IMG/VR virus record: IMGVR_UViG_3300043449_002710
Location: 124,001 to 188,000 of that record
Length of the DNA: 64,000 nt
Strand: one strand, 5' to 3'
The notes under the pieces are model-generated. The model made no database searches. It was not told where the DNA came from and saw only the letters and a list, made by a program, of their open reading frames with translations. The stretch's first letter is position 1. Each line of letters starts with the position of its first letter. The translations under genes and the position numbers were made by a program. This document shows positions 1 through 64,000 of this stretch, piece by piece.

Positions 1-339
1 AGAGTGAAAGATGTTGTCGCCTAAGATCAAACAGACTGGGGAATCTTGTAAGAACTCAGCCCCAAGCACAAAAGCCTGGGCGATCCCCTCAGGCCTAGGC
101 TGTTCGACATACGAAAGCTCAACCCCAAAATCCGAACCATCCCCTAAGAGGGTTTGGATGCGGGGCAGGTCTTGAGGTGAGCTGATCACTAGGATCTCTC
201 GGATGTCTGCAAGCATCAGAGTTGAAAGTGGGTAATAAATGGCGGGCTTGTCATAGACGGGCAAAAGCTGTTTGTTCACCGCTTTGGTGAGCGGGTAAAG
301 CCTTGTCCCACTTCCTCCAGCCAAAACAATCCCTTTCAT
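1..339 (-). CDS. rfbA: Glucose-1-phosphate thymidylyltransferase (runs off window); signature loop altered
   Basis: Manual translation [53 protein letters not shown]...[12 protein letters not shown]...LILGDNIF; ATG overlaps the rfbB stop (ATGA). Confidence 0.92.
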
Positions 340-1352
340 TTGGATCTCCTCATCGTCACTGCCTGACACCAAGCCTCGTTTTCGAGATACCACTGCACGG
401 TGTCTTTCAACCCCGCTTCAAAATTCGAATACTTGCGCTTAAAACCTAATTCTCGCTCCGCCAAAGAGTCGTCAATCGCATAGCGGTGGTCATGACCTAG
501 CCTGTCTGTCACGAATTTGATCGCGCTTTCATGCGGTTTCCCATCGGAGCGCGGGTGCATTTGATCGAGTTCTTGGCAAATCGTTTTGACGACCTCTCTA
601 TTGTTTCTTTCGGATCTTCCGCCAAAACAATAAGTGGCCCCAGGTCTTCCTTTTTCCAAAGCCAAGGAAATGCCTCGGCAGTGATCCTCGACATGAATCC
701 AGTCTCGAATATTCCCACCGTCTCCATAAAGAGGGAGGTATTTGTCGGAAAGAGCGCAAGTGATCATGTAGGGAATGAGCTTCTCTGGGAATTGTCTTGG
801 TCCATAATTGTTTGAGCAGTTGGTGATGATTGTAGGCAGTCTATAAGTATGATGCCAAGCGCGGACCAACATATCACCTGAAGCTTTGGAAGCCGAGTAA
901 GGAGAGTTAGGCAGGTATGGGCTTTCTTCTGTGAAAAATCCTGTTGAGCCTAAAGAACCGTAAACCTCATCGGTTGAGACTTGGAGAAACTTGAAGTCTT
1001 TTTTCCTGCCTTCGGTATTCCAATATTCCAAAGAAGCCTGCAAGAGAGTGAAGACGCCTTGGATATTGGTTTCGATGAAAGCAGACGGATGATCAATGGA
1101 GCGATCGACATGGGATTCTGCAGCGAAGTTCACCACCGCATCCACAGAATATCGATTCAAGATCCCGCTCACCAAAAAAGAATCACAGATGTTCCCTGTG
1201 ACAAAGTCTAGCTCCAAGCCCTCTAGGTTTTCTCTGTGTCCCGCGTAGGTCAGAGCATCGAGCACGACGATCTGATCGCCTTGCTCTAGTCTTTGACGAA
1301 CAAAGGTGCTTCCAATAAACCCAGCCGCCCCAGTCACAAGAAGAGTCGCCAT
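336..1352 (-). CDS. rfbB: dTDP-glucose 4,6-dehydratase
   Basis: [42 protein letters not shown] motifs. Confidence 0.97.
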
Positions 1353-1378
1353 GACTAGGGTTTTACTAGAATCGCTAC

Positions 1379-1750
1379 TTATTTTTTATCGGCTGCATCC
1401 ATTTGGCGGCAGATCTTCTTGGCCCAAGACCAACCCGCATTTCCGCCCCAGAGAAGCCAAGCCACGTACCCCGCAGTCGTGTCATCGCCTTTGTATTTTA
1501 AATCGTCGGATTGATGGCGATCGAAGTAAGCTTTCATCCTACGCACAGTCGAAGGGGACAGAACCTTCCGATTGGAAAGATCCCTAGCTCTAGCGACACC
1601 CACTTCGGTCCCACCGCGATTGAGTTTCTTTCTTAACTCCAGCCCTCTTTTGGCATTGGAAGCCATCTGCTCAGTAGGTTTGAAGTTAATATGCTTATAT
1701 TTTTCAGGCGAAGAAGCTAATATTTTTTCTAGTGTGGGGTATTTAGACAT
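1379..1750 (-). CDS. Phage protein with N-terminal YP tag (candidate internal head protein)
   Basis: Starts MSKYPTLEKILAS; GGTEVGVARA...RRMKAYFDRH...AWLLWGG block typical of phage hypothetical proteins. Confidence 0.7.
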   Translation of the reverse strand: MSKYPTLEKILASSPEKYKHINFKPTEQMASNAKRGLELRKKLNRGGTEVGVARARDLSNRKVLSPSTVRRMKAYFDRHQSDDLKYKGDDTTAGYVAWLLWGGNAGWSWAKKICRQMDAADKK

Positions 1751-1765
1751 AAACTAACAATAAGC

Positions 1766-2311
1766 TTATTGTTTTTTCACCCCGTAGAAATATAAATCCC
1801 TAGGATAAGAATTCACGAAAAAAGCAAACTCACTGAAAATGGCGTCCACGTGCAAGACTTGGCGAATATCTTTTTCGGTCAAATTCTTATAGTAATCAAA
1901 CCAATCGCCATGCGCCGCCAAGAGCGGGGCAGAGTTAGGATCTGTCCTGCGCGTGCCGTGTTCTGGCCTGCCTTCAGTTGCGCAGGTGAAAAGAAACAAC
2001 CCACCTGGGGTCAGCATTCGAACGATGTTCTGAAGTGAAAGCGCGTAGTGCTGATCGTGCTCGAAGCACTCTGTTGAAATGATGGTGTCGTAAGACCCGT
2101 CAGGGGAATCCAATTCGTGAGCTTTGCAGACTTTATCTACGTTTTTCCCCTCACCCACATCGATTCCAAAGTAAGAACAATTCTCAAACAAGAACCTATT
2201 GTTCCCATTGATGTCCAAAGACCCCACATCGAGTACCCGTTTTCCAACGAAGTGCTCTGGAAGCTTGGCCTTAACTCTCTTACAAAAATCCATCTGTTGT
2301 GGGTGCGCCAT
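1766..2311 (-). CDS. Class I SAM-dependent methyltransferase
   Basis: VLDVGSLDING, YDTIISTECFEHD, LTPGGLF; start moved to MAHPQQ at 2311 after SD GAGGGG. Confidence 0.85.
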   Translation of the reverse strand: MAHPQQMDFCKRVKAKLPEHFVGKRVLDVGSLDINGNNRFLFENCSYFGIDVGEGKNVDKVCKAHELDSPDGSYDTIISTECFEHDQHYALSLQNIVRMLTPGGLFLFTCATEGRPEHGTRRTDPNSAPLLAAHGDWFDYYKNLTEKDIRQVLHVDAIFSEFAFFVNSYPRDLYFYGVKKQ

Positions 2312-2340
2312 CCCCTCAATTAACCAAAATCGAAACGGTT

Positions 2341-2559
2341 TTAACCTAACTCTTGGCGGATTTGTCTGAAGGCCGACATCCAATTACGGGTAGATCTCGG
2401 GTCATCGCTTCGGGTTTGGCGAGGGACCACAATCACTTTACGGTCTTTGACCCACATCTCGCCGTGGCGGACTCTGCGCACGTAGACAAAACCCTCTTCT
2501 CGTAAGAGCCTGATCTTGTCTCGGTACTTCGGGGCCTGCTTGATCATGGGCCAATTCAT
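2341..2559 (-). CDS. HicA-like small protein
   Basis: LLREEGFVYVRRVRHGEMWVKDRKVIVVP pattern, 72 aa. Confidence 0.5.
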   Translation of the reverse strand: MNWPMIKQAPKYRDKIRLLREEGFVYVRRVRHGEMWVKDRKVIVVPRQTRSDDPRSTRNWMSAFRQIRQELG

Positions 2560-2608
2560 TTAACACGAGGCCCTATTTTTATAAATAGATTTATTTGATC
2601 AGGTAATC

Positions 2609-2650
2609 TTTACAAGCCTTTACAAATCTTTACAACGGTTTACAACCGTT
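2609..2650. repeat. Four TTTACAA repeats at 10-bp periodicity
   Basis: TTTACAA at 2609, 2619, 2629, 2639. Confidence 0.9.
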
Positions 2651-2651
2651 T

Positions 2652-3077
2652 TCATTCTTCAGGCAATTCCAATAGCAGATCGTACCACTCACGATAGGTG
2701 GGCTCGTCTTTTTCGGACACCGAAAAGAAGATCCCGGCAGGCAAGTCGTCCCCGGAGGGTTCCATCCCGGTCACCCCAAGAAACATATTGTAGATCCAGT
2801 CTCCGTCGCCTTCTCCGTTAAAGAAGGCTGTTTCTGGGATCAACTTTTCCTTTTTCAGCAAAGCTTCAATGTAATCTTTGGAGTCCTTGTCATTAAGTTT
2901 TCTCAAGGGCATTAAAACTGTCCCAAGCTTTTTCCCTGGAGATACTGTTCTCTGTTCCCCATCGATGGCTTCGTGAATGTCGAAAGCCAACTTTTTGTTT
3001 CCTAATTTAATATATTTTTGAGTCTTGGGACCCCATTTTTCTGAGGCCAAGACTTTTTCGACGGTGGGATATTTCAT
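2652..3077 (-). CDS. YP-tagged hypothetical protein, paralog of 3074..3511
   Basis: MKYPTVEKVLAS; shares LGNxKL, YxEALLKKEK, GxGDGD, GIF blocks with its neighbour. Confidence 0.75.
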   Translation of the reverse strand: MKYPTVEKVLASEKWGPKTQKYIKLGNKKLAFDIHEAIDGEQRTVSPGKKLGTVLMPLRKLNDKDSKDYIEALLKKEKLIPETAFFNGEGDGDWIYNMFLGVTGMEPSGDDLPAGIFFSVSEKDEPTYREWYDLLLELPEE

Positions 3078-3511
3078 AATTTTTCCCCAGTCTCAATCTC
3101 GTAACCAATTTTCTCCCACTCGTTTACCAGAGGGAGATCCTCTTCGGCGAGAATCAGGAAAATGCCCGACACCTCAAAATCATTGTCGTCATAAACCCCT
3201 TGGGTTTCCAAAAACAGATTGTCTCGGTCCCCGTCCCCTCCCCCCGTCAGTCGAGCGACACTAGAGATGATCTTTTCTTTTTTGAGTAAAGCTTCGAGGT
3301 AGGGATCGAGTTCATCGACATGGACTCCGATGATTTTTCGCATCGGTATTTCAATCGATCCGCGAGAAGCCCCTGGCTCTGGGAACCTTCCCCCATCTGC
3401 CAAATAGACGTGGTAGGTCAACTTCTGGTTGCCAAGCTCAAGATGCTTTTTCTGAAGCGGCGCTAGATCGTTGGAAGCCAAAATTTTTTCGACGGTAGGA
3501 TAGGCACGCAT
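3074..3511 (-). CDS. YP-tagged hypothetical protein (start corrected to 3511)
   Basis: MRAYPTVEKILAS directly after GATTATTTTAGAGAT; aligns with 2652..3077. Confidence 0.75.
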   Translation of the reverse strand: MRAYPTVEKILASNDLAPLQKKHLELGNQKLTYHVYLADGGRFPEPGASRGSIEIPMRKIIGVHVDELDPYLEALLKKEKIISSVARLTGGGDGDRDNLFLETQGVYDDNDFEVSGIFLILAEEDLPLVNEWEKIGYEIETGEKL

Positions 3512-3528
3512 ATCTCTAAAATAATCTA

Positions 3529-3927
3529 CTACCTGTGCTTGCGCGGTTTGCGGTGGTTGGCTTCTTCTTTCGTAACGAGGGCTTTGAAATAGCTCGCCCA
3601 TTTCTTATCCACCGGATTCTTTTCACAAAACTGTAGCAATAACTGAACGATTCTTTCCAAGCCATAAGTTCCTACAATTTCTTCCATAGTCTGAAGATCT
3701 GTCTTGGTAAATTTCCGAGTTTGTTCTTCAATCGTTTGTCTATTTTCCAAGAGAAACGTCACGTACTCGTTTAAAGTCATGGTGCTGCCATTGTTTTGAA
3801 TCTCCTTCTGGAGATCCATTTTCAGCTCGCTTTTCAACGTGGGGTCTAGTCTGAGAAACAACGGCACTTTTTTGATTTTCTTTTTTCTTACCATATCAAA
3901 ATCCCTTCTAGAGAGAGAGATTAACAC
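3529..3927 (-). CDS. Hypothetical protein, possible ribbon-helix-helix DNA-binding N-terminus
   Basis: PLFLRLDPTLKSELK...TLNEYVTFLL pattern; true start possibly MVRKKK. Confidence 0.45.
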   Translation of the reverse strand: MLISLSRRDFDMVRKKKIKKVPLFLRLDPTLKSELKMDLQKEIQNNGSTMTLNEYVTFLLENRQTIEEQTRKFTKTDLQTMEEIVGTYGLERIVQLLLQFCEKNPVDKKWASYFKALVTKEEANHRKPRKHR

Positions 3928-4236
3928 TGGTAGTCAAAAAAATGCTATCAAAAAATGCTATCTACTTTTAAACTTATTTAATTAAACCATAAGGGTTTTA
4001 ATAACTTGTAAAATATCATCGGCATCGAACTGATCGAACACTTCCGCGTCCTTTAGGCTCGCGGCGATCTTCTGATCCAAGACCTCGTCGGCCTGAGGTT
4101 TCTGCGAGCGCTTTTCCTCTTTGCACACCGGGCAAAGTCTCCAGGCGTTTTTCTGGTTTTTGAGTCTCCGCTCGAAATTCCGATCTACGTCTTCCCAGGC
4201 ACGGGAAACCCCACAAGGCCAAGCTTTGCCCCGCCT

Positions 4237-4536
4237 TTGAGCGTGGTCTGGGATGAAGACGAGGGGGTTTATTTTCTGGTCTTGGACTTTGGCGGCAAGG
4301 GGGATCTCTGGGAGATCAAGCCCAATGGGGATTCTGCCTTCGTCAGCTCCTTCACAGGCGAGTTCCAACCAAGCCCAGGTCAGATCGTCTATGACGACCA
4401 CGGAAACCGAAACTACAAAGACTATGTCGAGATTGAGGTCATCCGAGCGATCTTAGATATCACCGAGCCCGGGTGGGATGCGCCTCGGCCCGGGGAGCCC
4501 GATTGGGTTGATCCCGATTTAAAAGGCGAGGCCTGA
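4237..4536 (+). CDS. Hypothetical protein
   Basis: Protein-like composition; overlaps antisense ORF 3982..4401, so the real gene is uncertain. Confidence 0.35.
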   Translation: MSVVWDEDEGVYFLVLDFGGKGDLWEIKPNGDSAFVSSFTGEFQPSPGQIVYDDHGNRNYKDYVEIEVIRAILDITEPGWDAPRPGEPDWVDPDLKGEA

Positions 4537-4541
4537 TCTGT

Positions 4542-4751
4542 TCATTCCTGAGTGCAGGCTTCACACTGGCATTTTGTGATTTCAACCAAGCGTTTGAGGC
4601 AAGCGGTGGGGGAATTTTCATGGATCACGTGGGTTGCCGGGTCGCATTGAAATCCGGCCTTCAAATAGACCCAAAAACCATCGCCCAAGCTTCTTTCGTC
4701 CGAGATGGAATCGACACGCTTATCGCTGAGTATTCGCGCCACAGCTTTCAT
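4542..4751 (-). CDS. Small hypothetical protein with C-terminal Cys cluster
   Basis: ORF track; sigma70-like promoter immediately upstream. Confidence 0.55.
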   Translation of the reverse strand: MKAVARILSDKRVDSISDERSLGDGFWVYLKAGFQCDPATHVIHENSPTACLKRLVEITKCQCEACTQE

Positions 4752-4757
4752 AGAAAT

Positions 4758-4785
4758 AGGATAACGCTTAGCGTTACGAAGTCAA
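4758..4785 (-). promoter_or_regulatory. Sigma70-like promoter with palindromic operator
   Basis: TTGACT-16-TATCCT; perfect IR TAACGCT-T-AGCGTTA at 4762..4776. Confidence 0.6.
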
Positions 4786-4808
4786 GGCTAAATGCGCTTA
4801 GGTGAAGC

Positions 4809-6566
4809 TTAATCCTCATCCGATTTGTAGTACGCAAACGGAAGCCCTTTGCAGAGAGTCCCCTTTTTAATCGCCTTGATGATAGCAGCCGATGTCACCC
4901 CCAAAAAGTCGGCTGCGTGTTTAGGTGTGTAAAAACAGATATTCGTGGAAACTACACGGCAAGCGGATCTCAAGGGACGGGCTTTCTTGGGGGCAGAACC
5001 GTTTTCCCTAAGCCACCTAGCCTTGACCTCGGGCCTAGCCTCTCCACGCAGCACGATATTGATCCAATTCTTATCGATACCGAGCTGATCCGCGATCTTG
5101 GCTGACGGAATTCCGAGTGCTTTGAGTTTGAAGGCTTCGAGCAAATCTTCTTCTGGGATTTGGGTGTAGTCTCTTTTTTTTGGTCCATTCCAAGCTTTGA
5201 AGCGTTCAGTCTTTCGTTCTTTACTAATAAACGAATGAATAGACCCAATTTTATACTTTGACTCAATTTCTTTGACCGAGAGATTGTTAATAAAATAATC
5301 TGAAAAAATGGCACGTATCTCTTTTTCAGTTCTTTTTTTCTTCGAAGTATTCACTTCTATATGAGAAAATTTCTTTTTCCGCTCTGGGTCTATTTTCCCA
5401 TTCAGCAAATGATTTACATAGGTACGACTTGTCTTCAATTCACTCGCTATTTCGGATAACGATTTACCAGATTGGAATAAATTAAAAATAGCGTCTTTTT
5501 CAATTTCAGACATAACCCTTGGTCTAGCTAAGGGCCCGTGCTCTTCCTCAAATCTTCTTAGTAAATGAGGCCTTATTTTACCTGCTTGAATATGTTGAAT
5601 ATAACCAGGGCTCACAGATAAAATTTTTGAAATTTGCTTTAAAGATTTGCCTTTTTTTCTAAGAAAAAAGCTATCCATCAAAACCTTATCTGGTATTAAG
5701 TATGACTCGAAATCATACCCTCGATTCACGTTGTACCCGTTCTCAGTGTGATGAGATTTTAGCTTCTCAATCCACAAAGCTTCCTTGTCTTGAAGTTCTT
5801 TCAATGTCGATGCTGTATCTATTTCCTCGATCCAGAAATTTTCTAATCCAATAGATCGAATCGCTGAATGTATCGGCAAGGGGCTTCCGTTTGTGGAGTC
5901 ATAAGTATGTCGCTGAAATCTGCGAGTTAAGGCCTGAGTAGTCATTCCAACGTAAAGTTTATCGTTTATCTTGTTTTTGATACAATAAATGCTTCCGTGT
6001 ACTTCGGGGTTGCTCGGTTTCAATACATACTTGAAAATTATTTTGGGGGTTTCTTCCACTCGAACCAAGCCAATAGACTCAGCGTATTCTTTTTCTTTTG
6101 TGGACAACCTAACCGCTTTTTGCCAAATATTTTTTTTGTGAATGTAAGAATTTTTTGAATCCGTGTAATGATAAGATGACCGAGTTTTTCCAATTTCTAA
6201 AAAATTGGACGCTTTATAAATAGCTCCACTATGGCCAACTGTAGGATCTGCATAAGATATAACACTGCTGTATTGGGTATTAAGCCTCAACCACTTCAAG
6301 CATTTGCTAATAAAAAAACTAGCTGTGTTTTTGGGCGCTTCTGGCAGAATGACTAACCTACTGAGTTCAATGGCCCGACCATACCTGAGCGCGGATTGAT
6401 GCCTGCTAAAAGAAGAAAAAGTACAGGCACCTAAAAACTTATTTTCTGAATCAAACAAACCAAAACAATGAATGACCGATCGGGAATAAGTCTTAGAATA
6501 ATGATTCTCCGCGATAAATTTTCCTACTTTTTGATCGAACTCAATTCGTCTAACTTCTAGGTTCAT
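4809..6566 (-). CDS. Mom-family (GNAT-like DNA modification) domain fused to GIY-YIG endonuclease with multiple HTH repeats
   Basis: HYS, IELSRLV, ISYADPTVGHSGAIYKASNF (Mom); GSIYCIKNKINDKLYVGMTT..RRF..H, GYN (GIY-YIG); repeated GKSLxxIxxxL HTH units. Confidence 0.8.
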   Translation of the reverse strand: MNLEVRRIEFDQKVGKFIAENHYSKTYSRSVIHCFGLFDSENKFLGACTFSSFSRHQSALRYGRAIELSRLVILPEAPKNTASFFISKCLKWLRLNTQYSSVISYADPTVGHSGAIYKASNFLEIGKTRSSYHYTDSKNSYIHKKNIWQKAVRLSTKEKEYAESIGLVRVEETPKIIFKYVLKPSNPEVHGSIYCIKNKINDKLYVGMTTQALTRRFQRHTYDSTNGSPLPIHSAIRSIGLENFWIEEIDTASTLKELQDKEALWIEKLKSHHTENGYNVNRGYDFESYLIPDKVLMDSFFLRKKGKSLKQISKILSVSPGYIQHIQAGKIRPHLLRRFEEEHGPLARPRVMSEIEKDAIFNLFQSGKSLSEIASELKTSRTYVNHLLNGKIDPERKKKFSHIEVNTSKKKRTEKEIRAIFSDYFINNLSVKEIESKYKIGSIHSFISKERKTERFKAWNGPKKRDYTQIPEEDLLEAFKLKALGIPSAKIADQLGIDKNWINIVLRGEARPEVKARWLRENGSAPKKARPLRSACRVVSTNICFYTPKHAADFLGVTSAAIIKAIKKGTLCKGLPFAYYKSDED

Positions 6567-6603
6567 TCAATAAATCATATCACTGGAAAACACTTAAAAC
6601 AAA

Positions 6604-6640
6604 TAAAAAAGCCGGGAAGGTTTCTCCCCGGCTTTCTTAA
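6604..6640. terminator. Rho-independent terminator after the capsid gene
   Basis: AAAGCCGGG...CCCGGCTTT stem with flanking A/T tract. Confidence 0.8.
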
Positions 6641-6660
6641 TACTTCTATATACTTAGCAA

Positions 6661-7770
6661 TTATACACGAACTCCGTGTACGCACGCTCTGCCGTTGCCG
6701 ATGGCCAAGCCCATGATTTTCTGCATGTACCAGCCGCGCTCAGGCTTGCCGATCAAGTACATATTGATCGGAGCAGTGGTCACGTCTTTACGAACCGTTT
6801 GAGCGCCGAGAACGTTCGGAGCGGAGAGGAAGTAGAATTCCCCTGCGTTCAGAACCTTCAAGGTGTCATAACGGAAGCCGTCCGTGATGAGGTTGACGCC
6901 GTAGATCGAACCCAGGGAACCCGACATGATGATCTCACGCTTGGTGACCGGATCGAAGTAGGTGGCGAATTCTGGATCAGCCAGGATGTCGTTCCAGAGG
7001 TCCATAGCAATTAATCCAGTTGCGGCTGGGTTACCCCATTGCTGGATCTGTGTACGAGCCTGAGCGAAAACGCTCGGGGAGAAAGTGGTGAAGCCGACGA
7101 GGTCGTTGTACGAAGTAGCAGCGACATCGAGGAGCGACTTGAACACTTGGTCTTCTTTCACCATGAGCTGCTCCAGGCCGTCGATGTATTTGTCATCGAG
7201 GAGGTCGCCTGGGGCCTGTTCAAGTTCACGGTCTTCGATCAGAATGTGAGCCTTGACGTAGAACTCATCTGGGAAGAGGTAGGACTGATTGATCTGGGAT
7301 GTAGCCATTCCAGAATCAGTGACAGCGTAGAAAGCCATCACGTCCTTTTTACGGATGCGCAGACGACCGATTTCGCCTTTTTTGAGGTCCTTGCGCATGA
7401 CGCACTTGCGGAGGAAGCCATCGCGACCCATAGCCTCTAAAATTTCGTCCCCTAAGACTTCCCCGACAACGCGCCATGTTTCGCCGGTCTTGTCGGCCAT
7501 AGCAGCTTCAACGAGTTCTGCACGCTGATTGGCGAACTCGTGCTGTTCCTGGACTTCGCCCGAGGTAGCAGCCAAGGCGAGAGCGCCGATACGCTGCATG
7601 AGTTCCTTTTTGGAACCAGCGTTGATTTCGCCGTTCTTGTCTTCGAAAGAACCAGCGCCAGCTTCGACTTTACCGGACTTATTGATGTGCAGAGCAGTTT
7701 TGCTCTCGGACAGTTCGTTGCCCGAACGGGTCACAACGACCGTCTTTTTTGTGTAAGGATTGGTAGCCAT
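6661..7770 (-). CDS. Major capsid protein (jumbo phage type)
   Basis: 369 aa, strongly biased codons, own terminator, HK97-like pattern (GxLGxIYGVNLITDGFR..L.VL..GE.Y); same strand as scaffold-like gene. Confidence 0.72.
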   Translation of the reverse strand: MATNPYTKKTVVVTRSGNELSESKTALHINKSGKVEAGAGSFEDKNGEINAGSKKELMQRIGALALAATSGEVQEQHEFANQRAELVEAAMADKTGETWRVVGEVLGDEILEAMGRDGFLRKCVMRKDLKKGEIGRLRIRKKDVMAFYAVTDSGMATSQINQSYLFPDEFYVKAHILIEDRELEQAPGDLLDDKYIDGLEQLMVKEDQVFKSLLDVAATSYNDLVGFTTFSPSVFAQARTQIQQWGNPAATGLIAMDLWNDILADPEFATYFDPVTKREIIMSGSLGSIYGVNLITDGFRYDTLKVLNAGEFYFLSAPNVLGAQTVRKDVTTAPINMYLIGKPERGWYMQKIMGLAIGNGRACVHGVRV

Positions 7771-7978
7771 GGTAGCTCTCCTAAAGTTGTTAGAATCGAT
7801 TCAAATTTTCAGGTTGAGCCGTAATTCAATTATTCAGGGCTACTTCCTGTCAGCAGCCTTTGGCCCTTCTTAATTGGGAAATAATACTGTGTTGGGAGGT
7901 CTTTTAATTTTTAGGTAGGAGGGGGTCTTGAGCTAATGAAAAAGGGAGATGGTGTTATCCATCTCCCTTTCATTTTGG

Positions 7979-9316
7979 TTACCCAGAATACGGAACAGTG
8001 ACGCTATTGAAGGAGAAAGAAGTTCTGGCTTTTGCTGCAAATTGGATTTGGACATAGCCATAGTTGGCGGGAAGAGCTTGGTCCGCCAACAAGGTCGCTG
8101 CCTGAGACAAAGACGCTGTCTGAGAATAATTAACATCAGGCATATCCATATTGGCAGAATTCATTCCGTCCATATACCCCATATCCATCGTGTAATCCAT
8201 GTTGTTAGTGTAGTTCTGACCCACTGCAGCCGCAATCCCAGGGTAATTTTGCAAAAGGTACTGCTTTTGAGTTGGATATAAGTTGGCATCTGCCCAGAAA
8301 GCTACGGGATCGTTCCACTGTGCTAAAACCCAATCGATATAAAACGCATTCACATATTTGAAAAGGATATCGCTTGTAATGCCATTTACAGTCTCCCCGG
8401 CTGTAAAATTTGAGGTGGAGGCACTAGCATAAGAAAGGGAAGTGAGCTTCACCGTTTTACCTACGAGTTGTGGAACAACGCTAGTGAAACTAGCAGAATA
8501 ATAAGACTGACCAAATCTAATACCCGGAGACCAAGTTGAAGAATCAATATCACCATTGATCAGTTTATTTGAGACTGAATAGTATGATAAATTCTTACCG
8601 CTAACTTCATTACCACTACCGTTTCGAACGTACTCAAAATCCCAATAATCGCCAGCGTTAACTTGCAATGGCTGAGCTAAAGCCGCCATTCCGGTAAAAT
8701 AAAAAGCTTCTGCTAATGGACCATTAAAAATAGTGGAGTTGGACTGATCTTTAACAGTAAGAGAAACGGATGAAGGCAAAAACTGAATGTACTCAATATA
8801 CATCGATTGAGCGAAAGTGACCCTAAAACTAATTACATCACCCGCATTAAGATTTAATTGGTCTCCAGCAAACGATAGATTATACGAGTTGAATAGCTGG
8901 GTAGCTGGGTTGGTATTGTAGATAGTAACAGAGTTTCCGCCTGCTGCAGCAGGAGCAATACCAGTGGAGGCAGCTAAGTTCGGGTAAGTAACCAAAAGCT
9001 TGCCACGATTGATGACTAAGCTACCGCCATCGAAGTCGATAAGCATGATCTTGATGATCTGGAAGTCAGATCTCGATTTCGCGGAGAACTCAATGTAATC
9101 GGTAGGCGTGGCATCAGCAAAGTTGAAAACAAGAGTCTTGCTTTGACCGCCTAAAGTAGAATGATAATCCACCAAGACTTGTTTGATATTTTCCCCGCTG
9201 TTCTGAGTCCAGAAGCTATCAGCTTGGACTTCAGGCAATGCGAGAACATCAGCTTTGATCAAGGTGACCTGAGCAGGAGCACCTTTGGTTACGGCTGGAA
9301 CATTTAAAAGCGACAT
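7979..9316 (-). CDS. Putative virion structural/decoration protein
   Basis: Beta-rich S/T/N composition; GTTATTATTA at 9353..9362 and SD upstream. Confidence 0.5.
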   Translation of the reverse strand: MSLLNVPAVTKGAPAQVTLIKADVLALPEVQADSFWTQNSGENIKQVLVDYHSTLGGQSKTLVFNFADATPTDYIEFSAKSRSDFQIIKIMLIDFDGGSLVINRGKLLVTYPNLAASTGIAPAAAGGNSVTIYNTNPATQLFNSYNLSFAGDQLNLNAGDVISFRVTFAQSMYIEYIQFLPSSVSLTVKDQSNSTIFNGPLAEAFYFTGMAALAQPLQVNAGDYWDFEYVRNGSGNEVSGKNLSYYSVSNKLINGDIDSSTWSPGIRFGQSYYSASFTSVVPQLVGKTVKLTSLSYASASTSNFTAGETVNGITSDILFKYVNAFYIDWVLAQWNDPVAFWADANLYPTQKQYLLQNYPGIAAAVGQNYTNNMDYTMDMGYMDGMNSANMDMPDVNYSQTASLSQAATLLADQALPANYGYVQIQFAAKARTSFSFNSVTVPYSG

Positions 9317-9340
9317 GAGGCATTCTCCCTCGGTAGGTAA

Positions 9341-9878
9341 TTAAGGTTTATATAATAATAACCCGAGTCTAAGCTCGATCATTTGCAGGTTGCTTTCTGG
9401 AACGTAAACCCCATTTCTTCCTAACCAAATTTCAACGAAGTCATCACCAGAGTCTGTTTTGGCTACTTGTAGAGAAAATTGCAGGTTGTATGTTCCAGGG
9501 TACGCAAAAATAATATGCGATCCCGAAACAGAAACCCCATGAGCCTCGTCTGTTTGGTTATACGTGATCGTATTGATAGTGGAAGAATTTAACTGAGTAA
9601 CATTACTGAAAAAAGAACCGTAATATCCAAGCGCACCACCAGCCCCGGGCTCACCCATAGGTCCGGTAGGTCCGGTAGATCCAGTAAGTCCGGCAGGCCC
9701 ACTGGGTCACGTGGGTCCAACGACACCCATATCTCCGTCTTCGATGGCTTGCTTCAATGTTTTAGACAGACTGTTTGCTGTGACAAAAATCTTGTCGTCA
9801 TTGGTGGGAAGACGCGCTCAAACCTTGGAGAGTGAGTTCTGAGATGCTTTTGATATCTTCGTTCTGGATTTTGGACAT
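9341..9878 (-). pseudogene. Degraded collagen-containing fibre gene, paralog of 48466..48927
   Basis: MSKIQNEDIKSISEL, frameshift near 9805, then DDKIFVTANSLSKTLKQAIEDGD; in-frame TGA at 9707..9709 at a collagen Gly position; C-terminus looks truncated. Confidence 0.8.
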
Positions 9879-9915
9879 ACACTAAAAATAACAATGAAAA
9901 AGTTCCTGCTAGATG

Positions 9916-10533
9916 CTATTTAGTTTCGAGATCACTATCCCAGACGATCTTCACATTGGGTGCTTTGAGTAGGCCTGTGGGCGAAATGTAGGGCCGACCT
10001 AGACCAGCTAAATCCTCAAGATTCGCCCCGATTCGAAATTCAAAATCGGATTGATAGACCAATTCGGAGCAGTACAGCGCCTCTACTCCAAGTTGAAAAG
10101 CCGTGTCGTAAGTTGCGTTGTGGAAACTTAAGCACTTTTCAATGACCTTTTCTATGTAAGGCGGATCGAAAAAAATACACTCTAGAATCATCACTCGATC
10201 CGACTCCTTGCAGATGTCAAAGAAGTCCGACTTGGTGAAATTGGTGTGGGTCATTTCAGCCACTTCAAAAAAGTCCCCTTGAGATCTCAGTCCCACGCAA
10301 AGAGCGGCGTGGGTAAATTCGCCCCCGATCAAAACGGTGGTGAGCTTTCGCTTGTCTTTGGCGAGTAAAATATGCCCAGGCTTTAAAAATTTATATCCCG
10401 CATGATACTTCCACCCACGTAGACTTGTGTAATAAGTCGTGAAACGGATGTAAGGGATTACGTGTAACAGCAGCCATTTAAAAAATTTAGTGTTGGTAAA
10501 TCCCACGATCAATGGTTTTAAAAATTTCAGCAT
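9916..10533 (-). CDS. Permuted papain-like NlpC/P60 (YiiX/YebB-like) hydrolase
   Basis: LKPGHILL, FTHAAL (His) preceding LYCSELV (Cys). Confidence 0.75.
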   Translation of the reverse strand: MLKFLKPLIVGFTNTKFFKWLLLHVIPYIRFTTYYTSLRGWKYHAGYKFLKPGHILLAKDKRKLTTVLIGGEFTHAALCVGLRSQGDFFEVAEMTHTNFTKSDFFDICKESDRVMILECIFFDPPYIEKVIEKCLSFHNATYDTAFQLGVEALYCSELVYQSDFEFRIGANLEDLAGLGRPYISPTGLLKAPNVKIVWDSDLETK

Positions 10534-10631
10534 TGCCCACCCCTATTAAAAATAATAGCCGATCGGCATGACGCCTAGCTTCAATTTGGGATCTCGGGGG
10601 CAAGGGTATTTTTAATGTTGGAGTGCTATGG

Positions 10632-11126
10632 ATGGCAAAGGTCAAACGGAGCAAAAAAGGCAAAAAGATCTTAAAAACCAATATTCATGGGGACACCTGG
10701 ACGTATTCCGAAGTAACCCCACAAGAAATGGTCGGCATCTGTGGAGAAGAAGTTGAGGGGCTGACCAATTTGGATGAGCACCATATCTACATCAATGCGG
10801 ACTATCTTAATCAAGATGTCGTGATCCACGAATTGGTTCACGCTTACAAGAGCTATCTCTGTTTGGAGACAACCAACTTGACCGGAGAACAGCTCGAAGA
10901 GATCTATTGCGAGTTCTTCAGCAAGAACTGGCACAAGATTATCACTAAAAGTGCTCAGATCCTTTTGGATCTGCGCGACATCACTGAGTCCTCCGATGAG
11001 TTTTTAAATCTGGTGGAGTCTTTCATCCTCCTAAAAGCCTACGAGGGAAAGGGGAAAAAAACATTCACCCAAGAAGATCTTCAAGCAGCTAAACTTTTAC
11101 TGCGGGCTTTTTTAGAGACAACTTAA
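10632..11126 (+). CDS. HExxH zinc-metallopeptidase-like protein
   Basis: GLT...HIYIN...VVIHELVHAY...EE. Confidence 0.65.
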   Translation: MAKVKRSKKGKKILKTNIHGDTWTYSEVTPQEMVGICGEEVEGLTNLDEHHIYINADYLNQDVVIHELVHAYKSYLCLETTNLTGEQLEEIYCEFFSKNWHKIITKSAQILLDLRDITESSDEFLNLVESFILLKAYEGKGKKTFTQEDLQAAKLLLRAFLETT

Positions 11127-11893
11127 CCCCGTAAAACGGACATCACCGTGGGGTAGGAAGTGATCGCTTTCTTTCTTCTTTTGTAAGGTTTCAAGGAGCG
11201 AATCGTTGAAATCAGCTCCGAAACATTAGGAACGCTGTCAGAAACATTGGGAATGCTAATTATGTTTAAAAGTTTTGGACCATTATGCTTCGGCCTGACC
11301 CAGAGATCCAATTTCTTTTGGTCATCATATTTGATGCCAACTTGATGACCGCAGTCTAAATCAATGAAAAAAGTGGGCGTGGACCATCCGTCTCTTGTGC
11401 CTGCTTCGTGAATTTTGACAATTTTAATACCAGCGTTTTCTAATTCTTGAACTAGCTTTTTCCCCTCGCGATTGATGCCCGCAAAATCATAGGGTGGCGC
11501 AGGTGGCGCAGGTGGCTTCTTGGGTTTACCGTTGAGTTCATCCCTTTGGTCTTGATCATAGAAGTAGCCTTGGGTTTCATCGTGTTTGCTGAATTCTAGA
11601 TCTTTGTATTTTTCGTTTTTATAATATTTCTTTTTCACCCATTTTTGAGACGAGTAAACAGACTTAAAACTTGAATCTAGATTCAATTTTTTAAAAACAT
11701 CTTCGGTGGCCTTCAATAAATTGACTTCGCCTTGGGGTGTCACTACCCTACCATAACCGTTATAGATGCCTTCAATCACTGTATCGTCTGGTAAAACGGA
11801 CACGATATGAGATTGCTCTTTGGGAAGTTTCGCCCACGGGTAAACCGGGATGCTTTCGCCAGATTTTGCGCAGAGATTAGAAAAAAAGCCCAC
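11123..11893 (-). CDS. Hypothetical protein with C-terminal YP tag
   Basis: Ends YPTVMSVLRG*; SD GAGGG. Confidence 0.7.
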   Translation of the reverse strand: MGFFSNLCAKSGESIPVYPWAKLPKEQSHIVSVLPDDTVIEGIYNGYGRVVTPQGEVNLLKATEDVFKKLNLDSSFKSVYSSQKWVKKKYYKNEKYKDLEFSKHDETQGYFYDQDQRDELNGKPKKPPAPPAPPYDFAGINREGKKLVQELENAGIKIVKIHEAGTRDGWSTPTFFIDLDCGHQVGIKYDDQKKLDLWVRPKHNGPKLLNIISIPNVSDSVPNVSELISTIRSLKPYKRRKKAITSYPTVMSVLRG

Positions 11894-11908
11894 GTGGATA
11901 CCCTCTTC

Positions 11909-12202
11909 TTAAAGATGTTGAATTCTTTCTTTGACCCTAGGTTTATTTAACAGACTAACCGAGTTGGGAAATAACAACATCAGTTTCCTAATATCTTCCC
12001 CTTTAATCTTCAGTTGCATGGCTGGTTTGTTGAGTTCTTTAGTCAGAGCTTCGATAAAATCGAGCAAACTAAAATGCCCTTCTCTAGAGAGCGCGTTTTG
12101 AAAACGAGAATAAAGATCCGGGGTTGTGATCTTATGCTGCTCGACCGCTTCAATCAGAGTGGAAATCAGATTTACCAAACGCTGCAAGGTTTTTAATTCC
12201 AT
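11909..12202 (-). CDS. Hypothetical protein
   Basis: GTTTATTTT motif just upstream of ATG. Confidence 0.6.
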   Translation of the reverse strand: MELKTLQRLVNLISTLIEAVEQHKITTPDLYSRFQNALSREGHFSLLDFIEALTKELNKPAMQLKIKGEDIRKLMLLFPNSVSLLNKPRVKERIQHL

Positions 12203-12562
12203 GTCTTAGAAAATAAACTAAAAAATACCGGATTGATTTTTGTTCGAGTGAGTTATATAAAGCGCTTATCCAAACAGCTTCTTGATCATCTTGACTGTGA
12301 CGTTGTTGACATACTCTCCCCCTGGGATTCTCCTCCCAGGGGGTGCATAAATCATTTCCAATACAATTCTGCTTGGTGACATGAAAGATGTGGAGCGCGG
12401 AAGTTTGATTCTGGCATTGATGAAATTCCTTTATCCTACTCTGAAATCCGTGGACCATACTGGTTCCGTTTCACAAGTCCAGGTTCAACTAACACACAAA
12501 GAGATTGAAGAGATTTAAATGAAATTTGAAGCCCGCACCGCGCTGGAGGGGAAGGCAAGCGA

Positions 12563-12877
12563 ATGAATAAGCGGCGACAGATGGCGGAAAATTCTGCACC
12601 AAACCACGCGGGCACGAAAGCATACCGCGTTCAGTGGATAAAAGCCTTTGAGGCTGGATGGGAGGCAGCGTTGAACGAGCTAGAATCAGAAAACGCCCGC
12701 CTGAAAGAGGCTCTGGCTTGGTACGGCCAAGAGTGGCTATACGACATAAAGGAATTTGTGTGTGCAGCCACTCTCAGCATTGCTGGAGAACTTCCTAAAC
12801 AGGAAACAATCCAGGGGAACCCCATTCAGCACGATAGAGGGAAGCGTGCCCGCGCCGCGCTGGAGGGTGGGGAGTGA
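12563..12877 (+). CDS. Small phage protein with ENARL/ARAALEG cassette motifs
   Basis: AFEAGW, ENARLKEAL, ARAALEG. Confidence 0.6.
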   Translation: MNKRRQMAENSAPNHAGTKAYRVQWIKAFEAGWEAALNELESENARLKEALAWYGQEWLYDIKEFVCAATLSIAGELPKQETIQGNPIQHDRGKRARAALEGGE

Positions 12878-13239
12878 GCTTGTTTAGATGGACCATTATT
12901 CCAAAAAAGGAACTAGAGCGACTAAGGCATTTTGAAGCTAAAGCGGCTAGGTTCTGGGAGGTTCACAGATGGTTTTCTGGCTGGAAAGACTTGAACATCA
13001 TCTGGGAATACATTTTTAACGATACATACTTTGGAGGAATTGAAGAGGCGCGTAAAAAATACGCCGAAGCGAGAGATACCGACGTTTACAACTCCCCGAC
13101 TAAAGGCGACATGGGTTCACTATCTAAAGAAAACGCTCGACTTCGGGAGGCGTTGGAAAAGATCTCCAACCTATCGCTCTATCAAGACGAACTCAATGAG
13201 GCAGTGGTCATAGCCCGAGCTGCGCTGGAGGGGAAATGA
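12874..13239 (+). CDS. Small phage protein with ENARL/ARAALEG cassette motifs
   Basis: ENARLREALEKI..ARAALEGK; start/stop overlaps with both neighbours. Confidence 0.6.
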   Translation: MSLFRWTIIPKKELERLRHFEAKAARFWEVHRWFSGWKDLNIIWEYIFNDTYFGGIEEARKKYAEARDTDVYNSPTKGDMGSLSKENARLREALEKISNLSLYQDELNEAVVIARAALEGK

Positions 13240-13448
13240 CATTTCAAGAAGAAATTGAATTTTTAACAGACAAAATAAACTTGTTGGCAAAAAGCTACAT
13301 GGACATTTCATTGGCTTACTATAAAGCGATTGAGCATTTGACAGTCATTAAAAAGCATCATTGTGAATGTTGCGAACTAAACAAAGGTGGAGATTGTAAT
13401 TGTAAATCAGCATTAGCCAAAGACGCGCTCAATGATCTTGACAACTAG
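13236..13448 (+). CDS. Small Cys-rich hypothetical protein
   Basis: Translationally coupled ORF. Confidence 0.5.
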   Translation: MTFQEEIEFLTDKINLLAKSYMDISLAYYKAIEHLTVIKKHHCECCELNKGGDCNCKSALAKDALNDLDN

Positions 13449-13605
13449 AAATTACAAAACGCATTGCAAACGAGGTCACGAATACAACCAAAATAATACT
13501 CGGTATCATTCAAAAACAGGTGGGAGAATTTGTAAAAGATGCAACGCAATCCGAGCGGCTGAATATCGTGCTAGACGCAGAAAAAATTCCCGCAGCCTTA
13601 AATGA
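13432..13605 (+). CDS. Small zinc-finger protein (type found at HNH endonuclease C-termini)
   Basis: Manual translation MILTTRNYKTHCKRGHEY..NTRY....GRICKRC. Confidence 0.55.
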   Translation: MILTTRNYKTHCKRGHEYNQNNTRYHSKTGGRICKRCNAIRAAEYRARRRKNSRSLK

Positions 13606-13779
13606 ACTGGACCGCATTGCTCGCGGTTTGGATCTTCTTCATTCCAAATGAAACCGCATTCGGCACAAATTGAAATCGGGGCCGCGCTTCTTTATGACCA
13701 TTGTCGAGATATCATGGCGGTATGTGGTCGAAATTTTGGCAAGTCTGAATTGATGGCTTACCTTTTTAAAGCGCAATAA
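13568..13779 (+). pseudogene. Truncated, frameshifted fragment of a foreign large terminase
   Basis: KPHSAQIEIG...IMAVCGRNFGKSELMAY (PHxxQ plus Walker A), stop soon after. Confidence 0.65.
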
Positions 13780-13818
13780 AAAAACCCCCGAAGGATTACT
13801 CCCTCGGGGGTTTTTTAT
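13776..13818. terminator. Bidirectional Rho-independent terminator
   Basis: AATAAAAAAACCCCCGA...TCGGGGGTTTTTTATT between convergent genes. Confidence 0.9.
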
Positions 13819-13836
13819 TCTAGCCTGAAAGGATAA

Positions 13837-14574
13837 TTATCCGATCAGCATCGAGACGCGAAGCATTGCGCCCTGCAGGGAGCCAGAGAGGTCAGGCAAA
13901 GCCAAGACCTTGGCCTGAGGAAGCTCAACGCCTGCGCCACCGATTGTGATGATGCCGTTGTCACCCAAGGTGAGAGCAGCGCCAGTCGAATAGTCCTTCG
14001 AAGGATCGAACTGGTCGGTTGCGATTTCCACATAACCCTTGGCAACGCCGACCAAAGCGAAGTTACCAACGAGGTCGCGGTTGTTCAGAGCGCGTTCGTG
14101 GAAACGCTGACGAGCCTGCTGAACGGTCAGGTTATAGCGATAGAGGAAGTGAACAACCTTGCCAGCATCGCCAGCAGCGAACTTGATCCGGCCACCGACG
14201 AGGTCAACTTTCACGGTGCCTGTAGCAGGTGTAGCCGAGAAAGCGGTTTCGTCGATAGTGAGGTCAGAGCCGCCGACCACCATAGCGCGGTCTGCACCGG
14301 CCACGAGGTTAGCATTGCGGAGGTTGAACACGAGGCTGCCTGTGGCAGGAACTGTGAAAGCTTCGTTAGCCACGGCTGTAGCCGGGAGCATGTACGGGAG
14401 AAGAGCAACGCCAGCGATCTTCTCGGAACCGTCCACAGTAGCTTTCACGCTGACCTTCGAGACGCCGTTTTCAATGGCTTCAACGAGGATCACGCCTTCG
14501 TTTGCGATTTCAGCGCCAGCAGCAACCGGACGCTCAACTTGTTCCTGAATTTTGATCTGTTTACGATCGATCAT
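13837..14574 (-). CDS. Virion structural protein (head decoration/minor capsid-like)
   Basis: Follows scaffold-like gene, SD AAGGAG, biased codons, beta-rich. Confidence 0.55.
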   Translation of the reverse strand: MIDRKQIKIQEQVERPVAAGAEIANEGVILVEAIENGVSKVSVKATVDGSEKIAGVALLPYMLPATAVANEAFTVPATGSLVFNLRNANLVAGADRAMVVGGSDLTIDETAFSATPATGTVKVDLVGGRIKFAAGDAGKVVHFLYRYNLTVQQARQRFHERALNNRDLVGNFALVGVAKGYVEIATDQFDPSKDYSTGAALTLGDNGIITIGGAGVELPQAKVLALPDLSGSLQGAMLRVSMLIG

Positions 14575-14630
14575 GTTAGTCTCCTTAAGTTATTTAATTA
14601 CCAAAACCCTACATCGGATTTGGGTGGTTA

Positions 14631-16703
14631 TTATCGTCTGGTGGACTTCAAGCCCATCTGCGAGCGGATAACTTCACGATTCTCTCCGCTCACGCTTCCA
14701 CCCATCGCAATGGCGCTGACCGAACTCTTCACGAGGCGGTCAACGAGGCTTTCTTCTTGCTCAGGTTCGCTGCCTTGGACATCAATCTTGCCCGAAGCAG
14801 AGATGGTCTTTTCGAGGGATTCCCGAGCTTCTTTCGGCATGTCCATCATTTCGACGGCTTTATCCATGACGAAGTTGAAGTATTCAGGGGCCGATTCGAA
14901 ACCTGCTTCAATAGCCCAAACAGCGTGCTGCTCGGTCAGACCAGCTTGCACTAAGGCATTGAACAGACCGCCTTTGAGAGCGTGGCGACCTTCTTCCTGA
15001 TAAAAGTTCTTGTCTGCAGCAGCCATCACGGTGCCCACAGCGCGGAGGAAGTCCGAACGGAGTGTGCCGATCTTTTCTTCCATCTCAGCCTTAGCTTCGA
15101 GCTTGGCCTTTTCGCGGATACGAGCAGTGATAGCAGACTCGTCAATCTGGTGCGCGAAGAACTTGGCCTGAACCATCGGCAAGATTTTCTTAGCGCCCAT
15201 TTCACCGATCAGCTTGCCTAAGTTGTCAGCGTAAGCTTCGGTGGTGAAGCTAGCGCGGATCGAGGCTGCGTCATTCTGGTCAGCAAGATGAATGCGAGCG
15301 ACCGGCTCACCATCGATCATCACGTTCCAGAACGGATTTTCGGAGTCTTCGCCGTAGAGGCTCATCTCGACTTTTTCGCCTTTGAGAGCTTCCATGGAAG
15401 CCAAGAATTCCGTCTTCATGCTGAGAGCTTCTTCTTCAGCGGGGATTTCTTCAGCGGCTTCAGCAGGTGCATCACACATTTCTTCAGCGCCTTCGGCTTT
15501 TTTCTCTTCGTGCTCTTCGCCTTCTTCAGCGATCTCAAAGCTCACAGGTTCTTCGACGAGAATCTCAGGAGCCACGAATTCGAGTTCCTTTTTGGCTTCT
15601 TCAGCAGCTTCCATGTCTTCGGAGGCCAGAGCCTTGAGTTCAGCGCGAACCTGAGCGCGGACAGATTTAGAGTGAAGAGTCTTTTCAACTTCAGCGCAGA
15701 TCTTAGCAAGTTTAGGATGCTTCTTCACTTCGGCAAACTTGTCGGCATCGACAGTGGCCATGACGCGAAGTTCGCGCTTGAGAGCCATCAGAGTCTTGGC
15801 ATCGAAAGCTTCAGCTTTGGCTTCCATTTTAGCTTTGGCTTCAGCTTTGGCTTTCACAGCTTTACGAGCTTTGTATTTAGCGAAAGCGGCCTGGAGTTTT
15901 TCTTTCTTCTCAGCCTTGGCTTTTTCTTCTTTTTCGGCTTCGGCTTTAGCTTTTTCAGCCTTCTCAGCTTCTTCTTTTTTAGCAGCTTCGTCAGCTTCAG
16001 CTTTCACAGGAGCTTTAGCCAATTCGTCCATCGGCTTGATCTCTTGAACCTTGACTTCAGGTTCCATCATCTGAGCTTTTTCAGCTTTTTCATGGGTGTG
16101 AGTCTGAGCTGGTGTTTCAGCCTTCATCGCTTCTTTAGCGATATCCTTGGCGTCAGATCCGACTTTCAGAGGTTCTTTAGCTTTTTCTTCAGCAGCTTTA
16201 ACGTTGGTGGACATTTGTTTCTCCTGTAGTTTCGAGTAAACTGATTTTACTTTTTCGATCGCCCCGTCCATTGCCGAAGCACAGTGCGGACAGTGTACCT
16301 TTTCCGATTCAAGCGCCGAAGCCACTGAGATACAAAGTTCTGAGCGGCAATGCGGGCACTTATACAGCTCACTTGCTTCTTCCAACTGAGCGAGGAGGGC
16401 TTGACGCTCTTCCTCAGTCAGTTCGGCTGTCAACTGCATGGGAGAGCCATCCACCATGCTGAACATTTTTGATGCTTTAATTCCGATCTGAGTGAACCCG
16501 CTGGTATCTTGGTAGGCTCCATAAGAACCACCAAAATCGGGCGGCGGTCCAACGTAGGCATACCCACCCACGCCGTTGGCGTAATTGCCAGGACCAATCG
16601 GGTTTAATTGAACAGGTTTCTGGATCAAAGGATTGTAAGTAGAACTACGACCCTCAACCTGAATCTTTTCTTTGATTTTAGACATCAACTCTTCACGGTT
16701 CAT
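14631..16703 (-). CDS. Prohead core/scaffold-like protein
   Basis: Very A/E/K-rich coiled coil, two CPHC knuckles, many hydrophobic-x-A/S motifs. Confidence 0.6.
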   Translation of the reverse strand: MNREELMSKIKEKIQVEGRSSTYNPLIQKPVQLNPIGPGNYANGVGGYAYVGPPPDFGGSYGAYQDTSGFTQIGIKASKMFSMVDGSPMQLTAELTEEERQALLAQLEEASELYKCPHCRSELCISVASALESEKVHCPHCASAMDGAIEKVKSVYSKLQEKQMSTNVKAAEEKAKEPLKVGSDAKDIAKEAMKAETPAQTHTHEKAEKAQMMEPEVKVQEIKPMDELAKAPVKAEADEAAKKEEAEKAEKAKAEAEKEEKAKAEKKEKLQAAFAKYKARKAVKAKAEAKAKMEAKAEAFDAKTLMALKRELRVMATVDADKFAEVKKHPKLAKICAEVEKTLHSKSVRAQVRAELKALASEDMEAAEEAKKELEFVAPEILVEEPVSFEIAEEGEEHEEKKAEGAEEMCDAPAEAAEEIPAEEEALSMKTEFLASMEALKGEKVEMSLYGEDSENPFWNVMIDGEPVARIHLADQNDAASIRASFTTEAYADNLGKLIGEMGAKKILPMVQAKFFAHQIDESAITARIREKAKLEAKAEMEEKIGTLRSDFLRAVGTVMAAADKNFYQEEGRHALKGGLFNALVQAGLTEQHAVWAIEAGFESAPEYFNFVMDKAVEMMDMPKEARESLEKTISASGKIDVQGSEPEQEESLVDRLVKSSVSAIAMGGSVSGENREVIRSQMGLKSTRR

Positions 16704-16931
16704 CTTACCTTAGAGTTAATACCAGTTTATGTCGGTTCTTAATTTTTTGCGGATGGTCGGTTTGGGGGTAGGGCTGCTTCAGTGGGAAGCAGCCCCTCGG
16801 CATCGCCTACTATGAAGAGTGGACAATCTGACAATGCCGAGGGGGGAACTTAACAAGTCTTTTTTTGAACTTGAATAGGGCACTCTTGCCGATCGTTCTT
16901 TTTTTGTGGTCGTTCGTTACAAAAAAACAGA

Positions 16932-17096
16932 CTATTTCACATCGTTATAGACGAAAACCAAAACAAAGAAAGCCACCAAGAGAGAAACCCCCAGAGAGAA
17001 GAAAATATAGGCAATCGCTCCGGCCATTAAACCGACAACGCCAGCAATCTTTAGGTTAAAAAGAAACACTTCCATCTTATTGTTTTCATTTTCCAT
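16932..17096 (-). CDS. Small membrane protein
   Basis: Two hydrophobic segments after MENENNKMEVFLF; SD GAGG. Confidence 0.5.
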   Translation of the reverse strand: MENENNKMEVFLFNLKIAGVVGLMAGAIAYIFFSLGVSLLVAFFVLVFVYNDVK

Positions 17097-17907
17097 GGAT
17101 GATCCTCGTTTTAGTGACCAAAGGTTTGTCCTCTGGACCTTTGACGTGCTCGACGTGCCAAGTTCTGCCTTGTTCACAGTAATTGCCATCACGGTCTTTG
17201 CCGATCCGGCTGGTATCGAGAATCGTTTTTTCTTTATCGAGCCAAAAGTGGTGCCAAGCACCCCGGACCCACCACCTGTGACCCCACTCGATGATCTTTC
17301 CGGTTTCGCTGTTGTGTTCGGTCACCTGACTCTTTGGTCTGACATGGATCACTTTTCTAATCGTGATGAATCGTTTTGACTTGCCCGAGCCCACCTTGAT
17401 CTTTTCTCGGACATTCTCTGTCCCAAAGCGATCGGTGTTGGAGTTCATTCGATCCACAAGTGATTTCACCACGCCATCCAAATTGGTGATTAAGATGACC
17501 CCGTCTGATTCCTGAAGCCCTCGCTTTACTTTCGTCAGAGCAAAATAAAACCAACCTTGCTTGGGTTGTTCAAAAGCCAAGATGCAATCGATATCGACCG
17601 CAATCGGATCGTCAGGTCGGGAAACCGTCACGTATGTTTGACCGGGAAACTCAGCACTCCAGACCTTGAAAGGCGCGTCGTATTTCTCCTCGCTCATCAC
17701 TTCTGGCAATTCCTGCGGCCCGGTCTGCTTGGAAGGGGCGAACACGAAAGGCTGAGCGTGCTCAACCATGTGATAAAAGAACTCGGGGTCGTAGTTCTTG
17801 TTCTCTATCGGCGAATAGATGTACCCGGTTTTTTTGACGACCTCGATCATCTTTAAAAGCTTACGCATTCTTTTTCTCCGCCTTCCCAGAAGCAGACTTT
17901 TTGACAA
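17086..17907 (-). CDS. Phage hypothetical protein
   Basis: HRWWVRGAWHHFW...HVKGP motif; start probably MRKLLK. Confidence 0.6.
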   Translation of the reverse strand: MSKSLLLGRRRKRMRKLLKMIEVVKKTGYIYSPIENKNYDPEFFYHMVEHAQPFVFAPSKQTGPQELPEVMSEEKYDAPFKVWSAEFPGQTYVTVSRPDDPIAVDIDCILAFEQPKQGWFYFALTKVKRGLQESDGVILITNLDGVVKSLVDRMNSNTDRFGTENVREKIKVGSGKSKRFITIRKVIHVRPKSQVTEHNSETGKIIEWGHRWWVRGAWHHFWLDKEKTILDTSRIGKDRDGNYCEQGRTWHVEHVKGPEDKPLVTKTRIIHGK

Positions 17908-19270
17908 TCTCTTTCAGAGTTTGGATTTCTCCAAGCGAGTTGACGACCGCGATGTCATCCGAAAAAGCTTCCAAGGTTTTGCCTTCGCTTCCTAAGCCGC
18001 CTGCTCGATCGTTGATCGCAACCCCAAAGACTCTGACATCGGTTTCTTCCTTGAGGTTCAGGATCTCCTTGAGCTTGTGATCTTCAAACCGATATTCGTC
18101 GTCGGTGATAAAGATGATGTCAGCAGGTTTGAGTTCAGCGTCTTTTTTGCGCATCTCGAAAGCCGCTTTCAAAGGCCTATAGAAATCCGTACCGCCATCT
18201 GGGCCGAGTTGTGCGATCTGAATCTTGTCTTCCAAAGAGATCGAAACCGAGCGTGGAAAAAACCTCTGGAATTTGACTTCGGTATTAAACGCGATGAAGC
18301 CGAAAGCCCGCTTTTGTTTTGCGGCCAAAGTCATGAGAGATAAGGTGACGGCCTTAGCCCATTCGTCACGGCTACCTGCCATCGAGCCCGAGTGATCCAT
18401 CACGATAATGATCGGGCCACGCCCTAGCTGCTCAACACCTTTGAGGTTATAGACCTGAAGATTGCCCTCGATCATGTCTTTGTAGAAGAGCTTTGGGGTC
18501 CGTTTGAGTTTCATGAGTTCAGTCGGGACCAATCGTTCCAGGTCTGATCCCGGGCCAATGTCCACAATCTCGTCACTCCCATGCTGGTAAACCATGGCGT
18601 TAGCCGCATTGACCACGTTTTTGAAGCGACCGGCTAGATCCGCGATCCGCTTGCACTTGCCGGATTTCAGGATTTGATCGGCAAGCTCCAGCCGCTTTTC
18701 AAACGGCACCTGCTTCAATTCCTCAGGGTTGACCCCCCAAGACCGCATCGCGGTGTCCCATTCGTCTTGTGCTTCTTGAGCCTGATCCACGCCTTTACGA
18801 AGCGCATTTCTGAGATTACTCATCTCTTCTTCACTGAGCACGTCTTCTAAAATGACCTCGCCATTTTCGCCCGAGCCTTCACCGGGTTCGGGGATCTCAC
18901 CTTCTTCTTCTGCCTCGTCGATCTTTTTCTGAATATCTTGAAGTTGCTCAAGAACTTTTGGGGCCAAAGCGAGCGTACCAAAGGCCGAAGAGATCTCATC
19001 GAGCTGAGCCATCTTATGCGCTTGAGCGTACTCGGGCAGACGATGGAGCTGCTCGACCAAACCTCGTTGTGCGAGCGGGGCTTCCTCTTTAAGCTGCGGA
19101 GAGACTTTGTAGAGGGATTGAAAAACATCTTGAACCATAGCCTCGGTCTCGGGCTGGCCGGGCTGGATCAGTTCCCCCACTTTGGAGTGCTTAATCTCAT
19201 TAAATCCCAAGCGATCAATCGCATCGGTTTTGACAGCATTCAGGTTCGGTTTGGTTTCTTTCTTGCTCAT
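17861..19270 (-). CDS. VWA-domain protein (ViaA-like partner of MoxR ATPase)
   Basis: MIDAS DHSGSM, GGTDF, IIFITD. Confidence 0.9.
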   Translation of the reverse strand: MSKKETKPNLNAVKTDAIDRLGFNEIKHSKVGELIQPGQPETEAMVQDVFQSLYKVSPQLKEEAPLAQRGLVEQLHRLPEYAQAHKMAQLDEISSAFGTLALAPKVLEQLQDIQKKIDEAEEEGEIPEPGEGSGENGEVILEDVLSEEEMSNLRNALRKGVDQAQEAQDEWDTAMRSWGVNPEELKQVPFEKRLELADQILKSGKCKRIADLAGRFKNVVNAANAMVYQHGSDEIVDIGPGSDLERLVPTELMKLKRTPKLFYKDMIEGNLQVYNLKGVEQLGRGPIIIVMDHSGSMAGSRDEWAKAVTLSLMTLAAKQKRAFGFIAFNTEVKFQRFFPRSVSISLEDKIQIAQLGPDGGTDFYRPLKAAFEMRKKDAELKPADIIFITDDEYRFEDHKLKEILNLKEETDVRVFGVAINDRAGGLGSEGKTLEAFSDDIAVVNSLGEIQTLKEIVKKSASGKAEKKNA

Positions 19271-19335
19271 AAGTCAATATTATCAATATAAATATAAATA
19301 TCAATGAAAAATAAATAAAAAATAATCTAATGGAA

Positions 19336-19536
19336 TCAATTGCTTGCGGGTCTTTTTTCCTTGAGCCAATTGTGAACCCAAGGCTCATCCCACTCCGAGT
19401 CTGCTTCTGGACCGTAAACAATGGTGTGGGTTGCTTCTTGATAAAGGTCATGCGAGTATCTCACGTTGTTCACTTCGCAAAACTCGTGAACTAATTCCTT
19501 GGTGAGCATCTCCAGTTTTTGTTTCATGTAACTCAT
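19336..19536 (-). CDS. Small hypothetical protein
   Basis: ORF in operon position. Confidence 0.45.
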   Translation of the reverse strand: MSYMKQKLEMLTKELVHEFCEVNNVRYSHDLYQEATHTIVYGPEADSEWDEPWVHNWLKEKRPASN

Positions 19537-19539
19537 GAT

Positions 19540-20112
19540 TCACCCTTTGATGACTTTACTAATAGTCGGGTAATTTTTGAGGAGCGCTTGAATTTCAAGA
19601 TTAGTTCTTCGGACTAAAGCCGCCGCAAAAACAAACGTGCCTTTTCCATTCCTGAGTTCAGAATAGTTCTCAGCAATTTGGTTGGGGAGCAAGCTTTTAC
19701 CGATCGAGATCATCTCCCCAGATCGGCTCAAAAGAAAAACCTCGCCGTTAGATTTCTCAGGCTTAAATACAGCCATCTCTTGCTTGTACTCTGCGAGTAA
19801 AGCCATTACGTCTTTTTTGAGGTTTTCTGATTTGCCTTTGGGCGCTGAAACAAAAAGGCTATCCTCTTCGACTTTCTTCTCTTCTGGAGTACCTTTGTTC
19901 TCGATGAAATACCCATCCAGCCAATGATAGCCATAGCCTTTAGCCCTGACATCCGCCGCGAGCGCGAGGTTTCTTCGGATGTTTTCTTCGAGATCGTACT
20001 CCCCCCTGAAAGCGGTGAGAATGGCAAACGAACGATCTTCATTCTTCCACATTTCCCACACCCGAGAGAGTGTGGATGCGACCAGCCGGGTTTGTTTTAA
20101 GTTCAAAGACAT
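19540..20112 (-). CDS. Phage protein with C-terminal YP tag
   Basis: AILTAFRGE..N..L..D..GY..G.F.E..EDS block; ends YPTISKVIKG*. Confidence 0.7.
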   Translation of the reverse strand: MSLNLKQTRLVASTLSRVWEMWKNEDRSFAILTAFRGEYDLEENIRRNLALAADVRAKGYGYHWLDGYFIENKGTPEEKKVEEDSLFVSAPKGKSENLKKDVMALLAEYKQEMAVFKPEKSNGEVFLLSRSGEMISIGKSLLPNQIAENYSELRNGKGTFVFAAALVRRTNLEIQALLKNYPTISKVIKG

Positions 20113-20127
20113 ATAGCCCTCTTTCTT

Positions 20128-21000
20128 TTAAGATAAATGCTTTTTGATCGATCCGCTCAGGCTCTCAAGTTCCTCTTTCAAAGACTGAGCAGTCTGAACA
20201 AACAGGTCTTCATACATTTCGACTTTTCCCTTCAATTTCTTGAATCGGCGCAGATGGCTTTCCACACCGCGCTCGGTCGTGGGCGGGGTCTTGTCGAGTT
20301 CGGCTTTCTGAGCTTCCAAAGCGCCTTTGACTTCATTGACCAGAGAGTTCCACATGGATTTCTTGGCTTGAGCGGTATCAATGATCGGAAGCGTTCCCAA
20401 ATAGAAACCATCGAACTTGGCAAAGAGCGCCTGGAGTTTTTGGAACTGATCCATTTTGGAGCTTGGGATGAAATAGATCCCGCCGTTGTCGCGCACTGAG
20501 ATTCCTTCGCAATCGCCTTTGACGTAGTCCAAGACCACCTTACGGAAGTTGTCGGTATTATAAACGCCCTTCTCGCGCTCATAGCCTTCGATGATAGCGT
20601 CCTTGTTATAGCCGTCCACTTTGATCATGCCCGTCTTCTTGTCGAAAATGATCTGAGTGTCAGTCTTGAAGTCCACAGCGCGGTTAGCCACATCGACTGA
20701 CTGAGCTACGATCACAAATACCGTGTAGTCCTTGTCTTCCAAGATATTGCGGTGGAAAGAATTGGTGCGGTTGTCGGTTTCCTTCTGGATAGCTCTGAGG
20801 AGCGCCGACTTGTGACGAACCTTGTCGGCATAGTCTTCGTCGATGCCCACTTCTTTCAGGATCGCGATGAATGCTTCAAGAGGCATTTTCATCTCGTTGG
20901 CAGACCAGTACACGCAATTCCCGAGCAGCGGGTAGCCTTCAGCGGACTTGGCTAGGGTTTCACGATTGATGGTTTGGTTGGTTTTCTTGCTCATGTTCAT
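20128..21000 (-). CDS. DUF6744-like protein of the AAA/VWA module
   Basis: LLGNCVYW, VRDNGGIYFIP, C-terminal coiled coil; between AAA and VWA genes. Confidence 0.6.
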   Translation of the reverse strand: MNMSKKTNQTINRETLAKSAEGYPLLGNCVYWSANEMKMPLEAFIAILKEVGIDEDYADKVRHKSALLRAIQKETDNRTNSFHRNILEDKDYTVFVIVAQSVDVANRAVDFKTDTQIIFDKKTGMIKVDGYNKDAIIEGYEREKGVYNTDNFRKVVLDYVKGDCEGISVRDNGGIYFIPSSKMDQFQKLQALFAKFDGFYLGTLPIIDTAQAKKSMWNSLVNEVKGALEAQKAELDKTPPTTERGVESHLRRFKKLKGKVEMYEDLFVQTAQSLKEELESLSGSIKKHLS

Positions 21001-21021
21001 TTCTCCTTTATTTTTTTTTGG

Positions 21022-22134
21022 TTAGATCAGGCCTAGTTCTTCAGCCATGAACTTCTTATTCAGAGCTTCCATTTGAGAGATCGCCTGATCGAGTTTCGAG
21101 TTACTGACGCCGGGCTGTCTGAAGGACCGAAGCTTCTCTAAGCCCTTTTTGATCTTCTTGTGGGCTTCGATGTCTTCGATCTCTTTAGAGCGATAGCTGT
21201 TGATCACGTCACGGATACCATCGGTGATATCCATGATTTCCTGCCCGAGCGGGTTGGCGTACTTGGCAACAACTTGGCGGACCTTTTTGATCTCGTCAGT
21301 TTCGCGCCATAAGACATTTTCTAAGATCTCCAAGTCATCGGGTTGAACTTCAGAGTGTCCGTTCAAGTAAGCTTGAGCCTGAAGGACGGCGATGATCTGA
21401 GCCCACTTACGATCGGAGACGACTTGGCCTTGGCCACGAACTTCATTCCAGAGTTTGATGATGAGATCGATCGTGTCATCAGAGATCCCAACCTGAGAGA
21501 CTGCGTCTTGCTCAGCTTTGAGTTCTGACAGGCTCAGAGTAGGGAGAGCAGCAGGCTTAGAGGCTTGGATCTTGGATTTGAGGAGAGCCTTACGCGAAGC
21601 ATCGTCTTGAAGTTCAGAGACAAGGTATCTGAGCACAAAGCGGTCGTACATGGGAGCAAGCTCTTCAGAGTCAGGCAATTCGTTAGAAGCGCCGAACATT
21701 ACTTGAAGCGGGATCTGCTCGGGCTCAGAACCGTTGAAGAAGGTGCGCTCGTTCATGATCGGAAGCAGCGTGTTGAGTATCGAGGAAGAACCCTTAAAAA
21801 TTTCGTCCACGAATGCGATATCGGCTTTAGGGAGCTTGCCGGTAGTGACCCGAACATGCTGATCGGATTCCATGGCCTTGAACGAAACAGGCCCGAATAA
21901 TTCTTCTGGGGTGGTGAATTTCGAAACCTGCCAAGCGAAGTAGTTTCCGCCCAAGGCTTTGCACAAAGCATTGCACAGGGCCGATTTGCCAACACCCGGA
22001 GGGCCTAACATGAAAAGCATTTGGCGTGAGAGCAGGGCAACGAGCATCCCGTTGATGACCGAAGCACGCTCATAGAAGCTTTGGTTCAAGTGAGCTTGGA
22101 TATTTTGGATCTTCAGTTTACCTGACATAATCAA
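21022..22134 (-). CDS. MoxR/RavA-type AAA+ ATPase
   Basis: GPPGVGKS, TTPEELFGP, FVDEIFK, GASNELP, YDRF. Confidence 0.93.
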   Translation of the reverse strand: MIMSGKLKIQNIQAHLNQSFYERASVINGMLVALLSRQMLFMLGPPGVGKSALCNALCKALGGNYFAWQVSKFTTPEELFGPVSFKAMESDQHVRVTTGKLPKADIAFVDEIFKGSSSILNTLLPIMNERTFFNGSEPEQIPLQVMFGASNELPDSEELAPMYDRFVLRYLVSELQDDASRKALLKSKIQASKPAALPTLSLSELKAEQDAVSQVGISDDTIDLIIKLWNEVRGQGQVVSDRKWAQIIAVLQAQAYLNGHSEVQPDDLEILENVLWRETDEIKKVRQVVAKYANPLGQEIMDITDGIRDVINSYRSKEIEDIEAHKKIKKGLEKLRSFRQPGVSNSKLDQAISQMEALNKKFMAEELGLI

Positions 22135-22150
22135 TCACCTTCCTATCTCC

Positions 22151-22236
22151 AAAGTAGATTACGCGGTGCATAAAGTCAAAATAAATTTCTAAAGCACTCT
22201 CATTTTTTTTGTAAATCTAATAAAATCAATAACTTA
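22151..22236 (-). promoter_or_regulatory. Sigma70-like promoter with upstream IHF-consensus site
   Basis: TTGACT-17-TACTTT; AATCAATAACTTA at 22224..22236 fits WATCAAN4TTR. Confidence 0.6.
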
Positions 22237-22283
22237 GTTTTTTAGAGTGTTTAAAAAAGTTTGCGCGGGGATAAAATAGAAAC

Positions 22284-22320
22284 AAAAAAACCCGGTGAGA
22301 TTTCTCCCACCGGGTCTTAG
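22284..22320 (-). terminator. Rho-independent terminator
   Basis: ACCCGGTG...CACCGGGT stem with U-tract on minus strand. Confidence 0.8.
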
Positions 22321-22357
22321 TTTCCTTGTGTTGGAATAGGATATTTAGATAATACCC

Positions 22358-22813
22358 TTAATTAGGCTGTTGCATAGAAATTTTTGCTAAAGCTTCTTCA
22401 ACTTGAGTGACACGGTTGGCCAGAGCTGGAATCTCATTTGTCATCTTCAAAATATCTTCGAGAGCTTTGGTGTTCGGCGCAGAAGCTTTTTTTGTTGTTT
22501 CTTCCTCTTCACCTTCCTCTTCACCTTGGCTTTGGCGGCGTACCTGTTTGACCATGTCGGTAATAGGTACTTCCCACTTCATTCGAGTGACACCACCGCG
22601 ACGACCCACGATGAATTCACCTGCCCCAGCATCTGCCATTGCATCCAGCGTCTCTTCGATTTTGAGCTGCTGATTGACGATATAGTTTTTCAGATCCTCA
22701 ACCCGAGTTTCCCAGGTCTGTCGCTTGTACGTGGCCAAAAAGTCAAAAATCAATCGGCCTGTAGGGGTTTTAGAAATCGTTCTCAATTTATTTAAATTCA
22801 TGGCAAACCTCAC
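22358..22813 (-). CDS. Hypothetical protein, possibly DNA-binding
   Basis: FIVGRRGGVTRMKW; TTGACT-17-TAACCC promoter-like site at 22826..22854. Confidence 0.6.
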   Translation of the reverse strand: MRFAMNLNKLRTISKTPTGRLIFDFLATYKRQTWETRVEDLKNYIVNQQLKIEETLDAMADAGAGEFIVGRRGGVTRMKWEVPITDMVKQVRRQSQGEEEGEEEETTKKASAPNTKALEDILKMTNEIPALANRVTQVEEALAKISMQQPN

Positions 22814-22880
22814 TTCTTGGGAGTGGGGTTATCTGGTTTAAAAAGAAGAGTCAATAAGAAAAAAATTCTTAAAAAATAAT

Positions 22881-23147
22881 TTAATCTTTTATCTTTCTGA
22901 CCGTAGCCGGTTGCTCTTGATCCCCCCAAACATTTCGGACCAGAATAGGGCTAGAGGGCTCTGCTTGGATAATGTAGTTCGTGTTGAGGTAAGGCTTTCT
23001 CACCACGCCATCCGCATCCACAAACTCGATCTGAATCACTTCGTCATCATCTTTTCCGGCTAGCAATACTTTCGCGGCAGTGAACTCGTAGAAATCGAGT
23101 TCAATATTCCAGTATTCCCCGGGCTTCATGTGACGATTTAGACTCAT
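22881..23147 (-). CDS. Hypothetical protein
   Basis: ORF in operon position. Confidence 0.55.
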   Translation of the reverse strand: MSLNRHMKPGEYWNIELDFYEFTAAKVLLAGKDDDEVIQIEFVDADGVVRKPYLNTNYIIQAEPSSPILVRNVWGDQEQPATVRKIKD

Positions 23148-23157
23148 GTTTGTTTTT

Positions 23158-23646
23158 CTATTTTTTAACCAGCGCGCCTCTTCTGATGCACTGGGTTAAA
23201 TGCTTACAAAGGTGGGGTATGTGATGCGGGTTTGTTACATTAGGTGCCTTACCGTTGCTGTACTTGATGCTTGAGGAATCCTCCTGCGCATCGGCCACCT
23301 CACAATGAAAAAGATAATATTCACAAGAGCAAGAAACCCAGACCTTAGTATCTCGCGTAAAAGGCGGCGGATTGGCTGGACCAATATAAGGCACGCCTTT
23401 TTTCCTCAAATTAGGTGGGATATACATCGTCTTACCCCTACCACCCCAATAAAGGCGAAGCTCAAAACTTTTTGGTTTTTTTCCTGGCAGATTCGTTAAA
23501 GCCACTCCAGAAACAGATCGATAGTAGCCGTGGATATCTTTTCCGACTTTAACCGGATTGAATCTAATGGAGACCTTACTCGCGTTCGAGAGCAGAACCG
23601 GCCTATGAGATTGAGTCTGTCCTAAGAGTTCTTTTACTGTAAGCAT
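23158..23646 (-). CDS. SWIM-type zinc-finger protein
   Basis: VWVSCSCEYY...NP...LCKHL; GTTATTTTT upstream. Confidence 0.75.
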   Translation of the reverse strand: MLTVKELLGQTQSHRPVLLSNASKVSIRFNPVKVGKDIHGYYRSVSGVALTNLPGKKPKSFELRLYWGGRGKTMYIPPNLRKKGVPYIGPANPPPFTRDTKVWVSCSCEYYLFHCEVADAQEDSSSIKYSNGKAPNVTNPHHIPHLCKHLTQCIRRGALVKK

Positions 23647-23719
23647 CCCTTTAAAAATAACCTTCTCAGTTCAATGCTTCGATGTCTTGGTTTCCGTAAA
23701 ATTGGTAAAATTTAAGAGA

Positions 23720-25018
23720 ATGAAAAAGAACCCGACAGTAGAATTCCCAATAGCGCGAGCGATCCGAGAGCAGATTTTTAAGATTCCGCTTCTGCCTCAA
23801 GACCAGATCGTCGCTAGGTTCCAAGAACTGGATAGCGTACTGTACCCCCACGCTCTGAAATTGACAGAAAAATTTCCGCGTCTTCGGGACTATTTTCAAG
23901 AAGTCATGTTCCGAATCGCCTCGGGCAATACCCTGGGTAAAAATTACTACGACAAAGAAGACCATGAAGATGAAAAAGGGAAAAAATCCTCCAAGAAAAT
24001 CTTCAAGAACTCCGAGAAAAGAGTCCTAGCAAAGAGCTTTGCTTTATTTCGGTTGAAAAATCAACCCCAACGCTTCTGCTCTGTAGTGAAAGAAGCGGGG
24101 TTTCTCAGAGGCGTCTTTGAAGAAGCTATCGAGTTATTTTTGGAAATCACTCAAGGCTATACTGAGACCTTGGATGCGATGAGAAAAGCCGCCTTGGCTC
24201 ATTCCCCCGATTTCATCGAACTCGAAAGAAAAGTGCATTTCATAGAAAATGAGTTAGGGTTCTACAATTCTGACGAACTGGTTTTTCAGGTGGTGGAAAC
24301 AAATTCCGTTTGGAAGCAATACTCCAAACTCAGGGATAATCTGATCGCCCCCTATTTCCGAATGGTTTACACGATTGCTAAGAGCACTTCGACCTCCGAA
24401 GCGCAGACCCTAGACAATTTCCAAAACGGAATCTTTGGCTTGGTTCGGGCTGTCAAATGCTATACCCCCACCCGATTTGCCGCTTTTTCAGTTGTCGCAA
24501 AGACCTGGATCAAGCAATCCATCTTGCTCAACTTGAAAACCGAGGTCAATCTCATCAAGCTGCCTGTCGCGAATTGGCACCTCTATCAGAAGCTAGAAAA
24601 AATCCGACAGAAAATAGAAACAAAGATGCAACGAGACGCCACACTAGAGCAGATCTCGAAGGCTTCGAAAATCCCGTTAGAAAAAGTTCAAAAGATTTAC
24701 GAGAACGCCAAGCTCGTTCACGTCTTATCTCTTAATACCCCTAGTCAAACGGAAGACGAAAAATCCAATCAAGCCAAATGGAATTTGGAATCGATCCAAG
24801 CCAATGACACTCATCGAGAGCGGTTTGAGATTCAAAACGAATACGAATTGATTGAGCATGTGATTCATCTCTTTGATGAAGAAGAGCAGATCATCTTTGG
24901 CTTAATCTCAGGATGTTCGGATCTCATCCCAGAACCCGAGTTACCCCAGGAACTCATCCTAAAAGAATCCTTAAGGCAAAAAGCGGCCCGCAGGGGGCTC
25001 AGCGTTATTTTTAAATGA
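23720..25018 (+). CDS. RpoD-like phage sigma factor with degenerate region 4
   Basis: RMVYTIAK..DNFQNGIFGLVRAVKCY..FSVVAKTWIKQSI (region 2); IKLP..ATLEQIS..LSLNTP (region 3); no recognisable region-4.2 HTH. Confidence 0.82.
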   Translation: MKKNPTVEFPIARAIREQIFKIPLLPQDQIVARFQELDSVLYPHALKLTEKFPRLRDYFQEVMFRIASGNTLGKNYYDKEDHEDEKGKKSSKKIFKNSEKRVLAKSFALFRLKNQPQRFCSVVKEAGFLRGVFEEAIELFLEITQGYTETLDAMRKAALAHSPDFIELERKVHFIENELGFYNSDELVFQVVETNSVWKQYSKLRDNLIAPYFRMVYTIAKSTSTSEAQTLDNFQNGIFGLVRAVKCYTPTRFAAFSVVAKTWIKQSILLNLKTEVNLIKLPVANWHLYQKLEKIRQKIETKMQRDATLEQISKASKIPLEKVQKIYENAKLVHVLSLNTPSQTEDEKSNQAKWNLESIQANDTHRERFEIQNEYELIEHVIHLFDEEEQIIFGLISGCSDLIPEPELPQELILKESLRQKAARRGLSVIFK

Positions 25019-25030
25019 GAAGTGTGATGT

Positions 25031-25708
25031 ATGGATAAAGTAAAAGAACACAGCATTTTGGAAGCGGCTCAAGAGGCTTTAAAGCAAGCCAAGAAAGCCA
25101 AAGCTGAAGCCGAAAAAGAAGAGATCGACTCCTCGGTAATCCCAGAAACCAGAGAAATCGTAGGCACGATTGAAGGTTACCGACAACCCTTGCAGCCTTT
25201 GGTCTATTTGGAACAGCCCGCCCCTCCCGCTATCCCTCCCGCTCAAAAATTTGGGGACATCCCTGATCAAATCAGAGAGTCCGAGCAGATCAATACGTTT
25301 GAGGTCAAAAAGCATAACTTAGCTTCTGCCTTAGAGTCCTTGGAGCTAGCCGTGGCTTCCCACACCGCACTTCCCTCCCCAGACGCCGCTTTTGCAGTAT
25401 CGGGTTTGTCTGAGTTGGTCATGAAGCTGACAAAAGACATTGAGAAGTCTCAAGACCCAAAGAAGCTCTACGATCAGATCAATAGTGAAATTCTACAGAA
25501 GATGGTCGAGCACATCGTTTTCACGGTGGGCTCGGAGATGAAATGGCTCATCACAGAATCTCAGAAATTCGTGCCCACTGAAAAACAATCCCAGCTCACT
25601 GAGACGATTAAAAACGCAACTCGCAGGGTCGCCCCCTCCTTGAACGAGGTCTTGGAAATTGCCCAGACTCGGCTTTTAAAAACCCTCAATTTAAAGGAAA
25701 CCAAATAA
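25031..25708 (+). CDS. Helical protein upstream of terL (possible small terminase)
   Basis: Position and GTTATTTTT upstream; function inferred only. Confidence 0.4.
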   Translation: MDKVKEHSILEAAQEALKQAKKAKAEAEKEEIDSSVIPETREIVGTIEGYRQPLQPLVYLEQPAPPAIPPAQKFGDIPDQIRESEQINTFEVKKHNLASALESLELAVASHTALPSPDAAFAVSGLSELVMKLTKDIEKSQDPKKLYDQINSEILQKMVEHIVFTVGSEMKWLITESQKFVPTEKQSQLTETIKNATRRVAPSLNEVLEIAQTRLLKTLNLKETK

Positions 25709-25709
25709 A

Positions 25710-25934
25710 ATGTTTCCCACCAACTATGAAAATTTTTGGGACCTTTTAAAAGACGCGGATTTCGCACGTGGGTTTTTGACCCAATGCTACCATGAAGGGT
25801 TTTCTATCCACGGAATTAGGCATCCAGATGAAATTGAAGACATGCCTTGTACCTTGGTTGTGGAGCTTTCTAGGCAGATCTTGCCGTTTTACTACATGGA
25901 AAAAACCCCAAGCCCCAATTACTGGTTTCATTGA
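25710..25934 (+). CDS. Small hypothetical protein
   Basis: Coupled to flanking genes. Confidence 0.5.
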   Translation: MFPTNYENFWDLLKDADFARGFLTQCYHEGFSIHGIRHPDEIEDMPCTLVVELSRQILPFYYMEKTPSPNYWFH

Positions 25935-28900
25935 TGCGAAAGTCTAAAAAGTTTTTGAACCCAGAAGACCTACTGAGTCAGATCATCAGCAGTGATTTTG
26001 ATCTGTCTCAGTTTGACCAAATCGATGAAAGCCATATCCCACAGCCACCCAATTTCATCGATTGGATCACAGGCAGGGATTTCTGTAACGCAACCCTCCT
26101 ACCTTGGCAGGTTGAAGCCGGGATGCACCTGTTCTCAGATTACTGCCCAGAGTGTTCGAACCCAGAATACATCACCGAGCTATTTGATGAATCGATGGCT
26201 GAGATCCTCGATAACATCCAGTTCTTAGATCAAGGAGTTTGCCCCAAGTGCAAAAAGAATCGATTAGATCTTTTCACCTTGGGTGAAAAGCATCCGACAA
26301 AGCCATCGATTAAATCCGAGTTTATTGGAAATTTGGGCCAGAGAAGCGGAAAGACACTGGCCGAACACACCGAAGTTTTAACCCCCCAGGGGCCTGTTGC
26401 CATCAAAGATATCCAAATTGGGGATATCGTTTATGGCTGGAATCGAGACGGTTCTGTTTCTGAAACAAAAGTAGTCAATAAATTTGATCACGGTATTAAG
26501 CCTGTTCGAGACCTGATTTCTAGGGGTAGGGTACTGGCTTCTTGCACCGACGAGCACCGTTGGCTTACGTGCAGAACCAGTCGTTATGGAAAAGGAACTA
26601 GAAAACAAAGAAAATCAGATTTTTTAGAGTTAAAACTCAAAGACTTCAAGGATAACAAAGATATCGCGATTCATCGTAAATTGATCAAGATTCCTTGTGG
26701 GGAAGTTTCGGAACCCCATGCTTATGCGATTGCGGCCCTTCTTGGAGATGGGTGCTCCCGTCAAGGCACCTCAAATACGATAGATATTTCTTCAGGGGAT
26801 CAAAATGTCCCTAAAAAAGTAGCGTCTGTACTCGGAGCACAAACAATTAAACGAAACTGGGAAGATAACTATACTTGGCATATTCGCGCAGGAGATACTT
26901 ATAGCAGGGAAACATTGAACTGCCACTATTACGCGGAATGGTGCAAGGGTAAATATGCCCACGAAAAGATATGCGATCTTGAGACAATAAAAACTTGGGA
27001 TCGTGAAAGTTGCCTAGAATTCCTCGCCGGACTGATCGACACGGATGGTTCCGTACATGGAACTGGGAGACTAATTGTTGCTTTTGGTTGCCAATCCAGG
27101 TCAGTCGTAGAAGCATTCGCCTATTTGGTTTACCGCCTTTTTCAATACAAGCCAGCAATCCACATGGATAACAGACCGAAATACTTCAATGGTCCAATAT
27201 ATCAGGCAAAGGTAAACTCTACTTTTTTTGCTAAAAGAATTTTGAAAGAGATTGATCCTTATTTGGCGAGCCCAAATAGAAAATGGAAACCCGAATACGA
27301 AATGATTGGGAATCATAACTCCCATTCAGATTATACGAAACCCCAAGCTGGTGAACCCTACCTCTGTCAGACTTATGATATTGAAGTAGGGAATGAAACC
27401 AATCTTTATGTTTTGGCCCACGAAGGTCTTATAACGCACAATTCAAAAATGGTCGCGTTGTCCACAAGCTATCAGCTCAATCGCTGGTTGAGTCTTCACG
27501 ACCCGCTAGGCTTTTATGGGCTACCTCGGATGGAAGTGATCTTGGGGACTTTTTCCGCGCTCTCCGCAGAGCAAGCTGAAGAAAACCTCTGGATGCCATT
27601 CAAGGGATTAATCGACGCATCGCCTTGGTTTAAAAAGTACAATGATTTCCTCAAGTCGGAGGAGAAGCGTCTCTCCATTCCGCTTTGTGACGTGAAAGAC
27701 ACCTATATGTTCTATCCGCACAAAAGACTTCTGATCTCTTTCACAGGATCGGATGACCGGAAAAAACGCGGTCGGACTCGATTGTTTGGTGCGATTGACG
27801 AAATCGCTTTCTTGAATTCGGAAGTCGGGACTTCCAAAAAGAAGGTGATGGATGCGGATAAAAACTACGCCGCTCTCAACAACTCTCTTTCCACCATCCG
27901 GCAAAAGGCATTGATGCGATTGGCAGAGGGGCATTTCAATACGATCATGCCCATCATGTATAACGCCTCCTCGCCTTATAACGTCCAAGACAAAATCATG
28001 CGGTTGACCAAATCAGCCCCAGACAATCCCTTTGCGGTAGTGATTCACCGAGCTACTTGGGAGTCGAATCCAGACTACTCAGAAAAAACCTGTCGCGCCA
28101 TCAACCCAGGCCTTTCTCAAGTCGAGTTCGAGCGCGACTTTGGTGCAATCCCCCCGTTTTCGGATTCCCCCTATATTGGGGATGCTCGGGTGATGGAAAA
28201 GCTCTGCGCCCACAAAGATCACTATCGACCTCTTTTGAATGTGACTCGCGAAGTCCATGTCGATATGCTTGGAGACAAATATCTCTTTTTAAGAGCCAAG
28301 GCGCATCAGCTCGATAAGAATACGCCAAGGCTTTTGGCACTCGACAACGGGTACAATCAGAATGCGTTTGGTGCGGCGATCTTTGGCTATGATTCGATTC
28401 AAAAAAAGCCTGTGCTTCAGTTTTTAGTGAGCCTCTACCCAGATCCTCAATCCAATCTCTCGATTCATTTCCCATCGATGTTCGAGAATTTTATTTTGCC
28501 GATTATCCAAGGCCTCAATATTAAGCACGTCTTTTATGACCGCTGGCAGTCCCTTGATCAGATCCAGCGGTTAAGAGATATGAAAATCAACGCCGAAGCG
28601 CATTCGCTTTCTTTTGAGAAAGACATGCTGCCTTTCAAGCAGCAGCTTTTGTCTGGGAACATGGTGCTACCACCACTAGAGATCGCATCCATGCAAGAAG
28701 TCAAAGATGCGGTCAACCCCACGCAGATGACAACAGATAAACCGGTGGCCAATTTGATCTGGCAAACGCTGACTGTGAGACAGGTCGGTAAAAAAGTCTT
28801 AAAGCCTTTGGACGGGGATGACGATCTATTCCGAGCTTTTGTACTCGGGGGATCTCGCTTTTTGTCAGACGAGATCCAAAGAATTTATGCAACTTATGCT

Positions 28901-29035
28901 GGAATCAAACAAGCGGCTCAAAACGCCCAAGGCTTTTTAGGAAGCTTTCATTCTCGAAGCGGGGGAGGCAGTAGTGCAACCCCCAATCGAGGCAATCAGA
29001 TTTCTATCGCCAAGTATCGTGGCTTTTCCAAATAA
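25931..29035 (+). CDS. terL: Large terminase subunit with intein
   Basis: LLPWQ, Walker A GQRSGK/S split by intein, RGRT..AIDE Walker B, ASSP, RNase H-like LALD...YDRWQS...DDLFRA. Confidence 0.9.
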   Translation: MMRKSKKFLNPEDLLSQIISSDFDLSQFDQIDESHIPQPPNFIDWITGRDFCNATLLPWQVEAGMHLFSDYCPECSNPEYITELFDESMAEILDNIQFLDQGVCPKCKKNRLDLFTLGEKHPTKPSIKSEFIGNLGQRSGKTLAEHTEVLTPQGPVAIKDIQIGDIVYGWNRDGSVSETKVVNKFDHGIKPVRDLISRGRVLASCTDEHRWLTCRTSRYGKGTRKQRKSDFLELKLKDFKDNKDIAIHRKLIKIPCGEVSEPHAYAIAALLGDGCSRQGTSNTIDISSGDQNVPKKVASVLGAQTIKRNWEDNYTWHIRAGDTYSRETLNCHYYAEWCKGKYAHEKICDLETIKTWDRESCLEFLAGLIDTDGSVHGTGRLIVAFGCQSRSVVEAFAYLVYRLFQYKPAIHMDNRPKYFNGPIYQAKVNSTFFAKRILKEIDPYLASPNRKWKPEYEMIGNHNSHSDYTKPQAGEPYLCQTYDIEVGNETNLYVLAHEGLITHNSKMVALSTSYQLNRWLSLHDPLGFYGLPRMEVILGTFSALSAEQAEENLWMPFKGLIDASPWFKKYNDFLKSEEKRLSIPLCDVKDTYMFYPHKRLLISFTGSDDRKKRGRTRLFGAIDEIAFLNSEVGTSKKKVMDADKNYAALNNSLSTIRQKALMRLAEGHFNTIMPIMYNASSPYNVQDKIMRLTKSAPDNPFAVVIHRATWESNPDYSEKTCRAINPGLSQVEFERDFGAIPPFSDSPYIGDARVMEKLCAHKDHYRPLLNVTREVHVDMLGDKYLFLRAKAHQLDKNTPRLLALDNGYNQNAFGAAIFGYDSIQKKPVLQFLVSLYPDPQSNLSIHFPSMFENFILPIIQGLNIKHVFYDRWQSLDQIQRLRDMKINAEAHSLSFEKDMLPFKQQLLSGNMVLPPLEIASMQEVKDAVNPTQMTTDKPVANLIWQTLTVRQVGKKVLKPLDGDDDLFRAFVLGGSRFLSDEIQRIYATYAGIKQAAQNAQGFLGSFHSRSGGGSSATPNRGNQISIAKYRGFSK
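26354..27442 (+). mobile_element. Intein (363 aa) with LAGLIDADG homing endonuclease, Thr at position 1
   Basis: TLAEHTEVLT (block A), CTDEHRW (B), ALLGDG and LAGLIDTDG, TYDIEV (F), ITHN/S (G). Confidence 0.92.
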
Positions 29036-29054
29036 CCAACCCAAGGAATAAAAA

Positions 29055-30122
29055 ATGAAACTATTTTACAGTCTTTTGCTTCTATTCGTGTCTGTTCAAA
29101 GCTTAGCGGATGTTCGGTTTGTGAAAGTGTCCAATCAAGGCAAAGCTCTTCCAGATGATGCTTCAGAATGGAGCTGCGTCTATGATCGAAAAAATAAACT
29201 GATGTGGGAAGTAAAGACCAACGACAAGGGCCTGCGCGATGCTATCTGGACTTACACTTGGTATGACTCCACTCAGTCAAAAGAAAAACAGGGAACCAAA
29301 GTCGATCTAAAATCCAGAACTCAATGTTTTAACCCAGGCAACTGCAACACCGAGTATTATGTCAATGCGGTGAATAAAGCCGGTCTTTGCGGTTTCAACG
29401 ACTGGCAGCTTCCTTCTCAAACCAACACCATCCGTGATGGCTCCCACCAGGGGGCTTTAGATAGCCTGATCAATTGCCCGGGTGGGTATAGCGACAACTG
29501 GGTTTATTACTACTATTGCCTCGACGCTCAGAAATATAAACCGAATCTTCTCGATCAGAGGTTCTTTATCAACCTCGATCGGGCCACTCGTGAAAATGTA
29601 GGATATCAGTATTTCAGTCCCTACTACTGGTCCCGCCATGTTTATGATGGGAACGATAAATATACTTGGTGGGTCAACATTGAGACAGGTGGACTCACTC
29701 AAGGGGATCAGAGTTTAGCCAACCATGTTCTTCTGTCCCGCAATGCTCCGAATTTCAATGACACGATTCCCCCCACTCCCCCTGCTCCACCCACAACACG
29801 ACGAGCTTGTGTGATCCCGGCAGACACTACTGCGCTTTGTAAAGAGAACGGAATTTCCACTTTCACTTTAGCGAACGCCTCGGTCAATAACGGGGCTGTT
29901 TGCGAGAGTTACTCGACTGGCAACTTGGCCATCGCTGGAAAATCTTTTCAATGCGCTGATGGAAACTGGAATATGGTCGGCAGCAATTCCTACTGTGAAG
30001 TCACTAAAAACAATTACTACAATGGCTACTGCACTTCAAAATATGTAACCAACGGATTTTCTTGTTTTGAAAATAAAGAAGTCTATCGCTGTGTGGGCAA
30101 CAAATGGGTCTTGCTGAAATGA
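29055..30122 (+). CDS. Secreted DUF1566 (Lcl C-terminal-like) protein with Cys-rich tail
   Basis: Signal peptide; CVYDRKNKLMWEVK, LCGFNDWQLPS, YWS; Pro linker then Cys-rich domain. Confidence 0.75.
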   Translation: MKLFYSLLLLFVSVQSLADVRFVKVSNQGKALPDDASEWSCVYDRKNKLMWEVKTNDKGLRDAIWTYTWYDSTQSKEKQGTKVDLKSRTQCFNPGNCNTEYYVNAVNKAGLCGFNDWQLPSQTNTIRDGSHQGALDSLINCPGGYSDNWVYYYYCLDAQKYKPNLLDQRFFINLDRATRENVGYQYFSPYYWSRHVYDGNDKYTWWVNIETGGLTQGDQSLANHVLLSRNAPNFNDTIPPTPPAPPTTRRACVIPADTTALCKENGISTFTLANASVNNGAVCESYSTGNLAIAGKSFQCADGNWNMVGSNSYCEVTKNNYYNGYCTSKYVTNGFSCFENKEVYRCVGNKWVLLK

Positions 30123-30123
30123 G

Positions 30124-30212
30124 TGGTGCCGAGGATCGGAGTCGAACCGATACGTCCCTTGCGAAACTCAGGATTTTAAATCCTGTGCGTCTACCAATTT
30201 CGCCACCCCGGC
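30124..30212 (-). tRNA. tRNA-Leu (anticodon TAA), CCA encoded
   Basis: GCCGGGG acceptor, TGGTAGA D loop, CAGGA-TTTAAAA-TCCTG anticodon arm, long variable arm, GTTCGA, ACCA. Confidence 0.95.
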
Positions 30213-30242
30213 ACTAAGTTAGTGCATAACATTATTTTGGCA

Positions 30243-30845
30243 TTATTTGGGCAGATTCTCTTCGATGAAAGCGTAGCGATCAAAGATTTTAAGAAGCTGT
30301 GCCGCCGCCTTGATTCTTCCAAAATCAAGGTGGAGGTCCTTCTTTTCCAATAAAGACAAAATATCAATCTTGTCTTTGGGTCTGAAGCTCAAGAGTTTGG
30401 TGGCGATCAATTCCTCGGGAGCAATAATGGAGATCTGTACTCCCAAAAAATCCTGGCTCTGCGCGTGATCCAAAATGTCTTTTTGAAACTCTTTGCTCTG
30501 GAACTGAAGCACATCGAGTTTAAAACCACCACGTTCAAAATGATGGATGTTGATCCCTTTAAAATCGTTGATGCCAGTTTGAACAAACCCGTTCTTTTTA
30601 AGTTCTGACGCCACTTCTGGTAAACGGTCGGTTGCAACCGTGATGTCAAAATCGTGAGTGGCTCTGGGTTCAGCATAGTACCCAATGACAAAGCCCCCGA
30701 GAAGAACCGGATTAAAAGGTTTGAGAATCTGAAGCGCGGAGTGAGCGCCCTCAAAGAGAGTAGTTGCGGAAACATAACCGCCTTTGCTTTTACGCAACTC
30801 GTGGGTAGCTTCAACGATCCAAAAAAGTTTTTTCAAACTCTCCAT
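30243..30845 (-). CDS. Pol-beta-superfamily nucleotidyltransferase (AbiEii/DUF6036-like)
   Basis: LLGGF....Y..PRATHDFD; LDV; ELIATKL...RPKDKID. Confidence 0.8.
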   Translation of the reverse strand: MESLKKLFWIVEATHELRKSKGGYVSATTLFEGAHSALQILKPFNPVLLGGFVIGYYAEPRATHDFDITVATDRLPEVASELKKNGFVQTGINDFKGINIHHFERGGFKLDVLQFQSKEFQKDILDHAQSQDFLGVQISIIAPEELIATKLLSFRPKDKIDILSLLEKKDLHLDFGRIKAAAQLLKIFDRYAFIEENLPK

Positions 30846-30941
30846 ATCTCAATTCTAACACACTTCGGTAAGTATTTGAATTATTTGATTTTAGGTGAAG
30901 CCTTTTCAAAAGCCAGCGAAAGCGGTGTTATTTTTAAGGGT

Positions 30942-31286
30942 ATGAGCAAGCCTTTGACTAAAGACGAGATTTTCAAAAAGCTGATGAACCGTTACAAAGA
31001 AAAGGACTCAAAAATTTTGAAGGAAGTGGCGTACAATCTTTGCTTGGCTTCCACAACTGAAGCCTCGCTTGAAGAAAGAGCGTCTCGCGCTTTGAATAGA
31101 ATTCAAGCTACGCCCAGACCGCAAGAGCCGTTGAAGCAAATGGCAGCCAAGCAGCATCAGAACAAGCTCAGTGTTTGTGGGATCTGCAAGATGCCGATGA
31201 AAACGGTAAAATTACTAGAGGATCGTTCCGCTTATTACTGCCCTGACCATCGAGTCACCGTGCCGTTCCCTAAGGACGAGGAATAA
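30942..31286 (+). CDS. Small zinc-ribbon protein upstream of portal (start corrected)
   Basis: MSKPLTK after GTTATTTTTAAGGGT; CGIC...YYCPDH. Confidence 0.7.
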   Translation: MSKPLTKDEIFKKLMNRYKEKDSKILKEVAYNLCLASTTEASLEERASRALNRIQATPRPQEPLKQMAAKQHQNKLSVCGICKMPMKTVKLLEDRSAYYCPDHRVTVPFPKDEE

Positions 31287-31287
31287 A

Positions 31288-33543
31288 ATGTTTAAGTTTG
31301 GAAAATACGCGACTCCTAAGGGTCCTTATCAAAAATATCAAGACCCCTTGAGTTATGTCTCTAGCTCGGTAGCGAACAAAGGCTCTGTTGCAACCGCCAG
31401 CAAAAAGACACGCATTCAATCGAACTACACACCTACCCTTAGCGGAACTGATCCCAACAGTTCTTTCACCTCGGGTGGGGCGAATATTGGTGGGGGCAAC
31501 GGCGGATACAACTCGGATCGCTACAATCCGGTCTTTGATAATCTTGAGGAAGGAACAATCCTAGAGGATTGGATACCGAGAGACGCAGCCGGGCTAGATC
31601 TCTTATACCGCCGCATCTATTTGCGTGACCCAACGCTCGGCCCTGGGATTGATATCATCCGAAATTTGCCTTGGTCTGATTTCACTTTAGAAGGGATCGA
31701 GGACAACGAAATAAAAAAGATTTACGAAGAATGTATGTCTTCGCTCAATCCCATGCTTCTCATGCCTGATATCACGCATGAGTTTTTGGTTTTGGGTCGG
31801 TCCATCTCCTCTCTTATCTTTGACCATAAGCGTGGCATCTTTTCAGGCGTGGTTCCCCATGACCCAGACTTCGTGAGAATCACTCCGGTTCCAGTTTATG
31901 GATTTGACCCGATGTGCGATTTCACCTTGTCGCCTGGGTTTAAAAAGTTTCTTCAGAGCCAAGACCCTAGAGCCGTCGATGCTCGAAAGTCTTTGCCCCC
32001 CTCGTTCTTGGAAGCAGCCGCCAATCAACAAGGGTTCTTGCCGCTCGATCCGATCTCCACGATCTACCTTTCACGGAAAGCCGCGCCAAACGATTCGATT
32101 GGAACCAGCATCCTGACCCGCACTCTTTATTTTTGGGCGATTGAAAAAGCGCTGTTGAACGCCCAGCTTTCGTCCACTCGAAGACGAGCCCGCTCCTTCA
32201 TTCATTTGAAAGCCGGGATCGACAATATGTGGGAGCCTTCCCCAGAGGAGATCGACGCCCTTGCAGGCATTGTGATTCAAGCCAATGAAGATCCTGTGGG
32301 CGGAGTCATTGCCACCCGTACCGGAGTTGAGATCAGTGAGCCTGTGAGTGGTGGAGCGGATTTTTATAAATGGAGCGATGAGCTGGAACTTTTCGCAAAA
32401 TACAAAATGCAGTGTATCGGGATCTCCGATGCACTTTTAAGTGGAGACGCAACCTACGCAAATGCGGATCAAGCTCGATCTGTTTTTGTGGAAAATTTAG
32501 CTTCTCTCCGCTCTAGGATTGTGAACAAGTTTTTCATGCAAAAGCTTTTTCCTGTCGTGGCACGAGTCCATGGATTTGTAAAAAGAACGCCTGCTGAATT
32601 GAGTCATCGGATTCGAACTACTTCTGCCTTTGACGGCCCTCGGTTCCCAAGCTGGGCTCAAACGACGATGATCACATCTGAAAAACTCACTCAGCGCAAG
32701 GTCATGAGCTTACCGATCGAAAACTTAATGATCCCTACGATCAACTGGGCTAAGCAGCTTAAGCCCACCCAAGATGAAAAGGCTTTAGAAATTTTGGAGC
32801 GGCTCAAACAAAACGAGTACCCGGTGACTCTCAGCCAGTGGGCGAGCGCTGCGGGCTTAAACCCTAAAACAATCGAGCAAGAGCAAAAAGACAATCTCGA
32901 TCTTCAGAATCGAATTCAAAAGCTTCAAGAAGCCATGGCCCCGCAAGAGGCCGAGACTAGCGACTCGGGTGAAGATTTGGGAATGGATATTCCAGAAGCT
33001 TCCGACGAACAGCCTGCAGGCGAAGAGGCTCCCGCTGAAGAACCTGTCCAGCAATCGGTTTACGCTAAGGCTAAAAGAATTGCCAAAGGCGGACCTGTTG
33101 CAAGAATTGATCAAATCGCGATTTGGAACCATGGTAAATGCGGTGGATTGAGTAAAAAAGACGCTCAAAAAGTGACCAGTTCTTTATTGAAGGATTCCAA
33201 TCCTGGGATCTTTAAAGACCCAAGGGCCTTGTTGAATAAGCTTCAAGACAAAGTGGGTTCTGAGCGGGCTCCGATCCTAGCTTATGTACTGAATCGGTTG
33301 GGGTTGACTTCTTTCATGATTGATTCGAAATCGGCTCAAGTCATTGCCAAGTCGGCAAGAGATAATCTGAACCGGTATTCGTCTTTTTCTAGTGAGAAAG
33401 CTATGCTCGATGTCAGGCGTTACGAGACAGAGATTCAGGCTCTTTCTCGATACGCAGAAAAAATGCGTTTGAATCAGAGTCAGTTCAAGGCAAAATTGGC
33501 ACCGCCCCCGAGCATTGATTCTAAAGTTATGGGTGGCTATTAA
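31288..33543 (+). CDS. Portal protein
   Basis: YRRIY.RDP..G..IDI...LPWSDF, EFLVLG, IGISDALLSGDATYAN pattern; near terL. Confidence 0.78.
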   Translation: MFKFGKYATPKGPYQKYQDPLSYVSSSVANKGSVATASKKTRIQSNYTPTLSGTDPNSSFTSGGANIGGGNGGYNSDRYNPVFDNLEEGTILEDWIPRDAAGLDLLYRRIYLRDPTLGPGIDIIRNLPWSDFTLEGIEDNEIKKIYEECMSSLNPMLLMPDITHEFLVLGRSISSLIFDHKRGIFSGVVPHDPDFVRITPVPVYGFDPMCDFTLSPGFKKFLQSQDPRAVDARKSLPPSFLEAAANQQGFLPLDPISTIYLSRKAAPNDSIGTSILTRTLYFWAIEKALLNAQLSSTRRRARSFIHLKAGIDNMWEPSPEEIDALAGIVIQANEDPVGGVIATRTGVEISEPVSGGADFYKWSDELELFAKYKMQCIGISDALLSGDATYANADQARSVFVENLASLRSRIVNKFFMQKLFPVVARVHGFVKRTPAELSHRIRTTSAFDGPRFPSWAQTTMITSEKLTQRKVMSLPIENLMIPTINWAKQLKPTQDEKALEILERLKQNEYPVTLSQWASAAGLNPKTIEQEQKDNLDLQNRIQKLQEAMAPQEAETSDSGEDLGMDIPEASDEQPAGEEAPAEEPVQQSVYAKAKRIAKGGPVARIDQIAIWNHGKCGGLSKKDAQKVTSSLLKDSNPGIFKDPRALLNKLQDKVGSERAPILAYVLNRLGLTSFMIDSKSAQVIAKSARDNLNRYSSFSSEKAMLDVRRYETEIQALSRYAEKMRLNQSQFKAKLAPPPSIDSKVMGGY

Positions 33544-33881
33544 GCGCTCAGGACCATTTTTTCAAAGATATCAACATCAAAGGGTTTATACAGACAAGGA
33601 TAGTTATAAAGATGAACATAGCGACAGTGTTCGGGTGACATTGCCGTCACACAGATCACAGGCGCTTTTTGTGTTTTTTTGTATTCTAAAAGGAATTCAG
33701 CCCCAGAAATTCCTGGCAAAATCAGGTCTAAAATAATCAGATCAAAAGATTCTTCGGTTAATCTTTGTAACGCTTCTTCAGCCGAATTGGCTTCTGAAAC
33801 TTCATAACCCAAGTGCCAAAAGTAGGCTTTAAATGTGTATTGAGCCCCTTTTTCGTCCTCTATAATTAAAACTTTTTTCAT
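33540..33881 (-). CDS. Single-domain response regulator (CheY-like)
   Basis: VLIIEDE, LIILDLILPGISG, VTA, KPF. Confidence 0.9.
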   Translation of the reverse strand: MKKVLIIEDEKGAQYTFKAYFWHLGYEVSEANSAEEALQRLTEESFDLIILDLILPGISGAEFLLEYKKTQKAPVICVTAMSPEHCRYVHLYNYPCLYKPFDVDIFEKMVLSA

Positions 33882-33958
33882 ACTCTTCTCCCAAAATAAG
33901 CGTTAAGGGAGTCTTATAGGAATATTAAGGAAAAGAAAAATTAATTTTACAAAGCGCG

Positions 33959-34195
33959 TTAATTTAGGCGTTTATCCTGTAAGAGCTTTACTACTCCAGT
34001 TCGAATATCCTCAATGATCGTTTTCGGGCTATAAAGCCCAGCAGCATGGATAGCTCTGGCTAAAATTTCAATTTCTTCCCGATGCTTCTTGGGGTCAAAG
34101 GGATTAATCACCCCGCGCCAAAGCTCGGGCTTTTCTAGGAGCCATTGGATTCTTTTTTGTTTAGCCAGATTCGAATTCCCACCTTTAGATGACAC
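33959..34195 (-). CDS. Small hypothetical protein
   Basis: Coupled ORF. Confidence 0.5.
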   Translation of the reverse strand: MSSKGGNSNLAKQKRIQWLLEKPELWRGVINPFDPKKHREEIEILARAIHAAGLYSPKTIIEDIRTGVVKLLQDKRLN

Positions 34196-34392
34196 TAAGC
34201 CCCCAACTCGTTTAAATCCTCAATCATATCGAGCATCCGGTCACACATACCAGATAAGAACGCCAAAGACCTGAGTTCCTCTGAATCTAGAGGATCGTCT
34301 TCGTCCAAGGCATCTTTTGCTTCGAGTATTTTTTCTTTAAATTGGATTACGAGTTGTTGCCACTTTAATCTGAGTTCCAAAGTAGTTTTCAA
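34195..34392 (-). CDS. Small hypothetical protein
   Basis: Coupled ORF. Confidence 0.5.
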   Translation of the reverse strand: MKTTLELRLKWQQLVIQFKEKILEAKDALDEDDPLDSEELRSLAFLSGMCDRMLDMIEDLNELGA

Positions 34393-34637
34393 GAGTTCAG
34401 GATTCCTTCCGCCACCACTTCAGTTGCAACGACGATGTCTTGTGGGAGATCTTTTCGTTTCTTAAACCGATCCCGACAATGCAGGGCAAATCGATAGCAT
34501 CGATTCCTTTCAGCGAATTTGGCTTTTTGCGCCGTCTCGTTGAGAGCTGTAGAAACAATTTTTTTAATCTGCCTTAATTGTTTCTCGTCCAATCGAGTTA
34601 ACATCTGAATCTTTGCGATCAAGTCCTTTGAGAGCAT
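34389..34637 (-). CDS. Small hypothetical protein
   Basis: Coupled ORF. Confidence 0.5.
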   Translation of the reverse strand: MLSKDLIAKIQMLTRLDEKQLRQIKKIVSTALNETAQKAKFAERNRCYRFALHCRDRFKKRKDLPQDIVVATEVVAEGILNS

Positions 34638-34691
34638 AAGGATATCCAGTCGGAAACTTTTTCTTTATTGAAAAGGATATCTGGCTTGAAG

Positions 34692-35693
34692 TCAATTTTT
34701 TTGGATAAAATATTGAAGATCTTGAATCACTTCCAAGGGGCAATCACCTGGGTCCATTTTAGCATCAGAATCGGTTGGATCTGATAGATATCGAGTGAGA
34801 TTGGCGTCTTGAACTTCAAATCCAAACTCTTTGAATGCAGCAGCATAACGAGGCGTCTCTTCCCTGCCTGGGTTATCCGCATCTAACGCCAAGATGACTC
34901 GCGTGCAGCCTTTGGAGAGAATCTGAAGAATCTTTTGTTTTGTAAGTTGGCCCAAACCTAAAACAGCAATAGCTGGGAGCCCAAAAGACCTAAAACGCAA
35001 ACAATCGAAAGGGCCTTCAACAATGATCACCCAGCGCGGGTTTTTTTCGTAATTAAGACAGTACCAATGTTTCTGAGCTGGAAAGCCTTCTGAATTGAGA
35101 TACTTGTATTTGTTCGGGATATCACTATTTTCGCCACGGGCTGCGACATGGCCAACCAGCTTTTGACTCAAATCGTGCAGAGGAAACCAAAGCCGGTATT
35201 CTTCGGCCATCCGGTCCCAGTAGGCCTCGCAGCCGACCGATTGCAAAAATGAAGCTGTCAGCCCACGCCAAGACTCTTGCCAAGGCCCTTCTGTAATAGG
35301 TTTTTTGTAGGCGTTGTTTTGTTGAACTTTGTCTAAAGCTTTCAGATCCGTTTTGAGCTGAAGGAAAAGATTGTCGGGCTGGTTTTCGTGCTTCTTTTGC
35401 TCCCAAAGGTCTAGGCTAAGCTTGGAGGCAAGCTTGTTCCAGCCACCATGCTCTAGGCAGCTCCAGCACCGAAACCCACCTACTGAAACCCTCCCGGGAA
35501 TGTTTTGAAGCGCAATCCCAAGAGATGGGTTGTGGTCGTCATGAAAAGGACAAAGAATCTTGGCCTCAGTGGGTTTGGACAAATCCACTGCGGGTAAACG
35601 AGCAAGTTGTTGTCGAATAAAGCTGACTTTATCCATCGGATAATACAGATGTCCTTGTGAGGCAGCCATCCCATGAAAGACAGGCTTGCGCAA
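34692..35693 (-). CDS. DNA primase (CHC2 zinc finger plus TOPRIM)
   Basis: CPFHDDHNPS..CWSC; KYLNS; IVEGPFD; LDADNPG; DPGD. Confidence 0.9.
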   Translation of the reverse strand: MRKPVFHGMAASQGHLYYPMDKVSFIRQQLARLPAVDLSKPTEAKILCPFHDDHNPSLGIALQNIPGRVSVGGFRCWSCLEHGGWNKLASKLSLDLWEQKKHENQPDNLFLQLKTDLKALDKVQQNNAYKKPITEGPWQESWRGLTASFLQSVGCEAYWDRMAEEYRLWFPLHDLSQKLVGHVAARGENSDIPNKYKYLNSEGFPAQKHWYCLNYEKNPRWVIIVEGPFDCLRFRSFGLPAIAVLGLGQLTKQKILQILSKGCTRVILALDADNPGREETPRYAAAFKEFGFEVQDANLTRYLSDPTDSDAKMDPGDCPLEVIQDLQYFIQKN

Positions 35694-35704
35694 CCCCTAA
35701 GGCT

Positions 35705-35959
35705 TCACCAGCGCCTCAAGGGGCAGGATTCGCGTTCTTTGCCCACCTTGGCTGCAACTAGACATCCGCAGCGATTACAGGCCTCTTGAGATGGATTAAA
35801 ATAAGGACAGGATCGGCAAAGACCAATCCTTCTTTCCGTTAACTCCAAGGCCGAAGGGGCTTGTCCTGACTCTAAAGCCAACCGCCGAGCCGAAGCCGCA
35901 TTTAAAGCAGGTACAGAAGATAAAGGCGCAGTCTTGCGCCCCCCACAGCAATAACCCAT
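35705..35959 (-). CDS. Small Cys-rich protein (DUF6171-like)
   Basis: R...CRSCP...CNRCGC..K...CPLRRW. Confidence 0.6.
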   Translation of the reverse strand: MGYCCGGRKTAPLSSVPALNAASARRLALESGQAPSALELTERRIGLCRSCPYFNPSQEACNRCGCLVAAKVGKERESCPLRRW

Positions 35960-35969
35960 TTGAACCTCA

Positions 35970-36010
35970 AAAAAGAAAGGGTAGGTGCCCGAAAGCACCT
36001 ACCCCCCATT
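35970..36010 (-). terminator. Rho-independent terminator
   Basis: GGGTAGGTGC-CCGAAA-GCACCTACCC with U-tract on minus strand. Confidence 0.85.
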
Positions 36011-36029
36011 TTACCGATTCGCCAATAAA

Positions 36030-38444
36030 TCAGATCCGGTAAGCACCGCTGACGTAGAGGATGTCCCCAGCTTCAAGAGCTTCTGGACCGCCTGTAGCCA
36101 CGTCATTTGCGAAGGTGACCACTGTGACGCCACCCACAACCGAGAGGGTGTAATCGTCGCTAGCACCTGCGTTCAACATGAGGCGACCCACGTTGACAAC
36201 CAACGAATCCACTTCGTAGTTGTGAGCGAGAGTCACAGCCTGCAAGCTGATTTCAGCAGCGCCGAGAACGTGCTTTTCTTTATCGAAGAGATAATGATCT
36301 GCTTCGAGAGAGAGAACACGAGAACTCAAGCTACCTTCAGCAATCATAGCGCGGCTGTACTCGTCGGCGACTGCTCCGTAGAGCGAGGTCTCAGCGATAA
36401 CAGCGCGGCTATACTCGTCGGCAACTGCACCAGCGCTGATTGCAGCCAAAGACTGTTCAGCGATGTAAGCACGGCTGTACTCAGCAGCGACTGCTCCATA
36501 GAGCGAGGTCTCAGCGATAACAGCACGGCTATACTCTTCTGCCACAGAAGCTGTGCCCAACATTGCCAAGGACTGCTCAGCAATATAAGCGCGGCTATAC
36601 TCAGCGGCGACTGCTCCGTAGAGCGAGGTCTCAGCGATAACAGCACGGCTATACTCTTCTGCCACAGAAGCTGTGCCCAACATTGCCAAGGACTGTTCAG
36701 CGATGTAGGCACGGCTATACTCAGCAGCGAGATTAGCTTGGAGTGTAGTCTCAGCCAAGTATGCCCGGGTATATTCAGCGGCAATCGCTGCTTGGCCAGA
36801 GCCTTCAACCACAGTCAACTGCTTCAAGTTAACAGCATCACCTAGTTGATTGCCATCTGCTACTTCAACAATTCTCCTATTGTGAATCCAGATTCTATCT
36901 AAATAACCATAAGAGATAGCTGGAGAACCACCCCCATCACTAAATGTTCTGTTAGAAACATCCCAGTTAGCGGTCGTTCCAACTTGGACATAATTCGCAT
37001 AAAGAGCATTAAATGCAGTAGCCCCACTACCAATAGCAAGACCACCAACCCCGGCCACAATACTACCGGTCATCGTACCGCCAGCCAAAGGAAGCTTGGT
37101 TGCTTCAGCGGCAAATGCACGGCTGTACTCAGCAGCAAGATTAGCTTGGAGTGTTGTTTCAGCTAAAACAGCACGGCTATACTCTGCTACCAGATTAGCC
37201 TGGAGTGTTGTCTCAGCCAAAACAGCGCGGCTGTATTCATTGGTGATGCTGTTCAGAACATTCGTCGAGACAGTCAACTGATCGCCAACTGTGGTGATTG
37301 TTGTACCATCAACCAGAACATTCAGAATGTTTCCAGACCAAGCCAAAGCCACACCGGCTTCAATAGCGCCTGGGCCAGCAAACTCAATCCAGCTAGAGGA
37401 TGTCGAGCTGTAAACGTAGTTGTGACCGAAAGAATACGAATTATCTTCGTTCACAAATACGGCTTGGCCGTTATTCGGAGTGATAGTGGTGTAAGTCAGC
37501 GGAGAAAGAGTAGCGACAACAACGATGTCGTTTTCTTTACCTGCCAAGCCACCAGTTGCTGTTCCACCTTCAAAAGCAACACCAAAGCGATCACCAACTG
37601 CAACCAGACCTAAGTCCACCCAAACAGAGCCCACGGCGTCCCAACGGACAGCGTGGCCTTCTAAACCAGTCCAAGCACCTGTGGCAGTGGCTGCAACGAT
37701 GTAGACAAGTTTAGGATCTGGGGAACCCGGAGGTGTTGCCAGATTATCGGAGATCAGGTTTGGATCGAGGATCGGATCGAGCCAAACAAGGCCGTTGACG
37801 ACAGCGTCGAGCTGAGCTTTGTTCACAGCATCGTAAGCATTCACACCGTCAGCCAGATTGATGATCTTCTGACGGGTTTCGCTGTTCATGTCGAGAGCGC
37901 CTGTCATCGGACGTGTGCCATCGAGCAGCAAGAAGGTCGCTTCGGCGGCAAGTGCGCGGCTAACTTCCGAATCCAGACCCATCTGCAGGGTGGTTTCAGC
38001 TAAAACAGCGCGGCTATACTCGTCGGCAACTGCACCAGCACCACTGGAGGCCAGAGATTGCTCGGCAAGGAAAGCCCGGCTGTACTCAGCGGCAACCGCT
38101 GCGTAGAGTGATGTCTCAGCTACGACAGCGCGGGTGGTTTCTTCATCTAAACTGCCAGAGAGAACTGTCAGATTAGAATCCAGATTACCTGCCAAGGTGT
38201 TGAGGCTTTGTTCTGCGATATAAGCGCGGCTGTACTCAGCGGCGAGATTAGCTTGGAGTGTAGCTTCGGCCAAAACAGCGCGGCTATACTCTTCACCCAA
38301 GGCTACCTGCAAAGAACCTTCAACCAGAGAGGCGCGAGTAATCTCAGCGTCCAACTGGCTAGTTAGAGCGATGGAACTATCGACTTTAGAAGCGTCGATT
38401 GCTCCATCGAGGATAAATTTTCTTTTGATTTGAGACACTGACAT
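36030..38444 (-). CDS. Long fibre protein with AEYSRAxxAExxL coiled-coil repeats and YadA-like necks
   Basis: More than 15 EYSRA-type repeats; DAVNKAQL and DAVNLKQL neck motifs; 120-bp DNA tandem duplication around 36490..36730. Confidence 0.72.
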   Translation of the reverse strand: MSVSQIKRKFILDGAIDASKVDSSIALTSQLDAEITRASLVEGSLQVALGEEYSRAVLAEATLQANLAAEYSRAYIAEQSLNTLAGNLDSNLTVLSGSLDEETTRAVVAETSLYAAVAAEYSRAFLAEQSLASSGAGAVADEYSRAVLAETTLQMGLDSEVSRALAAEATFLLLDGTRPMTGALDMNSETRQKIINLADGVNAYDAVNKAQLDAVVNGLVWLDPILDPNLISDNLATPPGSPDPKLVYIVAATATGAWTGLEGHAVRWDAVGSVWVDLGLVAVGDRFGVAFEGGTATGGLAGKENDIVVVATLSPLTYTTITPNNGQAVFVNEDNSYSFGHNYVYSSTSSSWIEFAGPGAIEAGVALAWSGNILNVLVDGTTITTVGDQLTVSTNVLNSITNEYSRAVLAETTLQANLVAEYSRAVLAETTLQANLAAEYSRAFAAEATKLPLAGGTMTGSIVAGVGGLAIGSGATAFNALYANYVQVGTTANWDVSNRTFSDGGGSPAISYGYLDRIWIHNRRIVEVADGNQLGDAVNLKQLTVVEGSGQAAIAAEYTRAYLAETTLQANLAAEYSRAYIAEQSLAMLGTASVAEEYSRAVIAETSLYGAVAAEYSRAYIAEQSLAMLGTASVAEEYSRAVIAETSLYGAVAAEYSRAYIAEQSLAAISAGAVADEYSRAVIAETSLYGAVADEYSRAMIAEGSLSSRVLSLEADHYLFDKEKHVLGAAEISLQAVTLAHNYEVDSLVVNVGRLMLNAGASDDYTLSVVGGVTVVTFANDVATGGPEALEAGDILYVSGAYRI

Positions 38445-38780
38445 GAATAATTCTCCTTACAGACCTACCTTGTCTGCATTTAGGTTATTGGCGATGCGAT
38501 ACCACAATTAAAAATAAGACTGTTTTAAAAGATGGTTAAAAGAAATTGGGACTGAAATAAATAGGCTACTAAGAAAAATCCGGAAAGAGTTAAGGCGTAC
38601 TACAAAGCCAGAATATACTCTGAAAAAGAAAAGGCAGAAGCTAGAGAACGCGCTCGTTTTGTGGCGAATTAACAATCGGTAACAGAACAGAACAGTAACT
38701 ATCTCCATTCAAGATTATAGGCCCTACGTTTTTCCTTAGATTCGTCTTCAGAAGACACTATTTTTTAACCTCAAATAATA

Positions 38781-38816
38781 TTGGTCCTTTGAGGAACAAC
38801 CCCAAAGGACCAAAAA
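38781..38816 (-). terminator. Rho-independent terminator
   Basis: TTGGTCCTTTG...CAAAGGACCAA inverted repeat. Confidence 0.7.
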
Positions 38817-38824
38817 TTCAAGAT

Positions 38825-39586
38825 TCAAGATTTTTTCACTAATTGACGTGCATATTCTTTTGAGCCGTAAGCTTCTTCGAAATACTTCTGAAGCTTAGCG
38901 GATTCGTTTGGAGCTTTTTCAGCAGCTTGCGCTTGAAGATCCAAAACCGCTTCTTTGGCGATCACGGCTTCCTTGCCTTCTTTGGTCTTGGCTTTGAAGC
39001 CGCCTTTGATGGAAGCTGTGATTTCGAGAGGCTGAACTTCGCCTTTGAAGTAAGCTTTCACTAAATCGCCTGCGCCGATCATCTCTTTGGCAATCGCAAC
39101 AGAGGCGAGAGAGACTGAAGGGGTTTCGGTAACGAACATCCGGTTACGGCGAGCAGCAATGATCTGCTCGATGTTTTCTTTGCCGATCTTGGCTAGGACT
39201 TTCTTACCGTCCTGATCTTTGACTTCCCAGTGGTCGCCCAAGGCATTGTCGAGGTACATCATGCCTGCAATCACAGGGGTCATCTTCGACTTGTCCTGAG
39301 CTTCGCTCATTTCACGAGTCGGGACATTGAGCTTGGCCACGATCGAAACCGAGGTCGGCTTGATCGAGCAAGAAGCCATGACTGGCATGATCTTGCCTTC
39401 GAAAGTCTTGGCGAAAAAGCGTTCAATGTCATCACCCTTGGGGCGACCGAGCTTCGGTTCATATTCAATCAGAACGTGTGCGGAAACGGCATCCAATTTT
39501 TGGAAGTCCGCAATGTCCAAGTCCCCTCTGACGCCTGTAGCGAAAGAGGCTGCGACGACTTTTTTGTAGACCCTGTCAAAATTCAT
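38825..39586 (-). CDS. Putative head/core structural protein
   Basis: Biased codons, late-type motif, SD AAGGAG, several hydrophobic-x-A motifs. Confidence 0.55.
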   Translation of the reverse strand: MNFDRVYKKVVAASFATGVRGDLDIADFQKLDAVSAHVLIEYEPKLGRPKGDDIERFFAKTFEGKIMPVMASCSIKPTSVSIVAKLNVPTREMSEAQDKSKMTPVIAGMMYLDNALGDHWEVKDQDGKKVLAKIGKENIEQIIAARRNRMFVTETPSVSLASVAIAKEMIGAGDLVKAYFKGEVQPLEITASIKGGFKAKTKEGKEAVIAKEAVLDLQAQAAEKAPNESAKLQKYFEEAYGSKEYARQLVKKS

Positions 39587-39654
39587 TTCCGTCTCCTTGA
39601 AGAACTTTAATCAAAAACTTTTTCTAATTTAATAATAACCTATGTTTTAAAGCG

Positions 39655-42246
39655 TTAACGCGCACCAACACCTAATCGGTTATTGGTGTTAAACTGTTGA
39701 GTTGCGGCTGTACCAATATCGAGCACAAGCTTTTGTGTTTGAGATGTTCCAACAATCTGTCCGTTCACATAGATGGGTGGAGCGGCTGCATTGGTAACAG
39801 CCCCAGGTACGGCGGTCGGAGATGCGGCAGACATCGGCATTGGTGCCTGGGCAACTGGTGTCGCAGCTATTTCCCCAGAATAGGCAGTTGGGACTTTTGG
39901 AACTAAAATAGTTTTCTTGGATTCAACCGGAAAAATTTGATCTATTGTTTTAGAACTAGCCAAATTAACTGAATCGGAAATATTTTCTACTGAGTTCTCT
40001 AAAAGATTTTTTTCACTGGCGGATCTTAATTTATTAATTTGCTCTAGAAGAGGGGCAACCATTTTTTCATGCCGAGCCTTTTCGTAAGCTCTGTCTTCTG
40101 GTGTTTTAGCTTTTTTTAACCTCTCCAAATAATTTTGATCTTCAATGTCTTTTTTAGCAGAGTATTCTTCGATTTGTTTGTTTCGGCTGTATTGGTCAAA
40201 AATAGATAATCCCATCGATGCGGCTGCGGCAACACCAACAGCGGTCGCCCCGCCTGAAAACTTTGCTATCAATAAACCTAGAATTCCAGCTACACCAACC
40301 GAAATTTTACCTACGTTAGTATCTAACGCAGTTATAGCTTGTTGCAAACCTCCGCCAGTTAACCAAGTTCTGGCGACATTCTTTTTCTTCTCTTCTTCCG
40401 CAATTTGCTTCATTTTTTCTTCAGAGCCTTGAAGGTTATCTAATTTCTCTTGTAAATGTGCGGCCAAAGATTGGTCTCCCTTGGATTTAGCTATTTCTAA
40501 ATCTTTTTTAACCGCCTCAATCGCTTCTTCTCGCTTCTTTTTAATCTGTTCTTCAGAGGTGCCTAGAGCTTTCTTTTCTTTCTCCATCAGAATGCCTTCG
40601 ATTTTCTTTTTCAATTCGAACCGATGCTCTTCTTTTTTATAGTATTCAGCAGATGCCTCTTCCATCCCGTACATAAGCTTAATCTGCTCTTTGCTGAGAT
40701 TTTTAAAATTGTTTGCTTGCTCCGTCGCTTGCTTGCCGAGCTTTGCTTGTTGAACCATTTGATCCGCAACTAGCGGATCTGTAATTCCATAAATTTGTTG
40801 AATCGCTTGGACTGCGTTAGCGCCACTTTTTGAAACAATGTCATTGATGGATTTTTCCATAGCTTCAATGCCCACCCCAGTATCTTGTAGTAAGCGTTGA
40901 ACCATTTGTTGTTTAGTATACTCAGAAGCTTTATTGCTTGGGCTCATGATTGCAGCAATTTGTTTAGAAAGCCCAGGCTTGGCAGCCTCTAGTTGATCCC
41001 GCAAAGCCCCTGTAATATTTGAACCCGCCATTGAAGCTCGGATCGTTTTTGAGAGATCTCTGCCAGATAAAATTCTAGTCCAATCGGGGGCTTCTGTAGT
41101 CAACTTTTTGATGTAAGTTGTAGCGCCTTTCAGAGAAGCTTCGTAACTATAACCTTGAGCTTGCAAAGCCACCATGTTTTTGGTGATCATTTTTGCTAGT
41201 AAATCTTGCTCCTGAGCGCCGGATTGCGATTCTCTAGCTAAATCAAAAATAACTTTGGTGACATCTCTACCGATGATTACTGTTTTTTGTAATTCTGTGT
41301 TCGTGCTCTGAGTAATGTCACGGATGTTTTTTAAAACCATAGCAGATTGAGTGCCTGTTCTTCCGAATTTTAAATTCGCTTCCACAACATAATCTGTAGC
41401 ATCGCCCAAGGATACTTGGAGAGCGGAAGCTAAGTAACCGGTAACCTCGGTGAGGTTTTCCATGCTCTCAGCGGAATGATCAGACCAAGCTGTGATTTGA
41501 GAGAATCTTTTGAAGGAATCAGCAGTTTCTTCGGCTGAAATACCCAAACCCGCCATAGCTATTTGAGCTTTTCCCAGACTCCAACTGTAATCCTTTGCTC
41601 TATCTGCTAAAACCTTAAAGTCATCGTTTATATTTCCAGTCATCCCGATGAATGAACCGGAAGTGAGAGAAATATCTACTACGTCTTGTACTGCTCTACC
41701 CGCGCCTTTCAGCCCTGAAATCAATCTTTCAGTAGAAAGAATCCACCCGAGAGCCTGAGCCACACCGGAAGAAAAAAGCTTTCCTAAAAGACCAACCGAT
41801 TTTTTTGTTTCTTCTAAAGCTCCTTTTTGAGCTTTTATCTGCCGCTCAGTAATGCTGAGTTGAGCTTCTTCTTTTCTGATCTTTTCACCCAAAGCTTCCA
41901 AGGATTTTTTTTCTAAGGCTAAGCGCTCCTTAAGGTCTTTAGTTTCTTCTTCCTTGGCCGATTCAATGCTTTTTTCAAGTTCTTTGATTTTATCAAGTTG
42001 AGAAATTCTATCTACATAAAGCTTAGATAGCTTTCCCTCGATAACCAAAGCTTCTTTAGACCCTTTGGCGATAGCATCGTAAATGGATGCCAAAGTGTTG
42101 AGCTGCTTAGATGCTGCTGTTGCCCCAGTTTTGGCTGCCTCCGCTGCTTTTCTGGCAAAGACATCTGCAGTAGCTTCAGCCGATTTGATGGTCGCTTCTA
42201 AGCCTTTGATCGCGGCATTAGCTTGATCTATATTCTTCTCAGCCAT
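39655..42246 (-). CDS. Tape-measure-like tail protein
   Basis: Long helical A/K/Q-rich protein with hydrophobic Gly-rich segments, downstream of the frameshifting chaperone. Confidence 0.6.
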   Translation of the reverse strand: MAEKNIDQANAAIKGLEATIKSAEATADVFARKAAEAAKTGATAASKQLNTLASIYDAIAKGSKEALVIEGKLSKLYVDRISQLDKIKELEKSIESAKEEETKDLKERLALEKKSLEALGEKIRKEEAQLSITERQIKAQKGALEETKKSVGLLGKLFSSGVAQALGWILSTERLISGLKGAGRAVQDVVDISLTSGSFIGMTGNINDDFKVLADRAKDYSWSLGKAQIAMAGLGISAEETADSFKRFSQITAWSDHSAESMENLTEVTGYLASALQVSLGDATDYVVEANLKFGRTGTQSAMVLKNIRDITQSTNTELQKTVIIGRDVTKVIFDLARESQSGAQEQDLLAKMITKNMVALQAQGYSYEASLKGATTYIKKLTTEAPDWTRILSGRDLSKTIRASMAGSNITGALRDQLEAAKPGLSKQIAAIMSPSNKASEYTKQQMVQRLLQDTGVGIEAMEKSINDIVSKSGANAVQAIQQIYGITDPLVADQMVQQAKLGKQATEQANNFKNLSKEQIKLMYGMEEASAEYYKKEEHRFELKKKIEGILMEKEKKALGTSEEQIKKKREEAIEAVKKDLEIAKSKGDQSLAAHLQEKLDNLQGSEEKMKQIAEEEKKKNVARTWLTGGGLQQAITALDTNVGKISVGVAGILGLLIAKFSGGATAVGVAAAASMGLSIFDQYSRNKQIEEYSAKKDIEDQNYLERLKKAKTPEDRAYEKARHEKMVAPLLEQINKLRSASEKNLLENSVENISDSVNLASSKTIDQIFPVESKKTILVPKVPTAYSGEIAATPVAQAPMPMSAASPTAVPGAVTNAAAPPIYVNGQIVGTSQTQKLVLDIGTAATQQFNTNNRLGVGAR

Positions 42247-43331
42247 TAGCGCCTCTTGTACTGATCAGCATTCATGGTCTGATCGATCACATTGTCAGAA
42301 AGCCCAAAAACATCTCGCAATAATAATTTGAGTGTATGAGAAGAACCCGTAAATAGAAGGTTTGCCTCCTCGGACTGTTCTTCATAATCCACGATCTTAG
42401 TTGTGTTTTCAGTTAACCCCTCTTTGGAAAGCCAATCGGATAATTTTTGACGATCCACTGGGATCGTTTCAATAGAGATCTTGCTCAGGGGTATGGCTCT
42501 TTTTAGGGTTTGAACTTTCTCGGGTTCTTCTTGAGTCTTTTTCTGCTCTTCTGTTTTCGTTTTCTGAACTAAGGGCTTCCCACTTTTGATCTTTTTGATG
42601 GCGTCTTCTTTGAATCCGATCTTTTTAAGAAGCTCTTCTGCGAGATCCTTAGGTCCACTATAAGAAAGTTCTTTGGTGTCCTTGTCAAAGTGGATGGAGT
42701 CAGGCCCGTCAAAATAAAAATCCTTGTCCTGATAAAAGCGAGTGACCAAGGTTTCAATCTGGTCCTCGGTCTTTGGGCTCAAAAGATTTTCTGAATGAAC
42801 TAAGACCGTAAACTGAATGTCAGCTAATTGGTTGGCTTGCTCTTTCTTAGCTTGTTCAAGAAGCTTATTAGCTTCATTTTCTTTCATTCCAAAAGAATTG
42901 AGCAACGACTCGGCAATATCCAAAGGACCTTGGTAGCTGAGTTTTAAGCTCTCGGGCTCGAACTTGACATCATTGGGGCTATCAAATCGTAACCTGTTCT
43001 CCGTGTAGAAAAGAGCTACTTTTTTCTCGATCTCCTGGGGAGTCTTGGGTGTGGATAGTTTCTCTGGAGTAAGCTTAACTTGAAACTCTATTTTATCCTT
43101 AGAGCGCTCCACTCGGAGCAATCGCTCCAGCTCTTCGGGCTCTAAATCCAGAAGATTTCTCTTTTGTAACAATTCTCTGACCCAAGGCGAGTCTTTAGTT
43201 TGAGTATACCGTGTCTTAATCTTGTTAACTAAATCGTCTATTTTACCAGCCAACACCCGTTGGAAAGCTCGGGTGCTTTTGGTGTCGGCGGAACCTGTCA
43301 GAAAATGCAAAAGGGTATTCCTTGAAGGCAT
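42246..43331 (-). CDS. Hypothetical protein with internal domain repeat
   Basis: Two FY..F.D.P..F..LSY.GP.D.AE.LL...G units and a degenerate third. Confidence 0.6.
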   Translation of the reverse strand: MPSRNTLLHFLTGSADTKSTRAFQRVLAGKIDDLVNKIKTRYTQTKDSPWVRELLQKRNLLDLEPEELERLLRVERSKDKIEFQVKLTPEKLSTPKTPQEIEKKVALFYTENRLRFDSPNDVKFEPESLKLSYQGPLDIAESLLNSFGMKENEANKLLEQAKKEQANQLADIQFTVLVHSENLLSPKTEDQIETLVTRFYQDKDFYFDGPDSIHFDKDTKELSYSGPKDLAEELLKKIGFKEDAIKKIKSGKPLVQKTKTEEQKKTQEEPEKVQTLKRAIPLSKISIETIPVDRQKLSDWLSKEGLTENTTKIVDYEEQSEEANLLFTGSSHTLKLLLRDVFGLSDNVIDQTMNADQYKRR

Positions 43332-43340
43332 ATATTAAAA

Positions 43341-44953
43341 CTAACCTTCACCTGTCGGGACTTTGGGAAGTTTCTTTTGCCCGAAGAAATCCAAGAACTC
43401 TTGCGGAGAAACCTTCGAAAGATCGACCACCACTTCATTGGGCGCTTTTTTATAGCCTGAGGGTAATACCATTCCAGCACTGCCAACCATCCGCATCAAA
43501 CCTTCCCTGAACTCGGGTCGGATCGCAAAGGCCAAAGGCACAAGCACCTTATCGGCATTCTTGTATTCAGCGGATTCCCCATTTTTTTTACCCCAGGACC
43601 TAATCTCACCGGCTGAGAAAGTGGTGCCCAGCAAGCGACCGATCTGGCCCAAGCGTTCGTTCTCAACTTCCTTGACCCAGAAATAAAGAAAGGCTCTTTC
43701 CTCTAGGCTTAGGTCCCTTAGTTCTTCCCAGCTACGGTTGGTGGCGGCCCAAAGATACCCGAGCACCGAAAGCTCGGGATCGTCCTTGGTCGCCTTTACT
43801 GCAAAGGGAGGGCTTCTACCTCAGAGGTCAAACCACGATCATCCATGGGGATGCCATGGATCTGGCAGAAGACTGGCACTCCTTTTTCCACCGCCAAGTC
43901 ATAAACTTCTTTGCAGTCATCTACAGGGCAGGTGAACTTTCTTTGCTTAGGATCAAAAGAGGATTTCAGTCCCAAGTCTTTGAAAGAAACTTCAAAGGCG
44001 GTGTAGATTTTTTCAACCAAGTTAGGATTAAAGGGGAACAAATTGTCCAGGGAGGGTTCTCCTTGGTACATCTCGATCAAGGTTTGGGCAGTCAGGATTC
44101 TAACCTCCGTGGGAGGATTCAAAGGGTCTTTGACCGAACCTTCTGGAACTAATTCAAGCACTTCAGCAATCGGCATTTTCTCAACTCGAACAATACCTGT
44201 GGCTGCCGTACAAAGCTTCAGCATCATTTTGACTGCTTCAGTTTGACCCGCTACTTCTTGGATCTTATTGAGAACCCAAGGATAAACAGAAGACGGTGGA
44301 GGTAGAAGCTCGAAACCCACGTCTTCAACTATCACTTCCACGGGCTTTACTCTTTCAAGTGAAAGTTTCTCGCGCATCTTTTTCAAGACCGGATTCACTT
44401 CTTTTTTGAAAGTCTTTGGGGTTGCCGCTGCCTGCGGCTGCGATTGTTGTTGCTGGGCTGCTTCTTTTTCAGCCTTTCTTTGTAGTTCGAGTTTTCTTTT
44501 TTTCAATTCCAATTCTTTCAACTCGATCTCAAGCAGTTCTTCTTCAGTCAAATTACTACCTTCTTCCAAAGCTTTGGGTTCTGATGCTGGGGTTTTTTCC
44601 ACGGGTTCCACTTTCTGTTCTAATTTTTTGCCCTTAGTCTTGAGTAATTCTTCTACTGTGATCCCTCGTTCTTTGGCGATCTCTCGCAAAGCGTACTCAT
44701 TCAACTCAGGATCAAATTTTCGAGTTTGATTCCCGGCAAAAGGTTCCTCGGGCTTTGCCTTTTCTTCCATGTATTTTGAAACTTGATCTTGGGGAATCAC
44801 CGGGAAAGGAGCAGGAGTAGGATCGCCTAGATCTTTTCTTTTATTAGTAGGGCGCTCTGGCATCTTGGGCTTTGAAGGCTGAAAATCATCCACCACAGGA
44901 CGTGCATCTTTAAATCGACTACCCATGGTCTGCTTGATCTTTTCGTCATCCAT
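43341..44953 (-). CDS. Tail assembly chaperone pair: G (43796..44953) and -1 frameshifted GT (about 537 aa)
   Basis: C CCT TTG heptamer at 43802..43808 two codons before the stop; -1 frame open into ORF 43341..43766. Confidence 0.75.
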
Positions 44954-45035
44954 CTACTAACACTCCGCAATAAGTTATCTGCTCGATGTCAGATATTTTA
45001 CTAATTTCGGTAAATCTTAATCAGAAGGACTTGAA

Positions 45036-45260
45036 ATGAGCAGGTTGCGACTTGAACTAGGAAAAATCTATCAAACCTTAGGGGCTGGTACTGTCACGAT
45101 TATCGAAAAGAAAATCACGGGCAGAAAAATCTTCACTGGCCAGCTTCAAGACGGAACCTTGATTCAATATTTCAGAAACGGAAGATTCTCCAATGCCTCT
45201 CAAAGAAAGGGAGGCCATCGTTTTGACATTGTCATAAAGCCTGTAGAAGTTTATCAATAG
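45036..45260 (+). CDS. Small hypothetical protein
   Basis: SD AAGGA; LELGKIYQT..G.V.I pattern. Confidence 0.55.
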   Translation: MSRLRLELGKIYQTLGAGTVTIIEKKITGRKIFTGQLQDGTLIQYFRNGRFSNASQRKGGHRFDIVIKPVEVYQ

Positions 45261-46104
45261 CCCCTGATTCGTGTGCTTTGGCAAGCAATTTTAAGAATTC
45301 ACAATAGCCTGCCTGATCCAAATACTTCCAGATCACTTCGGCGGGCTGAAATCTCTCAAATCTTCCCACATTCCGATCCAAGACAAACTTCTTTCGAAGC
45401 TCATCGTGCATCTTTTTTCTGCCTTGCCAAACCTCAACAAACTCTTCCACCAATCGATCCACGGCTTGTTTGACCGACAGCTTCTGAGTTTCAATCCTCT
45501 CGTCCACGATTTCAGGATCTCTTGGGTTTTCTTTCTGGGCTTGCAGGGCTTTCTTAAGGACCGACCATTGCCTAGAAACATTCCCCATCAAAAGATCGAT
45601 TTCTTCGGCTTTCTTTTCGGCCATTTCAATGATGGGCTTAAAATAAATCTCAGGATCAAAGTCCTTTGGAAGAATCAAAGGAGGAAGCTTCCAGCGATCC
45701 CGCATCACATCGTAGGAGGCATCGGCAACCTCAACTTGCTCGGTCTGATCCGATGGCTTCACAAAAAGATGGATGACATATCCAGCCCAGGGAATCTCGA
45801 CATTCTTGAAAGCCTCTTGAAGAATCTCTTCATCGCCTTTGAATTTTTCCCAATCAATGTAGCACGAACAGTCAATGTCAGCGCCGCTGTGATACTGATA
45901 AGTCGCCGCTCCGCCATACAACATGACGCCAATCAGATCCGCCCCAAACTTTTTTAGTCGGTAGCGAGCTTCTTTGAGAATCTCTGCGCGAAGCTTGGGC
46001 TGAAGCCTAGGGAGCGGCTTATCTTCTTCATAAAGCCACACCTCTGGCGGAAGAGTCTTGCGCGGAAAATCTAAAATCCCAGCTTCAATTACGTGAGCGG
46101 CCAT
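45232..46104 (-). CDS. Pol-beta-like nucleotidyltransferase with short VIEA leader
   Basis: LYGGAATYQYHSGADIDC; YDV..D.W; GTTATTTTT upstream. Confidence 0.7.
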   Translation of the reverse strand: MAAHVIEAGILDFPRKTLPPEVWLYEEDKPLPRLQPKLRAEILKEARYRLKKFGADLIGVMLYGGAATYQYHSGADIDCSCYIDWEKFKGDEEILQEAFKNVEIPWAGYVIHLFVKPSDQTEQVEVADASYDVMRDRWKLPPLILPKDFDPEIYFKPIIEMAEKKAEEIDLLMGNVSRQWSVLKKALQAQKENPRDPEIVDERIETQKLSVKQAVDRLVEEFVEVWQGRKKMHDELRKKFVLDRNVGRFERFQPAEVIWKYLDQAGYCEFLKLLAKAHESGAIDKLLQAL

Positions 46105-46149
46105 AACTTAAAATAACTCTAGGGATCAAGTTTCCTGGGGTGGGCATCC

Positions 46150-46228
46150 TAATTGCTTGATATAAATACGGTTTTTAAAAAAACTTCCCTGTTGACTGTC
46201 TTTATAAATATATTTATATTGATAATAT
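46150..46228 (+). promoter_or_regulatory. Sigma70-like promoter with IHF-like site and shared 20-mer
   Basis: TTGACT-17-TATATT; TATCAAGCAATTA on minus strand at 46150..46162. Confidence 0.65.
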
Positions 46229-47000
46229 GACAATGCGTAAGATTCAAATTTTTGAGCAAGACCAAAAGTACCGCAAAGACTTGAGCGATTTTTTGATTAT
46301 GGTCCATGGGGCCAAGAGCACCGAGGATGCTTCCGTTTTGGAAGTTCCAGAGGAATTGGACGTGGATGCTTTTCACGGCATCAAGTTGGTGGACACCAAT
46401 GCGCCCAAGCTGCCGCTCATCCAACCTGCGGTTCCGTTCAAGGATCGGCATCCTGAGGTGGTCGAATGGCTCAATAACTACAAAGGCAATTTTGAATTTT
46501 ACTTGAGCTTAAAGTCTCAGCTTGAAGCCAAAGGCAGTTTGTCTGAAAAGCAGGTCGATGCGGTCAAACGTGCTATCGATAAGGACGTGCAGCGAGCGAG
46601 CAAACGGACTTTATCCACAAGTTCTCAAACCGTTCGCTTGTCTTTGTCTGCAGGCGAGATTTTGTTGATCTCCAAATTCTTCGCCCGAAAGCTTGCTGAG
46701 CAAGCAGGTGCAATCCGCCCACACTATGTCTTTGAGGTTTTATCCGTCGAAGCAGAGACTGAGAAAGCTTACAAAGTGAAGCTCCGCATGACTGCTCAAC
46801 GGACCAGCCATTGCGGAGTTTGCGGTTTGACTCTGACGAATCCCGAGTCGGTGGCGGCAGGTATTGGACCGATTTGCGCTGAAAATACCGGAATCTCTTT
46901 CGGGGCTAATTCGTCCTTGGAACTAGCCGAAGCTTTAAAAGAAACCCGCGAGATCGATACTTGGCTACCTAAGAGCGTGATCAAATCGAGGCTGTCTTAA
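46227..47000 (+). CDS. DUF6011-like zinc-finger protein
   Basis: FYLSLKSQL...LSEKQ; [23 protein letters not shown]. Confidence 0.8.
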
Positions 47001-48415
47001 TAAAACTCCTCAATAATGATGCAACCAGAACCGCCGTTGCCACCTTTACCTGAACCCGAGCCACCGCCTGTACCACCCGCACCGACTGTGTAATTAAAAG
47101 TTACACCAGTATAGGGAATAATTGCACAGATATAGCCACCTGCGCCACCACCAGAACCCCCATAATAAGTCGTCCCACCTTCAGCCGGGGCACTACTTCC
47201 GCCGCCACCGCCACCACTACCGGTATTATTGCTGGCATCGGTTGGGGAGGTCAATCCACCACCGCCTGGACCATTTCCACCAAAAAAACTGTTTCCACCG
47301 GGTTGTCCCGCTAAAACCGTCGCGGCAGCAGTGCCGCCGCCATTCCATGTGGCATAACCAGTGCCAGCACTACCAATGACGTTACAAATGACTGTTACAC
47401 CCGTATAGGCTACGGTCCCACCAGTTCCGCCATTTCTACTAGAGGATGTGGCGGCGTTCCCAGAATATGCGGTGAGCGCTATAGTTCCGGCCCCATTTGA
47501 AAACACAGTATCGACACCATCCGTGCCGTAAGCTAGAGATATTCCACCGCCAGTACCACCACCACCACCACCGACCATCTGAATCCGAATATACTTTGCC
47601 GTACTCGGCATGGTGTAGGTTCCAGCTCCAAGCGTTGTTATATAGTGAATAGTCGGTACAGTAGCTGATCCACCACTGCCTGTGGGTCCGGTAGGGCCAA
47701 CATTGCCCGTAGCGCCCGTAGCGCCCGTGGGGCCCGTGGGGCCTGTAGCGCCCACACCTGTCGGGCCGGTAGGGCCAACTAAACTGGCTCCCGTGGGTCC
47801 GGTAGGACCAACTGCACCCTCTGCGCCTGTCGCGCCCGTAGGGCCTACATCTCCTACAGCCCCTGTCGGGCCTACCGCACCATCTAAGCCTGCCGAGCCG
47901 GTCGCGCCCACCGGTCCTTCCAATCCTGTAGGACCAACTGCGCCTGTGGGGCCAACTGCGCCTGTGGGGCCAACTGCGCCTGTGGGGCCTGTCACCCCGC
48001 GCATCCCAGTCGGGCCGGTCGCCCCTCGTGGACCTAAAGGACCACTGGGTCCCATCGGTCCTGTCGCGCCCACTGTTCCTGTCGGGCCAACCGCTCCAAC
48101 CGATCCTGTAGGACCAACCGTGCCACTAGGGCCTGTCGGCCCAGTGGGTCCAAGAGGTCCCGTGGGGCCAGGAATCTGCACAGGACCCGTGGGGCCTGTC
48201 GGTCCTGTCGGTCCTGTCGGACTAGGACCAGAATTCGAAAAGACATCAAAAATTAGAGGGTCATATGTGGTGTTGATCGCGGCGTTATATTGAGTCTGCG
48301 TGATCAAAAAATCGGATAAAGCGGGTACGACCAAATTTTCAGAGGTCAGCCCATAGCTTAAAACAAAAGTTTGCTGCAGTTCTGTCTTGTTACGAATCGT
48401 CCCGTAGTAAGCCAT
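46997..48415 (-). CDS. Collagen-like (GPT-rich) fibre with Gly-rich tip
   Basis: About 60 GXY triplets; VGGGGGG...GGGAGG Gly-rich domain. Confidence 0.88.
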
Positions 48416-48465
48416 TGTGATCCCCTATAGATAATAACCTCAGGGGGATTTGGTATTTGTTTGAA

Positions 48466-48927
48466 CTACGCGAGGTAATAAATCCGCAAGCGATCCGAAG
48501 TGTCCAAGACGGATTGAAGGCCTTTGCCATCCCAACTTAAAAAATCATCAGACACAATAAAATCTTCGTCATAAGTAGCTGGACCGCCGCCGCTAAAAAT
48601 ATCCACCAAAACTTTATTGGGTTCTTTGGGTGCCAATGGAAGAGAGAGACCTTTATCCAAAAGCATCTGGCCAGTGATTTGTGGGTAAATGCAAACTTGC
48701 TGAATCGAATTACTTTCGATTAAACTTTGAAGAGATTGTTCGGCTGCGATAGCGCGAGAAGTCTCTACAGCGGTGAGATCGCCATCTTCTATGGCGTCTT
48801 TCAGAGTTTTATTGACTAAGTTGGCAGAAACAAAAATTTTGTAGTCAGGAGGTAGACTTGAAGCATCTAGTCCTAGATCCAACAACTCGGCTAAACTTTT
48901 GATATCTTCATTCTGAATCTTAGACAT
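48466..48927 (-). CDS. Fibre-associated structural protein
   Basis: MSKIQNEDIKS N-terminus; ETSRAIAAEQSL repeat shared with 36030..38444. Confidence 0.6.
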   Translation of the reverse strand: MSKIQNEDIKSLAELLDLGLDASSLPPDYKIFVSANLVNKTLKDAIEDGDLTAVETSRAIAAEQSLQSLIESNSIQQVCIYPQITGQMLLDKGLSLPLAPKEPNKVLVDIFSGGGPATYDEDFIVSDDFLSWDGKGLQSVLDTSDRLRIYYLA

Positions 48928-48959
48928 ACCGAGCCTTTTACCAAAATTGAATTTTTGTG

Positions 48960-49002
48960 AAAAACTTAATCCCGCTAGCTATGACGCGGGATTAAGTTTT
49001 TT
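48960..49002. terminator. Bidirectional terminator
   Basis: AAAACTTAATCCCGC...GCGGGATTAAGTTTT. Confidence 0.85.
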
Positions 49003-49007
49003 CCTAA

Positions 49008-49847
49008 TTAGACTAAATACCAGCAAATCAATTCTTGACCTACGACAGGTGCTGTACCGAAAGTTAGAGCACTTGCTGTCACCGTATATTGGTCTAAACC
49101 AGGACCTTGAGCAACAAGAAGCCCGTTTCTGAAAACCAAAACAAACCCTGCTGCATTCGGAGTGTGAGTCAAAGTAAATTCAGTTGTTGATCCGTTTCCA
49201 GCAAAGACTTCTTGATAGGGAACATAAGATCCGGCAGGGCCCGCAGGGCCGGTGGGTCCAACAGCTCCATCAGCACCCGCAGGGCCCGCAGGGCCAGTAG
49301 GGCCGTCTAAACCCGCAGGGCCGGTGGGTCCAACAGCTCCATCAGCACCCGCAGGGCCCGCAGGGCCAGTAGGGCCGTCTAAACCCGCAGGGCCAGTAGG
49401 GCCCACCAGACTAACTGGATCAATGAAAGCACGATTGTTAATAGATTGCAGTTTAGTCTGAAGAGGTTCGGAAATAAGTTGAAGTGAAACAGATCCGATT
49501 TCGATCAGCTTTTTATTTAAAGAAGTTCTACCAATAAAAGCTGTTCCTGCAGCAGGTCCATTGAGATCTTCCGCGCCTTCGTCGTCCCAGATCGAATGAA
49601 CCCGAATACCGTTTGTAGTAGCCCCAGGATAAGCCGAGGTTCCCACATCTTCAATCGTGACAATTTTCCATCGATTGTAAGTCCCGAAAAACGGGCTCTC
49701 ATCAACAAAAGCGTCTCCGATTTGAACGTCTGTAACAGACCAACCTTCTAATGTAGAGTCAATGACTTCCCCGATGACTTCCCAAATACCAGAGCCGAGA
49801 TCGGAAGCGCCTACGATATCAAATCGAGCATTAAACTTTTTAGACAT
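49008..49847 (-). CDS. Short collagen-like structural protein
   Basis: GPTGPAG repeats (54-bp DNA tandem); C-terminal [18 protein letters not shown] domain. Confidence 0.85.
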
Positions 49848-49859
49848 GGTAAGCCTCTA

Positions 49860-51224
49860 TTAGAAAGCCAATTTTAATACGCAAGTCACACCTGAGGTTA
49901 AACCGTTAATAGTAAGCCTATCAAAGCCAGCAGAAATTGTGGCCGCAACAGCAACAGTTGCTCCCGAATCTTCTCTCCAAGCGTGATAATTAGGACGCCA
50001 AGCATTGGCTGCACTCGTATTGGTGCCAGCTCCACCGCTTGTTCCATATACAACCGTGAATTGAGTTCCACCGATTGTCGCCATTGGGAGTCTGATTCTG
50101 GCGGAAATCAAATTCACCCCGGCTGGAATTGTAAAAGTTCCAATAGCACCAACGCGAGCAAAAGTTATCCCACTGCCGTCTGCGAAAACTTCCACCTCTT
50201 CATTAGCTGTAGAAGAAGCTATATAACGAGAAAGCGATGCCCCACCACCGCCACCTACGGTAGTCCAACTCGTGTCGTAATCAGAGGCAGAATTTTTGGT
50301 TAATACTTGCCCCATCGAACCACCGGTTGGAACACCTGCACCCGTAGGGCCGGTGGGTCCTGCTGATCCAGCGGTTCCATTTGCGCCCGCAGGGCCGGTG
50401 GGTCCAACAGCTCCATCAGCGCCCGCAGGGCCGGTGGGTCCAACAGCTCCATCAGCGCCCGCAGGGCCGGGGGGTCCAATAGCTCCATCAGCGCCCGCAG
50501 GGCCAACATCACCCTGAGGGCCTGTTGGGCCTCCCGCAGGTCCAGGTTCGCCTTGAGGCCCCGTAGGGCCCGTATCCCCTACCGCGCCAATCGGTCCTGC
50601 CGGGCCCGTAGGTCCAACTTCGCCTGCCGGGCCGGTGGGGCCAGCCGCGCCGTCAGCTCCAGGGGCACCCGGCGCACCAGGAGAGCCAGGAGAGCCCGCA
50701 ATGCCGGAGGGGCCCATATCCCCTTGAGGGCCTGTAGGGCCAGTAGGTCCCGCATCGCCATCAAAACCCGCAGGGCCTGTCGGTCCCACAGGGCCAGTAG
50801 CTCCATCAGCGCCCGCAGGGCCAGTAGCTCCATCAGCGCCCGCAGGGCCAGTAGCTCCATCAGCGCCCGCAGGGCCTGTTGGGCCTCCTGCCGGACCCGG
50901 CTCGCCTTGGGGGCCCGTAGAACCATTTGCGCCTGCAGGGCCTGTCGGGCCTGCAGATCCAGCATTACCCGCAGGGCCTGTCGGTCCCGTAGGTCCGGTT
51001 GCTCCAGGTTGTGGAGTTGGGGGAGGTGGGATAGGATCGCCTTCTAAAATGATTTCAAAAATCAAATGGTCATATTGAGTAGCGGAAGCCACTTCGAGTT
51101 GATCAAAAGTCAAAGGATAAAGACCAAAAGCAGGGACACTTAAGGACTCTTGATAAGTCGAGTAAGCCAAGGTGAAAACTTGCGGGATACCCGTTTTATT
51201 TCTAATGTTCGCTACGTATGCCAT
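49860..51224 (-). CDS. Collagen-like (GPT/GPA) fibre protein
   Basis: About 70 GXY triplets; N-terminus homologous to 46997..48415; [16 protein letters not shown] linker. Confidence 0.88.
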
Positions 51225-51252
51225 TCTTTTTCTCCCTCAAAATTAAAAATTT

Positions 51253-51618
51253 TTACGGTGCTGTATAATTCAAAACTTGTTTGGGTGTGAGCGGTGCCCC
51301 ATTGTCTTGCTGAACCTGCAGCACGTTTTCATAAATCAAGTCTAAGAGTCGGGTTAAAAAACTTACATCCCCACCATTACGAGCATTGCTCACCAAGACT
51401 TCAAAGTCGGCGTCTTCGATCAAAAAAGTTTCACCGGGTCTAAGGTTAATTTGGAAAGCACTCCCATTCCGAATCGGATCTGCCGAGGAAGCGTTAATCG
51501 GTCTTGGGATCAAAACATTCGAGATCGGCCCTAACTGAAGAGCAAAGGCATTTGCTGGGGCCGTGCTAATAACCGGGTGTGAAGCAAGGGCAGTTGGGGT
51601 AAAAGAAATGTTAACCAC
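51253..51618 (-). CDS. Small structural protein (GTG start after GGAGAGG)
   Basis: Late-type motif at 51638..51645; first gene of the fibre operon. Confidence 0.55.
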   Translation of the reverse strand: MVNISFTPTALASHPVISTAPANAFALQLGPISNVLIPRPINASSADPIRNGSAFQINLRPGETFLIEDADFEVLVSNARNGGDVSFLTRLLDLIYENVLQVQQDNGAPLTPKQVLNYTAP

Positions 51619-51694
51619 AAGTTTTTCCTCTCCCAAGAAAATAACTCAATTTTTGTCTCGGTCCTCTTTTGAATAGAATCGTTATTCTTTATAT

Positions 51695-52660
51695 ATGTCC
51701 ACTTTACGAGGTCCAGGACCGGTTCGAAGTTTAAGGCAAGCCATAGAAGACCGAAACGCGAAATTCTCCCGCACAGAAGTCTTAGAGGATGAACCGTACA
51801 AGCAAGCTCTAGAACAGCTCCTCCCTCAAATCGCAGCCGAAAGTGAACAAGCAGCCAAACCCGCAAGAGTCCCGTTTCTTTATTATCGGAAAAAAAGAAT
51901 GGGCAGGCGCTGCTCTTGTTTCCACATCGAAACTTCTCCAGACGCAAATTGTCAGATTTGTTTTGGCTGTGGCTATGTCGGCGGTTGGGATTTACACGGC
52001 TGTCGATCCGAATGGATTGATGTGACCCAAGAAAATTTAAGATTGGTCAATCTTCAAGCCGATACCCAAGCAGGGACTAGACCAGTCTATTTCACCATGG
52101 AGGATGGAACAAACAGATCTTTCTTGGAACTCGATTTAGAGATTGTCAGAAACATCAAAAAAACCCAATGCCTTCAGATCGCGGTTGGAAACAAACGTAG
52201 GGGGGCTTCAGTCGATGCTTTTGTAAAAGCATCGGGGGATTTGAATTTTGTTCCGCTCACGGAAGCTAATTTGGATGCTAGGCTAAATGAGAGTAAGCTT
52301 TCTTTTCGAATCGAATTGAATAGAAACAATACTACAGTCGAATCCCCTAGACTCAGCCATGTCTTAATTCGATATCAATTAGTCCCAGAGATTAGAATGT
52401 ACGGAGATATGAATCTTGGGGATAATGCTTTTGAGTTAGGAGATCTCGGTTTCTTCGATTCGTTTTCCACCTTGAATGTCTACGTCCCACCTAGCTTTGA
52501 TCAGATTAACAATGAAGACTTTTTGATTCGGCAATCCGACCAAAAACGATTCAAAGTCACGCGGTTTCAACGCAATGCTCCACTCGAAGTATTAACAAGT
52601 CACATGGTCACAGCTCGGCTTCTGATCCCTGGAACAGATTCTTTGATTTATTTTCCTTGA
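51695..52660 (+). CDS. Putative head-completion/neck protein with Zn finger
   Basis: GRRCSC..CQICFGCGYVGG; late-type motif upstream. Confidence 0.5.
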   Translation: MSTLRGPGPVRSLRQAIEDRNAKFSRTEVLEDEPYKQALEQLLPQIAAESEQAAKPARVPFLYYRKKRMGRRCSCFHIETSPDANCQICFGCGYVGGWDLHGCRSEWIDVTQENLRLVNLQADTQAGTRPVYFTMEDGTNRSFLELDLEIVRNIKKTQCLQIAVGNKRRGASVDAFVKASGDLNFVPLTEANLDARLNESKLSFRIELNRNNTTVESPRLSHVLIRYQLVPEIRMYGDMNLGDNAFELGDLGFFDSFSTLNVYVPPSFDQINNEDFLIRQSDQKRFKVTRFQRNAPLEVLTSHMVTARLLIPGTDSLIYFP

Positions 52661-52697
52661 TCGTTTTTAGCGGTAGATAATTTGGTTAATAGTATTC

Positions 52698-53759
52698 ATG
52701 CCGCTCAAGATCGCCGTTTACGCTATAGCGAAAAACGAAGAAAAAAATATTTCAAGTTGGTTGGAAAACACAAAAAATGCAGATTTCCGATTGGTCTGTG
52801 ACACTGGAAGTACAGACAAAACCTTGGAGATATTGAAAGAAAACAATATCGAAACTTGCCAGATTACAGTCAGCCCTTGGCGGTTTGACATTGCTCGTAA
52901 TACCGCGCTGAATCTTCTACCTTCCGATATTGATGTCTGCATTTGGCAAGACTTTGACGAAACTTTCAATCCGAACTGGAGAGAAGAATTGGAAAAGAAT
53001 TGGGTGGGTGGGACCACGACCGTCTATCACAAGTATCGAAACAACAATTCTTCCTGGCAATGGCACAGCAAAATCCACGCAAGACACTACTGCATTTGGG
53101 CAGGCTGCGTACACGAAACATTGAAATGGTCTTGTCCCGAAAAAGATATCTGGATTGCAGAGATCTATCTAGATGAAAAGCAAGACCTAGAAAAAGACCG
53201 ATCCGGTTACTTGAAGCTTTTGGAAAAGAAAATATCGGAAGGGGATAACCATTGGAGAACTTTTTATTTCCTATCCTCCGAGTATCAAAAAATTGAAAAT
53301 TGGAATCAGGACATAGCTTATAAGATAAAAAGCTTCCAGTTTTGCCAAGACGGAGGAGTCTCCAAATCCTACATCGCAAGAAACATCGCTATTTCTTACC
53401 AGCAGTTAAAAAACTGGTCGGAAGCTGAGAAGTGGTTAAAGACGGGATTGGATGAAAGCGAAGAAAGAGAAACTCTTTTTGCCTTAGCCTATTTGTATTA
53501 CGCACAGAAAAAATGGGGCGAATGCTACATCTACTCCAAAAAGTGCCTTGAAAAAAAAGAAAGAAGAGACGGATTCACTTTCGATGCGAGAGCCTGGGGA
53601 GAATCGCCTTTCGATTTAGCGGCTTTATCCGCCTACAATTTGGAAATGTATTCAGAAGCTTGTTCTTTGGGGAAGAAAGCCCTTGAATTAAAGCCCAACG
53701 ACCCTAGACTTCTTTTAAATCTCAGAATGTACGAGAACAAAAATGGTCAATCGCGCTAA
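52698..53759 (+). CDS. GT2 glycosyltransferase with TPR repeats
   Basis: YAIAKNEE, DTGSTD, FDIARN, QDFDE, VHE; TPR C-terminus. Confidence 0.92.
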   Translation: MPLKIAVYAIAKNEEKNISSWLENTKNADFRLVCDTGSTDKTLEILKENNIETCQITVSPWRFDIARNTALNLLPSDIDVCIWQDFDETFNPNWREELEKNWVGGTTTVYHKYRNNNSSWQWHSKIHARHYCIWAGCVHETLKWSCPEKDIWIAEIYLDEKQDLEKDRSGYLKLLEKKISEGDNHWRTFYFLSSEYQKIENWNQDIAYKIKSFQFCQDGGVSKSYIARNIAISYQQLKNWSEAEKWLKTGLDESEERETLFALAYLYYAQKKWGECYIYSKKCLEKKERRDGFTFDARAWGESPFDLAALSAYNLEMYSEACSLGKKALELKPNDPRLLLNLRMYENKNGQSR

Positions 53760-54846
53760 GACTTGTGTTTATGCCATCTGTTTGAATGAGATTAAATTCG
53801 TGGACGCTTTCATGAAGCATTCGAGTGAAGCGGATTTAATTCTCGTTTGTGATACCGGATCGACGGACGGAACTGCAGAGAGGTTAAAAGAACTCGGAGC
53901 TACAGTTCATCGCATCACTCAAAAACCTTGGCGCTTTGACGTGCCTAGGAATACGGCGCTGAGCCTTGTACCTAGTGACATCGACATCTGCCTCAGTATC
54001 GACTTAGACGAGCAGCTTCAGCCTGGGTGGAGCGCCGCTTTAGAAAAAGTGTGGCAAGAGAAACAAGGAACAATCAAGCGGGTGTCCTATGACTACACTT
54101 GGAATTGGAAAGCAGACGGAACGCCCGATGTCAGATTCTTTACCGATAAGATCCACCATCGCCATGGTTACCGCTGGAAGCACCCTTGTCACGAAACTCT
54201 GTATTGGGAAGGAGAAGGGTCTGAGGTTTATGTTCAGATCCCTGAGATCAAGCTCCATCACTTTGCCGACCCTACAAAAAGCCGAAGCCAGTATCTGCAT
54301 TTATTGAAGCTTGCCGTCGAAGAAGACCCCAATGGGGATCGGATGCGGCACTACTACGCTCGCGAGCTAATGTTCAAAGGTCAGTACGAAGAAGCCATTA
54401 AGCACTTTGAGCATCATTTGAAAATGCCCCAAGCTACTTGGAAAGAGGAGCGCTGCGCAAGCTTGAGATTCATTGCTCGTTGCCACAGGTATCTAGGCAG
54501 AAAAGATCTCAGCCAAGAATGGGCCATCAAAGCGATTTTGGAGTTATCTACGACCCGCGAGCCTTGGTTGGACTTGGCTCAATCCGCCTATTTCAATCAG
54601 GACTGGCCCACTTGCTTTTGGGCTGCCACCAAATGCTTGGGCATTCAAAACAAGACTTTGAGTTACATTGCGGATGCGAGCGCCTGGGGATTTGAACCTT
54701 ATGACTTGGCTGGGATTAGCGCATGGCATCTGGGCTTAAAAGAAAAAGCCAAGGAATATAGCCTAGAAGCCTACAAACGGTTTCAAGATAACCGATTAAA
54801 AGCCAACTGTTTAGTCTTAGGATGGAAGCCTGACGAATTACCTTAA
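53743..54846 (+). CDS. GT2 glycosyltransferase with TPR repeats
   Basis: YAICLNE, DTGSTD, FDVPRN, IDLDE, CHE, YYARE; TPR C-terminus. Confidence 0.92.
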   Translation: MVNRAKTCVYAICLNEIKFVDAFMKHSSEADLILVCDTGSTDGTAERLKELGATVHRITQKPWRFDVPRNTALSLVPSDIDICLSIDLDEQLQPGWSAALEKVWQEKQGTIKRVSYDYTWNWKADGTPDVRFFTDKIHHRHGYRWKHPCHETLYWEGEGSEVYVQIPEIKLHHFADPTKSRSQYLHLLKLAVEEDPNGDRMRHYYARELMFKGQYEEAIKHFEHHLKMPQATWKEERCASLRFIARCHRYLGRKDLSQEWAIKAILELSTTREPWLDLAQSAYFNQDWPTCFWAATKCLGIQNKTLSYIADASAWGFEPYDLAGISAWHLGLKEKAKEYSLEAYKRFQDNRLKANCLVLGWKPDELP

Positions 54847-54863
54847 GGGTTATTTTTTAGAGT

Positions 54864-56432
54864 ATGAGAGCCTACTTTAAATTCCCCACCCTTGCTGCGA
54901 TTGTTCTAGGGCGTAATGTTGTCAACGTTCCTGGGATTGAGGACTTTGTCGAAAAATTCGAGCAAAACGATCCAAGAATCGACAACTGGCTGAAGCGGAA
55001 TCTGAGGAATTGGCTCATCAAGGATTACGACCGTTTCAGGCAGATCACACACCAAGAAGGAAACCCCGACTGGGTAGGCAAGGCCTTGGAGCGCGGTGAG
55101 AAAGTCTATGAAGTCAGACTTGATCGAGAGATCTTTGACAAGATCTCTCATGTGATCGATTGGTTCAAATCGGACGACTCGCCTAAAAGGCTGGATGCCG
55201 TAACGGTGCCCGAAGCCCTCAAGCAATCGGACGCCTGGACTGAGAAGCTTACCAAAAAGAAAGTCGATCAAGGGATTGCTCTTGCGGGAGAAGAGATTTT
55301 TAAAAAGTACGGTGACGGGTATTCTTGGCGCAAATTGGTTTCCGAAGAAGCTTTGGTTCTTGAAGGAAAGAAAATGGGCCATTGCGTGGGCGGTTACTGG
55401 AGTTCTGTGCAATCAGGGGAGACCGAGATCCTTTCCTTACGCGACCCTAAAAACGAACCTCACTGCACAGTTGAAATTAGCCACAACGAAGTACGTCAAA
55501 TCAAAGGCAAGCAAAACAAATCGGTCATCAAAGAGTATTGGTCTTATGCACAAGACCTTTTGAAAACTTTGAAAGAAAACGGCGTTTATGTCGGTGCTAA
55601 CAACTTATCCAATATTGGTCTCTATGAGATCGATGGAAAGATTGTCACTTTCAAAGAACTTGTAGCAAACCTAGACTTAGTGAAAGCTCTTTTGAAAAAA
55701 CATTTCGGTATTGATGTGACGGATGAAATGCAAGTCCAAGTTACCGAAGATGGAATTGAAGTCGGATCTAAATTTGTGGATATCCTTTTGGGGTTTTTGC
55801 CTCTTCCACGTAGACAAATTGAAGCCTATAAAAATCTCATGGAGGATTCTTACGACACAGAATTTTCCATTCACGACCACGATGTCACCGATCTCTATGA
55901 CTATGTAGAAAAGCATTACCCCAAGGCTTACAAAAGATTGGTGAAGCTTCTTGAAAGTGTCGCAACCGAGGAAGAAGCTAAAAACGAAGACTACTTGAGC
56001 CACCGCTCGGCAAGCACTTTCTTGAAGGTGTATTCCGATGAATTGCAGCCGATTTATGATGCCGCGATCTCAGGAATCTCTGACGGCTGGAGTGTTGGAA
56101 CACAAGACGCTGCTCACAAATACGTCAAAGATAAATTGTCGGAGTACGGTTGGCTGTGCGATTCCTATACTTCCGAAGATGGAGACGGTACAGTTTGGCT
56201 TCATCTCAGTTCTAGCGCAATTGCGGATGGTTATTTAGGTGATCTCTACAAAGACCCCTACGGAAGAAGAGATGGCTTTAATAGCGAATTCGATGAAGAA
56301 GTTGCCAAGGAGCGCTTTGTCGATGCGCTATTTGAGAATGGTTTCCTAAATCAAGCGGATATGGCGAGTAAGAAAAAATTAAAATCCGCTTTGGAGTATC
56401 CGGCTTTGGGAAAAATCCTAACTAGATTTTAA
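54864..56432 (+). CDS. PcfJ-like domain protein tagged at both ends
   Basis: EGKKMGHCVGGY..ILSLRD...PHCTVEI..QIKGKQN; FPTLAAIVLG and YPALGKILTRF*. Confidence 0.75.
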   Translation: MRAYFKFPTLAAIVLGRNVVNVPGIEDFVEKFEQNDPRIDNWLKRNLRNWLIKDYDRFRQITHQEGNPDWVGKALERGEKVYEVRLDREIFDKISHVIDWFKSDDSPKRLDAVTVPEALKQSDAWTEKLTKKKVDQGIALAGEEIFKKYGDGYSWRKLVSEEALVLEGKKMGHCVGGYWSSVQSGETEILSLRDPKNEPHCTVEISHNEVRQIKGKQNKSVIKEYWSYAQDLLKTLKENGVYVGANNLSNIGLYEIDGKIVTFKELVANLDLVKALLKKHFGIDVTDEMQVQVTEDGIEVGSKFVDILLGFLPLPRRQIEAYKNLMEDSYDTEFSIHDHDVTDLYDYVEKHYPKAYKRLVKLLESVATEEEAKNEDYLSHRSASTFLKVYSDELQPIYDAAISGISDGWSVGTQDAAHKYVKDKLSEYGWLCDSYTSEDGDGTVWLHLSSSAIADGYLGDLYKDPYGRRDGFNSEFDEEVAKERFVDALFENGFLNQADMASKKKLKSALEYPALGKILTRF

Positions 56433-56462
56433 ATTGACTTATTAAGTCAATTAAGTTAAAAT
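56432..56462 (+). promoter_or_regulatory. Sigma70 promoter overlapped by perfect palindrome
   Basis: AATTGACTTA-T-TAAGTCAATT; TTGACT-17-TAAAAT. Confidence 0.75.
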
Positions 56463-56468
56463 TCTCCT

Positions 56469-56915
56469 GTGGCAAAAAAAACTCGCCTTAAAAACTATCC
56501 GAGTCTTGAAATGGTTTTATCCATGGCCTTTAGTCGGGACCGTTGGGTGGACAAAGTTAGGCACCGGTTAGAGGGGGCTTTGGGCGAATACGCCAAGCAG
56601 AAGTTTGCCGAAGCCATTGGATACACGGGTTGGGATTGGACCATTGAAGTAGAAACGATTCTGGCAGGTGTTTCGGACTTAATGAACACTAAAAAAGTTC
56701 AAACCAAAACAAAATTTGACCGCAAAAAAGCTTTCCAAGAAGCTTACCAAGATGCTCAGGGCAGTTATGATCAAATCGTCCACGCTCGAAACACCTTGTG
56801 TAGAGAGCATCCATTCAACATGGAACAATACCAAAGAATTAGGCTTGTAAAACTAGATGCCGATACTTTGCTTAGAGAAATGGTTCTTAAATTTCTCCCG
56901 GGGATTTTGAATTAA
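56469..56915 (+). CDS. YP-tagged hypothetical protein
   Basis: KNYPSLEMVLS. Confidence 0.7.
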   Translation: MAKKTRLKNYPSLEMVLSMAFSRDRWVDKVRHRLEGALGEYAKQKFAEAIGYTGWDWTIEVETILAGVSDLMNTKKVQTKTKFDRKKAFQEAYQDAQGSYDQIVHARNTLCREHPFNMEQYQRIRLVKLDADTLLREMVLKFLPGILN

Positions 56916-56924
56916 ACACGCCAC

Positions 56925-56953
56925 TTGACCTGCTAAGTCATTTGATATAACAT
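56925..56953 (+). promoter_or_regulatory. Sigma70-like promoter with related operator
   Basis: TTGACC-17-TAACAT containing TGACC-TGC-TAAGTCA. Confidence 0.6.
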
Positions 56954-56962
56954 TGCTATAGC

Positions 56963-57547
56963 ATGTCTTACTCTAAAAAGTTGATTCAGATTAGGTCCAA
57001 GAAAAACTGGAGCCAGGAAAAGCTGGCCTCCCACCTGAATGTCAGTTTCGCTACCGTGAATCGATGGGAAAATGAAAAATCTGAACCGCAAAGAGAAGCC
57101 AGAGAGTCGATTGATGTTTTGTGGGGAAGCCTACAAGAAGAAAACTACCCTGCCCTCAACCAAGTCCTCGCGCATTCGAAAAGATCCAAGCTCACCATTC
57201 TTTTGGACGAGAACCTTTTTCAGCTCAAGCCAGCCCTAAAAGACTCTGGGTTTAAAGTCATCTTAATGAAAAAAGGAACCTCCGACGAGGAGATTAGGGA
57301 GCTTGCCGAAGGCACTGCCATCCTCACAACTAATTCCAAAGACTTTATTCCCCACGCTGTCGCGGACGATTTCGATGTCATCTCGGCGGAACTGATCAAG
57401 TTCATCGATACTGAGCCCACTCGTAAAAACCAGACGGTTCAAAAGATAGCCAAAGCCATTCGAGAAAGTGGGATGGTTTTCACCCGTGGTAATTTCAATT
57501 TAGTCGTCCGAGATGACGGATCTTACGAACTCAAACCTTTAGTCTAA
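56963..57547 (+). CDS. XRE HTH fused to PIN-like (DUF5615/Mut7-C-type) domain
   Basis: SQEKLASHLNVSFATVNRWENEKSEP; ILLDENL..SDEEIRELA..ILTTNSKDF. Confidence 0.82.
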   Translation: MSYSKKLIQIRSKKNWSQEKLASHLNVSFATVNRWENEKSEPQREARESIDVLWGSLQEENYPALNQVLAHSKRSKLTILLDENLFQLKPALKDSGFKVILMKKGTSDEEIRELAEGTAILTTNSKDFIPHAVADDFDVISAELIKFIDTEPTRKNQTVQKIAKAIRESGMVFTRGNFNLVVRDDGSYELKPLV

Positions 57548-57553
57548 GTTGAG

Positions 57554-58120
57554 TCACTTCTTAGGCCGCTTAGCTTTAAAGAAAGCTCTCCCTAAGCAAA
57601 TGGCATCTGCAATGTCGTTGTCTTTGATTTTTAACTCCAGGCCATACATGGCGTTAGCAGCCCTGACGGACAGGTGCTTTTTAGTAACCCTGCCACGCTT
57701 TTTACCGGCTGAGACTTGGCGGTTATTTTTCAGATCCTCTTTGCTCATCCGAAGCTCTAAGAGCTTTCTCCACTCGCTCGGATCGAGGTAATGAACCTTG
57801 ACCCCCACAGCCCTAAAGTTCTCCAAAACCGCTTTATGGGTAAATTCTAGGATACGCTGGGTATGCCTGTTTTTTCCACGTACTGTATTCTCAGCCACTA
57901 CTTGATCGGGCTTGTACTTACCCCAAAGTTCCATCACCTTGTGAGCCATCTTGTTTGAGGCATCTAGGATGTTGTAAGGGTACTCGGGCATCTTCTCAGG
58001 GTAGCCGTTGACGTTGAAGTTGGGGACCGAGATTTCGATCACCCCAAAATCTCCTAGGTTATCATCCTTGATAACTGCCCACCCTGTCGATGTACTTAAA
58101 TCGAGCGCTAGAATTTTCAC
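57554..58120 (-). CDS. RuvC-like Holliday junction resolvase
   Basis: ILALDLSTSTGWA, VVAE, PSEWRK, DIADAICLG. Confidence 0.85.
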   Translation of the reverse strand: MKILALDLSTSTGWAVIKDDNLGDFGVIEISVPNFNVNGYPEKMPEYPYNILDASNKMAHKVMELWGKYKPDQVVAENTVRGKNRHTQRILEFTHKAVLENFRAVGVKVHYLDPSEWRKLLELRMSKEDLKNNRQVSAGKKRGRVTKKHLSVRAANAMYGLELKIKDNDIADAICLGRAFFKAKRPKK

Positions 58121-58132
58121 ACTGATGTTTTA

Positions 58133-58543
58133 CTAATCCACTTTGGATTTCAAAGCGCCCGACTCCATGTGCTTTCTGAGAGTCTTCATCATGAGCTTGC
58201 ACTTCTTGCCGCGATCCTTGATCTCTTGCCGCCAGGATTTCACGTAGTAAGCGAGATCCTCTTTGGCTTGAAGATGATCTTGAGTCATGTGGTTGAGCTT
58301 CACTTCTTCAAGCTTTCTTTTAGCCTCAATCACATCGGGTTCTTGCTCAAGCTTTTCCTTGTGCGCTTTCAGTTCTTCTTCGAGGTCGAGCTTCTTGGCG
58401 TCATTCTTGAGCATCTCTTTGGACCGCTCAAGCATCAGTTGCTCACGAGCAGCTTCAATCGCCAAATCCTCAGGCTTCATGGCGTTGATCGCGTCCACGA
58501 CTTCCTGAGGAAGGTCACCCTTCTTCTTAGGTTTCTTAGCCAT
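58133..58543 (-). CDS. Coiled-coil hypothetical protein
   Basis: SD AGGGGG, charged helical composition. Confidence 0.6.
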   Translation of the reverse strand: MAKKPKKKGDLPQEVVDAINAMKPEDLAIEAAREQLMLERSKEMLKNDAKKLDLEEELKAHKEKLEQEPDVIEAKRKLEEVKLNHMTQDHLQAKEDLAYYVKSWRQEIKDRGKKCKLMMKTLRKHMESGALKSKVD

Positions 58544-58624
58544 GCTTCCCCCTAGGCTCTCTCAAATTGATTTTGAAATCACGCTAGGGGATTTCGGATC
58601 GTCTGTCAAATCAAAGAACCCGAC

Positions 58625-59125
58625 TCACCGCTTCTTAAGCTTGGCCTTTTTCATGGTCGGGTATTCCATCTCCGCTTTAGCGCGAGCTTTTTTAGCTAAA
58701 GTTTCTTTTTCCTTTTTAGTCAACCGCTTCACTTTGGCTTTAGAAGCTTTTGCTCTTTTTCCCTTTTTGACTTTGGCTTCGATGACTTCCGAAACAGAAG
58801 CAAAGATCGAGGCAAGTCCTGGGTAGCGATTGGAATCCACTTGAACCTTGGTCACCATTTCTTTGACTGCACCACTTTTCTTCACAAGATTCTCCAGTAC
58901 GGGTTCAATCGCTTCCAAGGCTTCGTCTGCCCACTTGCGGTCGAGATCCTTGGTGGTTTCTTCAAGCTGATCGTAAGGAACAAAAGATTGCTCCCAACGA
59001 GCGCTGCGCTCGGCACTAACTTCGGCTTTGACAGCCTTTGCCCAGTGAACCCACGCCTCGTGAAAAACTTCAGCCAAGGATTCTTTGATCTGATCTTTTG
59101 TTTCTTTGTCCATTTTAAACCTCAA
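58625..59125 (-). CDS. RyR-like domain protein with YP tag and basic tail
   Basis: LAEVFHEAWVHW..FVPYDQLEETTKDLDR; YPGLASIFAS. Confidence 0.65.
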   Translation of the reverse strand: MRFKMDKETKDQIKESLAEVFHEAWVHWAKAVKAEVSAERSARWEQSFVPYDQLEETTKDLDRKWADEALEAIEPVLENLVKKSGAVKEMVTKVQVDSNRYPGLASIFASVSEVIEAKVKKGKRAKASKAKVKRLTKKEKETLAKKARAKAEMEYPTMKKAKLKKR

Positions 59126-62100
59126 ACATCTTCGTAGGTGCCGTCTTCGAAAAGAATGCCCACATGATAGCCTTTGTCGATGTGCTCTTCGGCGAGATCC
59201 ATGGCTTCTTCGTAGGTTTTAACTTTGACTTCTTTTTTTCCTTCACCTTTTTTATCAAGGATGACAGTCAGTTCTTCATCTTTCGCGGAAGCTTCTGCCT
59301 GATTGTCATATTTCTCGATGATCGACCCGATGTCAGTATACAAGAATTTATTCTTTTCTCGGTCATATACAACGGTCAAGTTGTAGGTATCGCCCGAGTT
59401 AATATACTGAAATCTTGGACGGGTCGGATTGCTTTCATTCGGGTCGTAGGCTTCCACACCGTGGTATCCCACTAAATCAGAAACGTGCTCCAAGATATTT
59501 TCGACATAGCTAGCTGGGTTATAAGTATTGTGCTTTTTGTCGTAATATCTTTCGCCGTTCTCATAGGCTTTTTTAGCTTCAGCCATGGCCGCTTTCAATT
59601 CTTCCAAGGTGGTTGAGGCTTGCGTTTTATAATAAGAAGACTCCACAACAGATATCTGAATATCCCCAATAATCTTCTTAATGGTTTCAATCGCCAAATT
59701 CGGATCGACCTTACCTGGAATCTTAAGAATGCTATCGTCGTCAAAGGAGATGCCAGAGACGCCTAAAGCTTTCTCGATTTTTTTGATCTGATCCAAAGAG
59801 ACTTTGTCAAAACCAATTTTGAGTGCAAAAGCGGTTTCTGAAGCAGAGGCTTGCGTTTTATAAGAAGACTCCGCAGTGAATCCGTCAAACCAATCACCGA
59901 ACTCTTCGGTGTGTTTGACATTCTCAGGTTTTTCACAAGTCTTAGAGCTAGTCTCGTCGTCGTTGCACCACTCTTTCGCTTCTTCCAAAGACAGCCCTTT
60001 TTTCATGACTTTTTGAGGGTGGCCTTCTTTATAAAAGCGAACGATCTTGTAGGTTTTTTCTTCTTCTTCTTCTTCCTCGTCTTCATCTGAGGAGGCTTCA
60101 ATTTTCTCGCTAGAAAGGTATTCCACCAAGTCGTCAGCCACAACCGATCCATCGGCTTCGATCACGACCGGAACACCGGCTTCTGGATCTTCACCCATGG
60201 ACTCAGCCCAGAAGATATAGACTTCATCGGGTTTAGCGGCATACTCGACCCCACGCTGAACTTCCATCAGGTCTGGGAGATCGCCCACTTTGGGTTCTTC
60301 GATGATGGTTTCATTTCCGGCCTTATCGACCAGGATGAGCTGGCAGCCTTCCATCACCTCGTCATCACCAAGCTGAAAGTAGTCTCCACGATTAGAGGAA
60401 ACTTCATCTCCGTTCTCATCGATGAGAACAGCGCTCTTATACTTCACAGCGGGGTTTTCTTTAACTGGGCCTGAGAAGAAAAAATCTTTCACCCAGAGGC
60501 GATCAATCTTGTCGCTGTCTTTGAACACGTCGATGTAAGTGCCTTGATACTTATCGAATTCGCGGTGTTCGCATTCAAAGCCATGCTTCTCAAGTTCTTT
60601 ACAGATCTTGTCAAAAGTCTCGTGATCGTAATCCTGATCGGCTTCGCCAGTGGCTTCAATCCGAACAGCGGCTTGCACCGAAGATTTGCTGGTCAATTCC
60701 ATAGTGTTGCCTTTGTCGTCCTCAATGTGTTTTCCGAACGGGCTAGAGTCTTTGACCCATTTCCAGTTGCCGGTCCCAAAAAACTTGTTTGCTTTGATTT
60801 CGGCAGCTTTAGTTGGATCGCCAGAGATCAAAACCTCCCAAGGCTTTCCGATCTTAGCGGAGTCTTCGTCATAGATATGGATGCGGTCGAATTCTTTGGC
60901 AAGATTCGGGAAAGGATCGGACTCCGCCGACTTGACGGCTTTTTTGGCGGCAGATTCCATTTTGTAAGGGCTCACATTGCCGTGATCACTCACGTACCAA
61001 ACGTTAGGCCAAAAGTTATGCTTTTGCATCCAAGCCTTGGCAGCGGCTTCTGCTTCCTCTGCCGTATTGAACTCGCCAAGGAATTCCCCATTTTTAATAG
61101 AGACAGAAATCTTTGATCCTAGTGGGCCTGAGTCAGAAAAAATAATGTCCTGGTCGTCAGGTTGATCATCTTGAAATTCTTCTTCTTCGGATTCTTCTTC
61201 TTCGGATTCTTCCGTAGCCGAAAGAACACCGTGTTCATAAACGTCTTCAGCAAATTGATCGAAATCCATCCGATCTTCGATTGAATAGTCTTGATCGAGT
61301 TTGTACTGCTGGTACATGGATTCAAGCTCTGTGAGGTTTTCTTTTAACCAAGCTTCAAAATCGGTTAGTTCTTCCACGAGTTCTCCGCCTTCCCAGTCTT
61401 CTTCAGCACCACTTTTAACTTTGTTTTCAGTCTTGGCTGTCCACATATCTTGGTTCTCGCTGTCTTCTGGCTTGGTGGTGATGATCAGAGAGTTCCCATC
61501 CACGTCACTCCACTCTGGAATAAGAGTGGGGTAGGTTTTCTTGGTTTTGAATCTCCAGAAAAAATCCGTAAGGTTATCCGCAAACTTTTCTACTCTATGC
61601 GGGTCAGCCAAGATGTCTCCGAGTTCCAAAGCCATCTTACCTTCGCCAAGCTCTTTCAAAGAGTATTCACCGTGGAGTTCTTTATCCAAAAAGATTTCCA
61701 ACGTGGTTTTGAACTTCTTCAAATCCGAATCCGAATCGTCTTCGGCTCCACCCACAGCTTGATTTCCATTTTTAGGCAGCCTAACCATTCGGCTGTGTCC
61801 GGTGAAACCAAATTTCTTATAAAATGTTCTTAATTTTGAAATCGGCATTTTGTTTTTCTCTTTAGGTACGGGCTGTAAATCAAGAATCACGCCATACTTA
61901 TCCGCTAAATCTACAATAAACTGCATTGCTCTTGTGCCTTGGCCTTGTCTTGGTTCTAAGGCTTGAATCCACTTCAGAGCAACTGAGCGTTCCCCTTTGG
62001 GTCCACCCAGCCAAGGTCTCAACTCGATCACCGCTTCATTGTTAAAAATTCTAATTTTATTTTCAAATGGGTGTGGCTGGGTTTTTCCCCAGACATCCTT

Positions 62101-62784
62101 CATAAATTTATCAATATTATCCGACTTCAAATCGGCTGGGCTAGCCTCTTGATCTGTTCGCAAGCGGAGTTTAAGTTTTTGAGTTTCGGAAGAGGTCAGC
62201 ATCTTTACACTCTTTCCAAACTTGTCTTTAAGATGAGATGCGACTAGCCCCAAAAGATTCTTATTAAAAGGGGCATCCCTGTCATCGGATGCGAATTTCT
62301 TAATGCCCATTTTAGCAAGCTTGGTCCAGTCCAAAAGGGCTTTAGCTTCAGGGGCCGCTTCCTTCTTGTGCTTCTCGGCCAAGGCTTTGGCCATCTCAGA
62401 GATCTCTTCGTCTCGGGCGATTTGGTTCACTAGATCCCTGACCTGATCCCGATAGCCGCCTGGAAGCTTCTCTGGCATCGAAGTGTTGAAAAACTCTTCT
62501 GGCTTCTGCTCGATCTTCCAACCCGAGGAACTGGCAATTTGTTCCAAGTATTTGGTGTGCTTCGAGGTGGTTCGAGAATACTTCTTCTCGTTGACGTAGA
62601 GAAGATCGCTTGGCGCATCGCGTTTAGCGATAATGGTGCGATAGCTGTAAAGGGTGTCGCCCTTGGCCCAGATGATATCTCCGTCTTTGCCTACGCTTTC
62701 GCCGGTAGATAACCAAGAACGAATCAAGCCTTCTTCTTTGGCCCCAGCCATAGCCTTCTCAGCCACAATCTTTTGTCTTGCCAT
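59122..62784 (-). CDS. Large acidic modular polyprotein-like protein including a GNAT domain
   Basis: RQGQGTRAMQFIVDLADKYGV...LRTFYKKFGF; domains separated by hydrophobic-x-A/S/G acidic linkers. Confidence 0.7.
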   Translation of the reverse strand: MARQKIVAEKAMAGAKEEGLIRSWLSTGESVGKDGDIIWAKGDTLYSYRTIIAKRDAPSDLLYVNEKKYSRTTSKHTKYLEQIASSSGWKIEQKPEEFFNTSMPEKLPGGYRDQVRDLVNQIARDEEISEMAKALAEKHKKEAAPEAKALLDWTKLAKMGIKKFASDDRDAPFNKNLLGLVASHLKDKFGKSVKMLTSSETQKLKLRLRTDQEASPADLKSDNIDKFMKDVWGKTQPHPFENKIRIFNNEAVIELRPWLGGPKGERSVALKWIQALEPRQGQGTRAMQFIVDLADKYGVILDLQPVPKEKNKMPISKLRTFYKKFGFTGHSRMVRLPKNGNQAVGGAEDDSDSDLKKFKTTLEIFLDKELHGEYSLKELGEGKMALELGDILADPHRVEKFADNLTDFFWRFKTKKTYPTLIPEWSDVDGNSLIITTKPEDSENQDMWTAKTENKVKSGAEEDWEGGELVEELTDFEAWLKENLTELESMYQQYKLDQDYSIEDRMDFDQFAEDVYEHGVLSATEESEEEESEEEEFQDDQPDDQDIIFSDSGPLGSKISVSIKNGEFLGEFNTAEEAEAAAKAWMQKHNFWPNVWYVSDHGNVSPYKMESAAKKAVKSAESDPFPNLAKEFDRIHIYDEDSAKIGKPWEVLISGDPTKAAEIKANKFFGTGNWKWVKDSSPFGKHIEDDKGNTMELTSKSSVQAAVRIEATGEADQDYDHETFDKICKELEKHGFECEHREFDKYQGTYIDVFKDSDKIDRLWVKDFFFSGPVKENPAVKYKSAVLIDENGDEVSSNRGDYFQLGDDEVMEGCQLILVDKAGNETIIEEPKVGDLPDLMEVQRGVEYAAKPDEVYIFWAESMGEDPEAGVPVVIEADGSVVADDLVEYLSSEKIEASSDEDEEEEEEEKTYKIVRFYKEGHPQKVMKKGLSLEEAKEWCNDDETSSKTCEKPENVKHTEEFGDWFDGFTAESSYKTQASASETAFALKIGFDKVSLDQIKKIEKALGVSGISFDDDSILKIPGKVDPNLAIETIKKIIGDIQISVVESSYYKTQASTTLEELKAAMAEAKKAYENGERYYDKKHNTYNPASYVENILEHVSDLVGYHGVEAYDPNESNPTRPRFQYINSGDTYNLTVVYDREKNKFLYTDIGSIIEKYDNQAEASAKDEELTVILDKKGEGKKEVKVKTYEEAMDLAEEHIDKGYHVGILFEDGTYEDV

Positions 62785-62921
62785 TCGAGTATTCCCTAAG
62801 TCGTTTGAATTGCTACTAAGAAAATAACTCGGCTTTACTCGTCTTTGACCTGAACCCCCCAGGCAACCCCACCCCTAAAAACGAACTCAGAATTAGTAAA
62901 ATCAACCCCAAGGGGAAGCGC

Positions 62922-63767
62922 ATGAGATCGGGGTTAGAAAATAAAAAGCATATCGTTTGCTATTCTGGTGGGCACTCTTCGGCTCTAGTCGCGGTGGAAG
63001 TCGTTCGCAAGTACGGCAAAGAAAACGTGATCCTGCTCAATCACGATATCCACGCATCCGTCGAGAGCGAAGACATCAAGAGATTCAAGAAAGAAGTAGC
63101 CGATTACCTCGAACTTGAAATCACCTACGCCAATCACCCCGATTGGGACAGTAAAGATCAGTTTGACGTTGTTCGCGAGGCCAATGCTTTCAAGGTCGGA
63201 AACGGCACCGCCCTTTGTACCAACCGCCTCAAGACCGCCCCTTTTGACAAGTACCTGAAAGAGAACTTCCCAGTCGAAACGGATGGCGAAAGCCCTTGTG
63301 TGATCTATTACGGGTTTGACGCCAATGAGCCAGCGCGTATTTTGAGGCGAAGCTCGATCCTAGGAACCAAGGGCTATTTGACAGCCTTCCCCTTGGCCCA
63401 TTGGCCAAGGACGATTCAGTCCACAAAAGAGATCGGAATTGAGCCACCCAACACTTACAATCAATTCAAACACGCCAATTGTATTGGTTGCCTGAAAGCT
63501 GGCCGCCAGCACTGGTACATCGTCTACTGCACAAGGCCCGATCTCTGGGAGAAAGCCAAAAGCACCGAGGACGCGATCGGATACTCGATCATCAAAGACA
63601 TTTACTTAGACGAACTCGAACCCAAGTTTGAGCTGATGAAAAAAGTAGGGGTGGTTCCGACCGAGCATCTTCACCACAAGACTTTCTGGAAACAGGTCGC
63701 CGACCAACTCAAGCAAAGTATGAGCGAAGAAGAGAAGTCCGAGAAACCTTGCGAGTGCGTGTTCTAA
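62922..63767 (+). CDS. PAPS-reductase-like (PP-loop) protein
   Basis: YSGGHSSA, CTNRLK, GFDANE..R, HANCIGC.K, C-terminal CEC. Confidence 0.85.
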   Translation: MRSGLENKKHIVCYSGGHSSALVAVEVVRKYGKENVILLNHDIHASVESEDIKRFKKEVADYLELEITYANHPDWDSKDQFDVVREANAFKVGNGTALCTNRLKTAPFDKYLKENFPVETDGESPCVIYYGFDANEPARILRRSSILGTKGYLTAFPLAHWPRTIQSTKEIGIEPPNTYNQFKHANCIGCLKAGRQHWYIVYCTRPDLWEKAKSTEDAIGYSIIKDIYLDELEPKFELMKKVGVVPTEHLHHKTFWKQVADQLKQSMSEEEKSEKPCECVF

Positions 63768-64000
63768 TGAAAAAAATATTCGTGAGCTTCTCAGGCGGCA
63801 GGTCTTCTGCCTTGATGTGCAAAATCGTTTTGGAAAAATACCCGGACTCCGAAAAAGTCTTCGTGTTTGCCAATACCGGAGAGGAGCACCCCAAGACCTT
63901 GGACTTTGTTCACCAAGTCGATCAGCACTTGGGTTTGAACTTGGTTTGGGTCGAGGCTCAAGTCGAAAGAGCGGGTAAGGGATGCACCCACAGGATCGTC
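63767..64000 (+). CDS. Second PAPS-reductase-like protein (partial)
   Basis: Manual translation MKKIFVSFSGGRSSALM...FANTGEEHPKTLDFV. Confidence 0.85.
   Translation, partial: MKKIFVSFSGGRSSALMCKIVLEKYPDSEKVFVFANTGEEHPKTLDFVHQVDQHLGLNLVWVEAQVERAGKGCTHRIV

What the first reader, a model, noticed from the sequence alone, without database searches (positions are those of the whole stretch)
56432..57547. Autoregulated HTH-[tag]-PIN fusion with two operator-bearing promoters
Seen: a perfect 21-bp palindrome overlaps a consensus promoter (56432..56462), and a degenerate copy sits in the same position in the next promoter (56925..56940). The downstream protein is XRE-HTH, then YPALNQVLA, then a PIN-like domain. 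Inference: the HTH represses both promoters, while the junction tag could package the protein and allow the RNase domain to be cut free in the virion. Both genes have tags but host-type promoters.
Basis: partly seen in the sequence, partly recalled or inferred. Interest (0 to 1): 0.6.

Follow-up and report, generated by a model that had tools for sequence, protein, structure and literature searches.

The report
Self-repressed HTH–tag–PIN-like phage fusion protein
An uncultivated freshwater jumbo phage has fused a DNA-binding repressor domain onto a small nuclease-like protein exactly at a short peptide tag that about twenty of its other proteins also carry, and a perfect palindrome on the neighbouring promoter suggests the fusion protein throttles its own expression.

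Summary
A perfect 10+1+10 palindrome (56432..56452) lies inside the best sigma70-type promoter of the region (TTGACT-17-TAAAAT, 56434..56462). A 16/21 copy lies in the same register in the next promoter (56923..56943). The 194-aa product of 56963..57547 is an XRE HTH, then YPALNQVLA, then a DUF5615/Mut7-C-like minimal PIN-like domain.

Three things are new. About 250 relatives of the C-terminal domain exist, nearly all 110-150 aa and standalone; close ones carry the tag at their N-terminus. Only this phage and one 72%-identical relative have the HTH, so this is a recent domain graft. The relative's gene also has a consensus promoter with a perfect but different inverted repeat. The tag is a real protein-level motif: 15 strict matches against 0.065 in shuffles. 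It occurs at N-termini, at C-termini and at two domain junctions.

My reading is an Aca/AcrIIA1-like or TA-operon-like autorepressor fused to a probable nuclease effector. Packaging and cleavage at the tag remain an untested analogy to the T4 capsid-targeting sequence. ORF148 as antitoxin has no support. Nuclease activity, DNA binding and tag function are all untested.

The parts
54864..56432 (+). PcfJ-like protein (522 aa). It has a tag-like peptide near its N-terminus (FPTLAAIVL, from 54882) and a C-terminal tag (YPALGKIL, 56397..56420, 3 residues before the stop). It is preceded by the phage-type motif GGGTTATTTTTTAGAGT-ATG.
   Evidence: Pfam PcfJ E 5e-15; tags; upstream motif
56432..56452 (.). 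Operator candidate O1: a perfect 10+1+10 dyad, AATTGACTTA-T-TAAGTCAATT. It covers the -35 hexamer and spacer of P1.
56434..56462 (+). Promoter P1, TTGACT-17-TAAAAT. The -10 ends 6 nt before the GTG at 56469, a leaderless-type arrangement.
   Evidence: 10/12, the best in 14 kb; the orthologous promoter in L018 is TTGACC-17-TAGAAT, 6 nt before its ATG
56469..56915 (+). ORF148, a 148-aa protein of unknown function. It has an N-terminal tag at residues 10-17 (56496..56519). The conserved core starts at MAF.R..W...LEGALGEYAK.
   Evidence: No Pfam, PHROG, NCBIfam or PADLOC hit; 8 homologues, with the tag only in the closest
56923..56943 (.). Operator candidate O2: a degenerate copy (16/21) with the right half TAAGTCA intact and the left half TTGACCTG. 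It is in the same register to the -35 as O1.
56925..56953 (+). Promoter P2, TTGACC-17-TAACAT. It ends 9 nt before the ATG at 56963.
56963..57547 (+). HTH-tag-PIN-like fusion gene (194 aa plus stop).
56963..57145 (+). XRE-type HTH domain and long helix 4 (residues 1-61). The Pfam HTH_3 core is residues 9-43.
   Evidence: Pfam; AF2 helices 3-14, 18-24, 29-36 and 44-61; VIA-align Z 7-8 to HigA2, Aca7, P22 c2 and C-proteins
57146..57172 (+). Tag YPALNQVLA (residues 62-70). It is a short helix with lower pLDDT (68-74) at the domain junction.
57191..57544 (+). DUF5615/Mut7-C-like minimal PIN-like domain (residues 77-194). The family-conserved residues are D82, E83, N84, D108, T122, N124, D127, F128, D136 and D149.
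   Evidence: ESM-Atlas shape match TM 0.64-0.68 by query and 0.73-0.79 by target to DUF5615 clusters; Pfam sub-threshold; conservation over 148 family members
57554..58120 (-). RuvC-like Holliday junction resolvase, convergent, 6 bp from the fusion gene's stop. The fusion orthologue in L001 is also adjacent to RuvC, but divergent.
   Evidence: PHROG 159 E 1e-15; L001

Best explanation
The gene 56963..57547 encodes a lineage-specific graft. An XRE-type HTH (residues 1-61) was fused in frame to the N-terminus of a pre-existing phage protein. That protein already began with the phage's peptide tag, followed by a DUF5615/Mut7-C-like minimal PIN-like domain.

The most likely working:
- Host RNA polymerase fires P1 and P2 early. 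Both start almost at the start codon, giving leaderless or near-leaderless mRNAs.
- P1 gives ORF148 and, by read-through, the fusion gene. P2 gives the fusion gene alone.
- The accumulating fusion protein dimerises. PIN-like domains commonly dimerise, and an isolated HTH_3 has no dimer interface.
- The dimer binds the perfect dyad O1 over -37..-17 of P1 tightly and the degenerate O2 in P2 more weakly. This shuts the cassette down to a low, self-limited level.

Functionally it works like the brake of acr-aca operons, especially the Acr-Aca fusion AcrIIA1, or like the autoregulation of Xre-PIN toxin-antitoxin operons. It caps the dose of a probable metal-dependent nuclease effector that could harm the phage or the host if over-made.

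The tag is an independent, portable docking peptide shared by about 20 proteins. Here it merely marks the old N-terminus and now lies in the linker.

Shown: the sequence features, the architecture, the fold, the rarity of the fusion and the reality of the tag. Inferred: DNA binding to O1 and O2, repression, dimerisation, nuclease activity, early timing and leaderless transcripts.
For: - The perfect dyad lies exactly over the -35 and spacer of the best sigma70-like promoter in the region. A 16/21 copy lies in the same register 491 bp downstream, before the HTH gene.
- Only 3 sites in 223 kb match at <=5 mismatches.
- HTH_3 scores above the Pfam cut-off. Its fold matches autorepressors: HigA2, Aca7, Aca10, P22 c2 and R-M C-proteins, Z 7-8.
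- The only other fusion lineage is P0002, 72% identical and seen in three independent assemblies. It has TTGACC-17-TATAAT with a perfect 9-6-9 inverted repeat over the -10, 8 nt before its ATG.
- The ORF148 orthologue without a neighbouring HTH-PIN gene keeps the promoter but lacks the dyad.
- The profile search found 253 representatives. None of 20 N-terminally extended members has an HTH, so the HTH is a recent addition to a tagged standalone protein.
- A conserved acidic and polar constellation across 148 members argues for an enzyme active site: D82 136/148, D108 129/148, T122 145/148, N124 125/148, D127 117/148.
- Precedents exist: HTH-bearing Acr-Aca fusions repress their own strong promoters through inverted repeats (PMC9410906), and Xre-PIN gene pairs are known (PMC2701414).
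Against: - There is no experimental or expression data. The only sequencing run that holds the locus is the source DNA metagenome.
- The two fusion lineages have an identical recognition helix (VSFATVNRWE) but different operator sequences and geometry. At least one inverted repeat may therefore not be the cognate site.
- P2 alone is a chance-level promoter match.
- The P1/P2 similarity could reflect a duplicated promoter rather than a shared operator.
- The homodimer prediction gave no verdict.
- The link to DUF5615 is below Pfam's cut-off. Only 4 of 97 family members hit it at E<=0.01.
- An Asn replaces the canonical T-x-D Asp, so nuclease activity is uncertain.
Confidence: 0.5

Rival explanations
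1. The tag is a capsid-targeting and processing signal. The full-length protein is loaded into proheads through the junction tag, and a prohead protease cuts at or next to the tag. The free PIN-like nuclease is then stored in the virion and injected into the next host. The HTH only regulates expression before packaging.
For: - The tag is real and portable: 15 strict matches against 0.065 expected, with varying third codon positions.
- It heads about 14 otherwise unrelated small orphan proteins. This resembles T4 internal proteins, which share only a 10-20-residue capsid-targeting sequence (PMC5694885).
- Tagged proteins include effector-like ones: two PcfJ-like proteins, a weak Tpt1/KptA-like one and this PIN-like one.
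- Three tagged ORFs lie 3-5 kb downstream of the major capsid gene on the same strand.
- Tag variants are conserved in related large phages.
Against: - No S77, S78 or ClpP-like protease was detected, although the record is 81% complete and the Pfam capsid model also missed the capsid protein.
- No conserved cleavage residue follows the tag.
- At least 5 tags are at extreme C-termini, which T4-type capsid-targeting sequences are not.
- Both genes have host-type promoters.
- There is no virion proteomics.
Confidence: 0.12
2. It is a pure transcription factor. The PIN-like domain has lost catalysis and serves only as the dimerisation or ligand-sensing domain of a phage repressor. The main target of that repressor is ORF148 and possibly other genes.
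For: - Asn replaces the third canonical acidic residue.
- XRE regulators need a dimerisation domain. Aca2 uses its C-terminal domain for this (PMC9410906).
- A weak third operator-like site exists at genome position 5533, matching 17/21.
Against: - The same residues, including D82, D108 and D127, are conserved in about 250 standalone homologues that have no DNA-binding domain. The domain therefore has a function of its own.
- Only two good operator copies exist in the genome.
Confidence: 0.15
3. It is a single-chain toxin-antitoxin-like module. The HTH part neutralises the PIN-like toxin in cis and represses the promoter. Proteolysis of the linker or tag frees the toxin, for addiction or abortive-type killing. 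ORF148 could be a further antitoxin.
For: - COG4634/PIN_10 proteins are predicted toxins paired with DNA-binding antitoxins (PMC5499597).
- Xre-PIN pairs are common (PMC2701414).
- The HTH fold resembles HigA2 and MqsA antitoxins.
Against: - The domain family is almost wholly standalone in large lytic-type phage contigs, with no conserved partner gene.
- ORF148 is not co-conserved with it.
- No PADLOC hit lies outside the HTH.
- A lytic jumbo phage has little use for an addiction module.
Confidence: 0.08
4. There is no regulation. The dyad is incidental, because a -35 TTGAC is mirrored by a GTCAA. P2 resembles P1 because the promoter was duplicated. The fusion is a neutral accident.
For: - Dyads with 10-nt arms occur about 5 times in the genome.
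- The P1/P2 similarity extends over the whole promoter, 22/30.
- The operators of the two fusion lineages differ.
Against: - Both fusion lineages independently carry a perfect inverted repeat on the promoter next to the HTH gene. I estimate the chance of the L001 repeat in a 72-nt spacer at roughly 0.01.
- The fusion is kept at 72% identity across lineages.
- The 7-nt TAAGTCA lies in the spacer, which sigma70 does not constrain.
Confidence: 0.1

Closest known systems
AcrIIA1 and other Acr-Aca fusions, and acr-aca operons in general (Aca1-Aca13)
   Same: - An N-terminal HTH is fused to a C-terminal effector domain in a phage accessory region.
- A strong sigma70 promoter carries an inverted repeat within the core promoter.
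- Autorepression acts as a brake after an early burst (PMC9410906).
- The HTH fold matches Aca7 and Aca10 at Z 7.7 and 7.3.
   Different: - There is no sequence relationship to any Aca or Acr family.
- The effector here is a PIN-like nuclease fold, not a known Cas inhibitor.
- An anti-defence role is only suggested by the neighbouring PcfJ-like gene, which has a weak ArdA hit.
- There are two promoters with graded operators.
Xre-PIN and DUF433-COG4634/PIN_10 (VapBC45, VapBC10) type II toxin-antitoxin operons
   Same: - A DNA-binding module is coupled to a Mut7-C-group PIN-like domain.
- A palindromic operator sits in the promoter.
- The predicted logic is to keep a nuclease in check (PMC5499597; PMC2701414).
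   Different: - It is one polypeptide instead of two genes.
- The DNA-binding part is XRE, not DUF433.
- The family is phage-borne, standalone in about 250 representatives, and has no conserved antitoxin.
- It carries T-x-N where DUF5615, as I recall its motif, has T-x-D.
T4 capsid-targeting sequence of internal proteins and Alt
   Same: A short peptide of about 10 residues, often straight after Met-Lys-Lys, is shared by many otherwise unrelated small, fast-evolving phage proteins and some effector-like enzymes.
   Different: - There is no sequence similarity beyond a loose K-x-Y...hydrophobic pattern.
- There is no L/I-x-E cleavage motif, and no gp21-like protease was found.
- The tag also occurs at C-termini and inside linkers.
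- Virion location is unknown.
Controller (C) proteins of restriction-modification systems and phage repressors such as P22 c2 and RstR
   Same: These are small XRE HTH proteins that bind dyads overlapping their own promoters. Fold hits are C.Kpn2I, C.Csp231I, C.AhdI and P22 c2. The top NCBIfam partial hit is RstR.
   Different: Those proteins are standalone HTH dimers with their own dimer interface. Here the HTH is fused to an enzyme-like domain.

Membership tests
XRE / HTH_3 (PF01381) DNA-binding domain | Profile match above the curated cut-off | tested here: met
   34.5 bits against a cut-off of 23, residues 9-43
XRE / HTH_3 (PF01381) DNA-binding domain | Five-helix lambda-repressor-like fold | tested here: met
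   AF2 pLDDT 89-95 over residues 1-50; Z 7-8 at rmsd 1.5-2.7 A over 55-59 residues to HigA2, P22 c2 and a designed HTH
DUF5615 (PF18480) / Mut7-C group of PIN-like domains | Profile match above the curated cut-off | tested here: not met
   19.5 bits against a cut-off of 23.8. Only 4 of 97 family members hit DUF5615 and 2 hit Mut7-C at E<=0.01. The whole-genome HMM scan found nothing.
DUF5615 (PF18480) / Mut7-C group of PIN-like domains | Shared three-dimensional fold | tested here: met
   Shape search of the ESM Atlas: four DUF5615 clusters at TM 0.64-0.68 by query and 0.73-0.79 by target, 106-111 residues, rmsd 2.2-2.5 A. The PDB has only generic Rossmann-like and receiver-domain matches, Z<=7.
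DUF5615 (PF18480) / Mut7-C group of PIN-like domains | Conserved acidic active-site residues: Asp after strand 1, and the T-x-D and D-F motifs | tested here: inconclusive
   D82, D108, D127, D/E136 and D149 are conserved, but the T-x-D Asp is Asn in 125 of 148 members. The canonical motif is recalled from knowledge of the family and was not aligned here.
Type II toxin-antitoxin system (VapBC / Xre-PIN type) | Two adjacent genes, antitoxin and toxin, conserved as a pair | tested here: not met
   It is a single chain. ORF148 is not linked to PIN-like genes in L001, L018 or the P0027 contig. Neighbours of standalone homologues vary.
Type II toxin-antitoxin system (VapBC / Xre-PIN type) | Toxicity of the PIN part, neutralised by the partner | not testable with these tools
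   Needs expression assays.
Acr-Aca-type autorepressed anti-defence cassette | HTH repressor, standalone or fused, plus an inverted repeat inside a strong core promoter of its own operon | tested here: met
   O1 in P1, O2 in P2, and the inverted repeat in the L001 promoter
Acr-Aca-type autorepressed anti-defence cassette | The co-encoded protein inhibits a host defence system | not testable with these tools
   The only context is a PcfJ-like neighbour with a sub-threshold ArdA hit. PADLOC gave nothing informative.
T4-type capsid-targeting sequence | A short conserved terminal peptide shared by unrelated proteins of one phage | tested here: met
   15 strict matches and 21 loose matches, against 0.065 and 1.3 in shuffles. 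Most lie within 3-11 residues of the start.
T4-type capsid-targeting sequence | Removal by a prohead protease at a consensus site; proteins present in the virion | tested here: inconclusive
   No S77, S78 or ClpP hit, but the record is 81% complete and the head genes are too divergent for Pfam. No conserved residue follows the tag. There is no proteomics.

The most novel reading that the evidence does not exclude
The YP-x-[LV]-x-x-[IV]-L peptide is a portable targeting signal of a whole clade of uncultivated freshwater large phages, working at either terminus or inside a linker. It loads a changeable set of about 20 effector-like proteins into the capsid, or onto another common hub. HTH-tag-PIN would then be a natural two-in-one protein: an early autorepressor that is later captured through its internal tag and processed, delivering a nuclease to the next host.
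Probability: 0.12. Interest if true: 0.8.

Novelty: new variant of a known kind. Interest (0 to 1): 0.55.

Why it matters
Three reasons.

1. It is a clean natural example of a regulator being grafted onto an effector at a module boundary. It could extend the Acr-Aca and TA-operon logic of self-limited expression to a nuclease-like protein of jumbo phages.

2. The C-terminal domain defines a phage family of about 250 clusters, related to DUF5615/Mut7-C. That is the only PIN-like group without a solved structure or a demonstrated activity.

3. The shared peptide tag offers a testable handle on how uncultivated large phages address many accessory proteins to one destination. If it is a capsid-loading signal that works at either end of a protein, it would also be a useful tool for packaging cargo.

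Tried and rejected
- Homodimer prediction (complex prediction, two copies with alignment A1): no verdict, median 0.31 against a mark of 0.42. This is evidence neither for nor against.
- Foldseek against the PDB, with the full-length and the C-terminal model: nothing at E<=1e-3, only generic alpha/beta folds.
- VIA-align wide search: the HTH was identified, but the C-terminal domain gave only receiver-domain and Rossmann-like matches at Z 6-7.
- Profile searches of PDB sequences with A2 and A4: noise only.
- Protein-atlas feature search: no usable hit.
- INPHARED nucleotide search found no match. The protein search matched only the HTH.
- IMG/VR scan with A2: two loci, neither a fusion.
- Word search with the HTH alone (residues 1-61): nothing.
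- Search for the operator in related loci: absent.
- An internal TTG at 57119 as a separate start for a tag-PIN product: rejected. The SD is poor and the start is not conserved in P0002.
- The dyad as a terminator: rejected. It has a 1-nt loop, an AT-rich stem and no T-run.
- The tag as a DNA- or RNA-level element: rejected, because third codon positions vary freely.
- Prohead protease, ClpP and HK97-capsid Pfam models on the phage's own genome: no hits.
- Sequencing runs: only the source DNA metagenome holds the locus and no RNA run does.
- Rfam: only one tRNA in the window.
Full report
**Setting.** The window is bases 124001-188000 of a single 223,260-bp IMG/VR virus record, linear, with CheckV completeness 81%. 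It has no close relative among 50,697 deposited phage genomes. The only sequencing run holding the locus is a freshwater DNA metagenome that is probably its source. The standard bacterial code reads all genes, and no other code was used.

**The observation.** The sequence at 56432..56452 is AATTGACTTA-T-TAAGTCAATT, a perfect 10+1+10 dyad.
- It lies inside TTGACT-17-TAAAAT (56434..56462), the best sigma70-like match (10/12) in 50000..64000.
- Promoter-like matches as a class are not enriched there: 10 found against 13.7 in shuffles.
- The weight therefore rests on the position. The site is intergenic, and the -10 ends 6 nt before the GTG of ORF 56469..56915.
- Dyads with arms of 10 or more occur about five times in the genome, against about one in Markov shuffles.

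**The second promoter.** TTGACC-17-TAACAT (56925..56953) ends 9 nt before the ATG at 56963.
- On its own it is a chance-level match at 9/12. It aligns to P1 at 22 of 30 positions.
- The 21-mer at 56923..56943 matches the dyad at 16/21, in the same register to the -35. The 7-nt TAAGTCA in the spacer is intact.
- Genome-wide only three sites match the dyad at five or fewer mismatches: O1, O2 and a 17/21 site at genome position 5533, in an AT-rich intergenic region.

**The protein.** The 194-aa product has Pfam HTH_3 at residues 9-43 (E 2e-8, above the cut-off). It has a sub-threshold DUF5615 match at residues 79-135 (E 9.5e-4; 19.5 bits against 23.8).
- AlphaFold2 with a 23-sequence alignment gives mean pLDDT 90.7. 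The model has five helices, then a short helix at 63-72 that is the tag (pLDDT 68-74), then an alpha/beta domain.
- The HTH superposes on HigA2, Aca7, Aca10, P22 c2, MqsA and R-M controller proteins at Z about 7-8.
- The C-terminal domain was folded alone (pLDDT 88). It has no convincing PDB match.
- It does match predicted structures of four DUF5615 clusters in the ESM Atlas: TM 0.64-0.68 by query, 0.73-0.79 by target, 106-111 residues, rmsd 2.2-2.5 A. It also matches two unnamed viral clusters.
- DUF5615/COG4634/PIN_10 form the Mut7-C group of the PIN-like superfamily. They are described as a reduced PIN fold without a solved structure, and as predicted TA toxins partnered with DUF433 (PMC5499597).

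**The family and the fusion.**
- The word search found 23 relatives.
- An exhaustive profile search of 1.84 billion representatives found 253 at E<=1e-3.
- Almost all are 110-150 aa and consist of the domain alone.
- Twenty members with N-terminal extensions were scanned against Pfam. None has an HTH or any other domain.
- Only P0001 (this gene) and P0002 carry the HTH. P0002 is 72% identical, 197 aa, and present in three independent assemblies. The fusion is therefore real but confined to one shallow lineage.
- The closest standalone homologue, P0003 (78% identical), begins MKNFATKYPALVKVLAHSKRSKLT. The tag is thus the original N-terminus, and the HTH was added in front of it.
- P0043 and P0083 are further tagged members.
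- Across 148 members, conservation is as follows:

| Residue | Conserved in |
|---|---|
| D82 | 136/148 |
| E83 | 117/148 |
| D108 | 129/148 |
| T122 | 145/148 |
| N124 | 125/148 |
| D127 | 117/148 |
| F128 | 132/148 |
| D/E136 | 133/148 |
| D149 | 111/148 |

- This looks like an active site. However, the position that is Asp in the DUF5615 T-x-D motif (recalled from knowledge of the family, not aligned here) is Asn throughout. Nuclease activity is plausible and unproven.

**Evidence bearing on autoregulation.**
- In L001, the contig of P0002, the fusion gene sits behind TTGACC-17-TATAAT, 8 nt before its ATG. A perfect inverted repeat, ATATAAAGT-6-ACTTTATAT, lies over the -10.
- That is independent support for an operator on the promoter of this gene.
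- The sequence and the orientation of the half-sites differ from O1, although the predicted recognition helix (VSFATVNRWE) is identical in the two proteins. I cannot reconcile this.
- In L018, an ORF148 orthologue (63% identical) has no HTH-PIN gene downstream. It keeps a TTGACC-17-TAGAAT promoter 6 nt before its ATG but has no dyad.
- Dimerisation, which a dyad needs, could not be supported. The homodimer job gave no verdict.

**ORF148.** It has no family match in Pfam, PHROGs, NCBIfam or PADLOC.
- Its eight homologues share a core starting at MAF.R..W. Only the closest also has the tag.
- That homologue has an ATG at the position of this ORF's GTG and the same N-terminal sequence, which supports the GTG start.
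- It is not next to a PIN-like gene in L001, L018 or the P0027 contig.
- The suggestion that it is an antitoxin therefore has no comparative support.

**The tag.**
- The strict pattern YP[TASV][LV]..[IVL]L occurs 15 times in 272 crude gene products, against 0.065 in residue shuffles (maximum 1 in 200). A looser pattern occurs 21 times against 1.3.
- Third codon positions vary freely, so it is selected at the protein level.
- About 14 copies lie 3-11 residues after the start Met, usually after Lys/Arg.
- At least five lie 2-4 residues before the stop. These include the PcfJ-like protein ending at 56432 and the ORF at 19540..20112(-).
- Two lie inside longer proteins: this fusion, and a 526-aa ORF at genome 198645..200225, where a Met precedes the tag.
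- The carriers are nearly all orphans. The exceptions are two PcfJ-like proteins and a weak Tpt1/KptA-like N-terminal part.
- Related contigs carry the same tag: L001 MRNLYPQLIRILS, L004 MKLNSKKYPALASVLA, L019 MNPLHYPALAQVLA. A 328-kb contig has a variant, L.ALKKVVA.
- The nearest precedent is the T4 capsid-targeting sequence. It is a 10-20-residue N-terminal propeptide shared by internal proteins and Alt, and gp21 removes it (PMC5694885).
- Three tagged ORFs lie a few kb downstream of the major capsid gene (6661..7770(-), phrog_2522, E 9e-55).
- Against a simple T4-like reading stand the C-terminal copies, the absence of a conserved cleavage residue, and no detectable S77, S78 or ClpP protease. 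The last point is weak, because the Pfam capsid model also missed the capsid protein.
- The tag's function stays open. A docking peptide for a common partner is what the distribution shows; which partner is inference.

**Conclusion.**
- The best-supported mechanism is a self-repressed early cassette. A recently grafted XRE domain lets a DUF5615-like, probably catalytic, phage protein limit transcription from P1 strongly and from P2 weakly.
- It works like AcrIIA1 and acr-aca brakes (PMC9410906) or like Xre-PIN operon autoregulation (PMC2701414).
- It meets the architectural criteria of the former. It fails the two-gene criterion of the latter.
- Packaging and cleavage at the tag is an attractive but untested extension.
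- I rate it a new variant of a known kind. The genome-wide tag is the most interesting open element.

Noticed in passing
Genome-wide; in the window e.g. 54848..54866 before the PcfJ-like gene. Also genome 30860-30875(-), 120592, 119780, 147647(-) and 207303(-).: The motif R-S-TTATTTTTT-A-G-R-R begins about 15-16 nt before the ATG of at least 15 genes, tagged and untagged, including a 2451-aa ORF. The 7-mers GTTATTT and GCTTATT are 11-fold enriched upstream of genes. It is a candidate phage-specific promoter or leaderless start signal, distinct from the sigma70-type P1 and P2.
   Followed up: partly
window 56462/56469 and 56953/56963; genome 61376, 129272, 170192, 188969; L001 5964..6000; L018 129..163: Sigma70-like promoters end only 6-9 nt before the start codon, and no Shine-Dalgarno is present. 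Early genes of this phage clade seem to be made from leaderless or near-leaderless mRNAs, one of them starting with GTG.
   Followed up: partly
window 1756..1773; genome 120561..120583: Two palindromes built on AAGCTTATT (AACAATAAGCTTATTGTT and AAAGCTTATTT-C-AAATAAGCTTT) sit just upstream of two other tagged genes. This may be a second operator family, or part of the phage-type start motif.
   Followed up: no
window 19540..20112 (-); genome 120608..120946 (+); genome 198645..200225 (+): Further tag copies: C-terminal ...NYPTISKVIKG*, N-terminal MRPLDTLTDRYPLIAAVLA, and an internal tag in a 526-aa protein. In the last, the tag is preceded by a Met (DMKTQTPKKQYPTLSAILA), which looks like a second in-frame fusion of two former genes at a tag.
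   Followed up: partly
L020 (328-kb metagenome contig) 671..1024, 8016..8309(-), 6781..7200(-): A more distant large phage has a different recurrent N-terminal peptide, L-x-A-L-K-K-V-V-A/G. This suggests lineage-specific variants of the same kind of tag.
   Followed up: no
L004 1672..2073 and 2077..2499: A relative has tandem paralogues of the PIN-like gene. The first is untagged and the second tagged, and they are 4 nt apart.
   Followed up: no
window 6661..7770 (-), 4809..6566 (-), 336..1352 (-) and neighbours: The major capsid gene (phrog_2522) is followed by a Mom-like/GIY-YIG homing-endonuclease fusion ORF. Further on are what look like dTDP-rhamnose pathway genes (RmlA-D-like N-termini), judged by eye only.
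   Followed up: partly
genome 5533..5553: A 17/21 match to the O1 dyad (AATTGAGATATTAGGTCAAAT) lies in an AT-rich intergenic region. It may be a third weak operator or a chance match.
   Followed up: partly
P0024 (192 aa, 2.2-kb JGI contig): An HTH 56% identical to the one here, with the same VSFATVNRWE helix, is fused to an HsdM_N domain. The same HTH type has thus been grafted onto different partners.
   Followed up: no
window 30127..30212 (-): One tRNA gene (Rfam RF00005, 59.7 bits).
   Followed up: no
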